A stretch of 64,000 nt of DNA. Origin: an uncultured Kiritimatiellota bacterium (GTDB lineage Bacteria > Verrucomicrobiota > Kiritimatiellia > RFP12 > UBA1067). The notes below the pieces were generated by a model. The model had not been told where the DNA came from, did not search any database, and worked only from the letters and a program-made list of their open reading frames with translations. Below are positions 1 through 64,000 of the stretch, piece after piece (positions within the stretch are counted from its first letter, which is position 1; each line of letters opens with the position of its first letter). The translations under genes and the position numbers were made by a program. Location of the stretch: positions 17,998-81,997 of the forward strand of contig CAKTUI010000003.1 in NCBI GenBank assembly GCA_934621385.1. The letters are read 5' to 3'.

Positions 1-1541
1 GATTTCAGGCCGCTTCCTTGGAGGTAGGTCCATTGGAAGGAAGTGTAGTTGGTAGGTGTAGGTGTAGAATGGACGTTTTCTCTTTCTTCTATTGTGGGGA
101 CATGCATCGTGGAAATACGGCCGACAGAATCGTAGGCGATGGTGGTTTGGCGGGTGCCGTTGATTGCGTAGCCGGTGGAGCGCCCGAGGGTGTCGTAATA
201 GCGCGTCAGGTTGAAGTCGTTTTGCCATTCGTTGGTGCAGTTGCCGACGAGGTCGTAGGCGTAGAGGTTTGTCACGACACCGACGGTTGTCGCTTCGATC
301 AGGTTGCCGACGCGGTCGTATGACATCGTGATGGTCGGGGTATCATCCGAGTAGCTTGTCGAAACGAGCTGCCCAGCATTGTCGTACGTGTAGTCGGTTG
401 CAATGCCGCGCGCCCAAACGCGGCGCGAGAGTTTGCCGTCGGGGGTATACGAGTAAGACGGGCCCTTGCCATCGGCGTAGAGTTTGTTCGTCATGCAACC
501 CGAGGGTTCGTCATAGAGCCACCGGGTCGTGTCGCCATTCGTGAGCGCCTCATCGCGGTAGGTCGTCATCGAGACCTTGTTGCCATAGGCATCGTACGCG
601 TAATCGACGGGGTAGGTCGCGCCGCGCTGGGCGAGGACGCGCCCTTCGGCGTCGTAGGTGGTCGTGATGGTGTGGCCGAGCGCGTCGGTCACTGCAGTCT
701 GACGGCCAAGCGCGTCGTAGGCGTAGGTCGTTTCGTGGCCGAGCGCGTCGATCGTCTTGGCGACGCGGCCTTGCGCGTCATAGACGATCTGCGATGTGTT
801 GCCGCGTCCGTCGGTCTGCGAGATTTGGCGACCGAGCGGGTCGTAGGCGTAGGTCGTGGTTACGCCGATGGGGGATCGCGAGGAGATGGTCAGGCCACAG
901 CGGGCGACGGTTTCAGCGGGAAGCGCAGAGTTGGGGGATAGGGTCGTTTGGGTCGTCGTATGGGACGAACGGTCGAGATAGGAGCGGGAGACCGTTTCGT
1001 TGCCGAGGGGATCGAGGGAATGGGTCTCGGAAATAAGGAAACCCTGCGGCGCGGCCGGAGTCCGCGCCCTACCATCATGTCCCGTCAAACGGGTACGGGT
1101 GAGGCCGACGCGGGTGAGGGCGGGTGAGCCGTTTTGGCGCGTCTGCCAAGAAGAGGACTCGCGCTACCAGTCGCCGTTGAGCGAAACATACCGCGTGTCG
1201 TTCGAGACGATGCGGTCGGTGTCGCTCCAGTCAATCTGTCCGTTGAGGTTCATGTCGGAGACGGTCAGGTGCCTTTCACCGCAATTATTGTAGCATATTA
1301 GCGTGGAACTGAGGATGCGATTGTTCGATTGTTCGGATTGTTCGATTGCGTAGGAACGGGTGGCGATGAGTTGGTTTGCTGTGTTGTACTCGTTGGAGGT
1401 GACGAGGAGACTGCCGCGGAAGCCGGGACGGGTTTCGCAGATGGTGCGGCCGAGGACGTCTTCATACGAACAACTCCAGCGCGGCGAATTGAGGCCCGCG
1501 GGGCCTTCGTAGGTCTTGGTCCAGTTCGGGCCGGCGCGAGG
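1..1541 (-). pseudogene. RHS/YD-repeat protein fragment (core segment only, continues off the left edge) with an in-frame TAG
   Basis: Minus-strand translation reads serial YD repeats (TTYAYDPLGRQISQTDGRGN, YDAQGRV, YAYDALGRQ, YDAEGRV, YAYDAYGNK). The RHS-like frame only begins ~1525 (WTKTYEGPAGLNSPRWSCSYEDVLGR) and has no N-terminus. TAG at 1164-1166 lies inside NGDW*RESSSWQ. Not in the ORF track because it exits the window. Confidence 0.8.
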
Positions 1542-2995
1542 TCGATGCCGCCGACGGACTCCGCTCGCACGATCTGCTTCAGGTCCGGCGTGATCTGGTA
1601 GAGCTTGTCACTCGAACCGGCCGGACACTGCGGGCCGTACGTCACCGCCCAAAGCGAACCCGCCCACGGCACCACCGCACCCGTCCCGCACTCTCCCTCC
1701 TGGTTGAACATCGCGAGATGCGGATAGATGCCGTCCACGCACTCCGGTCCGCCGAACGGCTCGAGATGCTCGCGGTAACCCACCGCGATGTCACGGCCGA
1801 ACGCGCGCCAGTCCTTCGGATAGAGTGTCCGGTAGCGGCTGTTGGCAAACGGGATCTCCCAGGACGAGATGAGCGCCGCGTTCGTGAAGACGCTCATTGC
1901 CCACTGGGTGAGAGTCTTCCCCTGCGAATAGTTCGTCGCCTTATTCCAGCCCTGCCCGGGCGCAAAGTCATCCGACTGGCGATAACCCATGCCACTCGTC
2001 TGCACACGCTCGACGGCCTTGCCGAACGCCTGCTGTCTCGCCCAGCACGAGGGATCCGCAAATCCGACCTGGTAGGCGTACTCGTTGGCGTTGTTCTTCT
2101 GGAACCAGTTACCGCGGAGCCACGGCGAATGGTAGTCGTTGACGACGATCGGCTTCCACTCGTTCAGCATCTTCATGATCGCACGCACCTCGGGGTAGAG
2201 GACCGGACGGTCTTCGTTGTAGTCACGTGCATGGTCGTGCGGCTTGCGGTACTTGCCCTGGTCGCCGTCCACGGTGCCGTCCTTGTCCGCAAACGGCACG
2301 ACGCGGATCTCGGTGTTCTCCCGCATCCAGCGTCCGAGATCGTCGTCCGCAAAGACCTGCTCGAGCATTCCCTCCAGCACGTAGGTGGCCGAAATCTCCT
2401 GGCAATGGTGACGCGACGAGGCGAAGATGCGGTATTTCGCCTGGCCGTCGAGCCGGCCGAACCGCGCGTACTCGACATCGCGACCCTTGCGCGACTTGCA
2501 AAGCACACCTTCCTCGAAGAGCCGACCGCGGTCCGCCGCGTGGCGGTCGAGAAAGGCCTGCCAATCGGATGCGTCATAGGGGATCGCCTGCGAAAACCAG
2601 ACTTCGTCGTCCTCTGGCCCGAACCCCCAGTCGAACCCATTCCAGTCGGCGTGGTCGTTGGTCTGCGCCTCCCGGCGCGGCGACGGCTGCAGGTCGTCGG
2701 CCCAGGTCCAGGTCGTGCCGCGGTCGGTCGAAACCGCAGGACCGCGCGAGCCGACCGCCGCGGACTTCGTAAAGCGGAACTTGAGCGTCCTCCCCGCCGC
2801 TCCCGTCACACGGAACTTCCAGTAGAACCAGTCCTGGCTCGAGTCACGCAAGTCCTGATGCAACCGAACGACATCGCCCTTGATCTTCTCGACAATGACG
2901 TTGCCCGCAGGCAACTTGTCATCGACCGCGATTCCCGCGAAAGCACTCGCCCCCAGCGCCCCCAGCGCCACAATCAGGATTGCTTTCTCCATCAT
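1298..2995 (-). CDS. Secreted M14 zinc-carboxypeptidase-like protein; 3' end disrupted (family-like sequence ends ~1545)
   Basis: 565-aa ORF with signal peptide MMEKAILIVALGALGASAFA and a carboxypeptidase-type HxxE motif (SSRHHCQE). The last ~80 codons (RPTKAPRAS..SSPPTSTTQQ) are low-complexity read-through of the RHS fragment in another frame. Confidence 0.55.
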   Translation of the reverse strand: MMEKAILIVALGALGASAFAGIAVDDKLPAGNVIVEKIKGDVVRLHQDLRDSSQDWFYWKFRVTGAAGRTLKFRFTKSAAVGSRGPAVSTDRGTTWTWADDLQPSPRREAQTNDHADWNGFDWGFGPEDDEVWFSQAIPYDASDWQAFLDRHAADRGRLFEEGVLCKSRKGRDVEYARFGRLDGQAKYRIFASSRHHCQEISATYVLEGMLEQVFADDDLGRWMRENTEIRVVPFADKDGTVDGDQGKYRKPHDHARDYNEDRPVLYPEVRAIMKMLNEWKPIVVNDYHSPWLRGNWFQKNNANEYAYQVGFADPSCWARQQAFGKAVERVQTSGMGYRQSDDFAPGQGWNKATNYSQGKTLTQWAMSVFTNAALISSWEIPFANSRYRTLYPKDWRAFGRDIAVGYREHLEPFGGPECVDGIYPHLAMFNQEGECGTGAVVPWAGSLWAVTYGPQCPAGSSDKLYQITPDLKQIVRAESVGGIDLAPARTGPRPTKAPRASIRRAGVVRMKTSSAAPSAKPVPASAAVSSSPPTSTTQQTNSSPPVPTQSNNPNNRTIASSVPR

Positions 2996-3579
2996 GTCAC
3001 TCCTTTCAATGCAGCTACTTCAAGAGTGCCTTGCACTTCGCCTCGAGCGAAGCCTTGCGCGTCGAAGGGCTTCTCGAACCAGTCGTCGCCCATGAGGCCC
3101 TTCACGAGGTCCCTGTACGCAACGCGGCGGTACGGCGGCGTGAAGTCGATCGGCACCCTGTCCTCGCCGTACGCGACCACGCGCGTGCCGATCACGGTGT
3201 CGCAGAGGTGCGGCAGGAGCCCCTCCATGATCGCCTCCATCGACGTGCGGTCGCCGTAGGCCTCGTAGATCTCGCAGACCGTGAACTCGGGGTTGTGCGT
3301 GCGGTCGATGCCCTCGTTTCGGAAGTCCTTGCCAAGCTCGATGACCTTGTTCATGCCGCCGACGACGAGGCGCTTTAGGTAGAGCTCCGGCGCGATGCGC
3401 ATGACACAGGCCTGGTCGAGCGCATTGAAGTGAGAGAAGAACGGCTTCGCGGACGCGCCGCCCGCCTGGTTCTGGAGAATCGGCGTCTCGACCTCGACGA
3501 AGCCCCTGTCCCAAAGATACTTGCGGATCTCCATCAGGAGCCTCGACCGCGTGAAGAAGCGCGCACGCGTCGACCTCAA
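2992..3579 (-). pseudogene. lysS: Lysyl-tRNA synthetase (class II) internal fragment
   Basis: 195-aa ORF matches only the middle of the LysRS catalytic core (RGFVEVETPILQ, GGASAKPF, HFNALD, RIAPELYLKRLVVGG, FRNEGID, HNPEFT). The anticodon-binding domain and motif 3 are missing. It abuts unrelated fragments on both sides. Confidence 0.75.
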
Positions 3580-3584
3580 GGTCG

Positions 3585-3811
3585 TAGCCCATCAGCTCGA
3601 CGGACGACAGTCCCGAGTCCTTCACGTACTTGAGGCAACTCAGGTACCCGACCGGCATGTGCCAATAGGAAAACGTGATGACGCCGATCGGAATGCCCCG
3701 TAGACGCTCTCCCCGAGTCCGCAATACCCCGGCAGGCTTGCATCCGCCCAGCGCGGCGACTCCCGCCGCGGCAGCCGACTTGAAAAAGAATTCCCGGCGA
3801 TTGATGCTCAT
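3585..3811 (-). pseudogene. N-terminal fragment of a Tat-exported xylose-isomerase-like TIM-barrel protein
   Basis: ATG at 3811, 10 nt after the GH27 stop. Twin-arginine signal MSINRREFFFKSAAAAGVAALGG is followed by IPIGVITFSYW..LKYVKDSGLSSVELMGYDL. The frame then runs into the lysS fragment at ~3590. Confidence 0.45.
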
Positions 3812-3821
3812 CTTCGCCTTT

Positions 3822-5963
3822 CTATTTGCCCTTCGGACAGGTTGGGCAACCCTTTTCGACCGTCGCCTTCGTGTCACGGTCCGGTCCAAAATGCACATTC
3901 CACGCGGCATCACGCACGTCCGTGACGTCAGGGGCAAGTCTACCGTCGGCACCGGCCGTCAGGCGGATGAAGTGCGGCGCGTGCGCGGGCAGCGTCACGG
4001 TGTAGACGTCGCGCACCGGCTTCTCGTCAATCCGACGCCAAAGGTCGCGCACCTTCCACTCGCCGACAAGTCCGAGCCCTCTCAGATCGACGACGGTCGT
4101 GCGCGTCTCGTACGAGAGGTTCACGATGCCGACGGCGATGGATCCGTCCTCGAGCGGACGCGCCCAGATGTCCTCGTAGAAGCCCGGCTCGTCCCCGCCG
4201 ACGCGCGCCGCAGCCTTCCCGAGCGGATCCTGGTTGACGGCCAGCACCTCGGGATTCGTCAGGATCGCCCGCGTGAAGTCGTCGAGCTTCGTCAAATCGC
4301 AGCCGATCAGGAGCGGCGCGGCGAAGAGCGACCAGAGCGTCATGTGCGTGTACTGCTCGTTTGGCGTCAGGCGCGTCGGATGCAGCTTCGGGCCCCAGCC
4401 GACCCAGCCGACAATCAGCATGTCGGGATCGTTCCACCCGCCGGGACCGGCAAAGCGCTCGAGCCCCCGCTGGGCAGATGCAATGAAACGCATCGACTCC
4501 CACGTATCCTCGATGTCATGCGTTGTGCGCCAGCACTGTCCTCCGACCTTGTCACCCCAACGCGAGACGCGGTCCATGCCGTACTGGCAGATCGAATAGA
4601 CGATGTCACGGTCCTGTCGCGCGAGCTCACGTCCCAGCTTGAGATAGGGCGCCTGATAATAGAGCGTCGGATCGTCCTTGGCTACGGCCACGTCGGTGTA
4701 GCTGCACCAGTCGTACTTCACGTAGTCAAAACCCCAAGCCGCCCACGTCGCCGCGTCAATCGCCTCATATCCCCAACTGCCCGTGCAACCGCCGCAGGTG
4801 AGCGGACCCGGCGAGGAGTAAAGCCCGACCTTGAGTCCCTTCGCGTGCACGTAGTCGGCAAGCCCCTTCATGTCGGGGAAGCGTGCGTTCGTAACGACCG
4901 TGCCGTCACGCCTCCGCATCGGCCCCTGAATGTCGGGATGGGCGTCATCACGCTGGTAGTTGCACCAGAAGTCGTCGATGTTCACATAGCTCCAGCCGAA
5001 GTCGATGAGACGCTCGCGCACGAAGGCGTCTGCCGCGGCACGGATGTCATCCGCCGTGACGGCGCTCGCAAAGCAGTTCCACGAGTTCCACCCCATCGGC
5101 GGCGTAAGGGCGATGCGCTCGCCGACAACCAGACGGTAGACGCGCGTGTCGGACCCCTTCCCGTTCGTCGCCGTGACCGTGACCGGATATTCGCCGCGGC
5201 CGGCGATCGCACCCGTGAGGATGCCTGTCTTCGCATCGAGCGTGACTCCCGCCGGCAGACCCTTTGCCGTGAACGTCATCGGACGAGCCCCCGAGCAAGG
5301 CAAGGTGAAGAGCAGCGGATGCGTCGGCCGCACGCCGAAAACATACGGCGCATTGAGATGCGGCTCTTCACCGATCTTCGGCGAAAGAATGCCGAACTGC
5401 TCCGGAACGGTTTCGCACCGGACCGGCCGAAGCGTCGTTCCCGGCATCACCTCGAAGTCCGCCTCGCACCAGTCGGCGAGGTCATTGCAGAGCCCGTCAC
5501 CGGCGTCGTCCACCCAGAGGATGACGCGCTTGGCACCCCTCAAGGGCACGTCGATGCGTTCCGCCGCGTTGCCGAAACGATGGACGGGCGAGCGAAAGAC
5601 GCGCCTGCCGTCGGCAAAGACCGAGAACCGGACCGAACCGCGCCGCACGGTCTCCATGCCTGCATCCGCACCGATTGTCGCCGTGAAGCGAACGGCCTCA
5701 CCCTTCACCTCGATCTCGTAAAAGCTCGCCGCATGCGTGCCCACGCCTCGCCTGAACGTCTCGCCGCCGATCCGAAACGGCGTTCCGCCGTTGGCGACAT
5801 TCACCGTCGGCGGATTCCACCCGCTCGTCATCGTCGAGAGGTCAAGCGTCTCCAGTCCGATGCGCTCGGTCCCCGTTGAAGCGTTTTTAACCGTTCCCGC
5901 GCATCCGCCGAGCAAGGCCAGCGCCAAGCCAACTGCGCAATAAACGTTCGTATTCCTTTTCAT
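3822..5963 (-). CDS. Lipoprotein GH27 alpha-galactosidase with N-terminal NPCBM-like carbohydrate-binding module
   Basis: 713-aa ORF with lipobox LALLGGC. The N-terminal module (GVGTHAAS..FSVFADG..LWVDDAGDG) is NPCBM-like. GH27 core motifs are PPMGWNSWNCF, YVNIDDFW and KYDWC. Confidence 0.85.
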   Translation of the reverse strand: MKRNTNVYCAVGLALALLGGCAGTVKNASTGTERIGLETLDLSTMTSGWNPPTVNVANGGTPFRIGGETFRRGVGTHAASFYEIEVKGEAVRFTATIGADAGMETVRRGSVRFSVFADGRRVFRSPVHRFGNAAERIDVPLRGAKRVILWVDDAGDGLCNDLADWCEADFEVMPGTTLRPVRCETVPEQFGILSPKIGEEPHLNAPYVFGVRPTHPLLFTLPCSGARPMTFTAKGLPAGVTLDAKTGILTGAIAGRGEYPVTVTATNGKGSDTRVYRLVVGERIALTPPMGWNSWNCFASAVTADDIRAAADAFVRERLIDFGWSYVNIDDFWCNYQRDDAHPDIQGPMRRRDGTVVTNARFPDMKGLADYVHAKGLKVGLYSSPGPLTCGGCTGSWGYEAIDAATWAAWGFDYVKYDWCSYTDVAVAKDDPTLYYQAPYLKLGRELARQDRDIVYSICQYGMDRVSRWGDKVGGQCWRTTHDIEDTWESMRFIASAQRGLERFAGPGGWNDPDMLIVGWVGWGPKLHPTRLTPNEQYTHMTLWSLFAAPLLIGCDLTKLDDFTRAILTNPEVLAVNQDPLGKAAARVGGDEPGFYEDIWARPLEDGSIAVGIVNLSYETRTTVVDLRGLGLVGEWKVRDLWRRIDEKPVRDVYTVTLPAHAPHFIRLTAGADGRLAPDVTDVRDAAWNVHFGPDRDTKATVEKGCPTCPKGK

Positions 5964-6052
5964 TGGCCTTTACCCGTTTTTCATGACCGAAAATCCAGCC
6001 CTCCGGCAACACCTCTCGCACCCGCGAAAAGCTACACCCTCAAGCAACGATG

Positions 6053-6061
6053 ATTATATCA
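6053..6061 (-). promoter_or_regulatory. Extended -10 promoter (TGATATAAT) for the GH27 gene
   Basis: Reverse complement of attatatca, ~90 nt upstream of the ATG at 5963. Same TGnTATAAT form recurs upstream of many genes in this window. Confidence 0.5.
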
Positions 6062-6105
6062 CACTGCTGACGCGAAAAGCAATCGGAAATTTAGATACGC
6101 ATCTC

Positions 6106-6934
6106 GGGCACCACGGTGATTTAGTTCACCCTCGTTCTCGCTGGTGTTTGCCGCGGTCACCCTCCCGGGGTTAACAGATTCCCTGAAATGTGAGATACTA
6201 CACTCGTCCCATTGTGGACGGGAAGGAACGAATCTGCCAATGCTGACGATGAGACAGGTGACCAAGGCGACGGAACTGAAGCGCTTCAAGGAACTTGAGG
6301 GCGAGTACCACTACATGGGCGAGACCCATTCCGGCGGAGACACGATGCGCCTCGTCTTCGAGGAGGACGGGAAGTGGGTCGCGCTGATGGTGTGGGGCTC
6401 TGCGTGCTACCACATCAAGCCGCGCGACGCCTATGTCGGCTGGGCGAACTCGGTCAAGGCGATCGCGCGGTTCGCGAAAAGGCTGACGATGGCCCAGCGC
6501 AGGGCCCTGTGCATGCCCCGCGCGAAGAGCAAGGCCGGCGTCGTCGCGAAGCACGAGTACAAGGTGCCGTGCCACGTGACGCTCCACAACTTCCTCCGCG
6601 CGCTCGACCTCGACGACTTCGGCGAGAAGCTGTCCGGGTGGATGGCCTCGCAGGGCGACGGGACGCTCCCGCGCCAGCTCGTGCTCGACGGCAAGTCCGT
6701 CAAGGAGGTGATGGGGGTCGTGTCCGTCGTCAACGCGGAGACGGGCGCACCCGTCGCGGTGACCGAAGCGAGCTTTCCGCCAGGTGCCGTCATCGCCAGG
6801 AAAATCGAAAAAGAGGAGTCGGGCGCACGATTGAAGATGCGATGAATGCGCCTGAAGCGCCAACTGAAGCGCCACGTCCGCATTCCGTGAGGATGGACGG
6901 GCATGAGTCAGCGCCAAACTAAATCACCGTGCCC
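6106..6934 (+). mobile_element. Internally deleted IS remnant (ISAs1-like with DUF4338-like N-terminus) bounded by inverted repeats
   Basis: Left end GGGCACCACGGTGATTTAGTT (6106-6126) versus reverse complement of the right end GGGCACGGTGATTTAGTT (6917-6934). At ~830 bp it is too short for a full transposase. Confidence 0.6.
6240..6845 (+). pseudogene. Truncated DUF4338-like / ISAs1-type transposase N-terminal region
   Basis: EGEYHYMGETHSGG..WVALMVWGSACYHIKPRDAYVGW resembles DUF4338. VPCHVTLHNFLRALDLDDFGEKLSGWM..LVLDGKSV resembles the ISAs1 N-terminal region. No DDE catalytic domain follows. Confidence 0.5.
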
Positions 6935-6981
6935 AAAAAATTGATGCCGCTGAAAAAAGTCCGTTCCGGGTGCGCGGATTA

Positions 6982-6990
6982 TGGTATAAT
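6982..6990 (+). promoter_or_regulatory. Extended -10 promoter (TGGTATAAT) with no ORF downstream
   Basis: Exact match to the window-wide TGGTATAAT motif. It faces the structured non-coding stretch 6997-7310. Confidence 0.5.
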
Positions 6991-6996
6991 AGGGGC

Positions 6997-7310
6997 GTTC
7001 TTTTGAGAGTGGGCGAGCGGGAACCCGTCCGCCGGCGGAGCAACGGTTTCGCCGCGGAGGGAGGGGCGAATGCGCACCACCGACAGGACGGGGCGTTGAC
7101 GGACGGAGGAAGGGAAAGCACGCGGGTGCTTTCCGAAAACCACGCGGGTGCTTTCCCTTCGTATTCGGTTCAACAGACCTTGGGCAAGCAAAGGCGAGAC
7201 CTTGGTCAATCAAAGGCCGGCCACCCCTGTCAGGCAGGGAAACCACCTCGCTTAGGCGAGGAAAACCCTGCGCTCAGGCAAGAAACCCCCGTGTCTCGGG
7301 CAGGTCGGCA
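6997..7310 (+). ncRNA. Candidate structured sRNA (mutually exclusive hairpins plus six short stem-loops)
   Basis: No credible ORF on either strand. Hairpin GGAAAGCAC-GCGG-GTGCTTTCC lies at 7113-7134, with a duplicated 3' arm at 7148-7157. Six 19-24-nt units at 7177-7308 each begin ACC and fold into a 4-6-bp GC stem-loop. Transcript ends are unknown. Confidence 0.3.
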
Positions 7311-7324
7311 TCAGACTTTCCCTT

Positions 7325-7650
7325 TCACTTCTGGCACTTGGGACAATACCAGCTCGTGCGGCCGCCGAGCGTCACTTTGGCAACGGCGGTTCCGCAGACG
7401 GGACACTGCTTCTGCGCGTAGATTTTCAGCTTCTGGACGAACTTGCCCTCCGAGCCGTCCACGTGATGCCGCAAAGAGCATCTCGCCCGTGAAATCCTTC
7501 GAAAGCGGCTCGACGCCGATGCCCGCAAGTCCCTCCGGCCAGCCGAAACGCCGACCGCTCCGTCGAAGACAAGCCCCGCCTCCATGAAGACGTCCAACAC
7601 CCCCGCGTGATGACGCCGCAGATTGAAAAGCTGCTGAACCTTTCAACGCC
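7325..7650 (-). pseudogene. mutM: Formamidopyrimidine-DNA glycosylase remnant (frameshifts and internal deletions)
   Basis: The C-terminal zinc finger is intact (KQCPVCGTAVAKVTLGGRTSWYCPKCQK). Upstream pieces (RRFGW..GIGVEPLSKDFTGE) sit in another frame and the middle of the protein is missing. Confidence 0.7.
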
Positions 7651-8367
7651 TGCCGTGATGATCCACTGCCCCGACGGAACGATACCGCGCCACGGGACTC
7701 TCTACGCCCTTCTCAAGAACGACGACCGCGCCGTGGGGAAGACTGCCGCGGAGCACTTTCTCTCCAAGTCGAAGTTCAGGACATACGCCTTCATACCGAC
7801 GCCTTCGCCGACGAACTGGTCCGACGAGCGGCTTGCGGGCTTTGCAGAGAGGCTCGCGCAAAAAGGGGCGGCGCCGGTCGTCTGGCGTCAGGAGCGCGGA
7901 CCGCTCGAGGACTTCCTCGCGTCCCTGCCAAAGCCAGCCGCGGTCCTTGGCGCGACGGATCTCGAGGCAATCAACGTTCTGACCGCCTGCCGCAAGCTCA
8001 GGATAGACATCCCCTCGCGCGTCGCAGTGCTTGGAGTCGACGACGACGAGATGAGGCGCTGTCGTTCGTCCGGAGACATTTCGCCGAGGGCATCGGCGTA
8101 GACGACGTGGTCAAGCACCTGGGCGTCTCGCACTCGCTCGTGCGCGAGCGCTTCCGCAACGTGCACGGCAAGTCACTGCGCGACGTCATACTCGACATGC
8201 GCGTAAAGGCGGCGATGTCGCTCCTTTCGCGGACAAAGGCATCCGTGCGCGAAATCGCGCTAAAGGTCGGCTTCTCTTCAGACGCCCATTTCGTCCGCTA
8301 CTTCAGGAAAAAGACGGGAACGACTCCTGCCGCCTACCGAAATTCAACAGCACTACATCGTTTCTGA
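7607..8367 (+). pseudogene. XylR-like AraC-family regulator remnant (N-terminally truncated, internal deletion ~8050-8070)
   Basis: ORF 7607-8101 carries a periplasmic-binding-like sensor part (..PKPAAVLGATDLEAINVL..VAVLGVDDDE). ORF 8107-8367 carries the AraC HTH (VREIALKVGFSSDAHFVRYFRKKTG). The junction jumps frame (VDDDE / ALSFVRRHF). Confidence 0.65.
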
Positions 8368-8604
8368 ACCAAAAGGGTCACACTTGATTGCCACACCCGA
8401 TTGACACAGTGTCCGTTCGTATTCACCACATCCGAGCGGAGAGAATGGACAGTGAGCGAGACAAAGCAGGTGGTCACGCCTGAAACCGATTGCTCGCGGT
8501 TCTCTATGCAGCACTCATGGCAGCATTGCCCGCAACTCCGCAATCTCCTTCGGGTCGCGAGTAACGGAGCTTACAGCCTCAGGATTCATCGCCACGCTAA
8601 ATTA

Positions 8605-8634
8605 CCACAGTCATGTTGAAGCCGATGACTGTGG
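8605..8634. repeat. Perfect 10-bp inverted repeat (CCACAGTCAT-n10-ATGACTGTGG)
   Basis: Read directly from the sequence. It lies in non-coding DNA between the xylR remnant and the tRNA-like gene. Confidence 0.6.
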
Positions 8635-8808
8635 CCATTCCTCAACATCGCCGCGACAAATCTGCCGCGCTTGGTGTTGAGCAGTGCCACGCTTTTTGAC
8701 GCGAAACGTTCTGCTTTTCCCTCGCTTCAGCTTCATTTTGTGTCCCCCAATGTGTCCCCCACCACTTGAGGTGTATAGGGCTGTATGAAGGTGTATGCCG
8801 ACGAGAGA

Positions 8809-8856
8809 GAAAAAGTGCGTTTCACCCCCGTTTTTATTGAGTAAAGCGCACTTTTA
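8809..8856 (-). terminator. Putative intrinsic terminator of the tRNA-like gene
   Basis: Minus-strand RNA AAAAGUGCGCUUUAC..GUGAAACGCACUUUU forms a ~15-bp stem with one mismatch, followed by UCUCUCUC. Confidence 0.45.
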
Positions 8857-8859
8857 AAG

Positions 8860-8921
8860 TGGTGGAGGTTGAAAGATTCCAAAGCCCGACCCACTTGCGC
8901 CGAGCGGAGAAACCAACCTCC
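8860..8921 (-). ncRNA. 62-nt tRNA-like RNA gene or truncated tRNA pseudogene with encoded ACCA end
   Basis: GGAGGUUG...CAACCUCC-ACCA gives an 8-bp acceptor-type stem. The T-loop-like UUGGAAU is degenerate, and the element is ~14 nt shorter than a tRNA. It is flanked by its own promoter and hairpin. Confidence 0.5.
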
Positions 8922-8934
8922 AAAAACGCCTTAT

Positions 8935-8943
8935 ATTATACCA
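8935..8943 (-). promoter_or_regulatory. Extended -10 promoter (TGGTATAAT) driving the tRNA-like gene
   Basis: Reverse complement of attatacca. The predicted start is ~7 nt upstream of the tRNA-like 5' end. Confidence 0.5.
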
Positions 8944-9105
8944 TATTTCGGGTGTGACGAGGTTCTGAATATGTGATAAATGCTGGACCATGAAACTTCT
9001 CCCCGAAAAAGTTGGTGGAGAAAATATTTCTATTTTTTCTGATTCAACTGATGCCATCGAAGCCCCCTATAGTGTCCAGGCACTAATACGTATAGCGATT
9101 AGACT

Positions 9106-9867
9106 TCATTGATGTAGCACTTCTAATAAGACGGAGAATGCCTTGCCAACATCAAGCGCCTTAATTGTATGCTCTTCAAGGTTAATTCCGCAAATCATCG
9201 CGACAAGATTACCTTGCTCGTCTAATAATGGGGCGCCGCTACATCCCTCAAAATTCGTTATATCCTCAAGCCCGTCTATATCCCGAATACGAAAGTATCT
9301 ATAAAAGCCATCATCGTAAGTATGATCAATATGCGTATATGCTGCCGGGGTCTGATAAAAGTAAAACCGATTAGAATCGTCATAGGTTTCGTTATCGTCG
9401 GCATATTGAGGTTTTATCATTCCGCAGAATGAACATTCTCCATCAACTGGGCACTCAATATGTGGGACGGGAAATGTTTTTAATGGAACTATAACTTCAT
9501 TCCCCCCCTGTACCTTTAGATGTCTGATTGGTTTACAGTCCGTGGGCAAATCAAACAGGGCTCCATCCACAATTGTCCTATCATCAAGGCACCAAACAAT
9601 TTCGCCTGAAGGAACATTATCATTTAGCGCACATTGATTAGCAGACAAAAGGCATGCGCCTCCTCCCAACGGCAAGCATTTCGTACCATACGAAGGATCG
9701 TAGTCAAGTTGTAACGACAGCCCCTCACCAAAGGCATGACCTACAGTAAAAAGGTAATTCCTACATTCGTGGCTCAATATAATGCCTGACGCAGATGCTA
9801 TTGGCATATGGCCCTCACTCAGTTTTACCAACTGAGCAGTGGAGGCAAACAAAGTATCAATATCCAT
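9106..9867 (-). CDS. Cytoplasmic trypsin-like (S1-type) serine protease
   Basis: 253 aa in low-GC DNA with an ordered triad: TVGH(44)AF, D(101)GALF, GCS(210)GAPLL. No signal peptide. Confidence 0.65.
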   Translation of the reverse strand: MDIDTLFASTAQLVKLSEGHMPIASASGIILSHECRNYLFTVGHAFGEGLSLQLDYDPSYGTKCLPLGGGACLLSANQCALNDNVPSGEIVWCLDDRTIVDGALFDLPTDCKPIRHLKVQGGNEVIVPLKTFPVPHIECPVDGECSFCGMIKPQYADDNETYDDSNRFYFYQTPAAYTHIDHTYDDGFYRYFRIRDIDGLEDITNFEGCSGAPLLDEQGNLVAMICGINLEEHTIKALDVGKAFSVLLEVLHQ

Positions 9868-10039
9868 GACTTAATCATTCCTCGTTTTACTGCGGGCATG
9901 CAAGCCGCTGCACTTAGTCTTACATCCTTCGTATGTCGGCGTACCCGATCAGGACATTAAGCCGATAGACCTGCTCGACGCTGTTATTGTCGAATCATAA
10001 CAATATTGTAGGATGAAAAATGCACTGACGACTCCTACT

Positions 10040-10993
10040 TCAGCTATTGACGAAATCCATAAACATTTGTTTGGCAGTCGCTTCCTTAATAGAAGCTTTA
10101 TTAGCCAGATGTTCTAACATGTCCAAGATGAATCTCGTCCCTTTGTCTGCATTGTCGCGCAAAGCTACAAGATCAGCTTTACTTCTCACTCCAGAACTCA
10201 TCGCAAAAACATCACACACCTGATTAAGCGAATCAAGAAGTTTTACCAGAACTTCGTCATGGAGGTATTCCCCCTTTAGTGTCAATATATCTGCCGACAT
10301 CTCGATTATGGACCAGTTCACGTGACAAACAGGATCCAACATTCTGTTGATCTGATGAATGTCCTCGCAACGAGAAAAATCTTGGAGCCGACGATAAGCA
10401 GCTCCCGAACAGGAAATCCATTTAGTAACACTTATACCATCTGATCTTATGTCCGGCTGTTCGCCGTTCACATACGTAGCAAGAATATGCCAAACACGCT
10501 TCAGAGCATCTTCATCAATACTCAAGGTCCACTTTGAAATTGTATCAAGTGAAATAATATTCTCAATCTTAAAGTCACACGGGAACTCCAGTCCTTTTAA
10601 AGCATCTTCGCTCCAGCTCTTAACTGGAGGAGGCACAATATTAAAGGACAGAAAATAAAAAGAATAACCTTTATAATTTGGAGATGTTTTAGTCAATGCA
10701 TCTTTCAACTTTGACAAGGTACGTTCGGATGTCACTTGAACAACGACATGCTTATCATCATCCACTAAATCAAATCCTGGATGATTAAGTGCCTTTGGAT
10801 TAACATTGGTAAGATTCCAACCATCATTAGCCTTAAACTCATTCAGAATTTTACAAAATAGGTCTTCTGCATGATGGTTCAAATTGAAGAATCCTACACC
10901 ATTCTGTAGCATTGTGCATACAGAAAATATGCTCAGTTTCATGTGAATATCATCAATGATTGCTTGTCTCGTTGGTGGAATCGTGACCATCAT
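10040..10993 (-). CDS. SMEK-domain-like protein with helical C-terminal region
   Basis: Start moved to ATG 10993 (GGAG 6 nt upstream). The N-terminus NLNHHAEDLFCKILNEF..WNLTNVN..HPGFDLVDDDKHVVVQVTSERTLSKLKDAL resembles the SMEK N-domain. Low GC. Confidence 0.4.
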   Translation of the reverse strand: MMVTIPPTRQAIIDDIHMKLSIFSVCTMLQNGVGFFNLNHHAEDLFCKILNEFKANDGWNLTNVNPKALNHPGFDLVDDDKHVVVQVTSERTLSKLKDALTKTSPNYKGYSFYFLSFNIVPPPVKSWSEDALKGLEFPCDFKIENIISLDTISKWTLSIDEDALKRVWHILATYVNGEQPDIRSDGISVTKWISCSGAAYRRLQDFSRCEDIHQINRMLDPVCHVNWSIIEMSADILTLKGEYLHDEVLVKLLDSLNQVCDVFAMSSGVRSKADLVALRDNADKGTRFILDMLEHLANKASIKEATAKQMFMDFVNS

Positions 10994-11067
10994 TTCTATC
11001 TCCAATCTTAAGAACAAAATTATCCCTGTCCGAGCACTCGCTGTGGCTGAACGAGTACACGCGCACT

Positions 11068-11403
11068 TCATGCAACCTTGCGGAAATCAAACGGAACCTT
11101 GACGTTAAGCACCAGATGATAGGGTGCGATGGTGTTGGGGATGGTCTCGGCATCGCGGCGGAGAGCTGCCAGATTGTCGGCGAGACTAAACCCGAACTCC
11201 TGCGACAGGAACTCTTGGAGACGCTTTAGCGCGTCGGCATCGTCCCTCACTTCGTCTCTGCCGAACTTTTCAAACTGGCAGTCCTCATGGTCCCCGCCAA
11301 ACGCGACATGGGCGGAAGCAATCCACCCGTCCCGTTCACAGAAGTTCTCCAGCCGTCTCTCAACGGCGATTTCGTAATCAGTCATTCTCTTCATGTCGTT
11401 CAT
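11068..11403 (-). CDS. Hypothetical acidic 111-aa protein
   Basis: ATGA stop/start overlap with the upstream ORF (11400-11403). It is a ~54% GC patch inside ~40% GC DNA. No recognisable motif. Confidence 0.45.
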   Translation of the reverse strand: MNDMKRMTDYEIAVERRLENFCERDGWIASAHVAFGGDHEDCQFEKFGRDEVRDDADALKRLQEFLSQEFGFSLADNLAALRRDAETIPNTIAPYHLVLNVKVPFDFRKVA

Positions 11404-12512
11404 GTGGTCGCCTTAATTAGTTTGAGTTCGTTCATACACTCCTCAATTATCTGCTGATTGTTCAAATAGAGATCATTGCGATGGCATTCCATTACTCGCT
11501 GAATCACCTCGTCCACAACTTGTCGTCCCAAGCTCGCATTCAGAAAACGCTCAAAGGCATGAGTTAGAGAAGTGAACGAAGCATTCGTAATCACCGCCTC
11601 CTGCCGTTCAAATAAGGGTAAGGCCGAAATGGTGTAATTATACTTACGCTCGAACAATCCGTGTTCTCCCAAAGGATCGACACAATATCCCTCTTGAATC
11701 GGTTTACCATCAAAACCGTCGCAAAGGCGCATGGAAAAGTCAAACTGCCCATACAACCTCGCATAGCCATATATTCTATCTCCCGAACTGTATACGCAAA
11801 GCACATGATCGAATTCCCCTCGTTTCTGCAATTCTACATATCGATCATCGGTCACATTCCGACAGAAATTAGAAATCGTATTTATATCATCAAGCTCTTC
11901 GTCAATAAGACATCGACGAAGAGGATCAAACCTGTTTAACATCGCAATCTCGTGGTTCGTTGCCCCAAGCAGGTTGAAACAAGACTTCAAAATACCCTTG
12001 AGACACCCAGCCCCTCCATACGTTACACTCGTCGATAAAAATCCATCGCTTGACAAATCATGTTTTACTTTAGAAACTTGTACTGTTTCTATACTCGAAA
12101 ATCCCTGCGGCATATTCTTGCGAACGAGCGACTCAGCCCATCCTATCTTATGTTCCTTACCAACACATACCTTTACACGCTTCGTTTTACTGTCTACATC
12201 TTCAAACTCTCCAACGATAGGATCTATCAACTCGTAATCACCATTCTTTAAGAGATAACGATGTCCGTCCTCTGAACGCAACTCACACCCCTGCATGGAT
12301 GTGGATCGGTTGCCGGAAGCACCAAGAATATTACGGATGAAACGAAAATTCTTCTCTAATGCGACATCGCAACCATGTCCAAATTTATTCTGTACATCGT
12401 TACATGAAATCTTGTCTGATACCCAAGTGGCTCCCGTGAAATTCTGAAGGATATGCTCTTTCATAGTCCCATCTGGGAGTTCCACGCTTGTGTAGATACA
12501 TTTGGCATTCAT
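11400..12512 (-). CDS. HNH_5-like protein with degenerate zinc ligands
   Basis: Probable start at ATG 12512 (MNAKCIYTS). KC-IY..KEHILQNFTG..SCNDVQNKFG follows the CxxC..EH..CxxCN layout, but only one Cys of each pair is kept. Long C-terminal domain; low GC. Confidence 0.45.
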   Translation of the reverse strand: MNAKCIYTSVELPDGTMKEHILQNFTGATWVSDKISCNDVQNKFGHGCDVALEKNFRFIRNILGASGNRSTSMQGCELRSEDGHRYLLKNGDYELIDPIVGEFEDVDSKTKRVKVCVGKEHKIGWAESLVRKNMPQGFSSIETVQVSKVKHDLSSDGFLSTSVTYGGAGCLKGILKSCFNLLGATNHEIAMLNRFDPLRRCLIDEELDDINTISNFCRNVTDDRYVELQKRGEFDHVLCVYSSGDRIYGYARLYGQFDFSMRLCDGFDGKPIQEGYCVDPLGEHGLFERKYNYTISALPLFERQEAVITNASFTSLTHAFERFLNASLGRQVVDEVIQRVMECHRNDLYLNNQQIIEECMNELKLIKATT

Positions 12513-12532
12513 GGCAATGACACTCTCCCGGT

Positions 12533-13099
12533 TTAGCACTCGAAAATGGGTTGTCCCATCGCGGTCTTCTTCGACGTGAAGAAGAAAGTCGTACAGGGCA
12601 GCATTAGTCGATGGAGAACCAACCCCAACACAAATGCGGCAAATGCGAACGAGGCGTTGATTACAAAGATTATCGTGGGGAGGTCAAAGGCAAAGTTCAT
12701 CTTGCCGGCCGCTTCAAGTATCTTCGCAAAGCTTTGCAGGATGAAGATGCTGGTTATCATGTATGCGATACCGCTGTATCGAATGACGCCCACGAGGACT
12801 GCGACATTTATCGCCAAGCCGAACAAGACGATGCCAATCCTTGCGCCCGCGTTGTTCAAGTTGCCTGTCATGAAAATAATATCAATGGCCTTAAACAGCG
12901 TGATCACTGAAAGGCACCCGACCAATGCCCAATTCAGGAAACGCCATCTTTTGCGTTTAGCAAGCGTGACCTGAAGCGGAAGAATCCGTGACGCGGCATC
13001 CTCCCACTCGGTCATTGAATAGCGGGAGAAGATCGCGCGCTTCGATTCCCCGGCGGCAACCCGCTTCTTGATGTCGGCTGTCAGTTCCTTGCGAGTCAT
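12533..13099 (-). CDS. Four-TM membrane protein (possible immunity or orphan immunity protein)
   Basis: 188 aa with a cytosolic N-terminus followed by four hydrophobic helices. Low GC; sits in the immunity position of the RHS locus. Confidence 0.5.
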   Translation of the reverse strand: MTRKELTADIKKRVAAGESKRAIFSRYSMTEWEDAASRILPLQVTLAKRKRWRFLNWALVGCLSVITLFKAIDIIFMTGNLNNAGARIGIVLFGLAINVAVLVGVIRYSGIAYMITSIFILQSFAKILEAAGKMNFAFDLPTIIFVINASFAFAAFVLGLVLHRLMLPCTTFFFTSKKTAMGQPIFEC

Positions 13100-13111
13100 G
13101 TTAACTGTCCT

Positions 13112-13456
13112 TCATTGATTGGAATAGATGCGGGTAGGTTCTTCCCTTTGACGGCTCTTCTTCGACACATTACAAATCACGACCGCTATGAGCAGTATCG
13201 TCACAGCCGCTACAATGGCCACAAACAGGGTTCGTTCTTTCATGCGCAGAACAATGGGTTCTATAGGCCATAATAGCAATAGGAAAAGCGATATTTGCCA
13301 GAACTCGGTCAACGTAACTTGATTGAACAGCAACGCAAATATCATGGCAGCTTCCGGAAGCAAAAAAAGTAGAGAGCAGACTTTGAACGCTCTCCAATAA
13401 GGCATTGATTTGGAGATCGTAGGCATTTCGGTAGTGAGTAACTTCTTCAAGTTCAT
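13112..13456 (-). CDS. Three-TM small membrane protein (possible immunity protein)
   Basis: 114 aa, hydrophobic, with GGAGGG upstream of the ATG. Low GC. Confidence 0.5.
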   Translation of the reverse strand: MNLKKLLTTEMPTISKSMPYWRAFKVCSLLFLLPEAAMIFALLFNQVTLTEFWQISLFLLLLWPIEPIVLRMKERTLFVAIVAAVTILLIAVVICNVSKKSRQREEPTRIYSNQ

Positions 13457-13472
13457 TAAGTTCTACACCCTC

Positions 13473-13802
13473 CTACTTCTCAAAAAACACCATCAGCAAT
13501 CTTATTAACGCCACGATCACGGCAAAGAGGCAAAAGGCCTGAATGCATCCTTTGGGTAATTTGCAACCCTCTACCATTGGATTATATTTAATAAACACAG
13601 ACTTCTCGCGCATTATCCGTATATCAAGAATGGTTAGAACTACAACCGCGAGAATCCAGAGGCATCCAAGATTTGCAGTTATTTGCACGATGAACGGCAC
13701 GGGTAGTATCAGAAGAATGCCGACACACCACTTCCTCATCAGATGAGAAAGCACCGTTATAATCGCAAGATAAGAAATTAAAATTAGTGTTTGTGTCGTC
13801 AT
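13473..13802 (-). CDS. Candidate cognate immunity protein of the RHS toxin tip (three-TM)
   Basis: 109 aa. Its ATG overlaps the RHS stop as ATGA (13799-13802), the classical toxin-immunity coupling. Confidence 0.6.
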   Translation of the reverse strand: MTTQTLILISYLAIITVLSHLMRKWCVGILLILPVPFIVQITANLGCLWILAVVVLTILDIRIMREKSVFIKYNPMVEGCKLPKGCIQAFCLFAVIVALIRLLMVFFEK

Positions 13803-16800
13803 CTTGCCGGCCCCGTAAAATCATTTGGAATGGGAATGTCAGGATTTGTATCCGTATCAACCTCTGGTGACGGTAAGATGCCGATAACATTAATCGACAC
13901 GTTAAACGTTTCAACAACAACGACACCTGCCGCTGTCGATCCCGAAACTCCGCCTTCGATAACAAACTCGTATCGGATCATTCTAACACTTGTTTCCGTT
14001 GCAGTCCAACGCCCAACCGTTTGTAGTGGTTTCACTTGTCTTATTACAGCAGCTGATCTTGTTACTGACGCCCAACCCGTTGCACAAGCAGCAATTACCT
14101 CGAAAGTCGTATATGAATAGTCCAACGCTGTCTCAAGAGTTGATCCGTGGTATCCCGTAAGGCGATAAGACATTTCTCTATATGATTGTTGTATAAAGGT
14201 GCCTGGAGGTAAAGCACGGCCTTGATAACGGCTTTTCATGTTTTCATAGGCATTATGTATCTGATCCAATCCATAGGCCATTAATGCAGCACCTCCCAAC
14301 ACTCCTCCAACACCTCCAGTGGCAAAAGTCAGTTTAGCACCAGCGATGAATGACAAGGTTCCAGCAAGCATTCTCACGCCATCTGAAAAATAGCCCCAGA
14401 AACTCTCCCCAAGGATGTCTATGTATAGAACGGGATTATTATCACAAAATCCATAGAGGTTCTCGCCTCCATTCTCCTCGATGGGATCGCGGTTGAGCCA
14501 GCGTCCGAGATCGGGACGATAGAACCGACGCTTGTAGCCGATCATTCCCGTCTCGCGGTCGTGGTACTGCGTGCTGAAGCCGAAGGAGAATACGTCGGCG
14601 AGATTGCCGTTGGAATCAACTATGTTGCCGTAGGGATCGTAGACGTACTGCGCTGCGATGCTCCCAGTCTCGGAGACGTACAGGATAATGTTGCCGTTGT
14701 GGTCGTAGCAGGGAATGTAGAACACGCCGTCCACCGACACGGCCAGCAGCCCCTCCACTCCGCCCGCGCCCTGCTCCGTGCCGGACTTGTCCGCGCCCCA
14801 GAAATACTCGAACGTGCGGGTCGTGCCGTTGGCGAACTCGACCTTTTCAAGGACGATGTTGTTGCCGTCCCAGACAAACGTGTGCGTCTCCTGCGTTTCC
14901 CATTCGTGTATCCCGACCGGCGGCGACGGAGGCGGCGCAATGCTGGAATTGAGCCGCTGGACGGTCTTGCGGATTCGCCTGTTGCGGTGGTCGTAGGCGT
15001 TCAGCACGCGGATCACGCCGTTCGTCTCCGCCGCCGAAGTCACCGAGACAAGGCGGTTCTCGGCATCGTAGGCGTAGGCGAACGTGCCGTCGCCCGTCAT
15101 GTTGCCGTCGGCGTCGTACACGGGATTCGCGCCTGCGGAAACCGCCGTGTACTGGTTGAGGCTGTTCGCCGTGTAGGAGTTCGTCTCGGCGTTCGCCGCC
15201 GACCAGAGGCGGTTGCCGATGCTGTCGTAGGCGTAGCCGTAGCGATTCGTGCCAACGCTCGCGGCCGCGAGTTCGGAGCGGCGGTTGTACAGCCATTCCC
15301 GGACGAGCGAAACGGAGTCCGTGGCGTTCGTCGGACGGTTCAGCAAATCGTACTCCGTCGAATACCAGTAGATCGACTGGCCGCCGAAGAAATAGTCGCG
15401 CCGCGTGACGAGGTGCCTGCGGCCCGCCTCGCGCGACAGCCTGGCGGAGAAGCAGTTCCCGTTCGGCAGCGTGTAGACCGTGTTCGTCACATACGAGCCG
15501 TCGTAGGCGAGCGACACCGACACGCCCCGCCCCGCCGCGTTCGTGAGCGCATAGCCGCACACGCGATCCTCCGAATCGTAGAGGCGGACCTTCGCCGAAT
15601 GCCGGACGTTCGTGACGACGACCGCCGTCTCCTGGGCGCGTCGGAACTCGTCGAATGTCCGATTGACGGAGAACGCCTCGCCACTGACGGTTACGCTCTC
15701 ATTCGTGTTCAGCAGCCGGTCGTCGTAGCCGTAGGCGTAGGACGTGCCGTCAGAGAGAGTCGCCGACGCTGTCTTGCCGGAATCGGCGTATGTGTATGCG
15801 ACCGACGGCGTAGCCGTCCCAGAGTAAGTCGTGCCGCTCACGAGGTTGCGCACATTGTAGACGTGTTGCTTCCACACGCCGCGCGCCCATGTCGTGCGCG
15901 TCTTCTTCCCGTTGTCCGTGTAGGAGTATGCGACGCGCGAACCGTCCGCGTACTCTTTCGCCGTGTTCACGCCGCTCGCAGGGTCGAATTCCCATTGCGT
16001 CTCGTCCCATGTCGCGCCGCCGTCGCGTGTCGTGAAACCGTGCGTCTTGCGTCCGGCGGAATCGAAGCCGGACAGGATCGGATAGGCGTCTCCGCTCGTG
16101 GAGACCGTGCGGCCAAGCGGATCGTAGCCGGTCACGGTCTCGTTTCTGAGCGCGTCAGTCCGCCGCACTTCCCGGTTCAGCATGTCGTATTCGGCAGTCG
16201 CTTCCGCGACACGCCCGTCTCGGAAGTCCGTGATGCGCCGCACGACGTTCCCCGACTGGTCGTATTCAAGGCTGTCAACGCGGTTCGTCGCGCCGGACGC
16301 GTCCGACGCCGCCACGGCGACGTTGCGACCAAGCGCATCGTAGGACATCTCGCTTGCCCCGTCGATGGACGTCTGGTCGAGCGTGACGCCATAAATCGAA
16401 CGCGCGGTCACAGGGGTCGAGGCTTCGATCTGCGAAACGGAGGTCAGGACGCCGGTGGCCGCATCGAATGCCGTCTCCGTGACGGTCTCGCGCCCAGACG
16501 CCGCGACGGACACCGTGCGGCTGCGTAGGGCGTCCGAAAGCCCCGTCAGCTGTACCTTGCGAATCTGCACGGAGTTGGTGACGTTGCCCGTCATTCTCAC
16601 CGAGGTGGCGATGCGGTAGATTTGCTGGCTGATCGTCTCGTAGGACGCATCGTTCAGGATCGCGGTTCCGTCCTGCGATGTGCTTGTGCGTTCCCCGCGC
16701 TCGTTGTAGCCATACGTGACAACCGGCGAACCGGTCGTGGATGCGGAGAGGATTCGCGTCGTCGTGCCGTCGTAGGCGTTGACCGTGACAATCGTCGATC

Positions 16801-19800
16801 CGTTCGCGCCACACACGGCGGACGAGACGAGGCGTCCAAGGAAGTCGTATGTCGAGACGGAGTTCGTCACGACACCGCAGTCGTGCGACTCCGTGACCAC
16901 GTACTCGATGCGACAGCCGTCGGCGGCGTAGTCCTCGAAGCGCCGCTCCTCCGTAAACTTGTCGCCGCCCCACTCGCGGCGCGTTGAGGAGCCGCCGCCG
17001 AAGACGCTACGGCTCTTCGTCGCCGTCACGCGCACCCCGTTGGTGAAGACCTCCTCGCCGCTCTCGATGCAGTTGCCGAGCAGATCCGTGCGCGTCATCG
17101 TCATGCGTCCGCGCTCGTCCGTGCGGATCGCGAGGTCGCCGCCGCCGTTCGGATACTCGGTCGCGACGGACGACAGCACCTTGCCTTGGGAGGACCGCCA
17201 GTCGTTCGCCTCGCCCAGAACGAAGCCAACGTAGGTCAGCGTGTTCGTCTCGCGTCCAAGTCCGTCGAAGAAGTGCTGCGTCACGCGGTAGCCACCGTTG
17301 GTCGAAATGTCGGCCTGCCACACGTCCTCGTCCGCATTGTAGAGCTGGTCGTAGCCGGTCACGCCGGAGCGCAACACGCGGCGGCGCTCGCGGTCGCGCC
17401 GCCAGAGGAGGCGGCAGCACGAATAGGCGTTGGTGGTCGACGTGCCGTCGGAGTAGACCGTCGAGCGCAGACGGTTCTTCTCGTCGTAGAGGGACCGCTC
17501 CTCGTCAAGCATCCTGCCGCCGTCCGTCAGGTGCGTGGCCCTGCGGACGACCAGCCCGTAGGCCGCATCGTAGTCCGTCACCGTGTACGTCGGGAGCGGA
17601 CTGGACGAGAAGGACGACCGGGACGTGCAGGTCACGACCGCGCCCGTGGCGACGTAGTCATTCACGGTGAGCAGTCCGTTCTCGTCCAGTTGCGCGGAGA
17701 CCTTGCAGCGCATCACGAGGGGCGTCCCAACCCCCGTCTCGGTGAAGGTGGTCTCGTAGGAATAGGCGTTTCCATCCGCGTTCGGAGCCGCCCCGCCTGC
17801 GGCGGAGCCGGCCCGCCACCTCTCCGCCTTCACGGTCTCGCGTCCGCCTGCGGCGCCGGTCGTGTACCGCCACCACGTCCGCCCAATCATCGTCGCGACG
17901 CCTCCCGCGACAACGTACTTCGTCTCGGTTCGCACCTTGCCGACGAATTCGCCGTCCTCGCCGTCCCCGGCAAGCGGCGCGTAGTCGAATACCGTCACGT
18001 AGGCATCGGACAGCCCCTCCGCGCCCGTCAGGACGTTCGAGACCGCGACCGGGAAGGATCCTGGGATCTCCGAGCCGTTGCGCTGCTCGACGCGGAGAAT
18101 CTCGCGCCCGGACTCGTCGAAGTCGTGGTACTCCCACGGGCGGTCGTTCCCGGTCAGAAGCCGAAGCTTGCCGTGACGCGCCCTGCGTCTGGGATCGAAC
18201 CAGTAGTCGGCCTCGCGTGTGCGCCCGTTGAGCCCCGTCCACTCGTAGCGGTAGGTCTCGCGGATGACAGCGTTCTCGCACTCGCCGTACCGGTGGGATT
18301 CCGAGTAGACGTAGGACAGCTCGTTTCCGTTCGCGTCCCTCACCGTGCGCCATTCCCTCTTCGCCCCGTCCCACGGATCGTTGATCCTGTCCTCGACGGT
18401 CAGCTCCTCCGAGACCTGCTTGAGGTTGTCAAACCTCGTCCAGTCGCCGCCATCGCATGTGAACGTCCAGTCCTCGAGGGGATTGTCGAGTCTGCTGATC
18501 TTGCGGATTCTGATCCGCGACGTGCTCCCGTCCACATTCGAGAACTCCCACGTGTGGTCGAGCGTCCCGGAGAGACGGTCCCGGACGGTCATCCGCACCA
18601 CGCCGGACACGCTCTCGATCACGATGTCCCGGCCGCGTTCGCCCATGCACACGATGTGGCGGCTGTTCCCGTTCGTGGTCACGGTCACGCTGGCGTCCTC
18701 CCTGAACAGGTAGCGGAAGGTCGACGGAGTCACGATGATCGGATCGTCCGTCTTGAAGTAGGCGAATCCGTCCGTCTGTCCCCTGCGGGGCGATCCGACC
18801 GACACGCGGAACGCGAGCGATCCGAGTTCCGTCCCGTCGTAGTGCTGGCAGGAGCCGCCCGTGCAGGTGTCCTCGCACGACTCGCACTCGTCAAGCTCGG
18901 TCAGAAGCTCGGAATGCGTCAGCGATCCGCCGCAGCCGTATTCGCGCAGATGCAGGGCCTTCCCCGACCACACCACCTCGTCGCCGACCTTGACCACGCC
19001 GGTGCATTTCTCGCCGTCCGTGTCGAAGTCTGTCGACACGCCCGCATAGTCTCCGATGCCCGACGAGACGCCTGGTTCGCAGTTGCAGTACCATCCGCCG
19101 GAGTAGTCCCGCGACCAGTTCCCCCAGAGGCACTTGCTGTTGAGCGGGTAGTGTTCCTCGTAGTAGTAGGTGTCGCTGGTCCAGTCGTAGCCGAGGTCGG
19201 AACCCGCATAGCAGTGATCCTCGCCGTACCACACGCTCGGATCGAGAATGAGCAGTATATGGCCTCCCCCGCCATCGCCGGAACGGAGCATGCGCCGCAA
19301 GACCGGCGGCGCAAGCGAGGCGGAGATCTCCGGGAACGGATACGCGCCGGGGCGGTAGACCGCAAGCGTCCCGCCCGAGACGTCGCCGTCGTAAGCGATG
19401 CCGCCGTCCGAGACGCCCTCCATCCCGGAAAGCACCCCCATGTCCGCCTCCTCGTCGGAGAGCGGGCCGTTGCAGGGACGATGCGTCCTGTCGATGGTCA
19501 GTCCGACGGAGGAGTACGATCCGTCCGTGAACACGGAGTACGAGATTCCGTTGTACTTGATCTCCCTGCCGCCCTCCACCTTCAACTCCGGCACGTAGGC
19601 GAGGAGGTGGAGCGGGGTGGCCGTGCGCACCCTGCACCCGGTCGCGACGAGCCGGAGCGTGAGGTTCTCCGCGCCGTTCGTCGAGACCGGGATGCGGAAG
19701 CTGTCCCCGGACGGGGAGCGGACGAGCGAACCCGAGCCGCCGAAGGAGTCCTCCCATTCGAGGCGCATCCCCTCCAGCATCCAGCCCGCCGCCGAATCGG

Positions 19801-21349
19801 GCGCGGCCGAGACGAAGTACTGCTGCCACGGGCTCGTCTTCGAGATGCGGAACGTCCTCTGCCAGACGAGCGCGGGCGCACCCTGCGGAAGCTCGGCGGC
19901 GAATGCGTCCGCCATCTTCCACGACACGAGGGAGTTTGTGACGCAGACGACGGGCGAGGGCGCGGCGTTCGTCGGGTTGAGTCCCAGGAGCATCTCCGTT
20001 CCGAGCGTGAAGCCGTCCTCCTTGGCGGCGGTCGCATCGTCCACGACGTTCGTGTCGCCGAACCAGTGCCGCTCGTACTCGTCGTCGATGCCGTCGCGGT
20101 CGGCATCGGTGGAGGCGGTGGCCGTCTGCGGATCGGGGTCGGAACCGTCCACGAGGCCGTCCCCGTCCGAATCGCGGTTCAGGGGGTCGAGGTTCGCCGC
20201 GACCTCCGCGCCATCGGGAATGCCGTCGAAGTCGGAGTCGGGAAGGTCGGGGTCCGTGCCGAGTCCGAAGATCTCGTCCTCGGTCGGGATGCCGTCGCCG
20301 TCGCGGTCGGGATTGGCGATGTCGTAGGCCGTCACCCGCTGGAAGGCGAGCGAGGTGAGAGACCTGCCGAGCGCCAGAGCGAACCACGCGCCTCCGCCGC
20401 TCCTCACGCCGACCGTCACGTTCGTCAGCAGATCGTCGGACGCAAGACGCGAGAGGTCGAAGCGATAGACGAACGAGCCGCCGGGACGGAACTCGACCTG
20501 GAACGAGACGGGATTAGTCGCGCATCGGTCGAGAAGCACGTTCTGCCAGGTGACGAGAAGCGAGTTCTCCTCCGTCAGCGTCCACCAGAAGACGCAGGGA
20601 CGGTTCGTCTCGTCCAGCTCACCCCAGTTTGCCTCCGGGGCGACGCCGAGGGGAGCCGAGAACGGCGAGAAGCAACGGTTGGTGTCCGCGACGTCAGGCA
20701 TCACCACGCCGTTGGCGAATGCCGCGAGATTCGTCACGTATCCGTCGTCGAACGGGAACGTCCAGTCCGGGAGATCGGCATGGATCCTGACCGTCGCCGC
20801 GCCATGCCGCACCCAGTTGGTTGCGAGACAAGCCCCATTCGGTGCCGAGAAGTCGAACGTCTCGTTCGTGCCGACACCAGTCAGCACGAATCCCGCTGCA
20901 TAGGCGCTCGGCGGAATGCGCGAAACATGCGAAATGGGTGCGTTGGTCGGCGCTTCCGGCTCCGGATCGCCGGTCTCGCCGCCGTTGTCGCGGTCACCCA
21001 GGTTCGGCGCTCCGCCGAACATGCCCAGCATCATGGCCCCGCCGACGTCGTTCGTGTTCGCCTCGCCGTCCACGCCGCCGACGAGATTCGTCATGTCGCC
21101 CTCCGCCCCCTCGACCACGTTCGTGATCGAGCCCCCGTCGCCGCCGGTCGAACCGCCGCCGTAGTCCGGCTTCGTGCCGCCGTAGACAATCGCAGCCGCC
21201 AGCATCCCGCCGCAGACGACCCTTGTCAGCCAGGACTGCGCCTTGAGACGCTTCTCGGCATCCTTGAACACTCCCTTTTCGTAAAGCCAGCAGACGATGA
21301 ACGCCGTCCAAAGGGTGACGACCCCGCCTATCGCGAACAACTTGAACAT
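13799..21349 (-). CDS. RHS-family polymorphic toxin, 2516 aa
   Basis: Two N-terminal TM helices. TSP3-type Asp-rich Ca-binding repeats ([12 protein letters not shown].., ~20059-20314). Long YD-repeat core. Core-end motif [39 protein letters not shown] at ~14405. Confidence 0.9.
   Translation of the reverse strand: [2516 protein letters not shown]
13802..14404 (-). other. Variable C-terminal toxin tip of the RHS protein (201 aa, glycine-zipper-like segment)
   Basis: It follows the DILGE core boundary, and GC drops from about 14480 downward. Contains [25 protein letters not shown]. No recognisable nuclease or deaminase motif. Confidence 0.6.
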
Positions 21350-21358
21350 GGCTGGCTG

Positions 21359-22009
21359 TCACCTCAATGTCATCACGAAGCCCTTGAACTGGATGTCGAC
21401 GAAGAACCGCTCGTTCTGCACGTCGACTCCCCGCGCGGTCATCCGCATCAGATTCCAGTCGCGCCCGTAGAGCCACTCCGGGCGAGCGGTGGAGAGGTCG
21501 GCGAACGCGGCCCCGGTCTCGTTCGTCGCGGTGAACGACTTGACCTCGACCCTGTCCTTTCCGACCCTGTAGTGCCAGTCGAGCGTCCGGGCGACGCCGT
21601 TCGTGCCGACGCCATCCTCCTCGATTCGCTCCCCCGTCCTGAACCGCTCGACGAAGTACCGCCCGCACTCCCAGCCGATCACCACGTCAGTCTCCTGCGG
21701 GGCAAGCCTCCCGTCCGAGTCGGCATCGGTTCCGAACGCCACCTCGACGTTGTTCGATGGCGTTCCGTCGAAGGAGAGCCAGAAGTCGAGAGTCCTCACG
21801 CCGCCCGTCTGGTCGAGGCGGTGGTGCGCGGTCACCTCGGTGTCGGCGAACTCCGGCGCGGGCAGCCGGCGCATCTCCTTCCCGGAGACGGCGAACACCG
21901 CAGCGGCCGCGAACGCCAGCATCGCGGCCATCCATCCCTTCCACTCGATGTTCATCTTCATGTTCTTCAACCTCTCTGTCAAATCCTTCATCTTCAGACC
22001 TTTACGCAT
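21359..22009 (-). CDS. Membrane-anchored hypothetical protein immediately upstream of the RHS gene
   Basis: 216 aa (start ambiguous among three ATGs) with one TM (WMAAMLAFAAAAVFAV) and then a beta-rich domain. Only a 9-nt gap to the RHS start. Confidence 0.5.
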   Translation of the reverse strand: MRKGLKMKDLTERLKNMKMNIEWKGWMAAMLAFAAAAVFAVSGKEMRRLPAPEFADTEVTAHHRLDQTGGVRTLDFWLSFDGTPSNNVEVAFGTDADSDGRLAPQETDVVIGWECGRYFVERFRTGERIEEDGVGTNGVARTLDWHYRVGKDRVEVKSFTATNETGAAFADLSTARPEWLYGRDWNLMRMTARGVDVQNERFFVDIQFKGFVMTLR

Positions 22010-22140
22010 ATCACAAACAATTCAACCGCGATGGCAAGCAGCGAACAGCCATCACCGCCCCGATTATCGTAAGGCACCGCCCCCAATTGCGGAACGCAGA
22101 AGCTGATTCCTTCAAGTCATCGAACCACCTCACGGCCTGT

Positions 22141-22293
22141 CTACTCTTTTTCGCACCCCTCCATCTCCTTGCGGTGACGTTCCATCGCCTCCGCCTGTTC
22201 AATTGTTATGAGTCGCGGTTGCGGTCCCTTGATCCGAGGATCGCGCTTCCGCGGCCACCACACCATGCCCATCATCCGTCCAAGAAGCGTCAT
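22141..22293 (-). CDS. 50-aa ORF coupled to the FtsK-like gene
   Basis: MTLLGRMMGMVWWPRKRDPRIKGPQPRLITIEQAEAMERHRKEMEGCEKE. Its ATG overlaps the FtsK-like stop as ATGA. Below the ORF-track length cut-off. Confidence 0.35.
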   Translation of the reverse strand: MTLLGRMMGMVWWPRKRDPRIKGPQPRLITIEQAEAMERHRKEMEGCEKE

Positions 22294-23255
22294 TCCTTCT
22301 CCTCAATGAACTTCGGCTGTCCGTACTTCCCAACCGCAGCAGATACGAGTTCGCCGATTTCCGCATCGGAGATGTATGCACCCTGCCCGCGCACGATTTC
22401 TTCGGAACCCGAACGGAACAAGAAGCCCCCGCGTCCGTGAAGCTTCTCCGCTCCCACATCATCGATGATCGTCCGAGAATCGATGCCGCTCACCGTTTTG
22501 AACGCCAGCCGCCCCGGCATGTTCGACTTCAACAGACCCGTAACAACCTTGCAGTCAGGACGGGACGTGGCGATCACAATGTGGATACCAGCCGCCCTGG
22601 CCTTGGCCGTGATCCGCGAAACCAACGCCTCGACCTCCTTGCCTTGCGTCATCATCAGATCCGCGAACTCGTCAAATACGGTAACGATATAGAGGACTGT
22701 CCTGGGCGTTTCACCACCAACGTCACTCACAACCTTTCGGGCGTTGAAATCCGTGATGTTGCGACAGTACGCCCTTGCGAACATCTTAAGCCGCTTCTCC
22801 ATCTCGCAGCAGTCCAGCCAACGCAATGCAAAGAGCGTCCGCGAATCGGAGGTGATGACTGGCAGGATAAGATGCGGCAGTTTGCATGCCCATGTGAACT
22901 CGACACATTTGGGATCGTAGATCATGAGCCGCACTTCATCCGGCGACTTGGTAGAAATCAGTCCCGCGATAAACGAATTAAGGCATACTGTCTTTCCCTG
23001 TCCCGCGCCACCGCCCACCAGAAGATGCGGCAACCGCGCAAGGTCGATGATTTGACTTGTCCCGAACTCATCCCGCCCGAGGACGAACGGGAGTGCGTAG
23101 TTATGCGCCCTTCCATCTACTGGCGCGATTTCTCTGGCAATCAAACCTGCTGTCTGCGGCGATTCCATGCGGTCGGCCGCCTGCATTTCACGGGCAACCT
23201 CCAAGAGGTTCTTCGCGCATTCACGCAGTTTCGCAATGACATCTCTGTTATCCAT
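22290..23255 (-). CDS. FtsK/SpoIIIE-family ATPase, motor domain only
   Basis: Start at ATG 23255 (GGAGGAGAGG upstream). Walker A GGGAGQGKT, Walker B VTVFDEFADL, and ATSRPDCKVVTG..AFKTVSGIDSRTIID match the FtsK motor. No TM region or gamma domain. Confidence 0.75.
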   Translation of the reverse strand: MDNRDVIAKLRECAKNLLEVAREMQAADRMESPQTAGLIAREIAPVDGRAHNYALPFVLGRDEFGTSQIIDLARLPHLLVGGGAGQGKTVCLNSFIAGLISTKSPDEVRLMIYDPKCVEFTWACKLPHLILPVITSDSRTLFALRWLDCCEMEKRLKMFARAYCRNITDFNARKVVSDVGGETPRTVLYIVTVFDEFADLMMTQGKEVEALVSRITAKARAAGIHIVIATSRPDCKVVTGLLKSNMPGRLAFKTVSGIDSRTIIDDVGAEKLHGRGGFLFRSGSEEIVRGQGAYISDAEIGELVSAAVGKYGQPKFIEEKE

Positions 23256-23269
23256 ATTCCTCTCCTCCG

Positions 23270-24499
23270 TCAGCAATACGCATATCTGCCGTCAAGTTTT
23301 GTGAAGGCCTCTGCTATCTTCGCCGCACTCTTTTCATCCTTCAACGAGTTGGTATAATACCGCCACGCGCCCGCAGCAGCCCTGCACGGCCCTCGTCTTT
23401 CGGTCGAATAGAGCCAGTTGTCCCTGCGGAACTTCTCAACGGTATTCAGCAACTCCGCCATCAGCACCGCAGTCATCGTCGAATTCTTCACGCAGAGATG
23501 GTCTGCCAGCGCAAGCATCAGCTGATATGACATTTCCCGATTGTCCGCACTGCATCCTCCGGCGAGCAACCGGCTTGCCTCGTCATTCAGGAGTTTTGAA
23601 AACGCCTTGAAGGATGCATCCCTCGAATCGTCGTAGAACTTCTCCTTCGCCGGAGGTGCGAACATCCGATGGCGAATGAGGACGTCAGCTATCGCTCTTC
23701 CAAATGCCTCAACTTCGATGTGTTTCCTGCCAGTAACCCACGACGGATGTTGCGTCTGGACGATCAGCGTCCGCCCGTATCTGTAGACCTTGATCAGCCA
23801 CGGGCTTCCGTCCTTCGGATGGATCACCGGCTCAATCATCTCGATGCCCTTCGGGAAAACACGATCCGCCCCAGAGTTGTTATGCAACGTGTAGATGATC
23901 ACATTTGGACAAAACACCTTGATGAACCTGTCAAATGATGACAGCCCGCATTCGTCAGCGATCCGTTGGATAAGCGAGAGCCGAGACGGGGTGATCGAAT
24001 CCCTTGCAACGCCGCCACCAACCCCATCTGGCTTGTACTTTTCTATCGGATAAGAGTTGCTCCACGCAATTCCCCTGAAAATCGGACTTGCCGCATCAAG
24101 GGCGTCATGCGTCGAATAGACGGTGTTCAACACCCCCGCAACGGCCTTCCAAAACGGGTTCTTCCATTTCGTCGGGCCATCGGCAAGATGTCCTTTTCTT
24201 GCGCATGATTCGCGCTGAAGAACCTCGAACGAAAACTCGAGTTCGTATTTACCATTTTTGCGGTCTTCCAAATCCGTCAGAAGGGAGTCCTTCCAATAAT
24301 TCGTGCCCTCGCCCACGATGGCCACCTTCACAAGCGACTGTGCGTAGAGGTTACCACACCCAGGAAGGAAAAGCGCAGGAACTGCCCAAAGCTCCTTGTC
24401 CGTAAATCCAACATCCGCTATCCTCTGAAAGAACAGATCCGATGCTGGGCCGTACTCATCCCGAAACCTTTTCCGAAGTTCCAATTCCCGTGGTGACAT
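23270..24499 (-). CDS. 409-aa hypothetical protein, possibly with a UDG-superfamily-like fold
   Basis: Start at ATG 24499 (AAAGGAG upstream). The motif order VAIVGEGTNYW .. FWKAVAGVL .. IAWSNSYPI .. NVIIYTLH .. TQHPSW loosely parallels UDG family 4 motifs. Helical C-terminal domain. This is a weak inference. Confidence 0.3.
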   Translation of the reverse strand: MSPRELELRKRFRDEYGPASDLFFQRIADVGFTDKELWAVPALFLPGCGNLYAQSLVKVAIVGEGTNYWKDSLLTDLEDRKNGKYELEFSFEVLQRESCARKGHLADGPTKWKNPFWKAVAGVLNTVYSTHDALDAASPIFRGIAWSNSYPIEKYKPDGVGGGVARDSITPSRLSLIQRIADECGLSSFDRFIKVFCPNVIIYTLHNNSGADRVFPKGIEMIEPVIHPKDGSPWLIKVYRYGRTLIVQTQHPSWVTGRKHIEVEAFGRAIADVLIRHRMFAPPAKEKFYDDSRDASFKAFSKLLNDEASRLLAGGCSADNREMSYQLMLALADHLCVKNSTMTAVLMAELLNTVEKFRRDNWLYSTERRGPCRAAAGAWRYYTNSLKDEKSAAKIAEAFTKLDGRYAYC

Positions 24500-24513
24500 A
24501 TTTCCCGCTCCTT

Positions 24514-24765
24514 TCATCCAGCGCACCGAGTCCCATTAGGCAAAATGGCCGAACACGTCCCTCTGACAACGGCCCCGACAAGCCAGAGTACGCCACCGAT
24601 GACAAACAACAAAGCAAGGACTCGAAGCACAAACACCCCGACCGCCGCCAGCACGGCGCAGACCATACACACGCACATGATAAGCAATGCTGCGGCAAGT
24701 AACAAAACGACAACGGCGAGTGCCGCCAGCGGAAGGCACAGAATTCCAACGGCTATGTTCTTCAT
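24514..24765 (-). CDS. 83-aa extremely hydrophobic membrane protein
   Basis: Two or three TM helices. ATGA overlap with the YkgJ-like stop at 24762-24765. Confidence 0.5.
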   Translation of the reverse strand: MKNIAVGILCLPLAALAVVVLLLAAALLIMCVCMVCAVLAAVGVFVLRVLALLFVIGGVLWLVGAVVRGTCSAILPNGTRCAG

Positions 24766-25184
24766 CCCTCGCCCCCTGTCTCGCCGCTCGTTCCAAGCAC
24801 TTCTTCCGACAAACTGTCAAGCGAGCCTTCTGGGAGGGAAGACATAAGCCGCTCAAAATCGGTTTCGAGTCCGGCCTTCTCACCCTCGCCAACTTCCACC
24901 CCCGACATTGCAGAGCGCAGTTCATCAAAATGAGACTTGAGCATCGTGCAAGACGTCGACATGGCATCGAGATATTCGTCCTTCGTCAACTTCGCGGCGA
25001 AGCGCGAATACATCCTGTCAACGCTGCAAACCTCGGGGCGATGATCGTATATGTCGCAGAGGTTGTCGCACGTAAGATGGACGCACACGCCATCGCCACG
25101 GTCGAAATGCTTGAGCTGCGGCACATTGCCTATGAGGCGGCAACACAATCCACAACGATCACATTCAAATCGCGGCGATGGCAT
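24762..25184 (-). CDS. YkgJ-family cysteine-cluster (zinc/iron-chelating) protein
   Basis: CDRCGLCC .. C-VHL-C .. CDIYDHRPEVC matches the UPF0153/YkgJ pattern. Acidic tail. Confidence 0.65.
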   Translation of the reverse strand: MPSPRFECDRCGLCCRLIGNVPQLKHFDRGDGVCVHLTCDNLCDIYDHRPEVCSVDRMYSRFAAKLTKDEYLDAMSTSCTMLKSHFDELRSAMSGVEVGEGEKAGLETDFERLMSSLPEGSLDSLSEEVLGTSGETGGEG

Positions 25185-25199
25185 GGTATCCTCCCCTGC

Positions 25200-25751
25200 T
25201 TATGCAGCAGCCCTCTTGAGATACTTGTTCGTCTCGAGGAGAACGTCCTCAGACTTGCTTGTGAGCGCACCCTTGTCGTCGAGCAACGCAGTGTCAAGGA
25301 TCGCTTTGACAGCCTGCGCCGTCGAAAGAAGAGCGGCCACACGCTTCTTCGATTCGGGCCTGTACTTGGCGAAGTCACAGCCCTCCATGTCGATGATGCT
25401 CTCGAAACTGTAGAGCTGCGGGAACATCAGCGCCTCAAGCTTGATCAGAACCTGCGTGAACAGGTCGGCGCGGCGCGTGATCGCATTGCAGGCCGTCACC
25501 ATGACATTGACCTCCGCCTCCGCCTCCTTGACCTTCGCGATCTCGCCGCCCAGGGCCTTCAGATCGTCGAAGCTGCCGCCCTCGGGGACCGTGACCTGCG
25601 GATAGGGCTTGCCCTTGAACTTCATCGTCACGTACTTCATGAACAGCAGCGAGAGGATGTAGTTCTTGTACTGCGACGGGTCCATGCCGCCGCGCAGCTT
25701 GTCGCAGCTCGCGTCCAGGGATGAATAGATTTCGTTCTTCTTGATAGCCAT
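25200..25751 (-). CDS. Stand-alone HsdM_N-like protein (N-terminal ~75 aa only) fused to unrelated sequence
   Basis: Start at ATG 25751. MAIKKNEIYSSLDASCDKLRGGMDPSQYKNYILSLLFMKYV matches the type I HsdM N-terminus. After ..DDLKALGG the similarity ends and there is no methyltransferase domain. Confidence 0.55.
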   Translation of the reverse strand: MAIKKNEIYSSLDASCDKLRGGMDPSQYKNYILSLLFMKYVTMKFKGKPYPQVTVPEGGSFDDLKALGGEIAKVKEAEAEVNVMVTACNAITRRADLFTQVLIKLEALMFPQLYSFESIIDMEGCDFAKYRPESKKRVAALLSTAQAVKAILDTALLDDKGALTSKSEDVLLETNKYLKRAAA

Positions 25752-25771
25752 GTTCGTGTTCCTCTCGTAAA

Positions 25772-27559
25772 TCAGTTTTTGGACCCCGCAGTTTCGGCGA
25801 AGCAGTCGGCCGCGTTCGTCGCCAAGATCGCCCCCAGCTCTTCCTTTGCCTGCCCGAGCCGCGTCCGAAGCTCGACCACGCGGCGAACCGCCTCGCGGCA
25901 CTTGTCTCCAATTTCCTTCTGCCGATCAAGCGGGAGAACAGGAATCGGCAGCATTTCCAAGCTCTTGTATTGCAGCGTCTTCACCATGTTCCCGACAGCC
26001 GAGTTCCGAAGATACCGCTGGGCGTACTCGTTCTCAAGGCAGGACTTGATGAAGTAGGGATCAGCCCGCGTCGGATCGACCGTCAAGACCAGAACGTTCC
26101 CGCCGGGCAGAAGCGTCTGCCCAGACGCCAATTCAGCAACGGCCACCTTGAAGACCGAGTTGTTCGCCATGACCCGCGTAATCAGCACATCACCATCATG
26201 AACACAATAGGACGCGTACTTTTCCGGCACTTCGGAAAGATTCATCAGCACGGCGTCTACCACGCCGTCATTGATGTTTCCCGACGAGACATACCGAATG
26301 CCCGTATCAGCATTCGACACCAAGTCATCAAGTTCCTTTGACGGGATCGCCGCACCGCGCTTCCCGACGCTGATCAACGCGGACAATTGAACACCCTCGC
26401 GGAGTGCCATCGGATCGGCAAAATGCCGCAAGACCGTCAGATTACACGTCTCGTCCAAGAGCGACTTCTTTTCGACCACCGCGCAGATCTCGTCATCGAG
26501 CGTCGTCCCCGTTCCGCTCTCCATGCTCCGCATGATTCTTGCAACGCCGCCGGTCGTGAGGGCATTGTTGCTGCGCCCCTTCTCGCAAAGGTTCCCCGCA
26601 CGGATCATCTTCACGGACTCATTGCCCTCGCTAAACACAACCATGTAGGTCGAAATGGAAGTGTTCGTGAAGAGCTTCGCCGGAAGCTCAATGATCGCCT
26701 CGACAAGATTGCGCTGGACGAAGTACCGGCGGAACGGTTCGGCCTGCTGCGTGTGCATGGCCGACGGCGGCAGAATCACCACGGCCCGTCCACCCGGCTT
26801 CATCGCGGCGACTGCGCGAGCGGCAAACAGCCAATCGCTGGCGGCCGACGGCGGGATTTCCGGGAAGTCAGGGAATGCCCTGCGGATGAACTCGCGGACG
26901 TTGTCCTGTTCCGGGAGACCGCGCACCGCAAACGGTGGCTGCGAAAAGACCTTGTCAAACTTGTCCTTCTCGTATGACTGCCCGAAGAAGTCATCCCAGA
27001 CGATCTGCACATCCGCATTGCAGCCATGCATGCTGATCTCTGCCAACGCCGCCAATTCGAGTTTCTTCTCATACCCGACGACGTTGCTCTTCTCACTCCC
27101 GGCTTTTACCTTGGACGCCGCCAGACGAATGAAGTCCCCCGTTCCACATCCGAGGTCCGCCACCGAATCGCCCTCGCCGATCCTCAAGACATCAGAGACC
27201 AGCTCCACGACGGGCAGAGACGAGCCCGATGTCTTGGCAAGTTCAAAACGCTCCCCGTTGACCGCCCTTGCGAAATAACCGCCGAACGAATCAACCGGGA
27301 ATGCTGTCAGGAGAGGAAGGTACTCGCCCCAGTGGTCGCCCAGTCGATTGCATATAAAGTCCGACAACTTCTCCGAAACGTGGCCAGCTGCGAGAAGCGC
27401 TTTCAGATCCGTCACCCCGCTGTAACGGGCAGCCAAGCAAAGAACATACGCTCCGCACACAACGGATGTATACGGTACTGCGGTATGCGCCCTCTCGACC
27501 ACCATCAGCGTGGTCTCGATCTTGTTCTGTATCTCACTCAGTTCTATCACAAAAATCAC
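25772..27559 (-). CDS. N6-adenine DNA methyltransferase fused to one HsdS-type target-recognition domain (no R subunit in window)
   Basis: 595 aa with a GTG start. Motif I is VADLGCGTGDF; motif IV is the non-canonical FSQPPFA. The C-terminal TRD plus conserved helix (GDVLITRV..LPIPVLPLDRQKEIG) is typical of HsdS halves. Confidence 0.75.
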   Translation of the reverse strand: MIFVIELSEIQNKIETTLMVVERAHTAVPYTSVVCGAYVLCLAARYSGVTDLKALLAAGHVSEKLSDFICNRLGDHWGEYLPLLTAFPVDSFGGYFARAVNGERFELAKTSGSSLPVVELVSDVLRIGEGDSVADLGCGTGDFIRLAASKVKAGSEKSNVVGYEKKLELAALAEISMHGCNADVQIVWDDFFGQSYEKDKFDKVFSQPPFAVRGLPEQDNVREFIRRAFPDFPEIPPSAASDWLFAARAVAAMKPGGRAVVILPPSAMHTQQAEPFRRYFVQRNLVEAIIELPAKLFTNTSISTYMVVFSEGNESVKMIRAGNLCEKGRSNNALTTGGVARIMRSMESGTGTTLDDEICAVVEKKSLLDETCNLTVLRHFADPMALREGVQLSALISVGKRGAAIPSKELDDLVSNADTGIRYVSSGNINDGVVDAVLMNLSEVPEKYASYCVHDGDVLITRVMANNSVFKVAVAELASGQTLLPGGNVLVLTVDPTRADPYFIKSCLENEYAQRYLRNSAVGNMVKTLQYKSLEMLPIPVLPLDRQKEIGDKCREAVRRVVELRTRLGQAKEELGAILATNAADCFAETAGSKN

Positions 27560-27578
27560 CTCTGTCGTTGTGGCGCAT

Positions 27579-27587
27579 AGTATATCA
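27579..27587 (-). promoter_or_regulatory. Extended -10 promoter (TGATATACT) at the head of the long minus-strand gene train
   Basis: Reverse complement of agtatatca, ~20 nt upstream of the GTG start at 27559. Confidence 0.45.
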
Positions 27588-27876
27588 CATTTTGCATTGC
27601 CGTGTCAATGGCTATGACTTGCAGATTGTAAAGCAATATAAATCATACATTTCAGTTCGTCGCATCTCAAAGGACAAACTTTTTCGGGACTGAACGCTTT
27701 TGGGCCTCGAAAAACGTGAGCGGAGGCCGGGGCTGCGACTTCAAATCGCTCCTTCGCCGTCACTTGAAAAGGCAAAGAAAGAGCGTTTTATGATAAAGAA
27801 TTGTGAAATAGACGGTTGCTATTCGCCCGACATTACGGCATCATGTCAACCGTTGAATCAAACTGGCGAAAAGGAC

Positions 27877-28323
27877 ATGAAAGTAGGCGAACAGCTCAAG
27901 CAGGAACTGGCCGAGTTGCAGGAACTTGACCCTGAAACGCTGCGTCGGAAATACTGTGAGCTAACGGGAGTGAATGCCGCCGTCTTTGGGGCGCGGTTCA
28001 TGCAAAGCCGTTGCGCTTACAGCATTCAGCAACGCACCTTGGGCGGATTAACCCCCGCTGAACTTGAAACCCTCGCCTACATTGCCAATCACGATCCGAA
28101 GACGAACAAGGAACTTCGAGACGCACCGCGCTCGGCAAAGGACAAACGCGGTGTCACGTACAGGCGCGAATATCACGGCAAGCTTTATGAAATGAAGTCG
28201 CTCGGAAACGGACGATACGAATACGAGTCGAAGATCTACACATCTCCGACAGCCGTCGTCCGCGCCATCACGGGCAAGAGCCACTACAACGGCGTCGTAT
28301 GGTGGGGCCTCAACCGGGGGTAA
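27877..28323 (+). CDS. DUF2924-family protein (recombinase-associated)
   Basis: Start at ATG 27877. LRRKYCELTG..YSIQQRTLGGL..REYHGKLYEM..YESKIYTSPTAVVRAITGKSHYNGVVWWGL is the DUF2924 pattern usually found upstream of large serine recombinases. Confidence 0.65.
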   Translation: MKVGEQLKQELAELQELDPETLRRKYCELTGVNAAVFGARFMQSRCAYSIQQRTLGGLTPAELETLAYIANHDPKTNKELRDAPRSAKDKRGVTYRREYHGKLYEMKSLGNGRYEYESKIYTSPTAVVRAITGKSHYNGVVWWGLNRG

Positions 28324-28342
28324 AACGAGAAAGGAGTTCAAA

Positions 28343-30079
28343 ATGAACCACGGGAAAACGATCCGAGTGGCGATTTACACGCGTAAGTCCGTCGAGGATT
28401 CAGAGGAAAAGCAGTTCAACTCCATCGATGCCCAGCGCCAGATGTGCGAGAGTTTCATCGCCGCCAAGGCGGCAGAGGGATGGATTGCCCTTCCCGAACG
28501 ATTCGATGACTACGGCTACAGCGGCGGCAATCTCGAACGCCCCGCCTACCAGCGGCTCATGGCGCAATGCGAACAGGGACTCGTCGACAAGATCATCGTC
28601 TTCCGAATCGACCGCATGACGCGCAGCACCAAGGACTTCTGCGAGTTCGACGAGAAGATGAAGAAGCTCGGAGTAGGATTCACCTCCGTCTCCGAGCCAT
28701 TTGTCGACACCTCCTCGCCGATGGGCGAGCTGGTCGTGAACCTTCTCGTCTCGTTCGGGCAATGGGAACGCAAGACGATTCAAGAGCGCATTCAAAAGCA
28801 CTTCAAGACCGCTCTCGACCAAGGCTTCTTTGTAGGCGGCATACCGCCCTACGGCTACAAGGTCGAGAACCAGACACTCATCCCTGACCCGAAGACGGCG
28901 CAGAACGTCCCACACATTTTCGAGTTGTTTGTCCAGCTCCATTCAGCGAAGAAGGTGGCGGCCAAACTCGCCGAGGAAGGCATCGAACGCTTCCCCGGAC
29001 GCGCCTGGACGACGCAGTCGGTCTACAATTGCCTTGGCAACGTCCGCTATGTCGGCGATGCCAACAGCCACGGCAAGATCGTCAAAGGCAAGCAACAGGC
29101 GCTCATCACACGCGAACTTTGGGAGCGTGTCCGCAACCTCGTCAACGCCGCCAAGGGCAGCCGCGAGAAGAAAGAGATGACCCCGGAGGCGGCCGTTTAT
29201 CAAGGTCTCATCTTCTGCGGCCATTGCCAGCATCCGATGTCCTACCGCTGGTCGAAGAAAGATACGCTCGGCGTTCGGAAATATCCCTACTTCATCTGCC
29301 AGCAAGATGCCCGCAAGGGTGTTTCAGAATGTCCGATCCGCCATGTCAGCGCAACAACCGTGCAGGAAGCAATCGAACAGGAACTCGAATCAATCATGAT
29401 GGCTTCTACAACGATGCTCGTCGCGGCGGCAAACGTCACCCCCTTCACGCCCGAGCAGATCGTCACGGGCTTTCGTCGCCACGGCTTCTGGCAACAGCTG
29501 TCGACGAACGACAGGAAGGCAATCTACCGTCTCTTCATCCGTTCCGTCACGGTGTTTGAATCGACACTCGACATCCGCGTCAAAATGCCGTGTGACGATG
29601 CGCGAAACGAACTTGTGAAGACTCTCTGCATCCCTGCGACGCCAACCAGCGAATTCGACACGCGCATCGATGCCGACGGATGCCTCTTCATGCGCATCCC
29701 GGTCGCCTTCCGAACGGTGTCCGGGCGCAAGAAGATCGTCCGCACGGACGGCGGCTCGGTCTCGCAGAGACCAACCCAGCACGAGATCAACAACACCCTT
29801 CTGCAGGGAGCGGTTCTCAAGGCAATTGCACGGGCATTCGCATGGTTGCGGCTTATCGACGAAGGCAAGGCGTCCTCCGTCCACGAACTGGCGGATCTCG
29901 TCGAGGAAGACCGCCACTACGTGCGCTATACGCTGCGCCTCGCGTTTCTTTCGCCCCGGATTATTCGCGCTGCGATGACCGGCGACCTGCCAAACGGTTT
30001 TTCGCTGGAGAAAGTCCGCAAGGTCGAAACCGACGATTGGGCAGAGCAGGAGCGGATTCTTGGATTTCCATCAACCTGA
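28343..30079 (+). CDS. Large serine recombinase (integrase)
   Basis: 578 aa. The resolvase-type N-domain has a catalytic Ser in VAIYTRKSVEDSE..SIDAQ. A recombinase domain and a Cys-containing zinc-ribbon region (FCGHCQHPM..FICQQD) follow. Confidence 0.85.
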   Translation: MNHGKTIRVAIYTRKSVEDSEEKQFNSIDAQRQMCESFIAAKAAEGWIALPERFDDYGYSGGNLERPAYQRLMAQCEQGLVDKIIVFRIDRMTRSTKDFCEFDEKMKKLGVGFTSVSEPFVDTSSPMGELVVNLLVSFGQWERKTIQERIQKHFKTALDQGFFVGGIPPYGYKVENQTLIPDPKTAQNVPHIFELFVQLHSAKKVAAKLAEEGIERFPGRAWTTQSVYNCLGNVRYVGDANSHGKIVKGKQQALITRELWERVRNLVNAAKGSREKKEMTPEAAVYQGLIFCGHCQHPMSYRWSKKDTLGVRKYPYFICQQDARKGVSECPIRHVSATTVQEAIEQELESIMMASTTMLVAAANVTPFTPEQIVTGFRRHGFWQQLSTNDRKAIYRLFIRSVTVFESTLDIRVKMPCDDARNELVKTLCIPATPTSEFDTRIDADGCLFMRIPVAFRTVSGRKKIVRTDGGSVSQRPTQHEINNTLLQGAVLKAIARAFAWLRLIDEGKASSVHELADLVEEDRHYVRYTLRLAFLSPRIIRAAMTGDLPNGFSLEKVRKVETDDWAEQERILGFPST

Positions 30080-30094
30080 CAAAGGAGAACTACG

Positions 30095-30412
30095 ATGAAG
30101 ATACAACGGAACCCCGAACGCATGATCGTCAACTGCGCGGCCCCAGTCGAGGTGGTCGCCAAGGTCAAAACAGCCATAGCCAGACGCATGGTCCCGACGT
30201 GGGTCAGACAAGGCCACAGGACGCACAACAAGATGCGCCCAATGGGGATTTCGACATTCTTCGTCGAGGCCGTAGCCAAGGCCGTTGAAGGCATCGTTCC
30301 CTCTCCAGAGAACGTCGAATGGGCAGAACGGATGATTGCCAAGGGTCGGGAAAATCACGCAATCGCGACGCGGGAACGGTGGGAGAAGCGCAGAGCCAAG
30401 CACAAGAAGTGA
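30095..30412 (+). CDS. Hypothetical basic 105-aa protein
   Basis: The ORF follows the recombinase by 15 nt and ends before a strong terminator. Confidence 0.4.
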   Translation: MKIQRNPERMIVNCAAPVEVVAKVKTAIARRMVPTWVRQGHRTHNKMRPMGISTFFVEAVAKAVEGIVPSPENVEWAERMIAKGRENHAIATRERWEKRRAKHKK

Positions 30413-30427
30413 CGGGCTTCGCAACGC

Positions 30428-30466
30428 AAAGCGGGACGTGTGCAACGACGCACACGCCCCGCTTTT
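30428..30466 (+). terminator. Intrinsic terminator
   Basis: GCGGGACGTGTGC-loop-GCACACGCCCCGC followed by TTTTCATTT. Confidence 0.7.
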
Positions 30467-30650
30467 CATTTCTCCATTGCAAATTCCGCATCTCCAAAAC
30501 GCCACTCGGGGGAGAAATTCGGGAGGGGGAAACGGAGAAAACGATCATACCCCCCCTTTCTCCCGTCCCCCTCTGGAGAAATCACCCCCTCCCGCTTCCA
30601 ACTCCAAACACCCCCGTAAATTGGGCATTTTCCGCGCACTCCCCAACCCC

Positions 30651-30682
30651 AACAGAAAAGGGAGAAGCGCACTTCTCCCTTT
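30651..30682 (-). terminator. Intrinsic terminator downstream of tRNA-Val
   Basis: Minus-strand AAAGGGAGAAG-UGCG-CUUCUCCCUUU followed by UCUGUU. Confidence 0.6.
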
Positions 30683-30695
30683 CGCTGTCTGTTAG

Positions 30696-30772
30696 TGGTG
30701 GACGATGAGGGACTCGAACCCCCGACCTTGACCGTGTAAAGGTCCTGCTCTAACCAACTGAGCTAATCGTCC
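30696..30772 (-). tRNA. tRNA-Val (anticodon TAC), CCA encoded
   Basis: 77-nt cloverleaf read by hand: GGACGAT/ATCGTCC acceptor, GCTC..GAGC D arm, anticodon loop TTTACAC, T arm GGGGG-TTCGAGT-CCCTC. Confidence 0.9.
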
Positions 30773-31488
30773 TTGCCTGTGGAGTGGGAATTATAGCAAA
30801 TATCCGGAACGGCGGAAAGGAGGTGACGCGTATATTCACTCTTCGGGTGCGCAAAAACCTCCGCCGCATCACCGACATCGACAAAAAGCCCATGTTCCAT
30901 CACACAAATGCGATCACAGACATTCTTCACAACGGCCAGGTCGTGCGCAATGAGAAGAATGGATAAGCCAAGTTCCCGACGCAAGTCGCGCAGCAAATTC
31001 AAGACGCGGGCCTGAACCGAGACATCCAGTGCGCTGACCGGTTCATCGGCAATCAGGACTCGCGGCTCACAGGCGAGTGCCCGTGCAACGGAAATGCGCT
31101 GGCACTGCCCCCCCGACATCTCACGCGGATACTGATCCAGGACAGCGCGCGAAAGTCCCACCAGTTCGAGCAACTGGCTCGGCTCCGAAAACTTCGTCGA
31201 ATGCCGAATCTTCAGGACCTCCGAAAGCGTCTGCCGCACGGTCATCCGCGGATTGAGAGAGCCAACTGCATCCTGAAAGACCATCTGCACCGACACATCC
31301 GCCCGACGGATTTCACCCGACGAAGGGCGCTCAATGCCGATGAGCGTTTTCGCAATGGTCGACTTGCCCGAGCCGGACTCTCCGACAATTCCCAGAATCT
31401 CCCCTTCTCGGAGCGTGAAACTCACGCCCTTGACGGCTTCGTATGAGCCGTATCGAACATGCAAATCTCGAACGTCAAAAATGTCCAT
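30763..31488 (-). CDS. ABC transporter ATP-binding protein (oligopeptide/dipeptide DppF/OppF-like), no partner genes adjacent
   Basis: Walker A GESGSGKST, signature MSGGQCQR, Walker B VLIADEP. The last 10 nt overlap the 5' end of tRNA-Val. Confidence 0.8.
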   Translation of the reverse strand: MDIFDVRDLHVRYGSYEAVKGVSFTLREGEILGIVGESGSGKSTIAKTLIGIERPSSGEIRRADVSVQMVFQDAVGSLNPRMTVRQTLSEVLKIRHSTKFSEPSQLLELVGLSRAVLDQYPREMSGGQCQRISVARALACEPRVLIADEPVSALDVSVQARVLNLLRDLRRELGLSILLIAHDLAVVKNVCDRICVMEHGLFVDVGDAAEVFAHPKSEYTRHLLSAVPDICYNSHSTGKDD

Positions 31489-31494
31489 GTGATT

Positions 31495-32856
31495 TTACTT
31501 CAGCAGGGCCTTGCACTTTGACGAGAGCGTACGCTCCCGATCCCGAATGTTCTTTGCGAAATCAGCAAAACGCTTCTGATAGACGGAATGATCGATGCCG
31601 CCCGTCGTTCCCTCGTGCGTCTTCGCATTGACGGCAATGTCAGGATCCTCATCCCCGAGACGCTCAAGGTGGTCGCGAACCTCATGATAGGCATCGCGCC
31701 AAGGCGTACCCCCAGAGACCATTCGCAGGGCGACGTCAGTGGCGAAGACACCTGGCGTAAACGCCGCACGACATCTTGCCGCATCAACCGAAAGCCCCGC
31801 GACAACTTTTGCAAGGATGCGCAGTGTCGTACGGGTAATGTCGAGGCCCTTCATGTACAGCCACTTGCAGTCCTGAAGGTCACGATTGTAACCGCCCGGC
31901 ATCGCATGGAGCAGTGAGAGCGCGGCGGTCTGAAGGCCAAGGACCTGAGCCGCCTTCGAACGCATCAACTCAAGGACATCCGGATTGAACTTCTGCGGCA
32001 TAATCGATGAACCCGTGCAATACTCACGCGGCAGTTTGAAATAGGCAAACTCCGGCATGGAGAAAAGAATCATATCCTCCGCAAGGCGCGAAAGAACCGC
32101 CATGAGCTGTGCCAAAGCCGACAGGAGTGCCGCCTCGCACTCGCCGCGTGCCATCGACGCACCAAAACAGTTGTGAATCGTGCGGGAGAAACCAAGCAAG
32201 TCCGTTGTCCGCTGACGATTCAGCGGCAAGGGAACGCCATAACCCGCGGCACTTCCAAGCGGATTGAGGTCTGCGAGGCGATAGGCCGCTTCAAGATTCT
32301 CCAGCTGATCGGCAATCATTTCTGCATGACCTGTCGCCCACATCTCAACAGTCGAAGGCATCGCCGGCTGAAGATGCGTCCGTCCAACAAGGGGAATGCG
32401 GCCCGCTTTCTTGCCCAGTCGGCAAAGCGTCTCAACCAATGCGAGGACTTCGCCCTCCGTCTTCAGAATCTCGTCCTTCATGTGTAGGCGCACGTCAACG
32501 GCGACCTGGTCATTGCGTGAGCGCCCCGTATGAATCTTCTTTCCAAGGTCGCCCAGCCGCTCCGTCAGCATCCGTTCGACCGCCATGTGCACATCCTGGT
32601 CGTCCTCGCGGATGACGAACTTACCGTCCTGCGCGAGCGCGACAATCCGACCAAGCTCCTTGCGGACTTTCGCCGCCTCGGCCTTTGTCACAACAGGACG
32701 CTTCAGCTTCATTTCGGAAAGCATCGTCACGTGCGCAGCCGTGCCCATGCAGTCCCAGACGGCCAGGCGAAGGTCAAGGACGGGATCATCACCCACCGTA
32801 TAATCCAACACATCCGGATCAATCCGATTGTCTGTTATCGTCCTTTTCGTCTTCAT
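31495..32856 (-). CDS. argH: Argininosuccinate lyase
   Basis: 453 aa with fumarate-lyase signature GSSIMPQKFNPD and GRSRNDQVAVD. Confidence 0.9.
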   Translation of the reverse strand: MKTKRTITDNRIDPDVLDYTVGDDPVLDLRLAVWDCMGTAAHVTMLSEMKLKRPVVTKAEAAKVRKELGRIVALAQDGKFVIREDDQDVHMAVERMLTERLGDLGKKIHTGRSRNDQVAVDVRLHMKDEILKTEGEVLALVETLCRLGKKAGRIPLVGRTHLQPAMPSTVEMWATGHAEMIADQLENLEAAYRLADLNPLGSAAGYGVPLPLNRQRTTDLLGFSRTIHNCFGASMARGECEAALLSALAQLMAVLSRLAEDMILFSMPEFAYFKLPREYCTGSSIMPQKFNPDVLELMRSKAAQVLGLQTAALSLLHAMPGGYNRDLQDCKWLYMKGLDITRTTLRILAKVVAGLSVDAARCRAAFTPGVFATDVALRMVSGGTPWRDAYHEVRDHLERLGDEDPDIAVNAKTHEGTTGGIDHSVYQKRFADFAKNIRDRERTLSSKCKALLK

Positions 32857-33761
32857 TTTCTCATCAGTCCTTTCAGTTTTTCATCCGCCTCGGACAAGAG
32901 ACGCGCCAATTCAATTTCGGTTTTCTTAAATCGTGCAAGTTCCATCAGGAAAGACGAATAGGCCTCTGCAACGGATGCCAACTCCTCGCCGCGTCCACCT
33001 CCGAAGATTGCGACCTGCCGTGACTTGACGAACGCGGCAAGCCGCACGCTCGGATCGGTCTTCGCATGGAGAATGGCCTCGGCAAACGTGCAGGAGTCGT
33101 ACTTTCCACAAAAAGGCAACGCATAGGCCATGGGATAAAGGCGAAGCCGCGAGGCAAACGTGAGGACATCGTCCTGTGCCGCGACCCCCGGCTTGAGAAC
33201 CTTTCGCTGGAGTTGGAGATAGTCCTCGTCACTCTTCCCCGGCGCATAACTGCCGCGCTCGCGCCAGTCCGCAAGTTCCGCCCGTTCCTCCGCAACGCGC
33301 AAGTCAGGGTTCGCCGCCACCAGTGCCGCATACGCGGTCGCATCGTCAATCACCTCATTCTTCACCGCGAGGTAAAAAGCCCGAATAACCGACAACTGAA
33401 AGGAGCGAAGATCCGCCGCCCCCGGGGCTGGCAAGTAAATCCGTGCATACCGGTCCCCACTCGAACGCGTGGACGACCTCATCACGACATTCGTCACATT
33501 CGTCCGAATGTCGCCGATATGGATGACGATTCCTGGCTCCGAAAATCGCGGCAATTTCAGGGACTGCGCCGATGCCAGCGAACGGCAGACATCGGCGGCC
33601 GCACCTGCCACAGAACCCATGAACTCGCGCCGCATATCAGCCGGACAATCCCCATAGACCCGAACCAACCCATCACATTTCGTCATGGGAGCGGCACGCA
33701 GGCGATCAACGAGTTCCGCTCGCGTCAGTGCAAGAAGCAAGATGGATGCCAAGACCGTCAT
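32853..33761 (-). CDS. Hypothetical protein with N-terminal hydrophobic segment
   Basis: Start taken at ATG 33761 (TGATG overlap with the mraY-like stop); N-terminus MTVLASILLLALTRA. No recognised motif. Confidence 0.45.
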   Translation of the reverse strand: MTVLASILLLALTRAELVDRLRAAPMTKCDGLVRVYGDCPADMRREFMGSVAGAAADVCRSLASAQSLKLPRFSEPGIVIHIGDIRTNVTNVVMRSSTRSSGDRYARIYLPAPGAADLRSFQLSVIRAFYLAVKNEVIDDATAYAALVAANPDLRVAEERAELADWRERGSYAPGKSDEDYLQLQRKVLKPGVAAQDDVLTFASRLRLYPMAYALPFCGKYDSCTFAEAILHAKTDPSVRLAAFVKSRQVAIFGGGRGEELASVAEAYSSFLMELARFKKTEIELARLLSEADEKLKGLMRK

Positions 33762-34840
33762 CAACGCACCTTCACCAAAATGAGGAGGAGAAACGGCATG
33801 ACGACCAGTTGAAGAAGCGTAAAGCGCATCAGCACCTGGGCATTCGACCAGCCGAGATTCTTCTTGCAATGATCATGCAACGGAAAGCGAATGCGCCGAA
33901 TCGCCGCGTCTTCACCAATGTCAAAACCCACTTTCTTCGCAAGTCGCAAGAGGACGAGCTTACCGAGTCCGCCCCCGCCATTGACGAGGACGACGGGCGA
34001 GAAGGCGAGAATCAGAAATGGGTTGCCCGTCACCAGAACGGCTGTCCCGACCAAAATCCCCAGGAAACGACTGCCCGCATCACCCATCAAGATCTTCGAC
34101 GGCTCTGCATTGAACCACAGGTATCCACCGACACCACCGGCAACCGTCATCACGAGAATCGCCCAACGGGCCGCCTCGGGATCGCACGGCAACAGGAAAT
34201 AATGAGCCACGGGACGATAGCCGACAATCACATAGAGCATCACCGCCAGCAGTACCAACGTAATCAGGGTCAATGTGCCCGCAAGACCATCCACGCCGTC
34301 CGAGCAATTCGTCGCATTCATCGTAAACCACAGCATGAACCCGGCACACGGAACATAAAGCCAGAGCGGAACAACCCACACCCCCTTCACAAACGGCAAC
34401 CAGACGAGCGTCGAATGTCCACGCGCAATGCAATAGGCAATGCCAAGCGCGACAACGGCATCCAGCAACCCCTTTTTCAGTTCCCCCCAGGGAACAGCAG
34501 CCCGATCGTCAAGGTAGCCGAAGAGCATCGCCGCATAGAGCAAGACAACAGCCAGCAGATCCCAGAAAGCCAGTGGCGTGAAGAGAACGATGACCGGCAA
34601 CGCGATGAGCGACAGGAGAACGCCCGCGCCAGTCGGCTTTCCGGCGGACTTCATGCCGCCTAAGTCCTTGCACAGGGCCTTGCCGCGATCCCGTGGCAAC
34701 CGATTCCAGAGGCGCGGCAAGAACATGAATGTCAACAGCGCGGCCGTCAAGGCACCGCCCGCCAGCAAAAGCGCATGAGACTGGAGAAGTCGGAATGGCC
34801 CCCAATAGGGCGTCAAATAAAGCGAAAGATAGTAAAGCAT
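33761..34840 (-). CDS. mraY: MraY-type phospho-sugar transferase (GT4 polyprenyl-phosphate family)
   Basis: MLYYLS start at 34840 (TGATG overlap with the truA stop). Motifs: NATNCSDGVDGLAG, MGDAGSRFLG, RFPLHDHC. Multi-TM. Confidence 0.6.
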   Translation of the reverse strand: MLYYLSLYLTPYWGPFRLLQSHALLLAGGALTAALLTFMFLPRLWNRLPRDRGKALCKDLGGMKSAGKPTGAGVLLSLIALPVIVLFTPLAFWDLLAVVLLYAAMLFGYLDDRAAVPWGELKKGLLDAVVALGIAYCIARGHSTLVWLPFVKGVWVVPLWLYVPCAGFMLWFTMNATNCSDGVDGLAGTLTLITLVLLAVMLYVIVGYRPVAHYFLLPCDPEAARWAILVMTVAGGVGGYLWFNAEPSKILMGDAGSRFLGILVGTAVLVTGNPFLILAFSPVVLVNGGGGLGKLVLLRLAKKVGFDIGEDAAIRRIRFPLHDHCKKNLGWSNAQVLMRFTLLQLVVMPFLLLILVKVR

Positions 34841-35592
34841 CAGTAGAAAACCTTCCAAAGAAAAAGTCCACGGCCAGGAGCCGTCTCAACACGCGCCGTA
34901 CGCGGCGCTTTCGCCTCCAGCAATTCCTTGACGGCAATGGGCTTTTCATTCCCCTTGCCAACGGACAACAGAAAGCCAACCATTGACCGAACCTGCTTGT
35001 AGAGAAAACCATCCCCACGGACAATGAACGTGTAGCGAGGCCCAACCCGCTTAATGACAAACGAGAAGATCGTGCGCTCCGTCGTCGCAAGCGGACGATT
35101 CGGATTCGCGGCAAAAGAGACGAAATCATGCTTGCCGACGAAATAGGACGCCGCCTCCTGCATAGCCGCCAAATCAAGCGTGCGATGGGTGAACGCCCAG
35201 TAGGGGGCCAGATGAGGCGGCAGAATGTCCGCCTGATAGAGTTGGTAGCGATACTCCTTGCCCTTCGCCGACAACTGGGCATTAAAATCGTCCTTGACGC
35301 GTTTAGCCCGCAGGATGCGAATCGCCATTGGCAACTGAGCATTCAACGCCCGAACGAGATTGGCCGGAGGTATTGCATGCGTCAGGCAGAAATCCGCCAC
35401 GTAGCCCTTCGCGTGCACCCCCGCATCCGTCCGGGACGAGCCGCGCACACGCACGGGCGCACCTTCGATGCGACCAACCGCCTCCTCGACGACTTGCTGA
35501 ATGCCGACGGCATTTTCCTGGTATTGCCACCCGGAATAGGCCGTCCCATCGTAGGCGATAACAACGCAATACTTATATTTCGTCTCGTTCAC
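34840..35592 (-). CDS. truA: tRNA pseudouridine synthase A
   Basis: GTG start at 35592 overlaps the upstream stop (GTGA). YDGTAYSGWQYQ and catalytic RTDAGVHA are present. Confidence 0.85.
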   Translation of the reverse strand: MNETKYKYCVVIAYDGTAYSGWQYQENAVGIQQVVEEAVGRIEGAPVRVRGSSRTDAGVHAKGYVADFCLTHAIPPANLVRALNAQLPMAIRILRAKRVKDDFNAQLSAKGKEYRYQLYQADILPPHLAPYWAFTHRTLDLAAMQEAASYFVGKHDFVSFAANPNRPLATTERTIFSFVIKRVGPRYTFIVRGDGFLYKQVRSMVGFLLSVGKGNEKPIAVKELLEAKAPRTARVETAPGRGLFLWKVFY

Positions 35593-36569
35593 GCGAACAG
35601 TTTCTTGAGTTCGCCGGCGCGGGACCGGCTCACAACGAGGACGGCATCCTTTGTCGAAACGACCACCAGGTCTTTCACCCCCAGCAGGGCAATCTTCGGT
35701 CCCTTGGCGATGCAAATGTTGTCCGCCGATTCAACGGTCTTCACGTCTCCGCTCACCACATTCCCCTCGGCATCATGTGGATAGTAACGCTCAAACGCCC
35801 CATAGCCGCCAACATCATCCCATCCAAAGTCGCCGGGGACAACGGCCACCGTCTCATACTTCTCCATCACGGCATAGTCGAACGAAATGCGGGGTAGCTC
35901 CTCGTACAAACGCCGCAATTTTGCCGTGGTATAGCGCGTTTCGGCAAGGCTCGACAGGGCCGGCGCATGCGCGGCAAATGCAGCCCGAAAAGTCGATGCC
36001 CGGGCAATGAACATCCCCGCATTCCACAGAAAGCCCTTCTCCAAGTAGCACTTCGCCTTCTCGGCATCAGGCTTCTCGACAAACTTGCCCGTTGCCGGGT
36101 CGACATAGCCAAAACCCGTGGCAGGATAGGTTGGGCGGATGCCAATCGTCACAATCGCACGACTTTTTCGAGCGATGCCAATCGCCTTCCGAACCGCCGC
36201 CCGAAATTGCGCCGGCCGCGCAACCAGCTGGTCACTTGAAAAGACCCCGATGACGGGGTCGCCTTCACCAGCGGAAACGCCAACGCCCAGCGCAACGGCG
36301 GCCCCCGTGTCGCGGCGCATCGGCTCGCCCACAACATTCTCCGAGGGGATTTCAGGCAGTTCACGCTTCGTCGCCCGAGTGAGGGCGCGCCCCGTGATGA
36401 CATGGACATTCTCGGGGGCGCACAAATCACCAAGACGATCAAAACTCAAGCGAATAAGGCTCTTTTCACCAAAAACGCTCAAGAATTGCTTCGGCCTCGC
36501 CGCCGTTGAGAGAGGCCAGAAGCGCTCGCCGCTTCCTCCCGCCAATATCACCGCCTGAAAGTTCTTCAT
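35589..36569 (-). CDS. Mannose-1-phosphate guanylyltransferase-like nucleotidyltransferase
   Basis: MKNFQAVILAGGSGERFWPLS..RPKQF. The start at 36569 coincides with the predicted transcription start, so the mRNA is probably leaderless. Confidence 0.75.
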   Translation of the reverse strand: MKNFQAVILAGGSGERFWPLSTAARPKQFLSVFGEKSLIRLSFDRLGDLCAPENVHVITGRALTRATKRELPEIPSENVVGEPMRRDTGAAVALGVGVSAGEGDPVIGVFSSDQLVARPAQFRAAVRKAIGIARKSRAIVTIGIRPTYPATGFGYVDPATGKFVEKPDAEKAKCYLEKGFLWNAGMFIARASTFRAAFAAHAPALSSLAETRYTTAKLRRLYEELPRISFDYAVMEKYETVAVVPGDFGWDDVGGYGAFERYYPHDAEGNVVSGDVKTVESADNICIAKGPKIALLGVKDLVVVSTKDAVLVVSRSRAGELKKLFA

Positions 36570-36575
36570 GCCCAT

Positions 36576-36584
36576 ATTATACCA
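36576..36584 (-). promoter_or_regulatory. Extended -10 promoter (TGGTATAAT), leaderless configuration
   Basis: Reverse complement of attatacca. The hexamer ends 7 nt before the ATG at 36569. Confidence 0.5.
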
Positions 36585-36829
36585 TAGATTGCGCGAAGGT
36601 CACCGTTCCTTGTTAAAGTCGGAAATTGTAAAATCGAATGAGTCACCCAAGCGAAGTGAAAAGTGCCGCGCCTGCGGCCATCTACGATCGCATTGAGACG
36701 ATGAGCGCATTCGCCCACGCCCTCATAAGCGAACGATTCATCCGCTGAACGCACGATTTCAACGCATAAAAGGCTTCTCGACGCATACCAACAGGTATGG
36801 CCCAGACGCGGCGAAGGCAACCGCCACGT

Positions 36830-36935
36830 TTCTCATGCCCAGCGGCGGCAGACTTACTGCCCAGTAAATCAAAACTTACTGCCCAGTAAGTCTAAAGTTA
36901 CTGCCCAGTAAGTCTCCGTCCGATGGGCACGGCAA
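36830..36935. repeat. Palindrome-array element, copy 1 (three ACTTACT-GCCC-AGTAAGT units inside an outer inverted repeat)
   Basis: Units lie at 36852-36867, 36874-36891 and 36897-36913. Flanks are ATGCCCAGCGGCGGCAG and CTCCGTCCGATGGGCAC. Same scaffold as 44317-44427. Confidence 0.8.
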
Positions 36936-37023
36936 TTTCGCGCCGTCCGCATCTCTCGAACGGACCGTCGGCAGGTGCGCCCTCCGCCCTCCTCACTTCC
37001 CCTCTCAGTTCGCGGCACTTTTT

Positions 37024-37032
37024 TGGTATAAT
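37024..37032 (+). promoter_or_regulatory. Extended -10 promoter (TGGTATAAT), leaderless configuration
   Basis: The hexamer ends 7 nt before the ATG at 37039. Confidence 0.5.
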
Positions 37033-37038
37033 GTCCGC

Positions 37039-37962
37039 ATGGTTTTTGCCGCGCTTATGCTCTGCGCCTCACTGGCGTTCTCCGAATCGAAGACGCTCGC
37101 CGTCCAGATTCGGCTGGACAGGCTTGGCTACTCCTGCAACACGATTGATGGGCAGTGGGGGCGCAAGTCCCAATCCGCCCTCGAACGCTACTGCGCCGAC
37201 CGCAAACTGCCGCTGCCGGCCACCCCCGAAGAGGCCTACGACCGTTTCTTCTCCGTTGGGAGCCGCCTTTTCCGGCAGGACGAGGTTTCGTCCGCCGATC
37301 TTGCCGCGCTCGTCTCCATTCCTACTGACCCCGCCGAAAAGTCCAGGCTCGTCCATCTCGGCTACGAATCCATCAAGGAGGCATTCGCCGAGCGCGGTCA
37401 TGTCAGCCGGCGGACGATTGAGCGGCTGAACCCAGGTCTCAACTGGGAGAAAATCCGCCCGGGGACGCGCATCACCCTCCCGGACTTCAGGAAAATGGCG
37501 GACGACCTTGCCGCCGGAACGCGCACCCTGCCAGGGGATGCCACGCGTCCAGAGGCGACGCTCGTCAAGATTTCCCTCTCCAAGTTCGAAATCGCCGCGT
37601 ATGACCGCAGCGGCACGCTGCTGGGGCTCTTCCCCTGCTCCATCGCAAAGGACAAGTCCAAAGCCCCCAAGGGAGAGCTCAAAATCGTCTCGCTCGTCCC
37701 CAATCCTAACTACACCTATACGCCCGACCATACGCCGCCTGGCGCAAAACGGTCTCGCTATATGTTCATGGATGGCCCGAACAATCCCGTGGGGGTCGCC
37801 TGGCTCGGACTCTCCCTCCCGGGCTACGGCATCCACGGCACACCCATCCCCGAGCGCATCGGCCGCGCCGAATCGCACGGATGCTTCAGGCTGTCGAACT
37901 GGAATGCCGCACGCCTCTACTCGCTTTGCCGCATCGGAACACGCGTCATCATCGAGCCGTAA
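37039..37962 (+). CDS. L,D-transpeptidase (YkuD domain) with peptidoglycan-binding-like N-terminal domain
   Basis: HGTPIPERIGRAESHGCFRL catalytic motif. The N-terminal part LDRLGYSCNTIDGQWGRKSQSALERY is PG_binding_1-like. Confidence 0.8.
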   Translation: MVFAALMLCASLAFSESKTLAVQIRLDRLGYSCNTIDGQWGRKSQSALERYCADRKLPLPATPEEAYDRFFSVGSRLFRQDEVSSADLAALVSIPTDPAEKSRLVHLGYESIKEAFAERGHVSRRTIERLNPGLNWEKIRPGTRITLPDFRKMADDLAAGTRTLPGDATRPEATLVKISLSKFEIAAYDRSGTLLGLFPCSIAKDKSKAPKGELKIVSLVPNPNYTYTPDHTPPGAKRSRYMFMDGPNNPVGVAWLGLSLPGYGIHGTPIPERIGRAESHGCFRLSNWNAARLYSLCRIGTRVIIEP

Positions 37963-37995
37963 GCGCAAGAATTCAATAAGATTAGAAGAAACTCA

Positions 37996-38562
37996 TCAGG
38001 AAATCGACCGCGCCCGCATCATAAAGTCAACGAGCTTCGGAATCGATTTCACGCCCGGGGCCGTTTCAAGCGACCCTGACGCGTCAATGATGTCGGCACC
38101 CGACGAAAGTGCCGCGCCCAGATTCGCCGTGGAGATTCCTCCTGCCAGGACCGTCTTCCACGAACCAAAGCGCAGATCCGTCTCGCCATCCCCATGTGAA
38201 CTATCGAATAGGACGGCATCGCCCGGCGCACCACCAGCCAGCGTCCAGACCTCAAGCCCTGCACGATGAAGTTCACGCACATCGTCCTCGGTCGCACGAC
38301 GATGCAACTGGACGATGCCAAAGCCGACTTCCCGCGCAATTTCCCGGCAGTCCGCAGGCGCGGCATCCGTAAAGACCCCCACGACTTTCGCCCGTCCGCT
38401 GAGACCCGCGACAATCTCGCGTGCGCATGAAACCGTCACCTGCCGCAGACTCCCCTTGGCGAAGATAAGCCCAAGATAATCCGCCCCGAGCCGCTCGGCC
38501 TCCGCCGCAAATGCCGCAGTGCGGATTCCGCAAATCTTAATCTGAGGACGATGCCCCTTCAT
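37996..38562 (-). CDS. trpF: Phosphoribosylanthranilate isomerase
   Basis: Start at ATG 38562. IKICGIRT, DYLGLIF, VQLH and LAGGI are present. Confidence 0.75.
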   Translation of the reverse strand: MKGHRPQIKICGIRTAAFAAEAERLGADYLGLIFAKGSLRQVTVSCAREIVAGLSGRAKVVGVFTDAAPADCREIAREVGFGIVQLHRRATEDDVRELHRAGLEVWTLAGGAPGDAVLFDSSHGDGETDLRFGSWKTVLAGGISTANLGAALSSGADIIDASGSLETAPGVKSIPKLVDFMMRARSIS

Positions 38563-38567
38563 CGGCC

Positions 38568-39404
38568 TTAGGGACGCTCCAGCAGCCCGGTCGTCCACTC
38601 GCCAAACGTCTTTCGCCCGACCTCCCTCAGCCCATGCGACTCGTAGGTCTTCAAGACTTCCGGGTAGAGTTCCGTCAGAATGCCCGAGATAATCAGCCGA
38701 CGACCAACGCAAGGGACAATCTCGGGGGCAAAGCGAATCAGAAGCGGGCCAAGGATATTGGCCGCAACGAGGTCGGACTTCGGGAGTTCGCGGCGAATCC
38801 GCGCCCCGAGACCATATTTGACATAATCGACCTTCACGCCGTTGAACGCGGCATTCTCGGCCGAGGCATCGACCGCCTCCTGATCCACATCAAAGCCGAA
38901 GACAGGCGAGAAGCCCAGTTTAGCCGCCGCAATGGAGAGAATTCCGCTACCGCACCCCATGTCAAGGAAACTTCCCCCCTGGTCGGCGAGTTCGTCGATG
39001 AACTCAAGGCACGCCCGCGTCGTCTCGTGCTTACCCGTCCCAAACGCCATACCGGGATCAAGTGTAATGACGACCCCCTCGGTTGGCATCGGTTCCCACG
39101 GCGGATGGACGACGACACGCCGCCCAATCCGTTCCGTCTTGAAATGGCGGCGATAGGAAAGCTTCCAGTCCTCATCCGGAATCTGCGCAACTTCAATCGG
39201 GGCCGACACGCCAACAATCGAAAGTGCCGCGCCAAGGCAGCGTTTCGCCTCTTCCGTCCGATCCGCCTCGGGGAAGTAGATCTGAACCTGCGTCAGCCTC
39301 TCCTCGATGTCGCGATAGGACGACAAAATGAAATCCCCTCCATCGAAGACCTCGAAGAGGGGATTCACATAACGCTCTTCTATCGAGCAGTAGACCTTGT
39401 TCAT
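38568..39404 (-). CDS. prmA: Ribosomal protein L11 methyltransferase
   Basis: LDPGMAFGTGKHETT and FLDMGCGSGILSIAA are present. Start at ATG 39404 (the longer ORF reaches 39425). Confidence 0.8.
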   Translation of the reverse strand: MNKVYCSIEERYVNPLFEVFDGGDFILSSYRDIEERLTQVQIYFPEADRTEEAKRCLGAALSIVGVSAPIEVAQIPDEDWKLSYRRHFKTERIGRRVVVHPPWEPMPTEGVVITLDPGMAFGTGKHETTRACLEFIDELADQGGSFLDMGCGSGILSIAAAKLGFSPVFGFDVDQEAVDASAENAAFNGVKVDYVKYGLGARIRRELPKSDLVAANILGPLLIRFAPEIVPCVGRRLIISGILTELYPEVLKTYESHGLREVGRKTFGEWTTGLLERP

Positions 39405-39446
39405 GCGCAGTCCGAAAGCGACCAAGCCGACAAAAGTCGACGAGGC

Positions 39447-39662
39447 TTACTTAGCCGCCGCACGAGCAACGAGCTTGCGGACGACGGTCGGACGCTGGAC
39501 GAGCACACGCACCGCCTCATCGCCCATGAGACTGACGTCATCTTCCTTCATCCCGAACTTGACGAGACGACGGCGCTGCGCGGCATTCTTGCGCGACTTA
39601 CCGGCCGGCGTCTTGCACGGACGGACATGAGATTCCTTACGAAGTGTACGACCTGTACCCAT
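39447..39662 (-). CDS. Small highly basic protein (71 aa), unassigned
   Basis: -10 element (GGTATAAT, 39705-39712) and a purine-rich RBS lie upstream. Lys/Arg-rich. I could not match it to a specific ribosomal protein. Confidence 0.4.
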   Translation of the reverse strand: MGTGRTLRKESHVRPCKTPAGKSRKNAAQRRRLVKFGMKEDDVSLMGDEAVRVLVQRPTVVRKLVARAAAK

Positions 39663-39792
39663 TTTCTACCTCTATCTTTCTTTCCTTGGGAAAAATGTGC
39701 GCATATTATACCTTATTTCAGTGAAGTTTGCAAGGCGACCCAGCCCACAGCCATTCGCCCACAATTACCCCCTTGCTTTTTAACCGAAAAAA

Positions 39793-39801
39793 TGGTTAAA
39801 T
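39793..39801 (+). promoter_or_regulatory. Extended -10 promoter (TGGTTAAAT) with TTGCTT -35 at 17-nt spacing
   Basis: Upstream of the Rrf2-family regulator gene. Confidence 0.4.
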
Positions 39802-39831
39802 TCACATCTGAACTACGAATTGTCGAAAGAG

Positions 39832-40332
39832 ATGAATAAAGATACGGATACGGAAAAAGCTTCCTCCCGCGCCTCGTGCGCCCAGAGAGGGCTCAAGGTC
39901 TCCGCCAAGACCCGCTACGGTCTGCGCATCCTGCTGGATGTCGCCGCCCATAACCGGGACGCGAAGCCACGCTCAACGGCCGAAATCTCGCAATCCCAGC
40001 ACATTTCGGAGAAGTTCATCTCGCGCCTCGTCCTTCCTCTCAGGGAAGCCGGGCTCATTCGCTCCGTCCGCGGTTCGGGGGGCGGCTTCCGCCTCGCGCG
40101 CTCCCCCGAGGACATCACGCTTCTCAAGATTGTCGAGACCATGCAGGGTCCCCTCTCCATCCTCGACTGCCTCTCCCATTCCAAGAAGTGTTCTCGCGAA
40201 GCCGACTGCCTTGCGCGGCGAATCTGGTCCGATGTCAACACGGGCTTTATGAATGTGCTCGCCCGCATTACCCTCGCCAAGATTCTCGACCGTTCGTCCA
40301 TCGCCACGGTGACGATGGACTTCTGCATCTGA
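39832..40332 (+). CDS. Rrf2-family transcriptional regulator (IscR/NsrR-like, Cys-containing)
   Basis: KTRYGLRILLDVA..STAEISQSQHISEKFISRLVLPLREAGLIRSVRGSGGGFRLA and C..C..C in DCLSHSKKCSREADC. Confidence 0.8.
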   Translation: MNKDTDTEKASSRASCAQRGLKVSAKTRYGLRILLDVAAHNRDAKPRSTAEISQSQHISEKFISRLVLPLREAGLIRSVRGSGGGFRLARSPEDITLLKIVETMQGPLSILDCLSHSKKCSREADCLARRIWSDVNTGFMNVLARITLAKILDRSSIATVTMDFCI

Positions 40333-40426
40333 CACCACGCCCCGCGTGAGCACTTCTGGGGCGCATTTCGTCCCATTCCGCGACAGTTTGTCACAGGCGC
40401 ATCCTTTCACTTCCCGGCTTTTGCCT

Positions 40427-40442
40427 TGGCACGGGCTATGCT
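40427..40442 (+). promoter_or_regulatory. Candidate sigma54 promoter (TGGCACG-n4-ATGCT)
   Basis: TGGCACGGGCTATGCT lies ~45 nt upstream of the first hsp20 ATG. -24 GG and -12 GC are correctly spaced. Confidence 0.45.
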
Positions 40443-40486
40443 CCCTCGTTTGGTGTTGAAACAAACGATTGAAAGGAGTTCAAGAC

Positions 40487-40900
40487 ATGAACACATTGGT
40501 AAACATTGATCCGTGGGGGTTTCTGGATGACCTGTTCGATGCGAACAGCCGCGCATTCAGGAGCATGAGGGCACGCGCCGCTGGGCGGTTCCCGCCCGTG
40601 AACGTGTTCTTGGACGATGATGCCGTTATCATCGACCTGGAACTGCCGGGCAAGACGGCGAAGGATGTCTCGCTCACACTTGAACCGCAGGCCGTCGTCG
40701 TGGCGGACAAGCCTGCCGAAACGACCGATCCAGCAACGGGCAAGGCCGTTGAGGCTCGCCCTGCGTGGAGCCGTCGCCTCGAACTGCCCTTCCGCGTCAA
40801 CGCCGACAAGGCGAACGCCAAGTTCGAAAATGGCATTCTGCGCATCGAACTGCCCAAGGCCGAGGCCGACGGCGTTCGGCACATCGCCATCCAGGGCTAA
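40487..40900 (+). CDS. Hsp20/alpha-crystallin small heat-shock protein
   Basis: AAGGAG RBS before ATG 40487. VIIDLELPG..WSRRLELPF..ENGILRIELPK is present. Confidence 0.8.
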   Translation: MNTLVNIDPWGFLDDLFDANSRAFRSMRARAAGRFPPVNVFLDDDAVIIDLELPGKTAKDVSLTLEPQAVVVADKPAETTDPATGKAVEARPAWSRRLELPFRVNADKANAKFENGILRIELPKAEADGVRHIAIQG

Positions 40901-40944
40901 CGAATGGGTAATCAACGAAAGGCAAAGAGGAAAGGAAACTTGAA

Positions 40945-41280
40945 ATGAACGAGGAAAAATATGTGGTTCCAACGGCAATCCTGTCGGAGAAGCCTGATGA
41001 ATATGAACTGAAGGTCGAAGTTCCCGGCATCGGGAAGGACGAGGCCGAGTTGCATGTCGAGGGTAAGACCTTGACGCTGAAGACGCACACGAAGTACCAG
41101 AACCCGGCCGGCTTTCGGCAGGTCGCGGCAGAATTCGAGCGTCCGAACTACGCCATGAGTGCCGATCTGCCCGAACTCGCCAACCCGGCGACGCTCGCGG
41201 CGAAACTGGAGAACGGTATTCTGACCGTCACCGTCAAGAAACGCGCCGAGACGCAGGCCAAAAAGATTGAGATTCACTAA
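40945..41280 (+). CDS. Hsp20/alpha-crystallin small heat-shock protein (second copy)
   Basis: YELKVEVPGIGKDE..LENGILTVTVKK. Confidence 0.75.
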   Translation: MNEEKYVVPTAILSEKPDEYELKVEVPGIGKDEAELHVEGKTLTLKTHTKYQNPAGFRQVAAEFERPNYAMSADLPELANPATLAAKLENGILTVTVKKRAETQAKKIEIH

Positions 41281-41303
41281 ATCTCAGTCGAAATGACAGC
41301 GAA

Positions 41304-41344
41304 GACCCCCGATGAGCCAAGGCTCGTCGGGGGTCTTTTTTTTT
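41304..41344. terminator. Bidirectional intrinsic terminator (hsp20 / lysC)
   Basis: GACCCCCGATGAGC-CAAG-GCTCGTCGGGGGTC followed by T9. Confidence 0.8.
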
Positions 41345-41365
41345 ACGCCCAAGGGAGCGTGGAAC

Positions 41366-42733
41366 TCAGCGTCCGAAGAACGCCTTGTAAAGCGCACGAA
41401 CGGCGGCATCCCGATCCTGCTGGCGAATGGCAATCATGAACGAGACCTCGCTCGACCCCTGGTTGACCATCGACAGCGAGATGCCGGCCGAGGCAAGCGC
41501 CAGGCAGGCCTTCGCAAACATACCGGGCGTATAGCACATACCTTCGCCGACAATCATGATGATCGTGATGTCGCGCTCAACGGCGACGTTGTCGGGTTCA
41601 AGTTCGCGGCGAATCGCCTGAATGACGCGGCGCTCCTTCTCCTTCGACAGATTCACGCCCTTCACGACCACGCACTGAGAATCGACCCCGGACGGCATGT
41701 GCTCATAGGCGATGTGCTCGTCTTCAAGAATCTGAAGCAACCGACGACCAAAGCCAATCGCCCGGTTCATCAGGTACTTCTCGACGACGATGTTGCAGAA
41801 GTCATCCTGCGAGGCGATGCCGACGACCGTGCCCGGCACAACCCGCCGCGACTGGACAATCATCGTGCCCGGCTCGGACGGATGATTCGTGTTGCGGATG
41901 TTGATTGGAATCCGCGCCCGGACGGCCGGAATCACCGCGTCATCATTGAACACGCCAAAGCCCGCATAGGCGAGTTCGCGCATTTCGCGGTAGGTCATCG
42001 TCGGGATGCCCTCTCCATCCTTCACCTCGGGAACAATGCGCGGATCGACTGGATAGACCGAATCGACATCCGTGAAGTTCTCGTAGACATCGGCGCAGAC
42101 GGCAGCCGCAAGAATCGAACCGGTGATGTCACTTCCGCCGCGCGGGAAGGTTGCGACCTTGCCTTCCTTCGTATAGCCGAAGAAGCCCGGATAGATGACG
42201 ATTCCGTCGAAATTGGAGAACGCACGGGAAAGCGTCGCGTAGCTGGTCGGGTCAAGCGTTGCATCGCCGAACTCGCCCATCAGGATCATCCCCGTCTCGC
42301 GTGGGCTTGCATACCGCGCCTTCCGTCCACGCGCCGTAAACGCAACGGCCACAAGCTTCGCGTTGTTATCCTCACCCGCCGCCTTCAACAAATCCATGAA
42401 CTCGGCAGGTGAAAGCGACATGCGTTGCGCCAGCCGCCCCTTCAGATCCGCCTCGATTTCGTGGACAATGTCATCGCCGAGGCGCAACTCCGTCGCAATC
42501 TCGGCATACCGCTCGACGACCGCACCGAACGCCCGATCCGTGTTTTCGCCTTCGAGCGCCGTCTTGGCGAGTGCAATCAGAAGGTCCGTCACCTTCGTAT
42601 CGCCCGAATGTCGTTTACCGGGGGCGGAGACGACGACAATCCGCCGCGTCGGATCCGCCAGGACGATGTCAATGACCTTGTTGAGCTGAGCCGCATTGGC
42701 AAGCGAGCTGCCACCAAACTTACATACTTTCAT
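41366..42733 (-). CDS. lysC: Aspartate kinase
   Basis: MKVCKFGGSSL start at 42733. VVVSAPG is present and the C-terminal region is ACT-like. Confidence 0.85.
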   Translation of the reverse strand: MKVCKFGGSSLANAAQLNKVIDIVLADPTRRIVVVSAPGKRHSGDTKVTDLLIALAKTALEGENTDRAFGAVVERYAEIATELRLGDDIVHEIEADLKGRLAQRMSLSPAEFMDLLKAAGEDNNAKLVAVAFTARGRKARYASPRETGMILMGEFGDATLDPTSYATLSRAFSNFDGIVIYPGFFGYTKEGKVATFPRGGSDITGSILAAAVCADVYENFTDVDSVYPVDPRIVPEVKDGEGIPTMTYREMRELAYAGFGVFNDDAVIPAVRARIPINIRNTNHPSEPGTMIVQSRRVVPGTVVGIASQDDFCNIVVEKYLMNRAIGFGRRLLQILEDEHIAYEHMPSGVDSQCVVVKGVNLSKEKERRVIQAIRRELEPDNVAVERDITIIMIVGEGMCYTPGMFAKACLALASAGISLSMVNQGSSEVSFMIAIRQQDRDAAVRALYKAFFGR

Positions 42734-42771
42734 TGTCGTTGAGTTCCGATGAATGGACAACATTCGTTAGT

Positions 42772-44064
42772 TCAGAGGACGCGGAGCGAGACGGGCAAAC
42801 CCGAAATCATACCCGACCGGACGATTTCATCCAACGCCTTCATCAAATCAGCCGTCTTCGCCTCGTGCGTCAGCACGACGACGGGGGCGAAGCCGTCCGT
42901 TCCGGCCGCCTTCTGGGAGGCCGCCGAGATTGAGACCCCATGCGCACCGAGCGTCGTTGCGATAACACCAAACGCACCCGGCTTGTCGGCCACATTGAAG
43001 CGGAGATAGTAGGAGGACGAAATCTCGCCCGCCGCACGCAACTTCATCTGCCCTTGCGCATAATCAGGGATGCCACGCGCATAGCGCGTCTCACCGTGCG
43101 CCAGGTTGCGGGCAATGTCACCAATGTCACCAACGACCGTCGAGGCCGTCGGTGCGCGTCCAGCACCCCGCCCGTAGTACATCGTGTAGTCGCTCATGTC
43201 ACCCTTGACCCACGCCGCGTTGAACGCATCGTTGACCGACGCGAGCATGTGCGTCATCGGCACAAGCGTCGGGCCGACACCGACCTCGACCTCATCACCG
43301 ACACGCGCAACACGCGCCAGGAGCTTGATCCGATAGCCGAAATCTGCCGCGTAACGCACATCCTCGCCCGCCAAGTTGCGGATGCCCTTCACATCCACCT
43401 CGTCAACCTTCGGCTGGAAGCCATACGCCAGCGCGGCAAGAATACAGGCCTTATGGGCCGTGTCGAACCCATCGATATCGAGGGATGGGTTCGCTTCGGC
43501 ATAACCAAGACGCTGGGCCTCCTTCAGGACCTCGTCAAACGGCAGCCCTTCATTCTCCATCCGCGTCAGAATGTAGTTGCAGGTTCCGTTCAGAATCCCG
43601 TGGATGGACTCAATCGTATTGCCGGCGAGACCTTCGCGCAGGACGCGGATGATGGGGATGCCACCACCGACGGAAGCCCCGAAATAGATGTCCACGCCAT
43701 TCTTCTTGGCCGTATCGAAAATTTCCGCACCATATTCGGCCAGCAGTTTCTTGTTGGCCGTCACAACGCACTTGTGGTTGTTGAGAGCCTCCAGGACGAA
43801 CGTCTTCGCGATACCCGTTCCACCAATCGTCTCGACGACAATCTGAACCTCCGGGTCGGCAATCACGCCCTTGGCATCCGTCGTCAGCACACCCTCCGGC
43901 ACGGCGATGCCGCGATCCGTCGTAATGTCGAGATCGGCAATCTTGCGCAGGACAATATCCACGCCCAGCCGCTGCGCCATGACATCGCGATGCTTCAGGA
44001 GGCCGTCCGCGACACCCGCACCAACCGTCCCAAACCCGAGTATCCCTACTCCAATCTGCTTCAT
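42772..44064 (-). CDS. hom: Homoserine dehydrogenase
   Basis: GILGFGTVGAGV NAD-binding site, central catalytic domain and C-terminal ACT domain. Confidence 0.85.
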   Translation of the reverse strand: MKQIGVGILGFGTVGAGVADGLLKHRDVMAQRLGVDIVLRKIADLDITTDRGIAVPEGVLTTDAKGVIADPEVQIVVETIGGTGIAKTFVLEALNNHKCVVTANKKLLAEYGAEIFDTAKKNGVDIYFGASVGGGIPIIRVLREGLAGNTIESIHGILNGTCNYILTRMENEGLPFDEVLKEAQRLGYAEANPSLDIDGFDTAHKACILAALAYGFQPKVDEVDVKGIRNLAGEDVRYAADFGYRIKLLARVARVGDEVEVGVGPTLVPMTHMLASVNDAFNAAWVKGDMSDYTMYYGRGAGRAPTASTVVGDIGDIARNLAHGETRYARGIPDYAQGQMKLRAAGEISSSYYLRFNVADKPGAFGVIATTLGAHGVSISAASQKAAGTDGFAPVVVLTHEAKTADLMKALDEIVRSGMISGLPVSLRVL

Positions 44065-44316
44065 CTGTTTCGTCCTTCCATCTGTCAGAAAATCGGCATA
44101 TTTTACTCTTTTCGGCGGCTAAAAGTCAATGCCGCCCCGAGAAGAATTGCGCGGAAACCGCGCAAGAGTCGAGCCAACCCATTCCGTGATTTCCGCAAAC
44201 GCCGCGCGTTTCTTCACCGCACCATCCGGTCCGATTCGGCACGCGGCAACACGCTTGTCGGCAGGACGGAACACGGACAAGCCGACGCCCGATTCAAGTC
44301 CTGCCCATCAGCGCAG

Positions 44317-44427
44317 ATTCTCGTGCCCATCGGACGGAGACTTACTCTATGAGTAAATCAAAACTTACTCATAGAGTAAGTCCAAAGTTACTCATAGAGT
44401 AAGTTTCTTTCTGATGGGCACGAGAAT
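44317..44427. repeat. Palindrome-array element, copy 2 (three ACTTACT-CATAG/CTATG-AGTAAGT units inside an outer inverted repeat)
   Basis: Outer IR is ATTCTCGTGCCCATC .. GATGGGCACGAGAAT. The scaffold (AGACTTACT..AGTAAATCAAAACTTACT..AGTAAGTC.AAAGTTACT..AGTAAGT) is nearly identical to copy 1, but the unit centres differ. Confidence 0.8.
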
Positions 44428-44656
44428 TCCAGGCGATACCGACACCGCGCCGCCGGGATGCGCAGGAGAGTCCCATCTACAGCCTTTCTCTCGGCAAAAT
44501 GACAAGAACAAGAGAAAAATGTGACACTTTCAAGAGAAATCCCTCATCGGCAACGGAAAGCGGGGCACTGCTCACGTCGGGAATGCCGCTTCTGATGGTC
44601 TATGTCCGCGACAGGAATGCGCCGAACGATGACGCGTGGACAGTCGACGCGAAAGA

Positions 44657-44665
44657 TGGTAGACT
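44657..44665 (+). promoter_or_regulatory. Extended -10-like promoter (TGGTAGACT), near-leaderless
   Basis: Ends 8 nt before the ATG at 44674. Confidence 0.35.
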
Positions 44666-44673
44666 ACTTCCCC

Positions 44674-45966
44674 ATGTTCAGCCGCGGCAGTTCTATCGGT
44701 TCATTCTGGAAGCACGCAATCTTCCTCTTTCTCGCCCTCCGGGTTGGCGATTTCGTCAATCTGGCGGCGGGGCTTTGGTTTGTCCCGAAGTACATCTCAC
44801 CCCAGGAACTGGGCGCGGTTCTGCCCGTCACGACCTTTGCGACCTTTCTCTCTCTCCCCGTCTTTGCCTTCGCCATGACGGTCATGCGCGAGAGTGCGCA
44901 CCTTTCGGCCCTTGACGAGCGCGGCAAACTGAAGACCCTGCTTCGGGGTGTCTTCATCGTCATTGCCGTCCTGGCGGCCCTTTCACTCGTCGGTGCCGCG
45001 CTGGCCATTCCTCGGTTTTTGACCGCCATGCGCGTACCCGACGCGCTTGTCGGGTTTCTTGTCGTCGCGGCGGCCTTCCTCGGTTGCATCGCCCCCGTCT
45101 ATTCCGATGCCCTCCAGTCCCTTCGCAAGTTCAACGCCCTCGGACTCATTGAAATCATCGGCTCGCTTGCCCGGTTCGCTGTCCTCGCGATCACCATGCC
45201 CCTTCGCGCCCTCGCCGGCTATTTTGCCGGGCAGACTCTGCCGCCGCTCGTCCGCATGGCCGGCAGCGTGTTCGCGCTTCGCCGCGACCTCTCCGTCCCT
45301 GCCGCGCCCTACTGGTCCCGCCCCATTGTCCGCAAGATCGCCCTCATCTTCATTGGAATTCTCGCCTACCAAATTGCCCCGATGCTGGCAGGCCTTCTTG
45401 AGCAGTCCGTCCTTCGGACGCACCTCTCCGACTTTGATTCAGCCGGCTTCTACATGATTAGCCGATTCTCCGACTTCCTCTACTATCTGACATTTCCCCT
45501 CCTGCTCGTCATGTTCCCCTACACGGCCAATGCCTCCGAGACCGGCAAGTCGACGCGGCCGTTCGTCCTGTCCTGCAGTCTCCTCACCCTCGGCGCGGCA
45601 GTTCTGATGATGGTCGTCTACCACTTCTTCGGGCGCGAACTCCTTGCCCTGCTCCCACACGGCGCGGACTACGCGACACTTGCGACCTTCATGCCGTTCC
45701 TCGTCCTCATCACCGCCCTCACCGCCTGCCAGACCTTTTATACGAATGCGGAAGTCTCAGCCGGACGCTTCGGCTTCCTCGGCTGGTTCCTCCCCGTCAA
45801 CGCGGCGTATTCCCTCGCACTGTTCACATTGGCAGGGACCATCACCAGCCTCCGCACGATGCTGGTATGGATGGCCGCTCTTGCCGCGCTTCGCTTCGTC
45901 CTCGCCCTCGGATTCATGTGCCGAGCGCACAGGACGGGCACTCGCCGTTCGGCGAACTGCCGTTAG
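44674..45966 (+). CDS. Polytopic membrane protein, polysaccharide-flippase-like (Wzx/MOP-type)
   Basis: About 12 hydrophobic helices. Start chosen at MFSRGSS (the ORF track starts at 44602). The family call rests on topology only. Confidence 0.45.
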   Translation: MFSRGSSIGSFWKHAIFLFLALRVGDFVNLAAGLWFVPKYISPQELGAVLPVTTFATFLSLPVFAFAMTVMRESAHLSALDERGKLKTLLRGVFIVIAVLAALSLVGAALAIPRFLTAMRVPDALVGFLVVAAAFLGCIAPVYSDALQSLRKFNALGLIEIIGSLARFAVLAITMPLRALAGYFAGQTLPPLVRMAGSVFALRRDLSVPAAPYWSRPIVRKIALIFIGILAYQIAPMLAGLLEQSVLRTHLSDFDSAGFYMISRFSDFLYYLTFPLLLVMFPYTANASETGKSTRPFVLSCSLLTLGAAVLMMVVYHFFGRELLALLPHGADYATLATFMPFLVLITALTACQTFYTNAEVSAGRFGFLGWFLPVNAAYSLALFTLAGTITSLRTMLVWMAALAALRFVLALGFMCRAHRTGTRRSANCR

Positions 45967-46580
45967 TCGCCGATACGGACGCGACGGCCCTCAATGCGGT
46001 ACTTGCCGGACGACAGGATATTGAGCGCCTCCGGATACGCCAGATGCTCCTGAACCTGGATGCGGGCATGGAGCGATTCGGGCGTGTCGTCCTCCAAGAC
46101 GGGGACGGCTTTCTGCACGAGAATCGGACCTGAATCGGTGCCCGCATCAACGAAATGAACGGTCACGCCCGCGACCTTGCACCCATAGTCGAGCGCCTGC
46201 GTCCAGCTGTGGACGCCCGGGAAGGCCGGCAGGAGCGCCGGGTGAATGTTCAGGACGCGATTGGGAAAGGCGGCGAGAAGTTTCGGCTTCACAATGCGCA
46301 TGAAGCCGGCGAGCACGACGGTGTCGACCCCGGCCGACTTGAGCAGTTCAATGCAGTGGTCTTCGGCCACGCCCTCAAGTTTCGTCTTCCAGGGCGAACA
46401 GTCGAGATATTGGCAGGGAATGCCGTGCCGACGCGCCCGTTCCAAGATCCGCGCATCCGCCACGTCCGCCAGCACCAGACGGATGTCCGCATCAAGCGTC
46501 CCCGCGTCAATCGCGTCGACAATCGACTGCATATTCGAACCAGCCCCCGACCCGAGGACACCCAAATGCAACTTGCTCAT
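45963..46580 (-). CDS. purN: Phosphoribosylglycinamide formyltransferase
   Basis: VLGSGAGSN..VVLAGFMRI..NIHPALLPAF..G..VHFVD.G.D.GPI. Confidence 0.85.
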   Translation of the reverse strand: MSKLHLGVLGSGAGSNMQSIVDAIDAGTLDADIRLVLADVADARILERARRHGIPCQYLDCSPWKTKLEGVAEDHCIELLKSAGVDTVVLAGFMRIVKPKLLAAFPNRVLNIHPALLPAFPGVHSWTQALDYGCKVAGVTVHFVDAGTDSGPILVQKAVPVLEDDTPESLHARIQVQEHLAYPEALNILSSGKYRIEGRRVRIGD

Positions 46581-46601
46581 CGTTCCCAAACCCTCCTAAA
46601 A

Positions 46602-47765
46602 CTACTTGAGAAATTCCTTCAGTCCGCCGCGTGGAACGGCCGTCATCGCATTCTTCAGCAACTTGAAGAGGATGCCGCGCTCCGCCGCGCTCATCTCGGC
46701 AAGCGACCCCATGCGCCCCGCGAGTTCAATGGCGAGGTTGTCAAACCTGCCGCGCTGGGCCGAATCGTCCTTCGCGTCAAACGGATAACTCCCCTCGCGC
46801 ACCCACGCGCCAATCTTGCCACGCGACTCCGCCTCGGACAGCACGGCAAAATGGGCCTTGAGCACTTTCCGCGCCGCATCGAGATAGTTGCGCACTTCAG
46901 GGTTCAGTTCGTCCATCACCAGCGCATTCTCGGCATTGAGTGCCACAAAGCGCGGCGAAACGAGATAAGCCGTGAAACTCGCGCCACCCGATCGGATGCC
47001 CGCCGGCAGCTCGTGGAGCTGGAAACCGTCCGGCCCGGAGAAGACGAGCCGTCCCGAACCGAGGAACCGCCGCTTCCACTCGATAATTTCCAGTTTCGCC
47101 TCCGCGCCGCTCTCAATCGTCACCTTGTAGTCCGTCGTCCGCTTCTGCACGATGACCGGTGTCACGGGAATTCCATTGAAGTAAATCCGAACGTTCGGAT
47201 AGCTCTTCAGGTAAAGGGCGAACTTGGCGGCAAGCGTCTGGACGACCTCCGCCGCGTTGTAGAGGGAACTGCTGTTCGCCTTGATGTTCTGAATGAAGAC
47301 CTCTGTTCCCGTCGCAGGGCCGGGTTGCGGCGTCGAATCCAGTTCAAAGATGCCCGGATTCTCGCAGTCGCCCCAAATTCGATAGGAAAGCAACTCCCCG
47401 CCAATGCGCACCGTTGTCCGCCATTCGACGAAACCACCAAGGGCAAAAGCCTTGAAACGCCCGCACCCATGCCGCCCGTGCAACCGTCGGTGAGCACCGA
47501 CCGTTTCGGTCCGATTGCGCTTCCAGCTGCCGCCCAGCGACCCGAAGGTCGCGTCCGCCCGCAGGACATCCACGCCCGTCCCATCGTCTGAAATCCGTAT
47601 GGCATCAATCCCGTTGACCTGATTGACGATGAGGTCGACCTTCACCTCATGCGCATCGGCATCAAGCGCATTCCAGATGAGTTCCTCCAGCGCGAGAATC
47701 GGCGAGGATCTGGAAAGGGACGCAATGTAGTCGGCCTGCGCCTGGACAAGAATCTGCTTGCTCAT
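46602..47765 (-). CDS. GHKL-superfamily (HATPase_c_3-like) ATPase with unknown C-terminal domain
   Basis: N-box ELIWNALDADA, G1 ISDDGTGV, G2 HGRHGCGRFKAF. ATGA overlap with the xseB stop (47762-47765). Confidence 0.6.
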   Translation of the reverse strand: MSKQILVQAQADYIASLSRSSPILALEELIWNALDADAHEVKVDLIVNQVNGIDAIRISDDGTGVDVLRADATFGSLGGSWKRNRTETVGAHRRLHGRHGCGRFKAFALGGFVEWRTTVRIGGELLSYRIWGDCENPGIFELDSTPQPGPATGTEVFIQNIKANSSSLYNAAEVVQTLAAKFALYLKSYPNVRIYFNGIPVTPVIVQKRTTDYKVTIESGAEAKLEIIEWKRRFLGSGRLVFSGPDGFQLHELPAGIRSGGASFTAYLVSPRFVALNAENALVMDELNPEVRNYLDAARKVLKAHFAVLSEAESRGKIGAWVREGSYPFDAKDDSAQRGRFDNLAIELAGRMGSLAEMSAAERGILFKLLKNAMTAVPRGGLKEFLK

Positions 47766-47962
47766 GCCTTGAACTCCTCAACATCACCCGCCTTGGTGAC
47801 TTTCTCAATCCGCTGACGAATCGAGTCGAGATCCTTCGTACAGGAATCAACGAGCTTACGGCCTTCTTCAAAGGCCGCAATCATTTCATCAAGCTTCAGT
47901 TCGCCCGACTCCATCTTGCCCACCAATTCCTCAAGCCGCTTGAGGTTGTCTTCGAATTTCAT
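47762..47962 (-). CDS. xseB: Exodeoxyribonuclease VII small subunit
   Basis: Start at ATG 47962. FEDNLKRLEELVGKMESGELKLDEMIAAFEEGRKLV. Confidence 0.8.
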   Translation of the reverse strand: MKFEDNLKRLEELVGKMESGELKLDEMIAAFEEGRKLVDSCTKDLDSIRQRIEKVTKAGDVEEFKA

Positions 47963-47972
47963 AAGTGCGTGT

Positions 47973-47981
47973 ATTATACCA
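47973..47981 (-). promoter_or_regulatory. Extended -10 promoter (TGGTATAAT)
   Basis: Reverse complement of attatacca. The predicted start is ~4 nt before the xseB ATG. Confidence 0.5.
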
Positions 47982-48142
47982 CAAACCGCTCGTTCTTGGG
48001 CTTGCGCGAAACTTCCGCCCGGCCATCTTGCCTCCTTGCGCAAGATGAAGCACGAAGGCGAAAAAACAGAGCAAGTTCGCCGCCTCGCGGCAAGTAAAGG
48101 CGTGCGGTCAACGAGGTGAGCTCTGCAAAGTTTCGCGGTTTT

Positions 48143-48151
48143 TGGTAAACT
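48143..48151 (+). promoter_or_regulatory. Extended -10-like promoter (TGGTAAACT)
   Basis: About 37 nt upstream of the GH2 ATG, which has a GAGGAGG RBS. Confidence 0.35.
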
Positions 48152-48187
48152 ATTGCCGTTGTTGGGTTTTGTAGAGGAGGATTCGGT

Positions 48188-50086
48188 ATGCTGAAGGAGT
48201 TGATTCTGTTGGGCGCGTGTGCCGCGCTGAGTCCGTGTGCGTTGGCCTATCGGCCGGCCCCCGCGCCACTGATGACGCCCTGGGGCGAAAAGGTGACGCC
48301 CGAAAACGCTTGGCGGGATTATCCGCGTCCCCAGATGGTCAGGGACGGTTGGGTGAACCTGAACGGCGAATGGGATTACGCCATTACCAGCGTGACGAAT
48401 ACGCCGGGCATCCCCTCGTCCTGGGCCGGGAAGATTCTCGTGCCCTTTGCGTTGGAATCGCCGCTCTCGGGGGTCGGGCGTCTACTCCAGCCCGATGAGT
48501 TCTTGTGGTATCGGCGCACCATCTCCTGTGAAAAGCGTTCGGGTGAGCGCACCCTCCTTCATTTTGGCGCGGTCGACTTCCGTGCGCAGGTTTTTGTCGG
48601 CGGGCGTGAGGTGACGGACATTCCGCACGAGGGGGGCCAGTTGCCGTTTACGCTGGATGTGACGGACTTCCTTGCAGAGGGAGACAATGAGTTGGTGGTC
48701 TGCGTGTGGGACCCAACGGACGAGTTCGTCAATTCCCGTGGCAAGCAGAGCCTGCGCCCGGGCGGCTGCTTCTACACGCGTGTTTCCGGCATCTGGCAGA
48801 CGGTGTGGATGGAACGCGTCCCCGAGACGTTCGTCTCCGCCTACAGGGTGACAACAGACATCGACGCGGGAACGGTCTCCTTCCAGTTCGACGTAACAAG
48901 CCCACTGTTTGCAAAGCCCGAGGTCAAGGTCTCTGTTGCGGGAATTGAAGGTGTCACGGAGAACGGCCGCCTGACCCTGAAGATGCCCACCGGCTTCAGG
49001 CTCTGGAGTCCATCGTCGCCAAATCTCTACGCCTTCGCGGCGGTCTGCGGCTCCGACCATGTGCGTGGCTATTTCGGAATGCGCAAGATTGAAAAGCGCG
49101 TCGACGCGAAGGGCATCCTGCGGTTCCATCTCAACAACGAGCCGGTCTTCATCCTGGGGACGCTGGACCAGGGATGGTGGCCCGACGGCCTCCTAACACC
49201 ACCGTCCGAGGAGGCGATGCGTTTTGACATTGAGACATTGAAGGCGTGTGGGTACAATGCGATGCGCAAGCACATCAAGGTCGAGCCCCTGCGCTACTAT
49301 TACCTCTGCGACACGCTGGGCATTCTCGTCATTCAGGATATGCCCAGCGGAACGGTCTCCTGGCTGGATCCTCTGAAGGCGAAGACCTTCCAGCGCTATA
49401 CCCTGCAACGCGGCGAAATGAAGGGGATGATGGATGCGCTCGGCTCGTCGCCGGCGATTGTCATGTGGTGCCCCTACAACGAGGGCTGGAGCCAGCCGGG
49501 TGAATTCCCGACGCATACGATGCTCGACTTTATCCGCAACTACGACTCGACGCGCCTCGTGAATGGTCCGAGCGGATGCTGGGACTGGGAGGGCGGCGAA
49601 TTGTTGCCGACCGGATGGGTTGCCCCCGAGAAGCGTGTGCGCACGAGCCACAAGCCGGCCGATGTCTGCGAAGCGGCGGATGCCGTTGACTACCACCTTT
49701 ACCGTGGCCCGGGGATGATCCCGCTCAATCCGCGGCGCGTTTCGTTCCTTGGCGAGTTCGGCGGACTCGGTCATCCCGTTGCCGACCATCTCTGGAAGAA
49801 ATCGGAAGGCGGCTGGGGCTATGGTGGGCTGAAGGACACGAAGACCCCCGAGGGACTTGAGCGGACATATGCGGGATTGTTGGGCAAAGTCGCCGAACTA
49901 GCGCGTGACGGACTCGGCGGAGCCATCTACACGCAGACGACGGACGTAGAATTTGAAATCAACGGCCTGATGACTTACGACCGAAAGGTGCTGAAGTACA
50001 AGCCGTCCGTCCTGAAGGCCCTGCACGAGCGTGTACAAGAATCCTTCGCCCAAGCAACTGAGGGGAAACCGGCGGACGGCAAGTAA
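48188..50086 (+). CDS. Secreted glycoside hydrolase family 2-like enzyme
   Basis: Signal peptide; GH2 sugar-binding-type N-domain (WDYAIT..VPFALES..LWYRR..HFGAVDFRAQVFVGG) followed by a TIM-barrel region. Confidence 0.65.
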   Translation: MLKELILLGACAALSPCALAYRPAPAPLMTPWGEKVTPENAWRDYPRPQMVRDGWVNLNGEWDYAITSVTNTPGIPSSWAGKILVPFALESPLSGVGRLLQPDEFLWYRRTISCEKRSGERTLLHFGAVDFRAQVFVGGREVTDIPHEGGQLPFTLDVTDFLAEGDNELVVCVWDPTDEFVNSRGKQSLRPGGCFYTRVSGIWQTVWMERVPETFVSAYRVTTDIDAGTVSFQFDVTSPLFAKPEVKVSVAGIEGVTENGRLTLKMPTGFRLWSPSSPNLYAFAAVCGSDHVRGYFGMRKIEKRVDAKGILRFHLNNEPVFILGTLDQGWWPDGLLTPPSEEAMRFDIETLKACGYNAMRKHIKVEPLRYYYLCDTLGILVIQDMPSGTVSWLDPLKAKTFQRYTLQRGEMKGMMDALGSSPAIVMWCPYNEGWSQPGEFPTHTMLDFIRNYDSTRLVNGPSGCWDWEGGELLPTGWVAPEKRVRTSHKPADVCEAADAVDYHLYRGPGMIPLNPRRVSFLGEFGGLGHPVADHLWKKSEGGWGYGGLKDTKTPEGLERTYAGLLGKVAELARDGLGGAIYTQTTDVEFEINGLMTYDRKVLKYKPSVLKALHERVQESFAQATEGKPADGK

Positions 50087-50160
50087 GATTCCATCCGCCG
50101 CGTCGCGGCCTGTGGTCGGTCTCTCACCCCTCTCGCGCAAGCCCCCGAACAGGCGGTTTA

Positions 50161-50169
50161 TGGTATAAT
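50161..50169 (+). promoter_or_regulatory. Extended -10 promoter (TGGTATAAT)
   Basis: 31 nt upstream of the ATG at 50200, which has an AAGGAG RBS. Confidence 0.5.
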
Positions 50170-50199
50170 ACCGACAAATCCATTAAGGAGTATCGACAC

Positions 50200-50880
50200 A
50201 TGTCGCTGAATATTGTACGAAAGATAGATGATCGCGTTGCCGTGAAGAATGTCCTGATGTCCGTTTCGGACAAGACGGGACTTGAGACCTTTGTGCCTGC
50301 GCTCGTCAAGGCTTGCCCCGGGGTGAAGATCTACTCAACGGGCGGCACCTTCGCAAAAGTAAAGGAGATTCTTGGCGAAAAGGCTTCGGATACGCTTGTG
50401 TCGGTCTCTGACTATACGGGACAGCCCGAGATGCAGGGCGGACTTGTGAAGACGCTGGACTTCAAGATTTACCTCGGACTTCTTTCCGAGACCTACAATG
50501 ACGCGCATCAGGCCGACCTGAAGCGCCTTTCGGCGTGTCCGATTGACATGGTTGTCGTGAATCTCTATCCGTTCCGCGAGACGGTGGCCAAGCCGGATGT
50601 CACGCCCGAGATGGCTCGGACGAACATTGACATTGGCGGTCCCTGCATGGTGCGGGCCTCGGCGAAGAACTACCTGCGCGTTGCGTCCGTGACGGATCCT
50701 CTCGATTATGCCGCGATTGCGGCAGAACTTGCCGCGCATTCGGGGACGATTGGTCTTGATACACGCTTCCGCCTGATGAAGAAGGCCTTTGCCCACACGG
50801 CCGAATACGACACGGCCATTTCGAAGTTCTTTGCAACGCGAACCTGGCAGGAAATCGAGGCAACCTATGAAACTCTTTGA
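50200..50880 (+). CDS. purH: IMP cyclohydrolase (MGS-like) domain of PurH only; AICAR transformylase domain absent
   Basis: LMSVSDKTGL..STGGT..VSDYTGQPEMQGGLVKTL..VVVNLYPF..NIDIGGPCMVRASAKN. The ORF stops in the interdomain linker. Confidence 0.7.
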   Translation: MSLNIVRKIDDRVAVKNVLMSVSDKTGLETFVPALVKACPGVKIYSTGGTFAKVKEILGEKASDTLVSVSDYTGQPEMQGGLVKTLDFKIYLGLLSETYNDAHQADLKRLSACPIDMVVVNLYPFRETVAKPDVTPEMARTNIDIGGPCMVRASAKNYLRVASVTDPLDYAAIAAELAAHSGTIGLDTRFRLMKKAFAHTAEYDTAISKFFATRTWQEIEATYETL

Positions 50881-52342
50881 GGAATTCAAGCGACTGCGGA
50901 AGGAGCATCCGGCGGATGCGGCCTTTCTGCTCACCTCGGGCGACCGGTATCTGCCCATCACCTGGCGACAGTTCACCGATGACATTGCAATCATCTCGTG
51001 GATTATCGAGAACTATGCGCCGGGTGGGGTCATCGGCCTCATTGGCGAAAACTCCTACGAATGGATGGCGACGCATGCCGCCTGTCTCTTTTCGGGTGCG
51101 ACGGTTGTGCCGATTGACGTAAACCTTTCGGCGGACGAAATTGCCGCGCGGCTTCGCACGGTTTCGGCCTCCGTACTCGTCCATTCGGCCCTGTATGCCG
51201 AGAAGTCGCGAGCTGTCGCGGCGAAGATGCCGGGGCTTGCAACGGGTGGTTTCGGCTCGCGCAAGACGGACTTCTTTCTTGAGGCCGGCCGCAAGGCGAT
51301 TGCGTGTGGGCTCAAGACCATCTGGGATCGGGAGTCCGTCGACACGAGCAAGACGTCGATGATCGTCTTTACGAGCGGTACGACGGCTGAACCGCGTGGC
51401 GCGGAGCAGACGATTCGTGCAATTGAAACATTCATTGAGTGCTGGTCACCGGCCCTGAAGATGGAGTCGGGCAGCCGTTCACTGATGCTTCTGCCGCTTT
51501 ACCACATCTTTGGCATTTGCACGGCGTATGCCATGCTGGCCAGTGGCGTGGCTCTTGGCGTATGCCCGGACTTCCGCCGCATTTACGATGCGGTGGAACG
51601 TTTCCGCGTGAATTTCATCTTCCTCGTACCGGCACTTGCCGAGATTTTGGCCGCGAAGATCGCCCAGCACGGGCGGAGCGCCGAGGAGGCGCTCGGTGCG
51701 CCGATTGATTGGATTCTGACGGGCGGGGCACCACAGCCACGCCGCACCTTTGAGCGTCTTCAAACGCTGGGTGTCAAGGTCCTGACTGGATATGGCCTGA
51801 CGGAAACCGCCGCCGTCTTCTCGGTGGCTCCCTTCGATCAAGATCCGCACGTCGGAAGTGCCGGTCGTGCCGTCCAGCATCCCGAGGTCGAGACGAAGGT
51901 CTCCGAGAGGGGCGAACTGCTGGTGCGCGGTCCGAATGTCATGAAGGGCTATTACCACATGCCCGAAAAGACGGCGTCCGTCATCGACAAGGACGGGTGG
52001 TTCCACACGGGAGACATCGGGCACATTGACGAGGATGGCTATGTCTGGATTACGGGCCGGGCTTCGCGGACGATTGTTCTCTCTTCCGGCAAGAAGATTG
52101 CGCCGGAGGAACTTGAGGAAAAACTCCTGAGTATGCCGGGTGTCCTTGAGGCCCTGGTGACGGGTGATGGTGCGACGCGCACGATTCAGGCCGAGCTTTA
52201 CGGGTCGGTTCCGGAGGCCTCGCTCAGAAAGTCCGTCGATGCACTAAACCTGATGCTTCCAGTTTACAAGCGAATCTCCAAGGTCGTCGTCCGGCAGGAG
52301 CCATTCCCCCGGACATCGTCCGGCAAGATCAAGACGCACTGA
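50867..52342 (+). CDS. AMP-dependent acyl-CoA synthetase/ligase
   Basis: Start at ATG 50867 (14-nt overlap with the purH fragment). FTSGTTAEPRG, TGYGLTETA, GWFHTGDIG, SSGKI. Confidence 0.8.
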   Translation: MKLFEEFKRLRKEHPADAAFLLTSGDRYLPITWRQFTDDIAIISWIIENYAPGGVIGLIGENSYEWMATHAACLFSGATVVPIDVNLSADEIAARLRTVSASVLVHSALYAEKSRAVAAKMPGLATGGFGSRKTDFFLEAGRKAIACGLKTIWDRESVDTSKTSMIVFTSGTTAEPRGAEQTIRAIETFIECWSPALKMESGSRSLMLLPLYHIFGICTAYAMLASGVALGVCPDFRRIYDAVERFRVNFIFLVPALAEILAAKIAQHGRSAEEALGAPIDWILTGGAPQPRRTFERLQTLGVKVLTGYGLTETAAVFSVAPFDQDPHVGSAGRAVQHPEVETKVSERGELLVRGPNVMKGYYHMPEKTASVIDKDGWFHTGDIGHIDEDGYVWITGRASRTIVLSSGKKIAPEELEEKLLSMPGVLEALVTGDGATRTIQAELYGSVPEASLRKSVDALNLMLPVYKRISKVVVRQEPFPRTSSGKIKTH

Positions 52343-52353
52343 CTGGCTGACGC

Positions 52354-53457
52354 ATGAAGGCCATTCAACTTGTCCCAGCCATGGAGGAGGGCGGTGTCGA
52401 ACGGTACACCGTCCTCCTTAATCGCATCCTGACAGAAGGCGGATGGGAGAATCTCGTTATCTCGGCAGGCGGCAAACTGGCTGCGGAAATCGAGCGGGAT
52501 GGCGGTCGTCATCGGGTTCTTGACCTCAAGTCGAAGAATCCGCTGACGTATTTTCTGCGCGCAGCCAAGTTGCGGCGCATCCTGATTGACGAGAAGCCAG
52601 ATGTCGTCTGCGCCCATTCACGCGTGCCGGCATGGTTGCTCGTCTGGTCAAGTCGGGGGTTGCCCGTGCGCTGGATGACATATGCGCATGGGGCGAATTC
52701 AATTTCCCGCTATTCGCGTGTCATGGTTCGTGGCGAACTGACAATGTGCCCTTCAACCTTCATCGCGGACTATTTGACTTCCGCCTATGGAATCTCGGCG
52801 GAGAGGCTGCGCATTGTGCCACACGCGGTGGATTCGACGAGGTTTAATCCGCAGCGTGTTGACCGTGCCGCCGTTGAGCGATTTCAGGCGGATTGGAAGA
52901 TAGGGCCGGACCAGTTTGTCGTGATGGCGATTGGTCGCATCACGCGGCTCAAGGGGTACGACGCGCTTATTCGCGCCATGGCGCGTGTGAAGTGTCCGGA
53001 GTGTAAACTCGTGATCGTCGGCGGGGCTGAACCAAGCAAGGAGTCCTATTTGCAGGAACTGAAGGCTCTCGTCAAGACGCTTGGGCTGGAAGCGTCGGTC
53101 GTCTTCGCGGGGGGGAAGTCGCAGATACCCGAATGCCTTGCCGTGGCAGATGTGCTCGTCTCGGCCAATACTCAGAAGCCTGAGGCGTTTGGGCTGTCCA
53201 TGGCCGAGGCACTGATGATGGGCAAGCCGGTCATTGCGAAGGCCTTCGGCGGAGCATTGGATATTGTGCGGGATGGTCGCGACGGAATTCTTGTTCCAGT
53301 GGAGGATGCGGAAGAACCGAGCGTTGCCTTTGCCGAGGCGATTGACCGTATTCGGGAAATGACATTCGGCGACCTTCGTCAAGAGGCCCGTAGGCGGTTT
53401 GATTTGGATGTCATGGCGCAGAAAACCCGCGCCGTTTATGGAGAGTTCTTGAAATGA
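52354..53457 (+). CDS. Glycosyltransferase family 4 (GT-B)
   Basis: GRITRLKG..LVIVGG..EAFGLSMAEALMMGKPVIA..G..DIV. Confidence 0.75.
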   Translation: MKAIQLVPAMEEGGVERYTVLLNRILTEGGWENLVISAGGKLAAEIERDGGRHRVLDLKSKNPLTYFLRAAKLRRILIDEKPDVVCAHSRVPAWLLVWSSRGLPVRWMTYAHGANSISRYSRVMVRGELTMCPSTFIADYLTSAYGISAERLRIVPHAVDSTRFNPQRVDRAAVERFQADWKIGPDQFVVMAIGRITRLKGYDALIRAMARVKCPECKLVIVGGAEPSKESYLQELKALVKTLGLEASVVFAGGKSQIPECLAVADVLVSANTQKPEAFGLSMAEALMMGKPVIAKAFGGALDIVRDGRDGILVPVEDAEEPSVAFAEAIDRIREMTFGDLRQEARRRFDLDVMAQKTRAVYGEFLK

Positions 53458-54572
53458 TACACTTCAATCGTCCGCATAAGACGGGCAAGGAACTTGATTA
53501 CATCAATCAGGCTATCGCCAATGGAAAGATTTCGGGAAATGGCGAGTTCACGGTTCGCTGCCAGAAGTTCTTTGAGTCGCGCTACGGTTTTCGCAAGTGT
53601 CTGCTGACGACGTCATGCACGGATGCGCTTGAAATGGCGGCCATTCTGACGGGAGTCGGGCCAGGCGATGAGGTAATCGTCCCTTCCTATACGTTCGTCT
53701 CCTCAGCCCTGGCGTTTGTGCGGCAGGGGGCCAAGATTGTCTTTGCCGACAGTCGTTCCGACGAGCCGAACCTGGACGCGGCAAAAATTGAGTCGCTGAT
53801 TACGCCGCGCACAAAGGTCATCGTACCCGTGCACTATGCGGGCGTGGCCTGCGACATGGATGCGATTATGGACATTGCGCGGCGGCATGGACTCCTGGTC
53901 GTTGAGGATGCCGCACAGGCCGTGGACTCGTTCTACAAGGGCCGTCCCCTTGGGGCAATTGGACATTTGGCGACATTCTCCTTTCATGAGACGAAAAACA
54001 TCATTTCCGGGGAGGGCGGAATGCTGGTCGTGAATGACGATCGCTTCATCCGTCGGGCGGAAATCATTTGGGAAAAAGGGACGAATCGCGCTGAGTTCTA
54101 TCGCGGCGAAGTGAACAAGTACGGGTGGGTCGATACAGGCAGTTCGTTCCTGCCGACCGAAATTGTCTCTGCATTCCTGTGGGCGCAACTTGAGCATCTG
54201 GATGAAATCCAGGCGGAGCGCAAGCGCATTTGGGAACGCTATCATGCCGCATTTCAGGGCGTTTCGGGTGTCAAGACGCCCTTCGTCCCGTCGTATGCAA
54301 CGAATAATGCGCACATGTTCTACCTGCTCTTTCCGAATCTTGCCAAGCGGACGGACTTCATTGCACGGATGCGGGCAGAGGAGATCCTGACGGTTTTCCA
54401 TTATTTGCCACTTCATTCCTCCGCTTTTTATCACGAGAAGCACGACGGACATGAACTCCCGAACTGCGATCGCTATGCGGATACGCTTGTGAGGCTTCCG
54501 CTTTACTACGATTTGGGAGCGGATCAGGATCGGGTGATTTCAACCGCCTTGAAGATTGTGAATTTGATATAA
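53454..54572 (+). CDS. wecE: dTDP-4-amino-4,6-dideoxygalactose transaminase (DegT/WecE family)
   Basis: Close to E. coli WecE along the whole length from memory (GKELDYINQAI..SCTDALEMAA..VPVHYAGVACDMD..FSFHETKNI). Confidence 0.85.
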   Translation: MIHFNRPHKTGKELDYINQAIANGKISGNGEFTVRCQKFFESRYGFRKCLLTTSCTDALEMAAILTGVGPGDEVIVPSYTFVSSALAFVRQGAKIVFADSRSDEPNLDAAKIESLITPRTKVIVPVHYAGVACDMDAIMDIARRHGLLVVEDAAQAVDSFYKGRPLGAIGHLATFSFHETKNIISGEGGMLVVNDDRFIRRAEIIWEKGTNRAEFYRGEVNKYGWVDTGSSFLPTEIVSAFLWAQLEHLDEIQAERKRIWERYHAAFQGVSGVKTPFVPSYATNNAHMFYLLFPNLAKRTDFIARMRAEEILTVFHYLPLHSSAFYHEKHDGHELPNCDRYADTLVRLPLYYDLGADQDRVISTALKIVNLI

Positions 54573-54573
54573 T
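54565..54573 (+). promoter_or_regulatory. Extended -10 promoter (TGATATAAT)
   Basis: Overlaps the wecE stop and lies ~55 nt upstream of the ATG at 54627. Confidence 0.4.
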
Positions 54574-54626
54574 ACGCGGTGTTACGGTGATGCCGCGCTT
54601 AACTGAAAACGAAAGGAAAACAGCAA

Positions 54627-55007
54627 ATGAAGAAGTTGATTATTGCGATGTGCGCAGTGGCGTTGGGCCTTGCGGCTCCGGCGGCCTGCACATGGGACTG
54701 GTGGTTCGGCAATGCGGACAAGGACATCCAGGGATGTGCGCTTGGTCTCGGTTCTGCCAACAAGGATGTTGTCGGTGCCCAGATTAGCGTTTGTGCCTCG
54801 AAGGCCGAGAACGTGAAGGCGGGCTGCCAGGGTGCAATCGGCTACAGCGAGGTGAAGACCCTCCGCAACGGTGCCCAGTTCGGCTTCGTTACCAAGGCCG
54901 ACAAGGCGGCACTCCAGTTCGGTCTCGTCTGCTTCAACAAGGGTGGCTTCCTCCCCTGGTTCGTGTTCTTCAACTTTGACAAGTCGATGTTTGGCGCGGC
55001 CAAGTAA
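54627..55007 (+). CDS. Small lipoprotein or secreted hypothetical protein
   Basis: Signal MKKLIIAMCAVALGLAAPAAC. Repeated G-x-Q-F/I-G/S segments. No family assigned. Confidence 0.5.
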   Translation: MKKLIIAMCAVALGLAAPAACTWDWWFGNADKDIQGCALGLGSANKDVVGAQISVCASKAENVKAGCQGAIGYSEVKTLRNGAQFGFVTKADKAALQFGLVCFNKGGFLPWFVFFNFDKSMFGAAK

Positions 55008-55080
55008 AGGCGAGGCGAATAGCTTGCCAATGGTGCGGACGAAGGGGGCAACCCTCCGTCCGCATTCTGTTTTGGCGTGC

Positions 55081-55140
55081 GCGATTCGTCATAATAGTGT
55101 GCACCATGCCGAGATGGGGCACACTATTATGACGAATCGC
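55081..55140. repeat. Perfect 22-bp inverted repeat (GCGATTCGTCATAATAGTGTGC-n16-GCACACTATTATGACGAATCGC)
   Basis: Read directly. Followed by an A8/T-rich stretch, so it could act as a terminator for 54627-55007. Confidence 0.7.
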
Positions 55141-55168
55141 GGTGCACAACAAAAAAAACTTTTCCCCA

Positions 55169-55197
55169 TTGACGCAGGCAGAGGAAAAGAGTATAAT
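55169..55197 (+). promoter_or_regulatory. Sigma70 promoter TTGACG-17-TATAAT for tRNA-Pro
   Basis: -35 at 55169-55174 and -10 at 55192-55197; the tRNA starts at 55237. Confidence 0.6.
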
Positions 55198-55236
55198 ACG
55201 CGCCGTTTTCCGTTGCTTAGGCGGAAGATATCGTGT

Positions 55237-55313
55237 CGGAGCGTAGCGCAGCCTGGTAGCGCGTTTGCTTCGGGAGCAAAAGGCCGAGGGTTCAAATCCC
55301 TCCGCTCCGACCA
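55237..55313 (+). tRNA. tRNA-Pro (anticodon CGG), CCA encoded
   Basis: 77-nt cloverleaf read by hand: CGGAGCG/CGCTCCG acceptor, anticodon loop TTCGGGA, T arm GAGGG-TTCAAAT-CCCTC. Confidence 0.9.
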
Positions 55314-55420
55314 TTTCAATTGCGCATAACTGCGCGGAATGTGACGATAAAACGCAAGATTGCCGTCTTGCCAACGCAACACCAATCGGCCCCTGTCAAA
55401 GCCTATTAGGGCACCTGTCA

Positions 55421-55600
55421 ATGTCCAAAGGCAACGAAAAGAGGGTCGCAAAACGGCCCAGGAACGGCTTGCGCGGCCACGGCTGCGTCTATGTCAACAA
55501 CGCGGCTACTGGTACATCTCCGTCCGACTCCCGGGCGAACTGAAACGCCACAAGCGACCACTCTACGCCCCTGGCTCCGACCGCCCCAAACCAAGTCCGA
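55421..55600 (+). pseudogene. Possible tyrosine-integrase N-terminal remnant (frameshifted)
   Basis: MSKGNEKRVAKRPRNGLRGHGCVYVNN, then in another frame RGYWYISVRLPGELKRHKRPLYAPG. This is the typical G-VY..G-WY..LPG integrase N-terminus next to a tRNA 3' end. No catalytic domain. Confidence 0.35.
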
Positions 55601-55734
55601 ACCCTTCCCTATGGGTTACGCATCCCTCGACCTTTAGGTTGCGCAACCTAACACCACCCAATTTCCGCATTTCCCCAAGAAAAAGCGCGGCAATTCCAAA
55701 TGAACGACGAGGCAAATGGGCTTCACGAGGGAGT

Positions 55735-56826
55735 TTAAGCCATCGCTCCGTCAATAACTGCGCGAAAAGCGCGATGAAATACTGCGGGCGAAAAGCGGGC
55801 CGCATTTTCCCGACAATCCTCCGCCTTCCACCGCTTCGCCTCAAATTCCTCCATCGCCTCGCACAGCGAGTCAACGGACTGCTGCCGGAAGAAAAGACCC
55901 GTTTCTCCAGCGACGACCGTCTCCCGCGCACCACCCACACCGTAGGCGATGACGGGCGTACCAGCCGCCTGCGCCTCAAGCGGGACAATACCGAAATCCT
56001 CCACTCCCGGAAAGAGGAGGGCGCGAGCCTCGGTATAAGCACGGCGCAAATCCTCATTGCTGACGCGTCCAAGGAATTCAATGTTGGGGCTCCCCTCCGC
56101 CAAGGCCCGCAAGTGCTCAATCTGCTCACCCGAACCGACAATCTTCAACTTCCGATTCATCTTCAGACAGGCCAAAAGCGCGATGTCGGGGCGTTTGTAG
56201 GAAACAAGCTGTCCCGCCAGAAGATAGCCGTCCCCCCGCGCATCAGAAATAGAGTGCGAGAAGAAGTCAAAGTCCACCATCGGATAGACGACCTCGGCCA
56301 AACGCCCGTAGATGCGCTGAATACGCTCGGCGACAAAGTGCGAATTCGCGACAAACACATCGACCGAATCGGCACTCTTCAGGTCCTCGCGCCGCAAGTA
56401 GTCACGAAATATCCGCATGGCGATTTTGCCACTCACCCCCGCCATGCGGTAGTAGTCCTCGTACAAATCCCACAGATAGCGCATCGGCGTATGACAGTAG
56501 CAGATATGCCGCGCCCCCCTTGGCTTGCGAACACCTTTAATCGGCCCTGACTCACTGGAAATGATGAGGTCATAACCATCAAGTTTCAGAGACCGACTCG
56601 CAAGCGGCATCAGCGGCAAATACGCCTGACACTTCGTTCGGGCGAACGGCAACCGACCAATGAACGACTCGGTCACACGCCGCCCGCCAAACCATTCATC
56701 CATCACCCATGCATTGTAGGCGTGAGTGAAAATATCCCCCTGGGGGAACATTCCGCAGATTTCGCGGAAGACATTCTCTCCGCCGCGCCGATTCGTCAGC
56801 CAGTAGTGCAAAAGTGCCGTCTTCAT
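55735..56826 (-). CDS. Glycosyltransferase family 4
   Basis: EDFGIVPLEAQAAGTPVIAYGVGGARETV is a GT-B C-terminal motif. Confidence 0.75.
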   Translation of the reverse strand: MKTALLHYWLTNRRGGENVFREICGMFPQGDIFTHAYNAWVMDEWFGGRRVTESFIGRLPFARTKCQAYLPLMPLASRSLKLDGYDLIISSESGPIKGVRKPRGARHICYCHTPMRYLWDLYEDYYRMAGVSGKIAMRIFRDYLRREDLKSADSVDVFVANSHFVAERIQRIYGRLAEVVYPMVDFDFFSHSISDARGDGYLLAGQLVSYKRPDIALLACLKMNRKLKIVGSGEQIEHLRALAEGSPNIEFLGRVSNEDLRRAYTEARALLFPGVEDFGIVPLEAQAAGTPVIAYGVGGARETVVAGETGLFFRQQSVDSLCEAMEEFEAKRWKAEDCRENAARFSPAVFHRAFRAVIDGAMA

Positions 56827-56827
56827 T

Positions 56828-57871
56828 TTAAGTTCTCCTCATGAGGCAGTCTTCGTAAATCGCCCGCGTTTTTGAAACCATCTGATCAACTGAAAATTCC
56901 GTATTCACGCGAGCGAACAAGGCCGCCCCATAGCGAGCAACTGCCTCATCCGAATAATCAACGCGCAACAATTCGGCCAAAGCATCAACATTTTCAACAG
57001 GAAACAAGAGACCCGAACTACCGTCCTCAATGATGTCGCGATTGCCGGGGCAGTCGGACGCAATGACAAACTTCTTTCGCCGTCCAGCCTCGCAAAGCAT
57101 CAGCGGAAGGCCCTCCCACCGACTCGGGGCAATCACAATACGCCCACGCATCATGCAAGAAACCGCCTCTGGAATTTCACCTGCAAATACTACCAAATCC
57201 CCAATGCCCAGCACTCCAGCAAGTTCTTGCATCGCCTGAAACGTCTCGCCACCACCAATCAGCAGTGTCCGCCATCGACGCGCACGTAACTCGGACTGCA
57301 CCTTTGCAATCGCCCGCAACAAGACATCCTGTCCTTTTGGAAAATTAAAGCGTGCAATAGATATAAAAGCGTATCCACCCTGGCCAACCAATGCAGAGTC
57401 CCCCTCTCCATAAGCACACGACTCGGCCACGCCATTCGGAACAACGCAAACCCGCGTCTGAATATGATAAACGCGCAACAATGAGTCCGCATCCGTTTTC
57501 GTAAGAGCAATGATCCGAGCACACCTTCGATAAAGAAGTCGCTCCAGCATCAATCTCAGCGAGCGACGCACAAAGTTCGCCACCGTTTTCGGCAGAAAGT
57601 CATACTTACGCAGATGAATGCCGTGAACGGTGAAGACGATGGGGGCACACGGATGCCGCCAAGGACATTTGAAAAGTTGCACTAAGGCCCGCAAATGGTT
57701 AACATGAATGATGTCAGGATGCCACGCGTTGATAACCCGCGCCGAACATTCGCCACGCACCGAATAGAAGACGCGGCTTTCACAGGATGAACCAAGCCCC
57801 TCGGTCAACTGCCGCACATATTCGCACCCGCCACCAACAGTCGGTGCATCAAGCAAAAAGGCAATTCTCAT
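56828..57871 (-). CDS. Glycosyltransferase family 4
   Basis: GT-B layout; SRWEGLPLMLCEAGRRKKFVIASDCPGNRDII. Confidence 0.7.
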   Translation of the reverse strand: MRIAFLLDAPTVGGGCEYVRQLTEGLGSSCESRVFYSVRGECSARVINAWHPDIIHVNHLRALVQLFKCPWRHPCAPIVFTVHGIHLRKYDFLPKTVANFVRRSLRLMLERLLYRRCARIIALTKTDADSLLRVYHIQTRVCVVPNGVAESCAYGEGDSALVGQGGYAFISIARFNFPKGQDVLLRAIAKVQSELRARRWRTLLIGGGETFQAMQELAGVLGIGDLVVFAGEIPEAVSCMMRGRIVIAPSRWEGLPLMLCEAGRRKKFVIASDCPGNRDIIEDGSSGLLFPVENVDALAELLRVDYSDEAVARYGAALFARVNTEFSVDQMVSKTRAIYEDCLMRRT

Positions 57872-57878
57872 AAATGGC

Positions 57879-59423
57879 TTAATCGTGATAAAGCCGAACA
57901 GGCATCCGACTCATGCCAATAGACTCCAAAATATAGTTGATCGTTTTCGATCGCACAGCCTTCGTCGCCATCCAGGACCACAGGATGCGTGGGTAGGTCG
58001 GAACCCAGTAGATCTTCCGCAAAAATCGAATCTTTCGGAATGCAACGGTCAGAAACTTTGTCGGCGTTGAATAAGCCTCTCTTGAGACAAGGTAATAGCC
58101 ATATTTTAGGATATTCTCATTCTGTGGACAGGCGAAAGACGGCCCGGTGAGATCTTGCAACAGTTCACCTTCAGTTCGCGGCGTATGGCAAAAACCGAGA
58201 CGGTAATAAAGCGACGCGCCAAGTAGGATAACCGACTTGCCCCAGTAGGCCGCCTCGGCCCCCATTGTCGAACCAAAGACAACCACCTTGTCCGCCGCTT
58301 GCATGAGATCGTATGTACTGTGATTGGATGTCGCGGGGAGAACTGTCAGATTAGAATATCGCTTGGGAAGTTCGTAAAGATCCGTATGATAAGTAAACTT
58401 TAATTTCCCGAGGTTTGGATGAACCCGAAGATAGACATGATAATCAGGACGATTGGCAAGCAACTCGCAAATCTTTGAGACTCCCTCCAATTGCGAACGA
58501 AACAACGAAAAACTATCAAACTTCGGATCGATTGAAGAGTACTCGTCCTCCGAACTGTTGAAAATCGCAATGTTCTTCTTCTTTGGATTCCAATCCTCCG
58601 GCATTTGCCCAGTCTTTTGCCCTTGGATAAATGTTCGCTGTTGTCCAGGATTCCATGCATCACCAGCCGGGACACCTCCACGCCTTTTTTCGTAAAACCG
58701 CCGTGCAACTCGTCTCTTCTCGTTAAGGCCAACGCCCTCCTGCGCCCAAAGGCATTCTGCAATCCGTTCATTTTCGTCAACATCGTGTGGAAGACAGTTC
58801 GGATAGACAATGCGTCGATAGATTTGCTCGCCAGATAGGCCTTGAACCAAGACGATTTCATTGCTCCGCATTTCAATGGATCCGATCCGGGCAAGATCAA
58901 GAAATGGACGAGCCTCCAACATTCGCCCATTATAAAGCGACAGGCAATCTGGATTGACAGACTCTACGGTAGCAGCCGCCAGATCGGCCATCCGAACGGC
59001 CTCTGACAGAAGAAAATCCATGTAGGCACGTTTTCTTGCCGTAAAGACCTCAATCAACTCCCGTGTCCAAGAGATGTAACTGGACAAGACACCATACCCA
59101 ATATTGATTCCGTGATAGTCAATGCTCTTGATATCAGATAAGGAGTTATACTGAAATTGGGCGACAACCCCTCGCCCTTGATGTTTCAATGGCAACAACT
59201 TCACACCCGGCAAAAGTTTCTTGAGATAGCGCCGTTGATAAAAGCGACAAACGAGGCAAGCAAGACGACTACCCAACGGATTATTGCAACAAACACGACA
59301 AGCACCGTCGCAATAGGCAAAGAAGACCTCATTCCCTTCAGCCAGTGATGACAAGGCCTCATCCACCATGATACGCCACGAAGGTTCCTGGAGGAACGAA
59401 GTTCCAATAACCAAATGTCTCAT
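57879..59423 (-). CDS. Capsule-biosynthesis-family-like protein (Capsule_synth-type)
   Basis: Start at ATG 59423 (ATGA overlap with the Wzx stop). Cys-rich N-terminus; C-terminal half YLRVHPN..VVVFGSTMGAEAAYWGKSVILLG. Low GC. Confidence 0.4.
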   Translation of the reverse strand: MRHLVIGTSFLQEPSWRIMVDEALSSLAEGNEVFFAYCDGACRVCCNNPLGSRLACLVCRFYQRRYLKKLLPGVKLLPLKHQGRGVVAQFQYNSLSDIKSIDYHGINIGYGVLSSYISWTRELIEVFTARKRAYMDFLLSEAVRMADLAAATVESVNPDCLSLYNGRMLEARPFLDLARIGSIEMRSNEIVLVQGLSGEQIYRRIVYPNCLPHDVDENERIAECLWAQEGVGLNEKRRVARRFYEKRRGGVPAGDAWNPGQQRTFIQGQKTGQMPEDWNPKKKNIAIFNSSEDEYSSIDPKFDSFSLFRSQLEGVSKICELLANRPDYHVYLRVHPNLGKLKFTYHTDLYELPKRYSNLTVLPATSNHSTYDLMQAADKVVVFGSTMGAEAAYWGKSVILLGASLYYRLGFCHTPRTEGELLQDLTGPSFACPQNENILKYGYYLVSREAYSTPTKFLTVAFRKIRFLRKIYWVPTYPRILWSWMATKAVRSKTINYILESIGMSRMPVRLYHD

Positions 59424-60661
59424 CTTGCGACCTCCTTGAGTAACTTCAATCCATAGCAAAGGCGAACGACTAACTCAACCGCCATTGACAACATATTCGC
59501 CCAGGCCGCCCCCCAAAGCCCAAACCTTGGGATAAGAACGGCATTGAAGGCAATGACACTACCAACCGCCCAAAGCGAACTATAAAAGAAATACTTACTT
59601 TTTCGCGAAGCCGCATACAAGGCTCCAATGGAACCAGCCAACACCGAGAATCCCGCTCCAAGCGAAAGCAATGGAATAAACTTCGAAACCGAATAATATT
59701 CTGGCCCAACAAGAAAACGCATGAAAAAGGTCGAACCAACCGTTAATACCAATACAACTGCAATGACACCGCAAGCCAAAATGCCAAAGAAACTCCAAAA
59801 ATACCTGACAAATCCAGGCTCCCGATACTCTTCGAGAACCGAAATCTGCCACGCATTCCCTATGACGCTCCACCCCACACCTAAGATAGAGGGCAATTTG
59901 ATGGCCGCCGCGTAAAAACCCACAGCAGCAAGCGAACAATACCTTTCAAGAAAAGGACGATTGAGTCCCGTCAAGGCCCACCACATAACGGCTGTTGGCA
60001 CCAGCGGAATCGCATATTTCAACAGGTTGACAAGACTTGCCCGCGAAAAGGCCCCATGTCGGAAATAGTGCCATAGACGCGCCCCCAACAACGAGATGAC
60101 AATTCCTCCTGCAAAACCTGCGCACTGAATAAGTCCCAATACGCGCCCGGTGGGATAGGCGGGGATAAGCCAGATAGAAAGCAACACGACAATCAGCGTC
60201 AATCCCAAACCCGAAAGCGCATAGGTGACCATTCGGTCTACCGCACGGCAAAATTGCTGAAGATACTGGTGCAGACCATTCAAGAACAAGACACTAACAA
60301 TCAAGCCACTGTATTGACGAAAAAAAGCCCCCCGCGAGAAGAATCCACTGACGACGAAGATGCCAAGCCCACAAACGATATAACTCCCCAGCAAAAAAAC
60401 AAGCCCAGAGGAGAAATGTTGCTGCTGACGGGAATAGGTCTCTCCCTTGGGGAAGACAAAAACAGCGTCCTGTATCTGGCACGTCACCAAGCCAAGAAGC
60501 ATCGTCGCATAGGTGACAATCAAGTCTGACACGCCGTACTCAGTTGGTCCAAGATACCGTGTATAAAAAGGCAACATCAGGAACAAAAGCAATTTGCTTC
60601 CCGCGTTCCCGACAAAGACAATTCCCGTGTTCTTTAAAAGCCGCGTATACTTATTCGCCAT
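59420..60661 (-). CDS. wzx: Polysaccharide/O-antigen flippase (Wzx, MOP family)
   Basis: Start at MANKYTRLLKNTGIVFVGNAGSKLL; ~12 TM helices. Confidence 0.6.
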   Translation of the reverse strand: MANKYTRLLKNTGIVFVGNAGSKLLLFLMLPFYTRYLGPTEYGVSDLIVTYATMLLGLVTCQIQDAVFVFPKGETYSRQQQHFSSGLVFLLGSYIVCGLGIFVVSGFFSRGAFFRQYSGLIVSVLFLNGLHQYLQQFCRAVDRMVTYALSGLGLTLIVVLLSIWLIPAYPTGRVLGLIQCAGFAGGIVISLLGARLWHYFRHGAFSRASLVNLLKYAIPLVPTAVMWWALTGLNRPFLERYCSLAAVGFYAAAIKLPSILGVGWSVIGNAWQISVLEEYREPGFVRYFWSFFGILACGVIAVVLVLTVGSTFFMRFLVGPEYYSVSKFIPLLSLGAGFSVLAGSIGALYAASRKSKYFFYSSLWAVGSVIAFNAVLIPRFGLWGAAWANMLSMAVELVVRLCYGLKLLKEVAR

Positions 60662-62276
60662 ATTTCCGATTGCGTCTCGAAAGGATCCACAGCAACAGGA
60701 CAAGACCCAAAAGCCAAAAGAGGATCAACCCCTGACGTACGCTCCGCCAAGGCCAAAGCATCAGACCATAAAGTAGCGTATAGCTATAGACAATCTTCAA
60801 AAGGTTATAGGCAAGCGTCCCTGGACTCATAAAAGCGAAGACCAAGCCCGCGGCCAAAGCCATCACAATACAGAACAACATCGCTCCCCATTGAGGATAA
60901 TCCAGAACAATGTGGCCAACCATCGTCTTAAATTCGCCCGAATAGCAATCAGCAAGTTCACGATAGATCGATCGCGGCCATTCGTACGGATTGGCGAGAT
61001 GAAGTCCTGTATAGACTTCTTTCGCCGTTTGCGTCATGCTCGTGCCAGCAACAAGATCGACAACCTTAACAACAGGGCCCAGGGTTAGCGCCCCACGCAA
61101 ACATGGCAAGCCCTTCTCATATCGTGCAACATAATCCGCATTGAATGAATAGGCCCCCGTGCAAAAATATGAAAAAGAGCTATAAAACAAGCCTTCCTTG
61201 TTACTCCCCTTCGCGACAACCGTCCTCATCGATCCGCCATCTGTTCTGACCTTGCCGTCCTTCTTCGCGACGACTGGCTTCGTCGTTCCGTTGCCTGCAA
61301 CAGCCTTGCCGTCCTTCTTCACGACGACTGGCTTCGTCGTTCCGTTGCCTGCAACAGCCTTGCCGTCCTTCTTCACGACGACTGGCTTCGCCGTTCCGTT
61401 GCCTGCAACAGCCTTGCCGCTCTCCTGCACGACGACTGGCTTCGCCGTTCCGTTGCTTGCGATGACCTTCTTATATTCCAAGGGAGCCAATGCGGGCACG
61501 AAACGTAGCACCGTAATCAAGACAAACGGCAACACCGTAACAGACAGGAAACAAACCATTTCCGGACGAAAAAAAATACGCACGAACCATAACCGCCCAC
61601 ACTGACCAAAAGAGGAGCCAAGCACAACAACTGCAAGCCCATAGAAAAAGACCATTTGAAACGCAACATTCCGGGCAACTATGGAATACGACCAAAAGGC
61701 TGGCGCCAATCCCCCAATACAAAGAAGAACATTTACGAATCTAAACCGAGAGAAGTGCACCAGTCCAACCGCCGCAAGGAAAAGTGCGCAATAGGAAAAA
61801 CTCTCCAAGATGAAGCACAATTCCTGTACGCCCCCAACTTCCTTTATCGCATATGCACGACGATATGCCTCTCGCGACATTCCCGATGTTGCATAGGTAT
61901 ATAATCCCTTTACTCCAATCCACAAATCATACAAGGACACAGGAAGCGTCACAACAATTAATGCAGTCGACAGGACAAGGAACATTCGGGTGGACAACTC
62001 GCACGGAGGGCCCGACTTTGCCCTCTCTCGTTGCCGCTTAACAAACAGTAGAGGCAGACATAAAATGCCGTAGGCCACTCCAAAGAATACCATCGCCGAC
62101 AGACTGACAAAGGGGCGCCCGCTTCGCGGATGAAGGTGAAGGAAGACTGCACACAGGAAATTAAGCGCAATCACTCCAAGCGTAAAGATTGACAACAGAC
62201 TTGTCTTGGATGCCCGTGCTATCACCAGGACCAAGAGTATCGTAATGAGACAAAAGGGAATCGCCTGATACCACAT
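60651..62276 (-). CDS. Polytopic membrane protein, O-antigen polymerase-like, with an internal 18-aa tandem repeat
   Basis: Start at MWYQAIPF (TGATG overlap with the epimerase stop). More than 10 TM helices. Loop with GKAVAGNGT(A/T)KPVVVKKD repeated. Confidence 0.4.
   Translation of the reverse strand: MWYQAIPFCLITILLVLVIARASKTSLLSIFTLGVIALNFLCAVFLHLHPRSGRPFVSLSAMVFFGVAYGILCLPLLFVKRQRERAKSGPPCELSTRMFLVLSTALIVVTLPVSLYDLWIGVKGLYTYATSGMSREAYRRAYAIKEVGGVQELCFILESFSYCALFLAAVGLVHFSRFRFVNVLLCIGGLAPAFWSYSIVARNVAFQMVFFYGLAVVVLGSSFGQCGRLWFVRIFFRPEMVCFLSVTVLPFVLITVLRFVPALAPLEYKKVIASNGTAKPVVVQESGKAVAGNGTAKPVVVKKDGKAVAGNGTTKPVVVKKDGKAVAGNGTTKPVVAKKDGKVRTDGGSMRTVVAKGSNKEGLFYSSFSYFCTGAYSFNADYVARYEKGLPCLRGALTLGPVVKVVDLVAGTSMTQTAKEVYTGLHLANPYEWPRSIYRELADCYSGEFKTMVGHIVLDYPQWGAMLFCIVMALAAGLVFAFMSPGTLAYNLLKIVYSYTLLYGLMLWPWRSVRQGLILFWLLGLVLLLWILSRRNRKYGE
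61251..61466. repeat. Four tandem copies of a 54-bp repeat inside the polymerase-like gene
   Basis: Copies of cttgccgtccttcttcacgacgactggcttcgtcgttccgttgcctgcaacagc lie at 61251, 61305 and 61359; the copy at 61413 is diverged. Confidence 0.85.
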
Positions 62277-63214
62277 CACCGCATCACCTCCTTCGCCCAC
62301 GCAACCATCTGGCGAATCCCAGTCTTAAAATCCGTCTCCGGCCTCCACCCGAAGGCCTGCTCAATCGTTGAGAAATCCCCATAGATACCATGCTGGTCAC
62401 CTGGCGTCCCCGCGACATAATCAACACGGACATGGTCACCAATGTTTGTGCAGATCTGCGCTATCACCTCTTCAACGGTCGTTGGAATTCCCGTACAAAC
62501 ATTATACGTATGGTACCCGTACCCTTTCTCTGCGGATAAAAGAACGGCCCGCACAACATCCGTCACGTTCACAAAATCACGGAATCGATCCTTCGCGCCC
62601 TTGACGATGATATGCCGATCCTTGAGCGCCATCGCCAAATAAATGCTTGCCATCCCCTGCTTCAAGTTATCAAGATTCTGCCCTATTCCATAGACATTAA
62701 AGAATCGAAGAGCCGTACAATGGATGCCGAACATCGAACTAAAGATGCGCATATAATTCTCACTCGCCAGCTTCCCAACGGCATAGAAGCTCTTGGGTGT
62801 CGTTTTCGTCTCCTCACAAACCTTTGGATTCTCCGGGTGATCCCCGTAAACAGACATACTTGAAGCGTAAACGAACTTGGTGCACCCCGTATTACGGGCA
62901 AGATTCAGCAAAAGCAAGGTCGACTGTGCATTTGTCTGCAAATCATAAACAGGATCCTCAAAACTAATCTCGCCCGAACTCTGCCCCGCAATATGAATGA
63001 TGGCATCGAACTTGACACTTCTAAGTTCCTCAATTATTGCTGCATCCTGGACATTCCCATGAATAAACCGACATCCCGGCGGAACAACGTCCCTTTTCCC
63101 CGTGGACAAATTATCAATCGTGATCACTTCATGCCCCAGATCCAACAAGGCCCGAGCAACACACGATCCAATAAACCCAGCCGCGCCAGTGACCAAATAC
63201 CTCTTTTGTTCCAT
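62276..63214 (-). CDS. NAD-dependent sugar epimerase/dehydratase (extended SDR)
   Basis: VTGAAGFIGS, SSMSVYG, YAVGK. Confidence 0.8.
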   Translation of the reverse strand: MEQKRYLVTGAAGFIGSCVARALLDLGHEVITIDNLSTGKRDVVPPGCRFIHGNVQDAAIIEELRSVKFDAIIHIAGQSSGEISFEDPVYDLQTNAQSTLLLLNLARNTGCTKFVYASSMSVYGDHPENPKVCEETKTTPKSFYAVGKLASENYMRIFSSMFGIHCTALRFFNVYGIGQNLDNLKQGMASIYLAMALKDRHIIVKGAKDRFRDFVNVTDVVRAVLLSAEKGYGYHTYNVCTGIPTTVEEVIAQICTNIGDHVRVDYVAGTPGDQHGIYGDFSTIEQAFGWRPETDFKTGIRQMVAWAKEVMR

Positions 63215-63228
63215 TTGAAACTACCTCC

Positions 63229-63948
63229 TCAATAATGAATGCCATTCGCCCGCAACCATGACTCGGATCTCCGAATGTCATCCATGTCATGCACGTCAAA
63301 ACAGTCTTTTACGACAATAGGCTTGATGTTATTCCCCATAAAACTCCAAGGGGGCTGTCCAGCGACATCCGAGTAAAGCGAGTTACGCAGATTCAATGTC
63401 CAAAAATTATGGCACAGATAGTAACAGGCACACAAATCTTGCCGATTCGTTGAAATCTGCTTCCCCGTAAAATCAAAGAATGTATCAAGACACCCATCCG
63501 CCCTCAATTTCTTAGCCCGAAACGGATGATGATCCTGATCCATTTCTACGGGGCAGACGGCCGAGAGCTGCGGATTGTCGAGAATGGCCTGAATGGACTC
63601 GCGAATCCATTCCATTTTCACAATTGCCGAATTGGCCAGCAAAACAACAAGTATATCAGGCTCGACACCATCGTCCTTCATGACAGATAGCGCATGCAGA
63701 ATCGCATCCACATGCTGCGCGGTCGGAAGCGCAAGCTCTGCAGGCCGAAGAATCTTTCGGTAGCCACAATCAGCAGCCGCCTGCAAGATCTTCGGGCAAT
63801 CGCTTGATACATAGAAGTCCGTGATACCTGGACAAGTACGAGCAGCCATTGCTGGATAGTAAAGGAGAGGATGCCCCGCAACTGGCAAAATATTCTTGTC
63901 CTTCAGCGTATTGTTTCCCCGTCCTGTCAATAGTGCCGCGATGCGCAT
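63229..63948 (-). CDS. Acylneuraminate cytidylyltransferase-family (CMP-sugar synthetase) protein
   Basis: MRIAALLTGRGNNTLKDKNILPVAGHPLLYYP parallels the IPARGGSKGIP-KNI..GKPLI N-terminus of NeuA/KdsB-like enzymes. Confidence 0.6.
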   Translation of the reverse strand: MRIAALLTGRGNNTLKDKNILPVAGHPLLYYPAMAARTCPGITDFYVSSDCPKILQAAADCGYRKILRPAELALPTAQHVDAILHALSVMKDDGVEPDILVVLLANSAIVKMEWIRESIQAILDNPQLSAVCPVEMDQDHHPFRAKKLRADGCLDTFFDFTGKQISTNRQDLCACYYLCHNFWTLNLRNSLYSDVAGQPPWSFMGNNIKPIVVKDCFDVHDMDDIRRSESWLRANGIHY

Positions 63949-64000
63949 CAGTAGGCTCCTTTCTGAAAAACCACGGAAAGAGCCGTCTGAAGAACAATCC

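What the first reader, a model, noticed from the sequence alone, without database searches (positions are those of the whole stretch)
36830..36935. Palindrome-array element, copy 1: three phased ACTTACT-GCCC-AGTAAGT units inside an outer inverted repeat, in a divergent promoter region
Seen: gACTTACTGCCCAGTAAatcaaaACTTACTGCCCAGTAAGTctaaaGTTACTGCCCAGTAAGT. Unit starts are 22-23 bp apart, about two helical turns. The array is bracketed by ATGCCCAGCGGCGGCAG on the left and CTCCGTCCGATGGGCAC on the right, which are partly complementary. It lies between the leaderless promoters of the guanylyltransferase-like gene (36569, minus) and the L,D-transpeptidase gene (37039, plus). As RNA it would fold into an outer stem plus three 7-bp hairpins, a cloverleaf-like shape. 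As DNA it looks like three cooperative dimer operators. I do not recognise the family.
Basis: seen in the sequence. Interest (0 to 1): 0.65.

Follow-up and report, generated by a model that had tools for sequence, protein, structure and literature searches.

The report
Dispersed triple-hairpin intergenic repeat of Kiritimatiellae
The three-palindrome array is real, but it is one copy of a short non-coding hairpin-forming repeat scattered through the intergenic DNA of an uncultured Kiritimatiellae bacterium: an undescribed family of the MITE/REP/BOX kind, not a control site special to the two neighbouring genes.

Summary
Window 36852-36913 holds three 18-nt palindromes in exact 22-nt phase, set between partly complementary arms. 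The pattern matches 3 times against 0.03 expected by chance.

It is the core of a ~105-nt foldback element, and a second copy lies at 44317-44427. A related Kiritimatiellae MAG, ~95% identical to the window, carries at least 28 element loci. All are intergenic, lie in every kind of gene context and occur in both orientations.

- **Anatomy:** the hairpin stems are almost invariant. The eighth stem pair covaries between G:C and C:G (59 of 63 units complementary, 31 expected). The 2-nt centre is free.
- **Rates at two orthologous loci:** stems changed at 2/84 positions, loops at 15/27 and flanking intergenic DNA at 74/705.
- **Strain differences:** unit number varies (3 to 2, twice independently) and one strain has a 149-nt deletion.
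- **Flanks:** they are themselves repeated modules, found in shuffled combinations.
- **Polarity:** the '+' strand sits on the C-rich strand in 25 of 28 loci.

Rfam, plasmid, phage, viral and metagenome searches gave nothing, and I found no transposase, no target-site duplication and no published description.

My best reading is a lineage-specific, non-autonomous REP/BIME/BOX-like repeat that works as single-strand hairpins bound by an unidentified trans-acting protein. The operator reading is not supported. Interest is moderate.

The parts
36695..37065 (+). Composite repeat around copy 1. It consists of a left module of about 140 nt ('LA'), the core, and a right module ('R1'). R1 runs into the YkuD promoter and the first ~9 codons of the gene.
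   Evidence: All-against-all BLAST shows window 36695-37065 shared with 27 other loci, best L138 at 74.5% over 365 nt. Alignment of flanks.
36830..36935 (+).
   Evidence: nhmmer with the family profile matches 36836-36929 on the + strand at 94.6 bits, against 67.1 bits on the - strand. Folds.
36835..36851 (+). Left arm of copy 1. It holds a terminal box (ATGCCCAGC, a degenerate form of the family's GTGCCCATC) and a variable purine-rich inner arm.
   Evidence: The box columns pair in 18-22 of 22 copies, while the inner-arm columns are often unpaired.
36852..36869 (+). Unit 1: ACTTACT-GCCC-AGTAAAT. The family-wide A in AGTAAAT gives a C.A mismatch.
36874..36891 (+). Unit 2: ACTTACT-GCCC-AGTAAGT, a perfect 8+2+8 palindrome.
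36896..36913 (+). Unit 3: AGTTACT-GCCC-AGTAAGT. The family-wide G in AGTTACT gives a G.G mismatch.
36914..36930 (+). Right arm of copy 1: a pyrimidine-rich inner arm plus the terminal box CCGATGGGCAC.
   Evidence: (I3).
44317..44427 (+). Core foldback element, copy 2 (W2). It is a near-perfect 111-nt palindrome. Arms are at 44323-44339 and 44405-44421. Units are at 44340-44358, 44363-44381 and 44386-44404, with loops CTATG, CATAG and CATAG.
   Evidence: I1: 54-nt arms, 83% complementary; -72.3 kcal/mol as RNA. The orthologous copy in the MAG is L153/L190.
44311..44459 (.). Segment deleted in one strain (L173). The 149 nt hold all of copy 2 and are bounded by the direct repeat GCGCAG.
35589..36575 (-). 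Flanking gene: mannose-1-phosphate guanylyltransferase-like (NTP_transferase, ManC beta-helix). It is a neighbour, not part of the element.
   Evidence: Promoter-like site at 36603-36576.
37039..37962 (+). Flanking gene: YkuD L,D-transpeptidase. Its promoter and first codons are homologous to the ends of R1-type repeat modules elsewhere.
42772..44064 (-). Flanking gene of copy 2: homoserine dehydrogenase.
44602..45966 (+). Flanking gene of copy 2: a membrane protein with no Pfam hit. Its real start is probably the ATG at 44675, which follows a promoter-like site at 44637-44665.

Best explanation
The array is the core of a lineage-specific, multi-copy, non-coding foldback repeat of an uncultured Kiritimatiellae species group. 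It is a new family of the MITE / REP-BIME / BOX kind.

**Anatomy (shown).** The element is about 105 nt long. Two inverted terminal boxes (GTGCCCATCGG ... CCGATGGGCAC) enclose variable inner arms. Between these arms lie two or three tandem 22-nt modules. Each module is an 8+2+8 palindrome, ACTTACTS-NN-S'AGTAAGT, followed by a conserved 4-nt spacer.

**Working form (inferred).** I infer that the element works as extruded or single-stranded hairpins. These would form in DNA exposed at the replication fork or as cruciforms, or less likely in RNA. A trans-acting protein would read the invariant stems and spacers sequence-specifically. It would need only pairing at the eighth stem position and would ignore the 2-nt tip. 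The best working analogy is an HUH/Y1-type enzyme of the RAYT or IS200/IS605 TnpA kind, which would also spread the element. Such an enzyme has not been found.

**Evolution (pattern shown, mechanism inferred).** Copies interact with each other by slippage and gene conversion seeded on the identical stems. That would account for fast loop replacement, gain and loss of units, deletions and shuffled flanking modules. The synteny break next to copy 1 also fits such interaction.

**Local effect.** Any effect on the manC-like and YkuD genes is incidental. The element is not a locus-specific operator.
For: **Family membership**
- The genome-wide pattern scan found 28 loci in one Verrucomicrobiota/Kiritimatiellae MAG (JBNMKZ01). 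Many lie at contig ends, as expected for an assembly-breaking repeat.
- The window and the MAG are 95% identical over 8 kb.
- The family profile matches one copy per locus.

**Context**
- All 30 copies are intergenic, in tandem, convergent and divergent gene contexts.

**Hairpin constraint**
- Stems never vary in 17 of 24 stem pairs across 22 distinct copies.
- The closing pair switches between G:C and C:G (13/8, 13/6, 11/10) with few unpaired cells.
- Across 63 units, 59 are complementary at that position against 31.4 expected. The rare intermediates GCCG and CGGC are present.
- The centre dinucleotides are balanced with their reverse complements: GG 18 / CC 15, CT 4 / AG 3.

**Constraint in situ**
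- Two orthologous pairs (W2/L153 and L193/L123) give stems 2/84 changed, flanks 74/705 (p=0.007) and loops 15/27 (p=3e-8).

**Instability among 10 strain assemblies**
- Unit number drops from 3 to 2 on two different haplotype backgrounds, and one strain has a 149-nt deletion between GCGCAG repeats.

**Mosaic flanks**
- The left modules LA, LB, LC and LD combine with different right modules, named R1 to R5 (LD with a sixth type).
- Several copies have identical cores inside flanks that are only 88-93% identical.

**Rearrangement**
- The MAG lacks the element upstream of YkuD, and synteny breaks exactly there: rplM replaces the manC-like gene.

**Polarity**
- The + orientation scores about 35 bits above the - orientation.
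- The '+' strand is on the C-rich strand in 25 of 28 MAG loci (p=3e-5) and in both window copies.
- The same holds in 7 of 7 independent divergent or convergent contexts.

**Published parallels**
- IS200/IS605 elements insert in the orientation of the lagging-strand template (PMC5027513).
- BOX elements have variable internal modules, alternative flanking modules and clustered insertions (PMC3049150).
Against: - No enzyme has been found. There is no transposase or recombinase near either window copy (Pfam).
- No Y1/HUH-like ORF appears in the 317 kb held.
- There is no GTAG or CGTC tag next to the hairpins, which defines classical REPs.
- No target-site duplication rises above a mismatched-pair control.
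- No clean empty site is bounded by the terminal boxes. The one deletion seen ends in flanking GCGCAG repeats and looks like slippage.
- The strand polarity is about as strong as that of genes: 78.5% of genes lie on the G-rich strand. A transcription-linked explanation is therefore not excluded.
- Fold energies show no preferred strand; the + strand is more stable in 11 of 24 copies.
- The conserved mismatches in units 1 and 3 and the conserved spacers show that more than simple pairing is being preserved.
Confidence: 0.55

Rival explanations
1. Duplex protein-binding array. Three dimers of a host DNA-binding protein (nucleoid-associated, or a global regulator) would sit on one face of the helix at 22-bp spacing. 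The element would be kept because it organises DNA or tunes nearby promoters.
For: - The half-sites ACTTACT/AGTAAGT recur every 11 bp in alternating orientation, and units recur every 22 bp.
- Stems and spacers are nearly invariant, while the centre of each palindrome, the part a dimer usually does not contact, is free.
- Stems are conserved at orthologous sites.
- Relatives carry other 22-nt-period arrays with CCATCGG or GATGCGCATC boxes.
- BIMEs are known to bind IHF and gyrase (established knowledge; PMC2817692 abstract).
Against: - A dimer that accepts either G or C at position 8 gives no reason for the two half-sites to match, yet 59 of 63 do.
- The element is polar with respect to strand asymmetry.
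- It shows no association with promoters or with a gene class.
- In the window it lies 90-250 nt from the -10 boxes.
- The loops turn over faster than neutral flanks, which binding alone does not explain.
Confidence: 0.2
2. Transcribed RNA element. This could be an sRNA, or a stem-loop cluster acting as a 3'-end stabiliser, attenuator or terminator, as described for REP, ERIC and BOX transcripts.
For: - The fold is very stable, with z about -8 on both strands.
- The orientation bias is of the same size as that of genes.
- In tandem-gene contexts, 8 of 10 copies have the '-' strand co-directional with the flanking genes.
- In that orientation each hairpin is followed by TTTAG or TTTTG, and unit 1's C.A mismatch becomes a U.G wobble (sequence).
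Against: - No Rfam family matches, even at E<=10.
- No promoter-like site points into the element.
- About a quarter of copies, including both window copies, lie between divergent genes, where read-through from neighbours is not expected.
- Wobble pairs show no strand asymmetry: at the outer box pair there are 6 G.U against 4 A.C. Fold energies show none either.
- Elements lie 170-500 nt from the upstream stop codon, not next to it.
- There is no run of T after the outer stem.
Confidence: 0.15
3. Classical cut-and-paste MITE. The element would be a deletion derivative of a DDE-transposase IS that shares the GTGCCCATCGG terminal inverted repeats. The internal palindromes would be extra transposase-binding sites.
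For: - Terminal inverted repeats are present; the element is small and non-coding, has many copies and lies only in intergenic DNA.
- Copies are absent from the loci examined in sister species (hom 92% and 84% identical).
Against: - No target-site duplication appears at any boundary offset.
- No IS with these ends occurs in the 317 kb held. No multi-copy ORF was found; the only repeated regions among the loci are short non-coding modules, apart from partial 66-75% matches between large repetitive genes.
- Palindromic symmetry and repeat homology run past the boxes into mosaic flanks, so there is no sharp element edge.
- The strand polarity and the position-8 covariation are not expected for a duplex DDE substrate.
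Confidence: 0.1
4. Site-specific recombination sites. Each 8+2+8 palindrome would be a crossover site with a 2-nt overlap (hix/res-like) for a serine recombinase, and three sites would form an accessory synapse.
For: - The site geometry of two 8-bp inverted arms around a 2-nt centre, with three sites in about 66 bp, recalls hix sites and the three-subsite res (recalled from knowledge, not tested).
- Flank combinations are shuffled, and a synteny break coincides with an element.
Against: - No recombinase gene lies near any copy examined.
- Centres differ between units of one element and between copies, which would block productive exchange.
- res subsites differ in spacing, whereas these are identical.
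Confidence: 0.04

Closest known systems
BOX elements of Streptococcus pneumoniae and S. suis (boxA-boxB(n)-boxC)
   Same: - Both are composite intergenic repeats with two end modules that pair with each other around a tandem array of internal modules.
- The number of internal modules varies between strains.
- In S. suis the same internal module occurs with alternative end modules.
- Elements cluster and insert into one another.
- Both are predicted to fold tightly (PMC3049150, compared).
   Different: - The phylum is unrelated, and I have no sequence similarity to report.
- boxB is 45 nt and not a palindrome. Here the module is a 22-nt unit built on an 18-nt palindrome with invariant stems.
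- BOX has been proposed to be mobilised by ISSpn2 because the TIRs are similar. No such partner is known here.
- No strand polarity is reported for BOX in the text I read.
REP / BIME / REPIN elements with RAYT (TnpA-REP) Y1 transposases
   Same: - Both are high-copy extragenic hairpin repeats.
- Stem substitutions keep complementarity.
- Conserved mismatches in the stem are needed for RAYT binding in E. coli.
- Repeats form mosaic clusters with linkers, and the number of tandem units at a locus varies between strains.
- A single-strand mechanism has been proposed at the lagging-strand template (PMC3333891, PMC2817692, PMC3733652).
   Different: - There is no GTAG or CGTC tetranucleotide at the hairpin foot.
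- The hairpins are shorter (7-8 bp), A/T-rich and arranged as a phased direct triplet inside a separate inverted repeat.
- No RAYT gene has been found so far.
IS200/IS605 family and their non-autonomous derivatives (PATEs)
   Same: - Protein recognition of hairpins in single-stranded DNA.
- Orientation bias tied to replication direction (PMC5027513).
- No target-site duplication.
   Different: - IS200/IS605 ends are two different subterminal hairpins without terminal inverted repeats, and insertion is 3' of a fixed tetra- or pentanucleotide.
- Here the element is two-fold symmetric, with inverted boxes and three like hairpins.
- The TTAC inside ACTTACT and the TCAA in the first spacer match the IS608 cleavage tetranucleotides. 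I treat that as coincidence.
Correia / ERIC / NIME-type MITEs and intergenic mosaics
   Same: - Elements of 100-150 nt with terminal inverted repeats and strong secondary structure.
- Intergenic location and lineage-restricted distribution.
- Neisseria intergenic mosaic elements share the mosaic arrangement (established knowledge; PMC3184786, PMC10969869).
   Different: Correia elements duplicate a TA target and carry an IHF site. No target-site duplication and no such site are seen here. None of these families has an internal array of phased identical palindromes.

Membership tests
MITE | Terminal inverted repeats | tested here: met
   Box columns 10-17 pair with columns 99-106 in 18-22 of 22 distinct copies. 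The consensus is GTGCCCATCGG / CCGATGGGCAC.
MITE | Small, non-coding, multi-copy, mostly intergenic | tested here: met
   The core is about 105 nt. There are 28 loci in one MAG plus 2 in the window, and none lies inside a called gene.
MITE | Target-site duplication flanking the inverted repeats | tested here: inconclusive
   No direct repeat exceeds a mismatched-pair control at boundary offsets 0-15. The flanks are repeat modules themselves, so the true edge is uncertain.
MITE | Autonomous IS with the same ends in the same host | tested here: inconclusive
   None occurs in the 317 kb held. The rest of the genome could not be read.
REP / REPIN / BIME | Imperfect palindrome of 20-40 nt with a conserved GTAG or CGTC tag at its foot | tested here: not met
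   The bases 5' of the hairpin feet are GCAG, CAAA and CTAA on the + strand, and GAAA, TTAG and TTTG on the - strand. No GTAG or CGTC is present. The defining feature is taken from PMC3733652 and PMC3333891.
REP / REPIN / BIME | Cognate RAYT gene flanked by the repeats (REPtron) | not testable with these tools
   This needs the whole genome. No Y1-like ORF appears in the 317 kb held, using a probe recalled from memory.
REP / REPIN / BIME | Stem substitutions that keep pairing; extragenic; high copy number | tested here: met
   59 of 63 closing pairs are complementary against 31.4 expected. Pair counts are and gene contexts.
BOX elements | End modules A and C around a variable number of tandem B modules | tested here: met
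   Elements with two and three units occur in the MAG. Two strains independently dropped from 3 to 2 units. This is an architectural match only.
BOX elements | Sequence homology to boxA, boxB and boxC | not tested
   No BOX sequence was compared. The host phylum is unrelated.
IS200/IS605-derived elements | Orientation tied to the lagging-strand template | tested here: inconclusive
   25 of 28 copies have the '+' strand on the C-rich strand (p=3e-5), and 7 of 7 do so in divergent or convergent contexts. Genes show a 78.5% bias of the same sign, and no ori/ter map is available.
IS200/IS605-derived elements | Two different subterminal hairpins, no terminal inverted repeats, fixed target tetranucleotide | tested here: not met
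   The element has inverted terminal boxes and three like hairpins. No constant flanking tetranucleotide is seen (listing).
Transcription-factor operator array | Sits at or over promoters of a coherent set of genes | tested here: not met
   Copies occur in any gene arrangement, including between convergent genes and next to tmRNA and tRNAs. The window copies lie 90-250 nt from the -10 boxes.
Known RNA families (Rfam), tRNA-like cloverleaf | Match to a covariance model or a tRNA/tmRNA finder | tested here: not met
   There are no Rfam matches at gathering score or at E<=10 over the element. ARAGORN finds only two ordinary tRNAs elsewhere. The minimum-energy fold is a rod, not a cloverleaf.
Resolvase res / invertase hix-type sites | Adjacent serine recombinase gene; subsites with matching crossover dinucleotides | tested here: not met
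   No recombinase lies within 10 kb of either window copy. The centre dinucleotides differ within and between copies.

The most novel reading that the evidence does not exclude
The units are recognition hairpins for a not-yet-identified single-strand DNA enzyme, either an HUH/Y1 relative or something new. Together they would form a REP/RAYT-like system in the PVC superphylum with its own grammar.

- The grammar would be a phased triplet of sequence-invariant hairpins inside inverted boxes.
- Copies would be inserted or maintained in a fixed orientation relative to replication.
- The loop tips would be replaced much faster than neutral DNA.

A stronger version is that the strand-oriented copies have been domesticated as polar chromosome-architecture signals.
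Probability: 0.2. Interest if true: 0.65.

Novelty: new variant of a known kind. Interest (0 to 1): 0.42.

Why it matters
Kiritimatiellae are almost entirely uncultured, and I found no description of their repeat content.

- **Practical effect.** This family breaks short-read assemblies, since many copies sit at contig ends. It marks a synteny breakpoint between two genomes that are 95% identical. It also supplies sequence that overlaps a promoter and the first codons of a gene. It therefore matters for binning, annotation and strain typing of this group.
- **Mechanistic value.** The family is a compact natural experiment. Invariant stems, one covarying pair, free tips that turn over more than five times faster than flanking DNA, and a strong strand polarity occur together. 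That combination points to single-strand hairpin biology outside the Proteobacteria, where REP/RAYT systems have been studied. If the partner enzyme were found, it would extend that class.
- **If it is only a selfish foldback repeat.**

Tried and rejected
**Database and collection searches**
- A loose two-unit pattern in IMG/VR gave 87 stretches, all chance or unrelated.
- A strict junction pattern in the metagenome collection gave 0 hits.
None matched the family profile, and the double-strand hits L241, L273 and L274 are an unrelated repeat.
- blastn of the 371-nt composite against plasmids and phages gave no match.
- Rfam gave nothing at gathering score or at E<=10.

**Other lineages with the same heptamer**
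- Tenacibaculum, myxobacteria, Acinetobacter and Bacteroidaceae carry ACTTACT/AGTAAGT arrays in the genome scan.
- I reject these as family members. They have different spacing and flanks and score nothing with the family profile.
- The number of independent lineages is about what a 20-base pattern should give by chance in 596 Gb (inference).

**Structure and sequence tests**
- The terminal-box motif GCCCATCGG alone is not enriched in the window: 32 matches against 26 expected. GATGSGCAY has only 10 hits.
- The cloverleaf fold is not the minimum-energy structure.
- An RNA strand preference is not seen.
- I first read the loops as hypermutable at strain level. The 10 strain assemblies keep them unchanged. 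They change at the 2-5% divergence scale instead.
- The search for target-site duplications was negative.

**Looking for a partner enzyme or an empty site**
- The Y1 transposase hunt with a remembered IS608 TnpA sequence and an HUH...Y regex was negative but weak.
- Pfam on the low-GC parts of the window found a SMEK-domain protein and polysaccharide-synthesis genes, with no transposase.
- Orthologues of YkuD in relatives (85%, 87%, 74% and 67% identity) have different neighbours, so they gave no clean empty site.
Full report
**Observation**

The quoted sequence is present at 36830-36935. The three units start at 36852, 36874 and 36896, exactly 22 nt apart. ACTTACTNNNNAGTAAGT with up to 2 mismatches gives 3 matches in 64 kb against 0.03 expected. 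The 12-mer TACTGCCCAGTA occurs three times exactly. The arms at 36835-36851 and 36914-36930 are partly complementary.

As a single strand the 106 nt fold with z about -9 as DNA and about -8 as RNA on either strand. The predicted fold is one long foldback in which unit 1 pairs with unit 3 around the unit 2 hairpin. It is not a cloverleaf.

The neighbours are an NTP_transferase/ManC-type gene at 35589-36575 (-) and a YkuD L,D-transpeptidase at 37039-37962 (+). Each has TGnTATAAT 6-7 nt before its ATG. The element ends about 90 nt before the YkuD -10 box and about 230 nt before the other one.

**A family, not a locus**

A second copy lies at 44317-44427, between homoserine dehydrogenase and a membrane-protein gene. 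It has loops CTATG, CATAG and CATAG in place of GCCC, and it is a near-perfect 111-nt palindrome.

I scanned one genome per GTDB species for ACTTACT-N3-6-AGTAAGT-N3-6-ANTTACT. This found 28 loci in a single MAG, 'Verrucomicrobiota bacterium CM_BacUBA_137.30' (JBNMKZ01). The other hits were unrelated or chance matches. Many of the MAG copies lie at contig ends, as expected for a repeat that breaks assemblies.

The MAG is 95% identical to the window over 38537-46539. Protein names place both in the Kiritimatiellae. A profile of the core finds exactly one copy per locus and no diverged extras in about 0.6 Mb held. It scores the '+' orientation about 35 bits above the reverse, so the element has a polarity despite its symmetry.

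**Anatomy**

The element is built as follows:
- Inverted terminal boxes, GTGCCCATCGG and CCGATGGGCAC.
- A variable purine-rich left inner arm and a pyrimidine-rich right inner arm, which often do not pair.
- Two or three direct 22-nt modules.

Each module is ACTTACT-S-NN-S'-AGTAAGT plus a conserved spacer (TCAAAA or TCTAAA). Across 22 distinct copies the seven outer stem pairs are almost invariant. They include two family-wide mismatches, AGTAAAT in unit 1 and AGTTACT in unit 3.

The eighth pair switches between G:C and C:G: 13/8, 13/6 and 11/10 in the three units. Over 63 units it is complementary in 59, against 31.4 expected if the two sides were independent. The rare non-pairs GCCG and CGGC look like intermediates.

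The 2-nt centre is free. Each dinucleotide is about as common as its reverse complement (GG 18 / CC 15, CT 4 / AG 3, AA 2 / TT 1). Loops within one element tend to belong to the same class.

**Surroundings**

None of the 30 copies lies in a called gene. They occur between tandem, convergent and divergent genes, and next to tmRNA and tRNA genes.

The flanks are repeats too. Copy 1 is embedded in a 371-nt composite (36695-37065) shared at 70-88% identity with other loci. Left modules (LA, LB, LC, LD) and right modules (R1 to R5; LD pairs with a sixth type) occur in shuffled combinations. Some copies have identical cores inside flanks that are only 88-93% identical. Palindromic symmetry fades gradually beyond the boxes. 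No target-site duplication exceeds a mismatched-pair control at any assumed edge.

**Evolution**

*Within the species.* Ten assemblies of the same species come from different samples. Copy 1 is stable in all of them. Copy 2 lost one unit twice, on different haplotypes. Five strains share a stem substitution and a 2-nt arm deletion. One strain lost copy 2 entirely through a 149-nt deletion (44311-44459) between GCGCAG direct repeats.

*Between the window species and the MAG lineage.* Two orthologous pairs could be compared, W2/L153 and L193/L123. The table pools them.

| Region | Positions changed | Comparison with flanks |
|---|---|---|
| Hairpin stems | 2/84 | p=0.007 |
| Flanking intergenic DNA | 74/705 | reference |
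| Loops | 15/27 | p=3e-8 |

In L123 against L193 all three loops were replaced: GGGC, GGGC, GCGC against CAAG, CAAG, CCCG. The idiosyncratic arms stayed orthologous.

*At the copy 1 site.* The MAG has no element upstream of YkuD, and synteny breaks exactly there, with rplM in place of the manC-like gene. The last ~70 nt, holding the promoter and first codons, are 97% conserved. R1 modules elsewhere contain decayed copies of that same promoter and start region.

*In relatives.* The loci of sister species examined (hom 92% and 84% identical) have no copy. More distant relatives carry other 22-nt-period arrays upstream of the YkuD orthologue.

**Polarity**

The element's '+' strand lies on the C-rich strand in 25 of 28 MAG loci (binomial p=3e-5) and in both window copies. 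Allowing for contig-end halves of the same copy, the count is still about 22 of 25.

The bias holds in all 7 independent divergent or convergent contexts, where neighbouring transcription cannot set an orientation. In loci with mixed gene directions it follows third-codon-position skew rather than gene direction.

Genes are themselves 78.5% co-oriented with the G-rich strand. A replication-linked cause and a transcription-linked cause therefore cannot be separated here.

**What it is not**

- It is not a known RNA family or a tRNA-like gene.
- It is absent from plasmid and phage records.
- It is absent from IMG/VR.
- No transposase or recombinase lies within 10 kb of either window copy or in the low-GC parts of the window.
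- No Y1-like ORF appears in the 317 kb held, although that test is weak.
- Full-text searches found no description of such repeats in Kiritimatiellae or Verrucomicrobia beyond GTAG-type REPs in Opitutus.

**Mechanism**

Shown:
- The element is a dispersed, polar, non-coding foldback family.
- Its stems are conserved in place.
- One stem pair evolves by compensatory change.
- Its tips turn over faster than neutral DNA.
- It is unstable in unit number.

Inferred:
- Compensatory change at position 8 means that the position is paired in the functional form. The functional form is therefore a hairpin or cruciform rather than a plain duplex.
- Invariance of the other stem bases, the spacers and even the mismatches means that a protein reads the sequence.
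- In E. coli the RAYT needs both a sequence tag and a stem mismatch (PMC3333891). IS200/IS605 elements show replication-linked orientation (PMC5027513).
- The economical model is therefore a REP/RAYT-like or IS200-like single-strand system. Copy-to-copy conversion and slippage would explain the loop replacement, the unit changes and the mosaic flanks.

I put about 0.95 on 'dispersed repeat family, not a local operator' and about 0.4 on the single-strand-enzyme mechanism. Together they give 0.55 for the statement as a whole. The rivals are a duplex binding array (0.2), a transcribed RNA element (0.15), a classical DDE MITE (0.1) and recombinase sites (0.04).

**Comparison with known systems**

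In architecture the element works most like pneumococcal and S. suis BOX elements: end modules around a variable tandem module, alternative end modules, and nesting (PMC3049150). In evolutionary behaviour it is most like REP/BIME.

It fails the defining REP test, because it has no GTAG or CGTC tag. It fails the IS200/IS605 end structure. It lacks the target-site duplication and the partner IS that would make it a textbook MITE. I therefore file it as a new variant of the small-dispersed-palindromic-repeat kind, not as a member of any named family.

**Verdict**

- The operator and divergent-promoter interpretation does not.
- Interest is moderate (0.42). A new repeat family is unsurprising in itself. 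The combination of phased invariant hairpins, one covarying pair, rapid loop replacement and strand polarity is unusual, and it can be tested once a closed genome exists.

Noticed in passing
L184:40-103 and L186:195-247: Relatives with YkuD 87% and 74% identical carry different tandem arrays with the same 22-nt period upstream of the orthologous gene. L184 has TTTTAGACCACCATCAGAATTA x2.9 and L186 has AATAGATGCGCATCTTTTTGTT x2. Their boxes (CCATCGG, GATGCGCATC) resemble the terminal box of the element. A 22-nt phase seems to be a recurring theme of intergenic repeats in this clade.
   Followed up: partly
window 36576-37038 versus L190:17027-17431: Synteny between the window species and the ~95%-identical MAG breaks exactly at the intergenic region that holds copy 1. 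The window has the manC-like gene and truA there, while the MAG has rplM and rpsI. The MAG region instead contains other repeat modules shared with L138 and L112.
   Followed up: partly
window 36996-37065; L138:7297-7357: The YkuD promoter (TGGTATAAT) and the first ~9 codons are homologous to the outer end of 'R1' repeat modules at unrelated loci. Either the repeat supplied the promoter and N-terminus, or flanking DNA was copied along with the element.
   Followed up: partly
window 47971-48009 and 50133-50171: A 39-nt inverted repeat (87% complementary) brackets the GH2 gene. Each arm contains a TGGTATAAT-type promoter-like box, and one arm also matches L138:163-209.
   Followed up: no
window 55080-55141: A 28-nt-arm near-perfect palindrome (96% complementary, 6-nt gap) lies about 95 nt upstream of tRNA-Pro (55237-55313).
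   Followed up: no
window 61196-61465: Copies of a 54-nt-period tandem repeat (reported as 4 overlapping 108-nt copies, 78-100% identity) lie inside the ORF at 60651-62300, which has no Pfam hit, within a polysaccharide-synthesis gene cluster.
   Followed up: no
window 8000-14000: A low-GC island (44-49% against ~59%) holds a SMEK-domain protein (10040-11071) and three ORFs with no Pfam hit. It looks like horizontally acquired DNA.
   Followed up: partly
window 13799-21349: A giant ORF of 2516 aa has internal repeats that also resemble 636-857. A diverged paralogue is present in L091 and L154.
   Followed up: no
L088, L109, L132, L134, L136, L155, L166: Bacteroidaceae and Streptococcaceae-labelled MAG contigs carry a different dispersed repeat built on the same heptamers (…ACTTACTtggtcgAGTAAGTagtACTTACTttgcc…). 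It is multi-copy within single MAGs and often at contig ends.
   Followed up: no
L093, L104, L110, L117 and other Tenacibaculum loci: A conserved double palindrome, GGTAAGTcagtgACTTACTtttAGTAAGTcactgACTTACT, occurs at one locus in many Tenacibaculum species. It also has a 22-nt period and is probably an operator or terminator. It is unrelated to the family studied.
   Followed up: no
L138:6219-6572: The tmRNA gene of the MAG lies about 550 nt from an element copy. Three tRNAs lie within 700 nt of the copy in L128.
   Followed up: no

Follow-up and report, generated by a model that had tools for sequence, protein, structure and literature searches.

What kind of element is the palindromic array at positions 44317-44427 of the 64-kb stretch of DNA analyzed here (the window), whose scaffold recurs nearly base for base at a second place in the same window? 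Direct reading and alignment established that this array, copy 2, is real and has its scaffold in common with copy 1, as the initial annotation had proposed. Copy 2 is a 111-bp near-palindrome in which a 15-bp outer inverted repeat surrounds three 19-bp palindromic units set at a 23-bp period, with the layout ATTCTCGTGCCCATC-GGACGGAG-(ACTTACT CTATG AGTAAAT)-CAAA-(ACTTACT CATAG AGTAAGT)-CCAA-(AGTTACT CATAG AGTAAGT)-TTCTTTCT-GATGGGCACGAGAAT. An inverted-repeat search returned 54-nt arms (44317-44370 and 44374-44427) that are 83% complementary, a span identical to the one first annotated, and TRF gave a period of 23 with 2.8 copies at 44340-44404. Other details that had been described from the letters alone were recovered as well: the arms are constant, the outer inverted repeat is the longer one claimed for this copy, the center of unit 1 is the reverse complement of those of units 2 and 3, and the stems are closed by G:C in copy 1 but by C:G in copy 2, with pairing at the closing position kept across the family. 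The array lies between two divergent genes, again as described; one is hom by its Pfam match, but the other, of 436-454 aa and previously termed flippase-like, has no Pfam match. The features of both arrays and their surroundings are listed below, where the + strand of copy 2 is that of the unit 1 to unit 3 (U1→U3) orientation and the MAG is Verrucomicrobiota bacterium CM_BacUBA_137.30, whose arrays are described further on.

36678..36845, − strand: X module linked to copy 1, ~150-170 nt, common to 9 MAG arrays at ~75% identity, non-coding, with the better fold on the − strand
36836..36929, + strand: copy 1 array, with outer repeat TGCCCAGCGG / CCGATGGGCA, units at 36852-36869, 36874-36891 and 36896-36913, and all centers GCCC
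36930..37039, + strand: right-hand module of copy 1, common to MAG copies L008, L031 and L032
44299..44311, + strand: extra outer-repeat motif (partial), TCCTGCCCATCAG, next to the array and 92% complementary to 44411-44423
44311..44316, + strand: left copy of the GCGCAG direct repeat (6 bp); with the right copy at 44460-44465 it bounds a 149-bp presence/absence block
44317..44427, + strand: copy 2, the whole palindromic array (direct reading, alignment, repeat search, nhmmer E=7e-27, RNA fold)
44317..44331: left arm of the outer inverted repeat, ATTCTCGTGCCCATC, with the core TGCCCATC kept in 17 copies
44332..44339, + strand: left linker GGACGGAG, varying among copies, with 4 of 8 bases unlike the MAG ortholog
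44340..44358, + strand: unit 1, ACTTACT-CTATG-AGTAAAT, with a family-invariant C.A mismatch that is a G.T wobble on the opposite strand
44363..44381, + strand: unit 2, ACTTACT-CATAG-AGTAAGT, with perfect 8-bp arms, forming the tip of the long hairpin
44386..44404, + strand: unit 3, AGTTACT-CATAG-AGTAAGT, with a G.G mismatch invariant across the family
44405..44412, + strand: right linker TTCTTTCT, pyrimidine-rich, pairing in part with the left linker through G.T
44413..44427: right arm of the outer inverted repeat, GATGGGCACGAGAAT (direct reading, repeat search, 17-copy alignment)
44428..44465, + strand: right-hand module with the ATGCGCAG motif, absent along with the array in strain L066
44466..44559, + strand: outer flank of copy 2, 75% homologous to the flank of MAG copy L020

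Judged by this last homology, the segment 44466-44559 is part of a mosaic repeat region. The unit pattern ACTTACT-N3-7-AGTAAGT has two perfect matches in the 64-kb window against 0.00 expected from 100 shuffles, and nhmmer with the family profile finds exactly two arrays there, copies 1 and 2. For copy 1, TRF reports a period of 22 with 2.9 copies at 36852-36915. A small ORF was considered in the X module and dismissed, as the apparent 35-aa frame of copy 1 is broken by stops and frameshifts in L032 and L053, which makes the module non-coding.

The suggestion that copy 2 belongs to a dispersed repeat family held up. An exact 18-mer of the scaffold, scanned against 185,579 species with one genome per species, matched 21 loci in one MAG only, the genome named above; the 43 other genome matches are single, without context and in unrelated taxa, which is the chance level. 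Two JGI metagenome pattern scans, one viral scan and searches of plasmids and phages returned no match. Over 8 kb the MAG and the window have ~95% identity, and the MAG locus L047 is the ortholog of copy 2. From its loci come 15 distinct arrays beyond the two in the window, which brings the family to at least 17 arrays and 51 units in partial data, the sequence of this lineage that was covered amounting to ~230 kb, or <10% of the genome. Many contigs of the MAG end within an array, as is expected of identical repeats longer than the assembly k-mer, and identical copies thus break its assembly. More than 126 assemblies carry an identical hom protein; among the assemblies with identical hom or NTP-transferase proteins are Hadza stool metagenomes, and the human gut appears to be the source of these assemblies. 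New insertions in other strains were sought across the window, and the contigs from two further look-ups had no new arrays. The hairpin-array repeats are a lineage-specific family of an uncultured gut Verrucomicrobiota species, and their core is two or three palindromic units of 18-19 bp (8-bp AT-rich stems with 2-3-nt loops) between the arms of a GC-rich inverted repeat of 10-15 bp that acts as a clamp.

Alignment of the 17 distinct arrays allowed us to compute the mean pairwise difference by region. Arms and spacers are nearly invariant at 0.002 (0.0037 over the 32 of their columns that were not used in finding copies), followed by the outer repeat at 0.04 and the linkers at 0.29, and the inner 2-3 nt of the centers reach 0.74, which is saturation; the X module, physically linked to ten of the arrays, stands at 0.25. 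The eighth stem position, the closing pair, covaries between G-C and C-G, with counts of 8/8/1 in unit 1, 8/7/2 in unit 2 and 9/7/1 in unit 3, the last figure being exceptions. Center length is 4 or 5 nt and is sometimes mixed inside one array (L032, L034), which would be tolerable for a loop and would not be for a dimer on duplex DNA. The three-tier pattern is that expected of a hairpin recognized by a sequence-specific protein, and a duplex-DNA dimer explains it poorly.

The centers had been described as uniform within a locus. Only two of the 17 arrays are uniform in this sense (copy 1 and L008), or three if the flip in copy 2 is allowed, and mixed arrays such as L010 (GAGC/GGGC/CTTG) and L027 (GCGC/CCTG/CCCG) occur. 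The census of cores that had been set beforehand as a test therefore turned up non-concerted cores, the very outcome that the initial annotation had named as speaking against its reading. Some homogenization within arrays survives as a tendency, but not as a rule: identical centers are found in 29% of comparisons within arrays versus 12% between them (permutation p=0.0004), and the parallel indels of copy 2 and its MAG ortholog, described below, agree with it. A specificity-determining loop is unsupported, with an inner center that is saturated and flips freely. Indeed, for 10 of the 13 center types that are not self-complementary, the reverse complement occurs at other places in the family (2.9 expected under the null, p about 0.0009), an excess that indicates that loops flip. 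Between L013 and L053, 8 of 12 center positions differ versus none of 66 positions in the arms, spacers and outer repeat (p=2e-8); between copy 2 and its ortholog L047 the figures are 6 of 15 versus 1 of 66 elsewhere in the array (p=1e-4), with parallel 1-nt indels in all three centers. Third codon positions around the copy 2 locus differ from the MAG by 10-13%. On these comparisons, the centers evidently change much faster than their surroundings. All the units are repeats of one another in direct as well as inverted orientation, with 18 identical nt on each side of the loop, so a loop could be flipped or swapped without a trace; template switching or short-patch conversion may be the means.

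Variation among strains extends to the number of units and to the presence of the whole array. At the 19 orthologous loci fetched through exact-protein look-ups, some strains have two units instead of three at both window loci (L065 and L071, L080 and L083), and exactly one period of 22-23 bp is missing each time. One strain, L066, lacks the 149-bp block 44317-44465, that is, the array together with the 38-nt module, and has GCGCAG once where it occurs twice elsewhere. By flanking SNPs L066 groups with array-bearing strains, and the MAG, as outgroup, carries the array, so the gap is probably a loss, either by excision or by palindrome-stimulated slippage between chance 6-bp repeats. In six strains one arm of unit 2 has G in place of A, a change that retains a G.T wobble on one strand only, the sense strand of hom.

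The arrays sit in a mosaic of shared modules. Ten of them have the non-coding X module of ~150-170 nt on one side, and the other side carries at least four kinds of right-hand module; the flanks also contain TTCYGATG-SS-CATCRGAA palindromes, whose halves are the outer repeat of the array, and TGCGCA motifs. A core of ~170 nt in one sub-family is the same, letter for letter, at no fewer than seven contig ends and the adjoining modules are 8-15% different, which indicates recent conversion or transposition of the core. Homology between the flanks of copy 2 and L020 continues beyond the deletion boundary. All 17 arrays are intergenic, and their immediate neighbors are unrelated housekeeping genes; paralogous neighbors as the source of the shared flanks were rejected on this ground.

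Hallmarks of mobile elements were looked for around the arrays. No transposase adjoins any array examined, no direct repeat abuts the ends of the outer repeat in any copy, and in ~230 kb of the lineage no matching pair of ends lies 0.7-3 kb apart and no parent IS with such ends was found. At the only empty site, that of L066, the GCGCAG repeats enclose an extra 38-nt module on one side. A search for Y1/RAYT or other transposases across the window and 21 MAG loci (~230 kb; tblastn with an approximate RAYT query) found none; the sole weak match, a 429-aa ORF, was judged by eye to be unrelated to RAYT. The 9-mer that the initial annotation had linked to an IS remnant at 6927-6935 is present there, but the motif has 9 matches with ≤1 mismatch versus 6.6 expected, which is chance, and the ORF at this place has sub-threshold DruA/DDE_Tnp_1_assoc matches only. 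The array can be called MITE-like, as had been suggested, only loosely: it has the inverted repeats, but neither a duplication at their ends nor, in ~230 kb, a parent IS.

The arrays also have a consistent orientation, which, like their mosaic setting and strain-variable unit number, had escaped the initial annotation. Genes at the MAG loci were called with a codon-usage caller trained on the supplied calls, which it reproduces. Genes on the unit-1 side lie on the strand opposite the array in 17/18, 15/16 and 12/14 cases for first, second and third neighbors, and co-directional gene contexts favor one array orientation by 11:0. Gross 8-kb GC skew follows gene strand in the window, so it was insufficient as a proxy for replication and was replaced by skew at four-fold degenerate sites, measured separately for genes of each strand. 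The U1→U3 strand is C-rich at these sites for both gene strands (-0.147 and -0.092; intergenic, -0.078), and 19 of 22 loci have negative skew on the array strand, L025 being the one clear exception. As leading strands are usually G-rich, the complement of the U1→U3 strand would be the lagging-strand template, and the arrays would be oriented relative to replication, in a direction given by base composition rather than by a mapped origin. This putative lagging-strand template is the strand on which the X module folds better and on which the unit 2 arm change of six strains keeps its wobble, and it is also the sense strand of ~80% of the neighboring coding sequence. With that ~80% on the putative leading strand, replication polarity is inseparable from co-orientation with transcription, and array polarity is equally compatible with handling of single-stranded DNA (ssDNA) at the fork and with selection on the transcribed strand. 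Polarity relative to replication is characteristic of elements handled as ssDNA, such as the IS200/IS605 family, and coupling to the lagging-strand template has been established for Y1 transposases that recognize hairpins (PMC6006769).

We hold with about even confidence that copy 2 is a lineage-specific mosaic hairpin repeat, REP/BIME- or BOX-like, which acts and spreads through ssDNA and is reshaped by template switching and conversion. Its units would fold as hairpins in ssDNA at the replication fork, on the lagging-strand template that is the sense strand of most neighbors, and a trans-acting protein would read the sequence of the stem. Invariant stems and spacers, a closing pair conserved in its pairing only and a free loop would follow from such a stem-reading protein. 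The family would have been spread and homogenized by single-strand-based mobilization and gene conversion, and the identical arms would allow template switching or recombination in which loops flip or swap between units and units are gained or lost. The steps that we infer are folding into hairpins in vivo, recognition by a trans-acting protein (a Y1/HUH enzyme, perhaps) and the route of mobilization. Several observations run against reading of ssDNA hairpins. The ~230-kb search with its approximate query yielded no Y1/RAYT, and the arrays have no GTAG/CGTC tag. Folding energy of the array favors neither strand, and its wobbles are split. The L066 gap is possibly slippage, the L020 homology passes the deletion boundary, and a host protein that binds duplex DNA could also keep the arms invariant.

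Alternatively, the array could be an RNA-level element, which we regard as unlikely. Array and X module would then be co-transcribed with their neighbors as UTR or inter-cistronic RNA and serve as a stabilizer, RNase III/E target, attenuator or insulator, and the orientation bias would reflect selection on the transcribed strand; the opposite orientation, for example, puts the UUUUCUU right linker after the hairpin, which is terminator-like. The 11:0 ratio of co-directional contexts fits such a role, as does the position of the array, 166-514 nt past the stop codon of the upstream gene, and RNA effects of REP, ERIC, Correia and BOX repeats are documented (PMC3049150). However, both window copies and four other arrays lie between divergent genes, with no upstream gene reading in, and a promoter-like site for an independent transcript was looked for and not found. 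Folding gives evidence in both directions. Predicted RNA folds are very stable (-43 to -74 kcal/mol, z=-8 to -15), including those of the two window copies on either strand (-50 to -74 kcal/mol, z=-8 to -15) and copy 2 in particular (-74.4 kcal/mol, z=-15). The sense strand, complementary to U1→U3, gives a much better fold of the X module (-33.0 versus -17.8 kcal/mol), with many G.U pairs, and the invariant C.A of unit 1 becomes G.U on that strand. The stability of the arrays themselves shows no strand preference (mean difference 0.1 kcal/mol, 10 versus 7), and their wobble pairs divide 36 versus 31 between strands; with no bias in either, assignment of an RNA strand from array thermodynamics or wobble pairs was rejected. 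In addition, a 2-nt loop on an 8-bp stem is sterically poor for RNA, and RNAs with a purely structural role seldom keep a stem invariant with no compensatory changes. The minimum-energy fold places unit 2 at the tip of a long hairpin in which units 1 and 3 pair with each other. This long hairpin is near-perfect in copy 2 because the unit 1 center of that copy is reverse-complementary to that of unit 3; it was discarded as a selected structure, since the two centers have this relation only in copy 2 and L053. At the gathering thresholds of Rfam 15 the 64-kb window contains two tRNAs only, and at E≤10 copy 1 has no match and copy 2 matches generic long-hairpin miRNA models only (29.5 versus 90 bits), so identity with a known RNA family was rejected too.

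Two other proposals seem to us quite unlikely. One is a host-selected, replication-oriented signal, in which lagging-template hairpins would be read by a putative fork-associated or ssDNA-binding enzyme; the arrays would form a REP-like system of a new type, with untagged, triple-hairpin arrays whose stems are held and whose loops are rewritten by hairpin-templated switching into a per-locus 'barcode'. The other, which we doubt to a similar degree, takes the array as three palindromic operators about two helical turns apart, bound in duplex DNA by a host dimer such as a nucleoid-associated or chromosome-organizing factor or a global regulator, with purifying selection holding the half-sites and the uncontacted center drifting. 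The invariance of arms and spacers in 17 copies, set against 25% divergence in the linked X module, is what such operators would show, and the 22-23 bp period, AT-rich units in a genome of ~59% GC and a position upstream of gene starts in 17/18 cases agree with them; replication polarity would suit a chromosome-organizing signal. However, half-site spacings of 4 and 5 nt, found even in one array (L032, L034), amount to a rotation of ~36 degrees, and a dimer that tolerates either base gives no rationale for the G-C/C-G covariation at the closing pair. A GC-rich inverted repeat always wraps the units, other palindromes surround them in a mosaic, the neighboring genes are functionally unrelated, and identical cores at several loci together with presence/absence polymorphism are the dynamics of repeats, not of fixed operators.

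A classical MITE, meaning an IS deletion derivative with terminal inverted repeats CGTGCCCATC... moved by cut-and-paste by a DDE transposase in trans, is highly improbable: the terminal inverted repeats of 10-15 bp, the size of ~100-150 bp, the intergenic, multicopy and identical copies and the one empty site with a 6-bp direct repeat would suit it, but there is no constant-length duplication or other direct repeat at the inverted-repeat ends (GCGCAG encloses the asymmetric 38-nt module), no full-length element with these ends in ~230 kb of the lineage, and only a chance 9-mer in the IS remnant, adjacent modules are shared past the repeat ends, the empty-site strain L066 is nested among filled strains, and strong replication polarity is unexpected for cut-and-paste MITEs.

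The preferred reading, a mosaic hairpin repeat that acts and spreads through ssDNA, can be placed among known small repeats. REP families have stems of 6-13 bp and loops of 2-5 nt, cluster in mosaic contexts and are present in Verrucomicrobia (Opitutus terrae) (PMC3733652). The arrays match them structurally, with 8-bp stems, 2-3-nt loops and an intergenic position throughout. They resemble REP, BIME and REPIN sequences as short extragenic hairpins of high copy number, species specificity and mosaic clustering, with compensatory stem changes, loop variants, variation in unit number and a presumed ssDNA route. Known REP superfamilies are defined by a tetranucleotide at the base of the hairpin, GTAG (GT[AG]G) or CGTC (PMC3733652, PMC6006769), and both are absent from all 17 copies; the flanks of the units read ..GAG/ACTTACT, AGTAAAT/CAAA, AGTAAGT/CTAA and AGTAAGT/TTTC, and the outer repeat begins CGTG. 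Besides lacking the tag, the arrays differ from REPs in a stem that is invariant rather than split into compensatory sub-families, and a RAYT, the cognate Y1/HUH gene that REPs flank in a REPtron, was not found in ~230 kb. BIMEs are mosaics of REPs that alternate in orientation, with conserved non-REP motifs between them. A mosaic with conserved modules is present here, but the units stand head-to-tail at 22-23 bp instead of in inverted doublets, within a GC-rich inverted-repeat clamp, and their orientation is set solely by the two invariant mismatches.

In BOX elements, complementary ends clamp a variable number of central modules (PMC3049150). The family follows this architecture, and the architecture only, with the outer repeat and linkers enclosing three units, or two in L065, L071, L080 and L083. 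Like boxA-boxB(n)-boxC of Streptococcus, it combines complementary ends with independently folding tandem modules of strain-variable number, is intergenic and has no clear target-site duplication. BOX elements occur in a different phylum and base composition, where similarity is not expected, each of their boxes measures 45-59 nt and is no palindrome of its own with a hypervariable loop, and their ends, unlike those of the array, resemble the ends of ISSpn2. We know of no report of replication polarity for BOX elements.

The likeness to IS200/IS605 PATEs lies in hairpin-based recognition, the lack of target-site duplication and a replication orientation bias via the lagging-strand template, seen here in 19/22 loci, independently of gene strand and without duplication at the ends. 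The arms contain TTAC, the target tetranucleotide of IS608; this may be coincidence. IS200/IS605 derivatives, unlike the array, have distinct left and right subterminal hairpins and neither a terminal inverted repeat nor tandem units. Fixed cleavage tetranucleotides and a cognate TnpA also mark PATEs. No TnpA/TnpB was found nearby, GCGCAG stands at both edges of a single excision-like event, and the ends of the element are blurred by the mosaic. With no match to any Rfam family, the array has none to any omega/re-RNA family that Rfam may hold.

Correia/NEMIS (Neisseria), RUP (S. pneumoniae) and ERIC elements are similar in being 100-150 bp long with terminal inverted repeats, in forming one long hairpin, and in being intergenic and present or absent by strain. 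Their repeat ends are flanked by a defined TA duplication, and their parent IS families can be identified. To our knowledge, they have no tandem palindromic sub-units and no pattern of invariant stem and saturated loop. The array family is outside every named family, yet not categorically new.

Good descriptions of small palindromic repeats exist for proteobacteria and streptococci but hardly any for gut Verrucomicrobiota. The clean three-tier pattern makes this family a natural test case for hairpin recognition and for the rewriting of palindromes by template switching, and its polarity relative to replication points to ssDNA biology. In practical terms, the arrays break short-read assemblies, and because unit number, occupancy and loops vary by strain, they could serve as strain-typing markers.

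Within the X module, a non-coding repeat beside the copy 1 palindrome array (36678-36845, minus strand) and at nine loci of the related MAG, the hairpin GATGGGCACGG...CCGTGCCCATC re-uses the arm of the array's outer inverted repeat, so that this arm can pair either across the array or inside the X module. The two helices exclude each other, as in an attenuator, but there is no U-run after them.

The outer inverted repeat also recurs as the half-sites of another family of short palindromic sequences, TTCYGATG-SS-CATCRGAA, which have 8-bp arms around a CC or GG centre, with both orientations of the centre observed here too. These palindromes cluster beside the arrays of the MAG:
L020, 4260-4340
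L026, 3800-3830
L010, 4870-4990
The right flanks of the arrays at six loci (L024, L025, L026, L027, L041 and L048) carry a module in which (GA)TGCGCACG occurs three times at intervals of about 20-24 bp; in L026, for example, it takes up about 80 nt directly beyond the array. That same ATGCGCAG motif marks the right-hand end (44458-44465) of the 149-bp block, containing the copy 2 array, that is absent from strain L066.

An extended -10 box, TGGTATAAT, precedes each of the two genes on either side of copy 1 (36573-36603, minus strand; 37020-37041, plus strand). Because the ATG lies only about 6 nt past the end of each box (TATAAT-ATGGGC-ATG and TATAAT-GTCCGC-ATG), the sequence suggests that both genes are transcribed as leaderless mRNAs. 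Another, similar TGGTATAAT is found near 6975-6985. Terminator-like hairpins separate the repeat region from the promoters of hom and of the NTP-transferase gene:
36665-36678, minus strand, just upstream of the NTP-transferase gene promoter
44147-44165, minus strand, just upstream of the hom promoter
They could insulate the two genes against transcription exiting the repeat.

Elsewhere in the window, the following regions and genes stand out:
8000-14000, AT-rich island (GC 0.44-0.49 versus about 0.60)
10040-11071, SMEK-domain protein, in the island
11400-12539, ORF with a weak HNH match, in the island
13799-21349, minus strand, giant ORF of 2516 aa with a TEN_YD-shell (Rhs/teneurin-like) domain
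22000-30772, integrative element of lower GC (about 0.55-0.58), adjoining a tRNA at 30699-30772
28343-30079, large serine recombinase (Resolvase, Recombinase and Zn_ribbon_recom domains), in the element
56000-64000, minus strand, glycosyltransferase, Polysacc_synt flippase and epimerase genes (GC lower, 0.48-0.54)
The AT-rich island looks horizontally acquired or defence-type; DruA and DDE_Tnp_1_assoc matches in the neighbouring ORF (6144-6845) are all sub-threshold. The giant ORF, which borders the integrative element, may encode a polymorphic toxin. The glycosyltransferase cluster is probably a variable surface-polysaccharide locus. Other cargo of the integrative element comprises DUF2924, a type I R-M methylase (HsdM/N6_Mtase) and an FtsK/SpoIIIE-like gene. 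Since the same block is also found at a second locus, beside luxS, in the same sample (L085), the integrative element appears to be a mobile element with recent activity.
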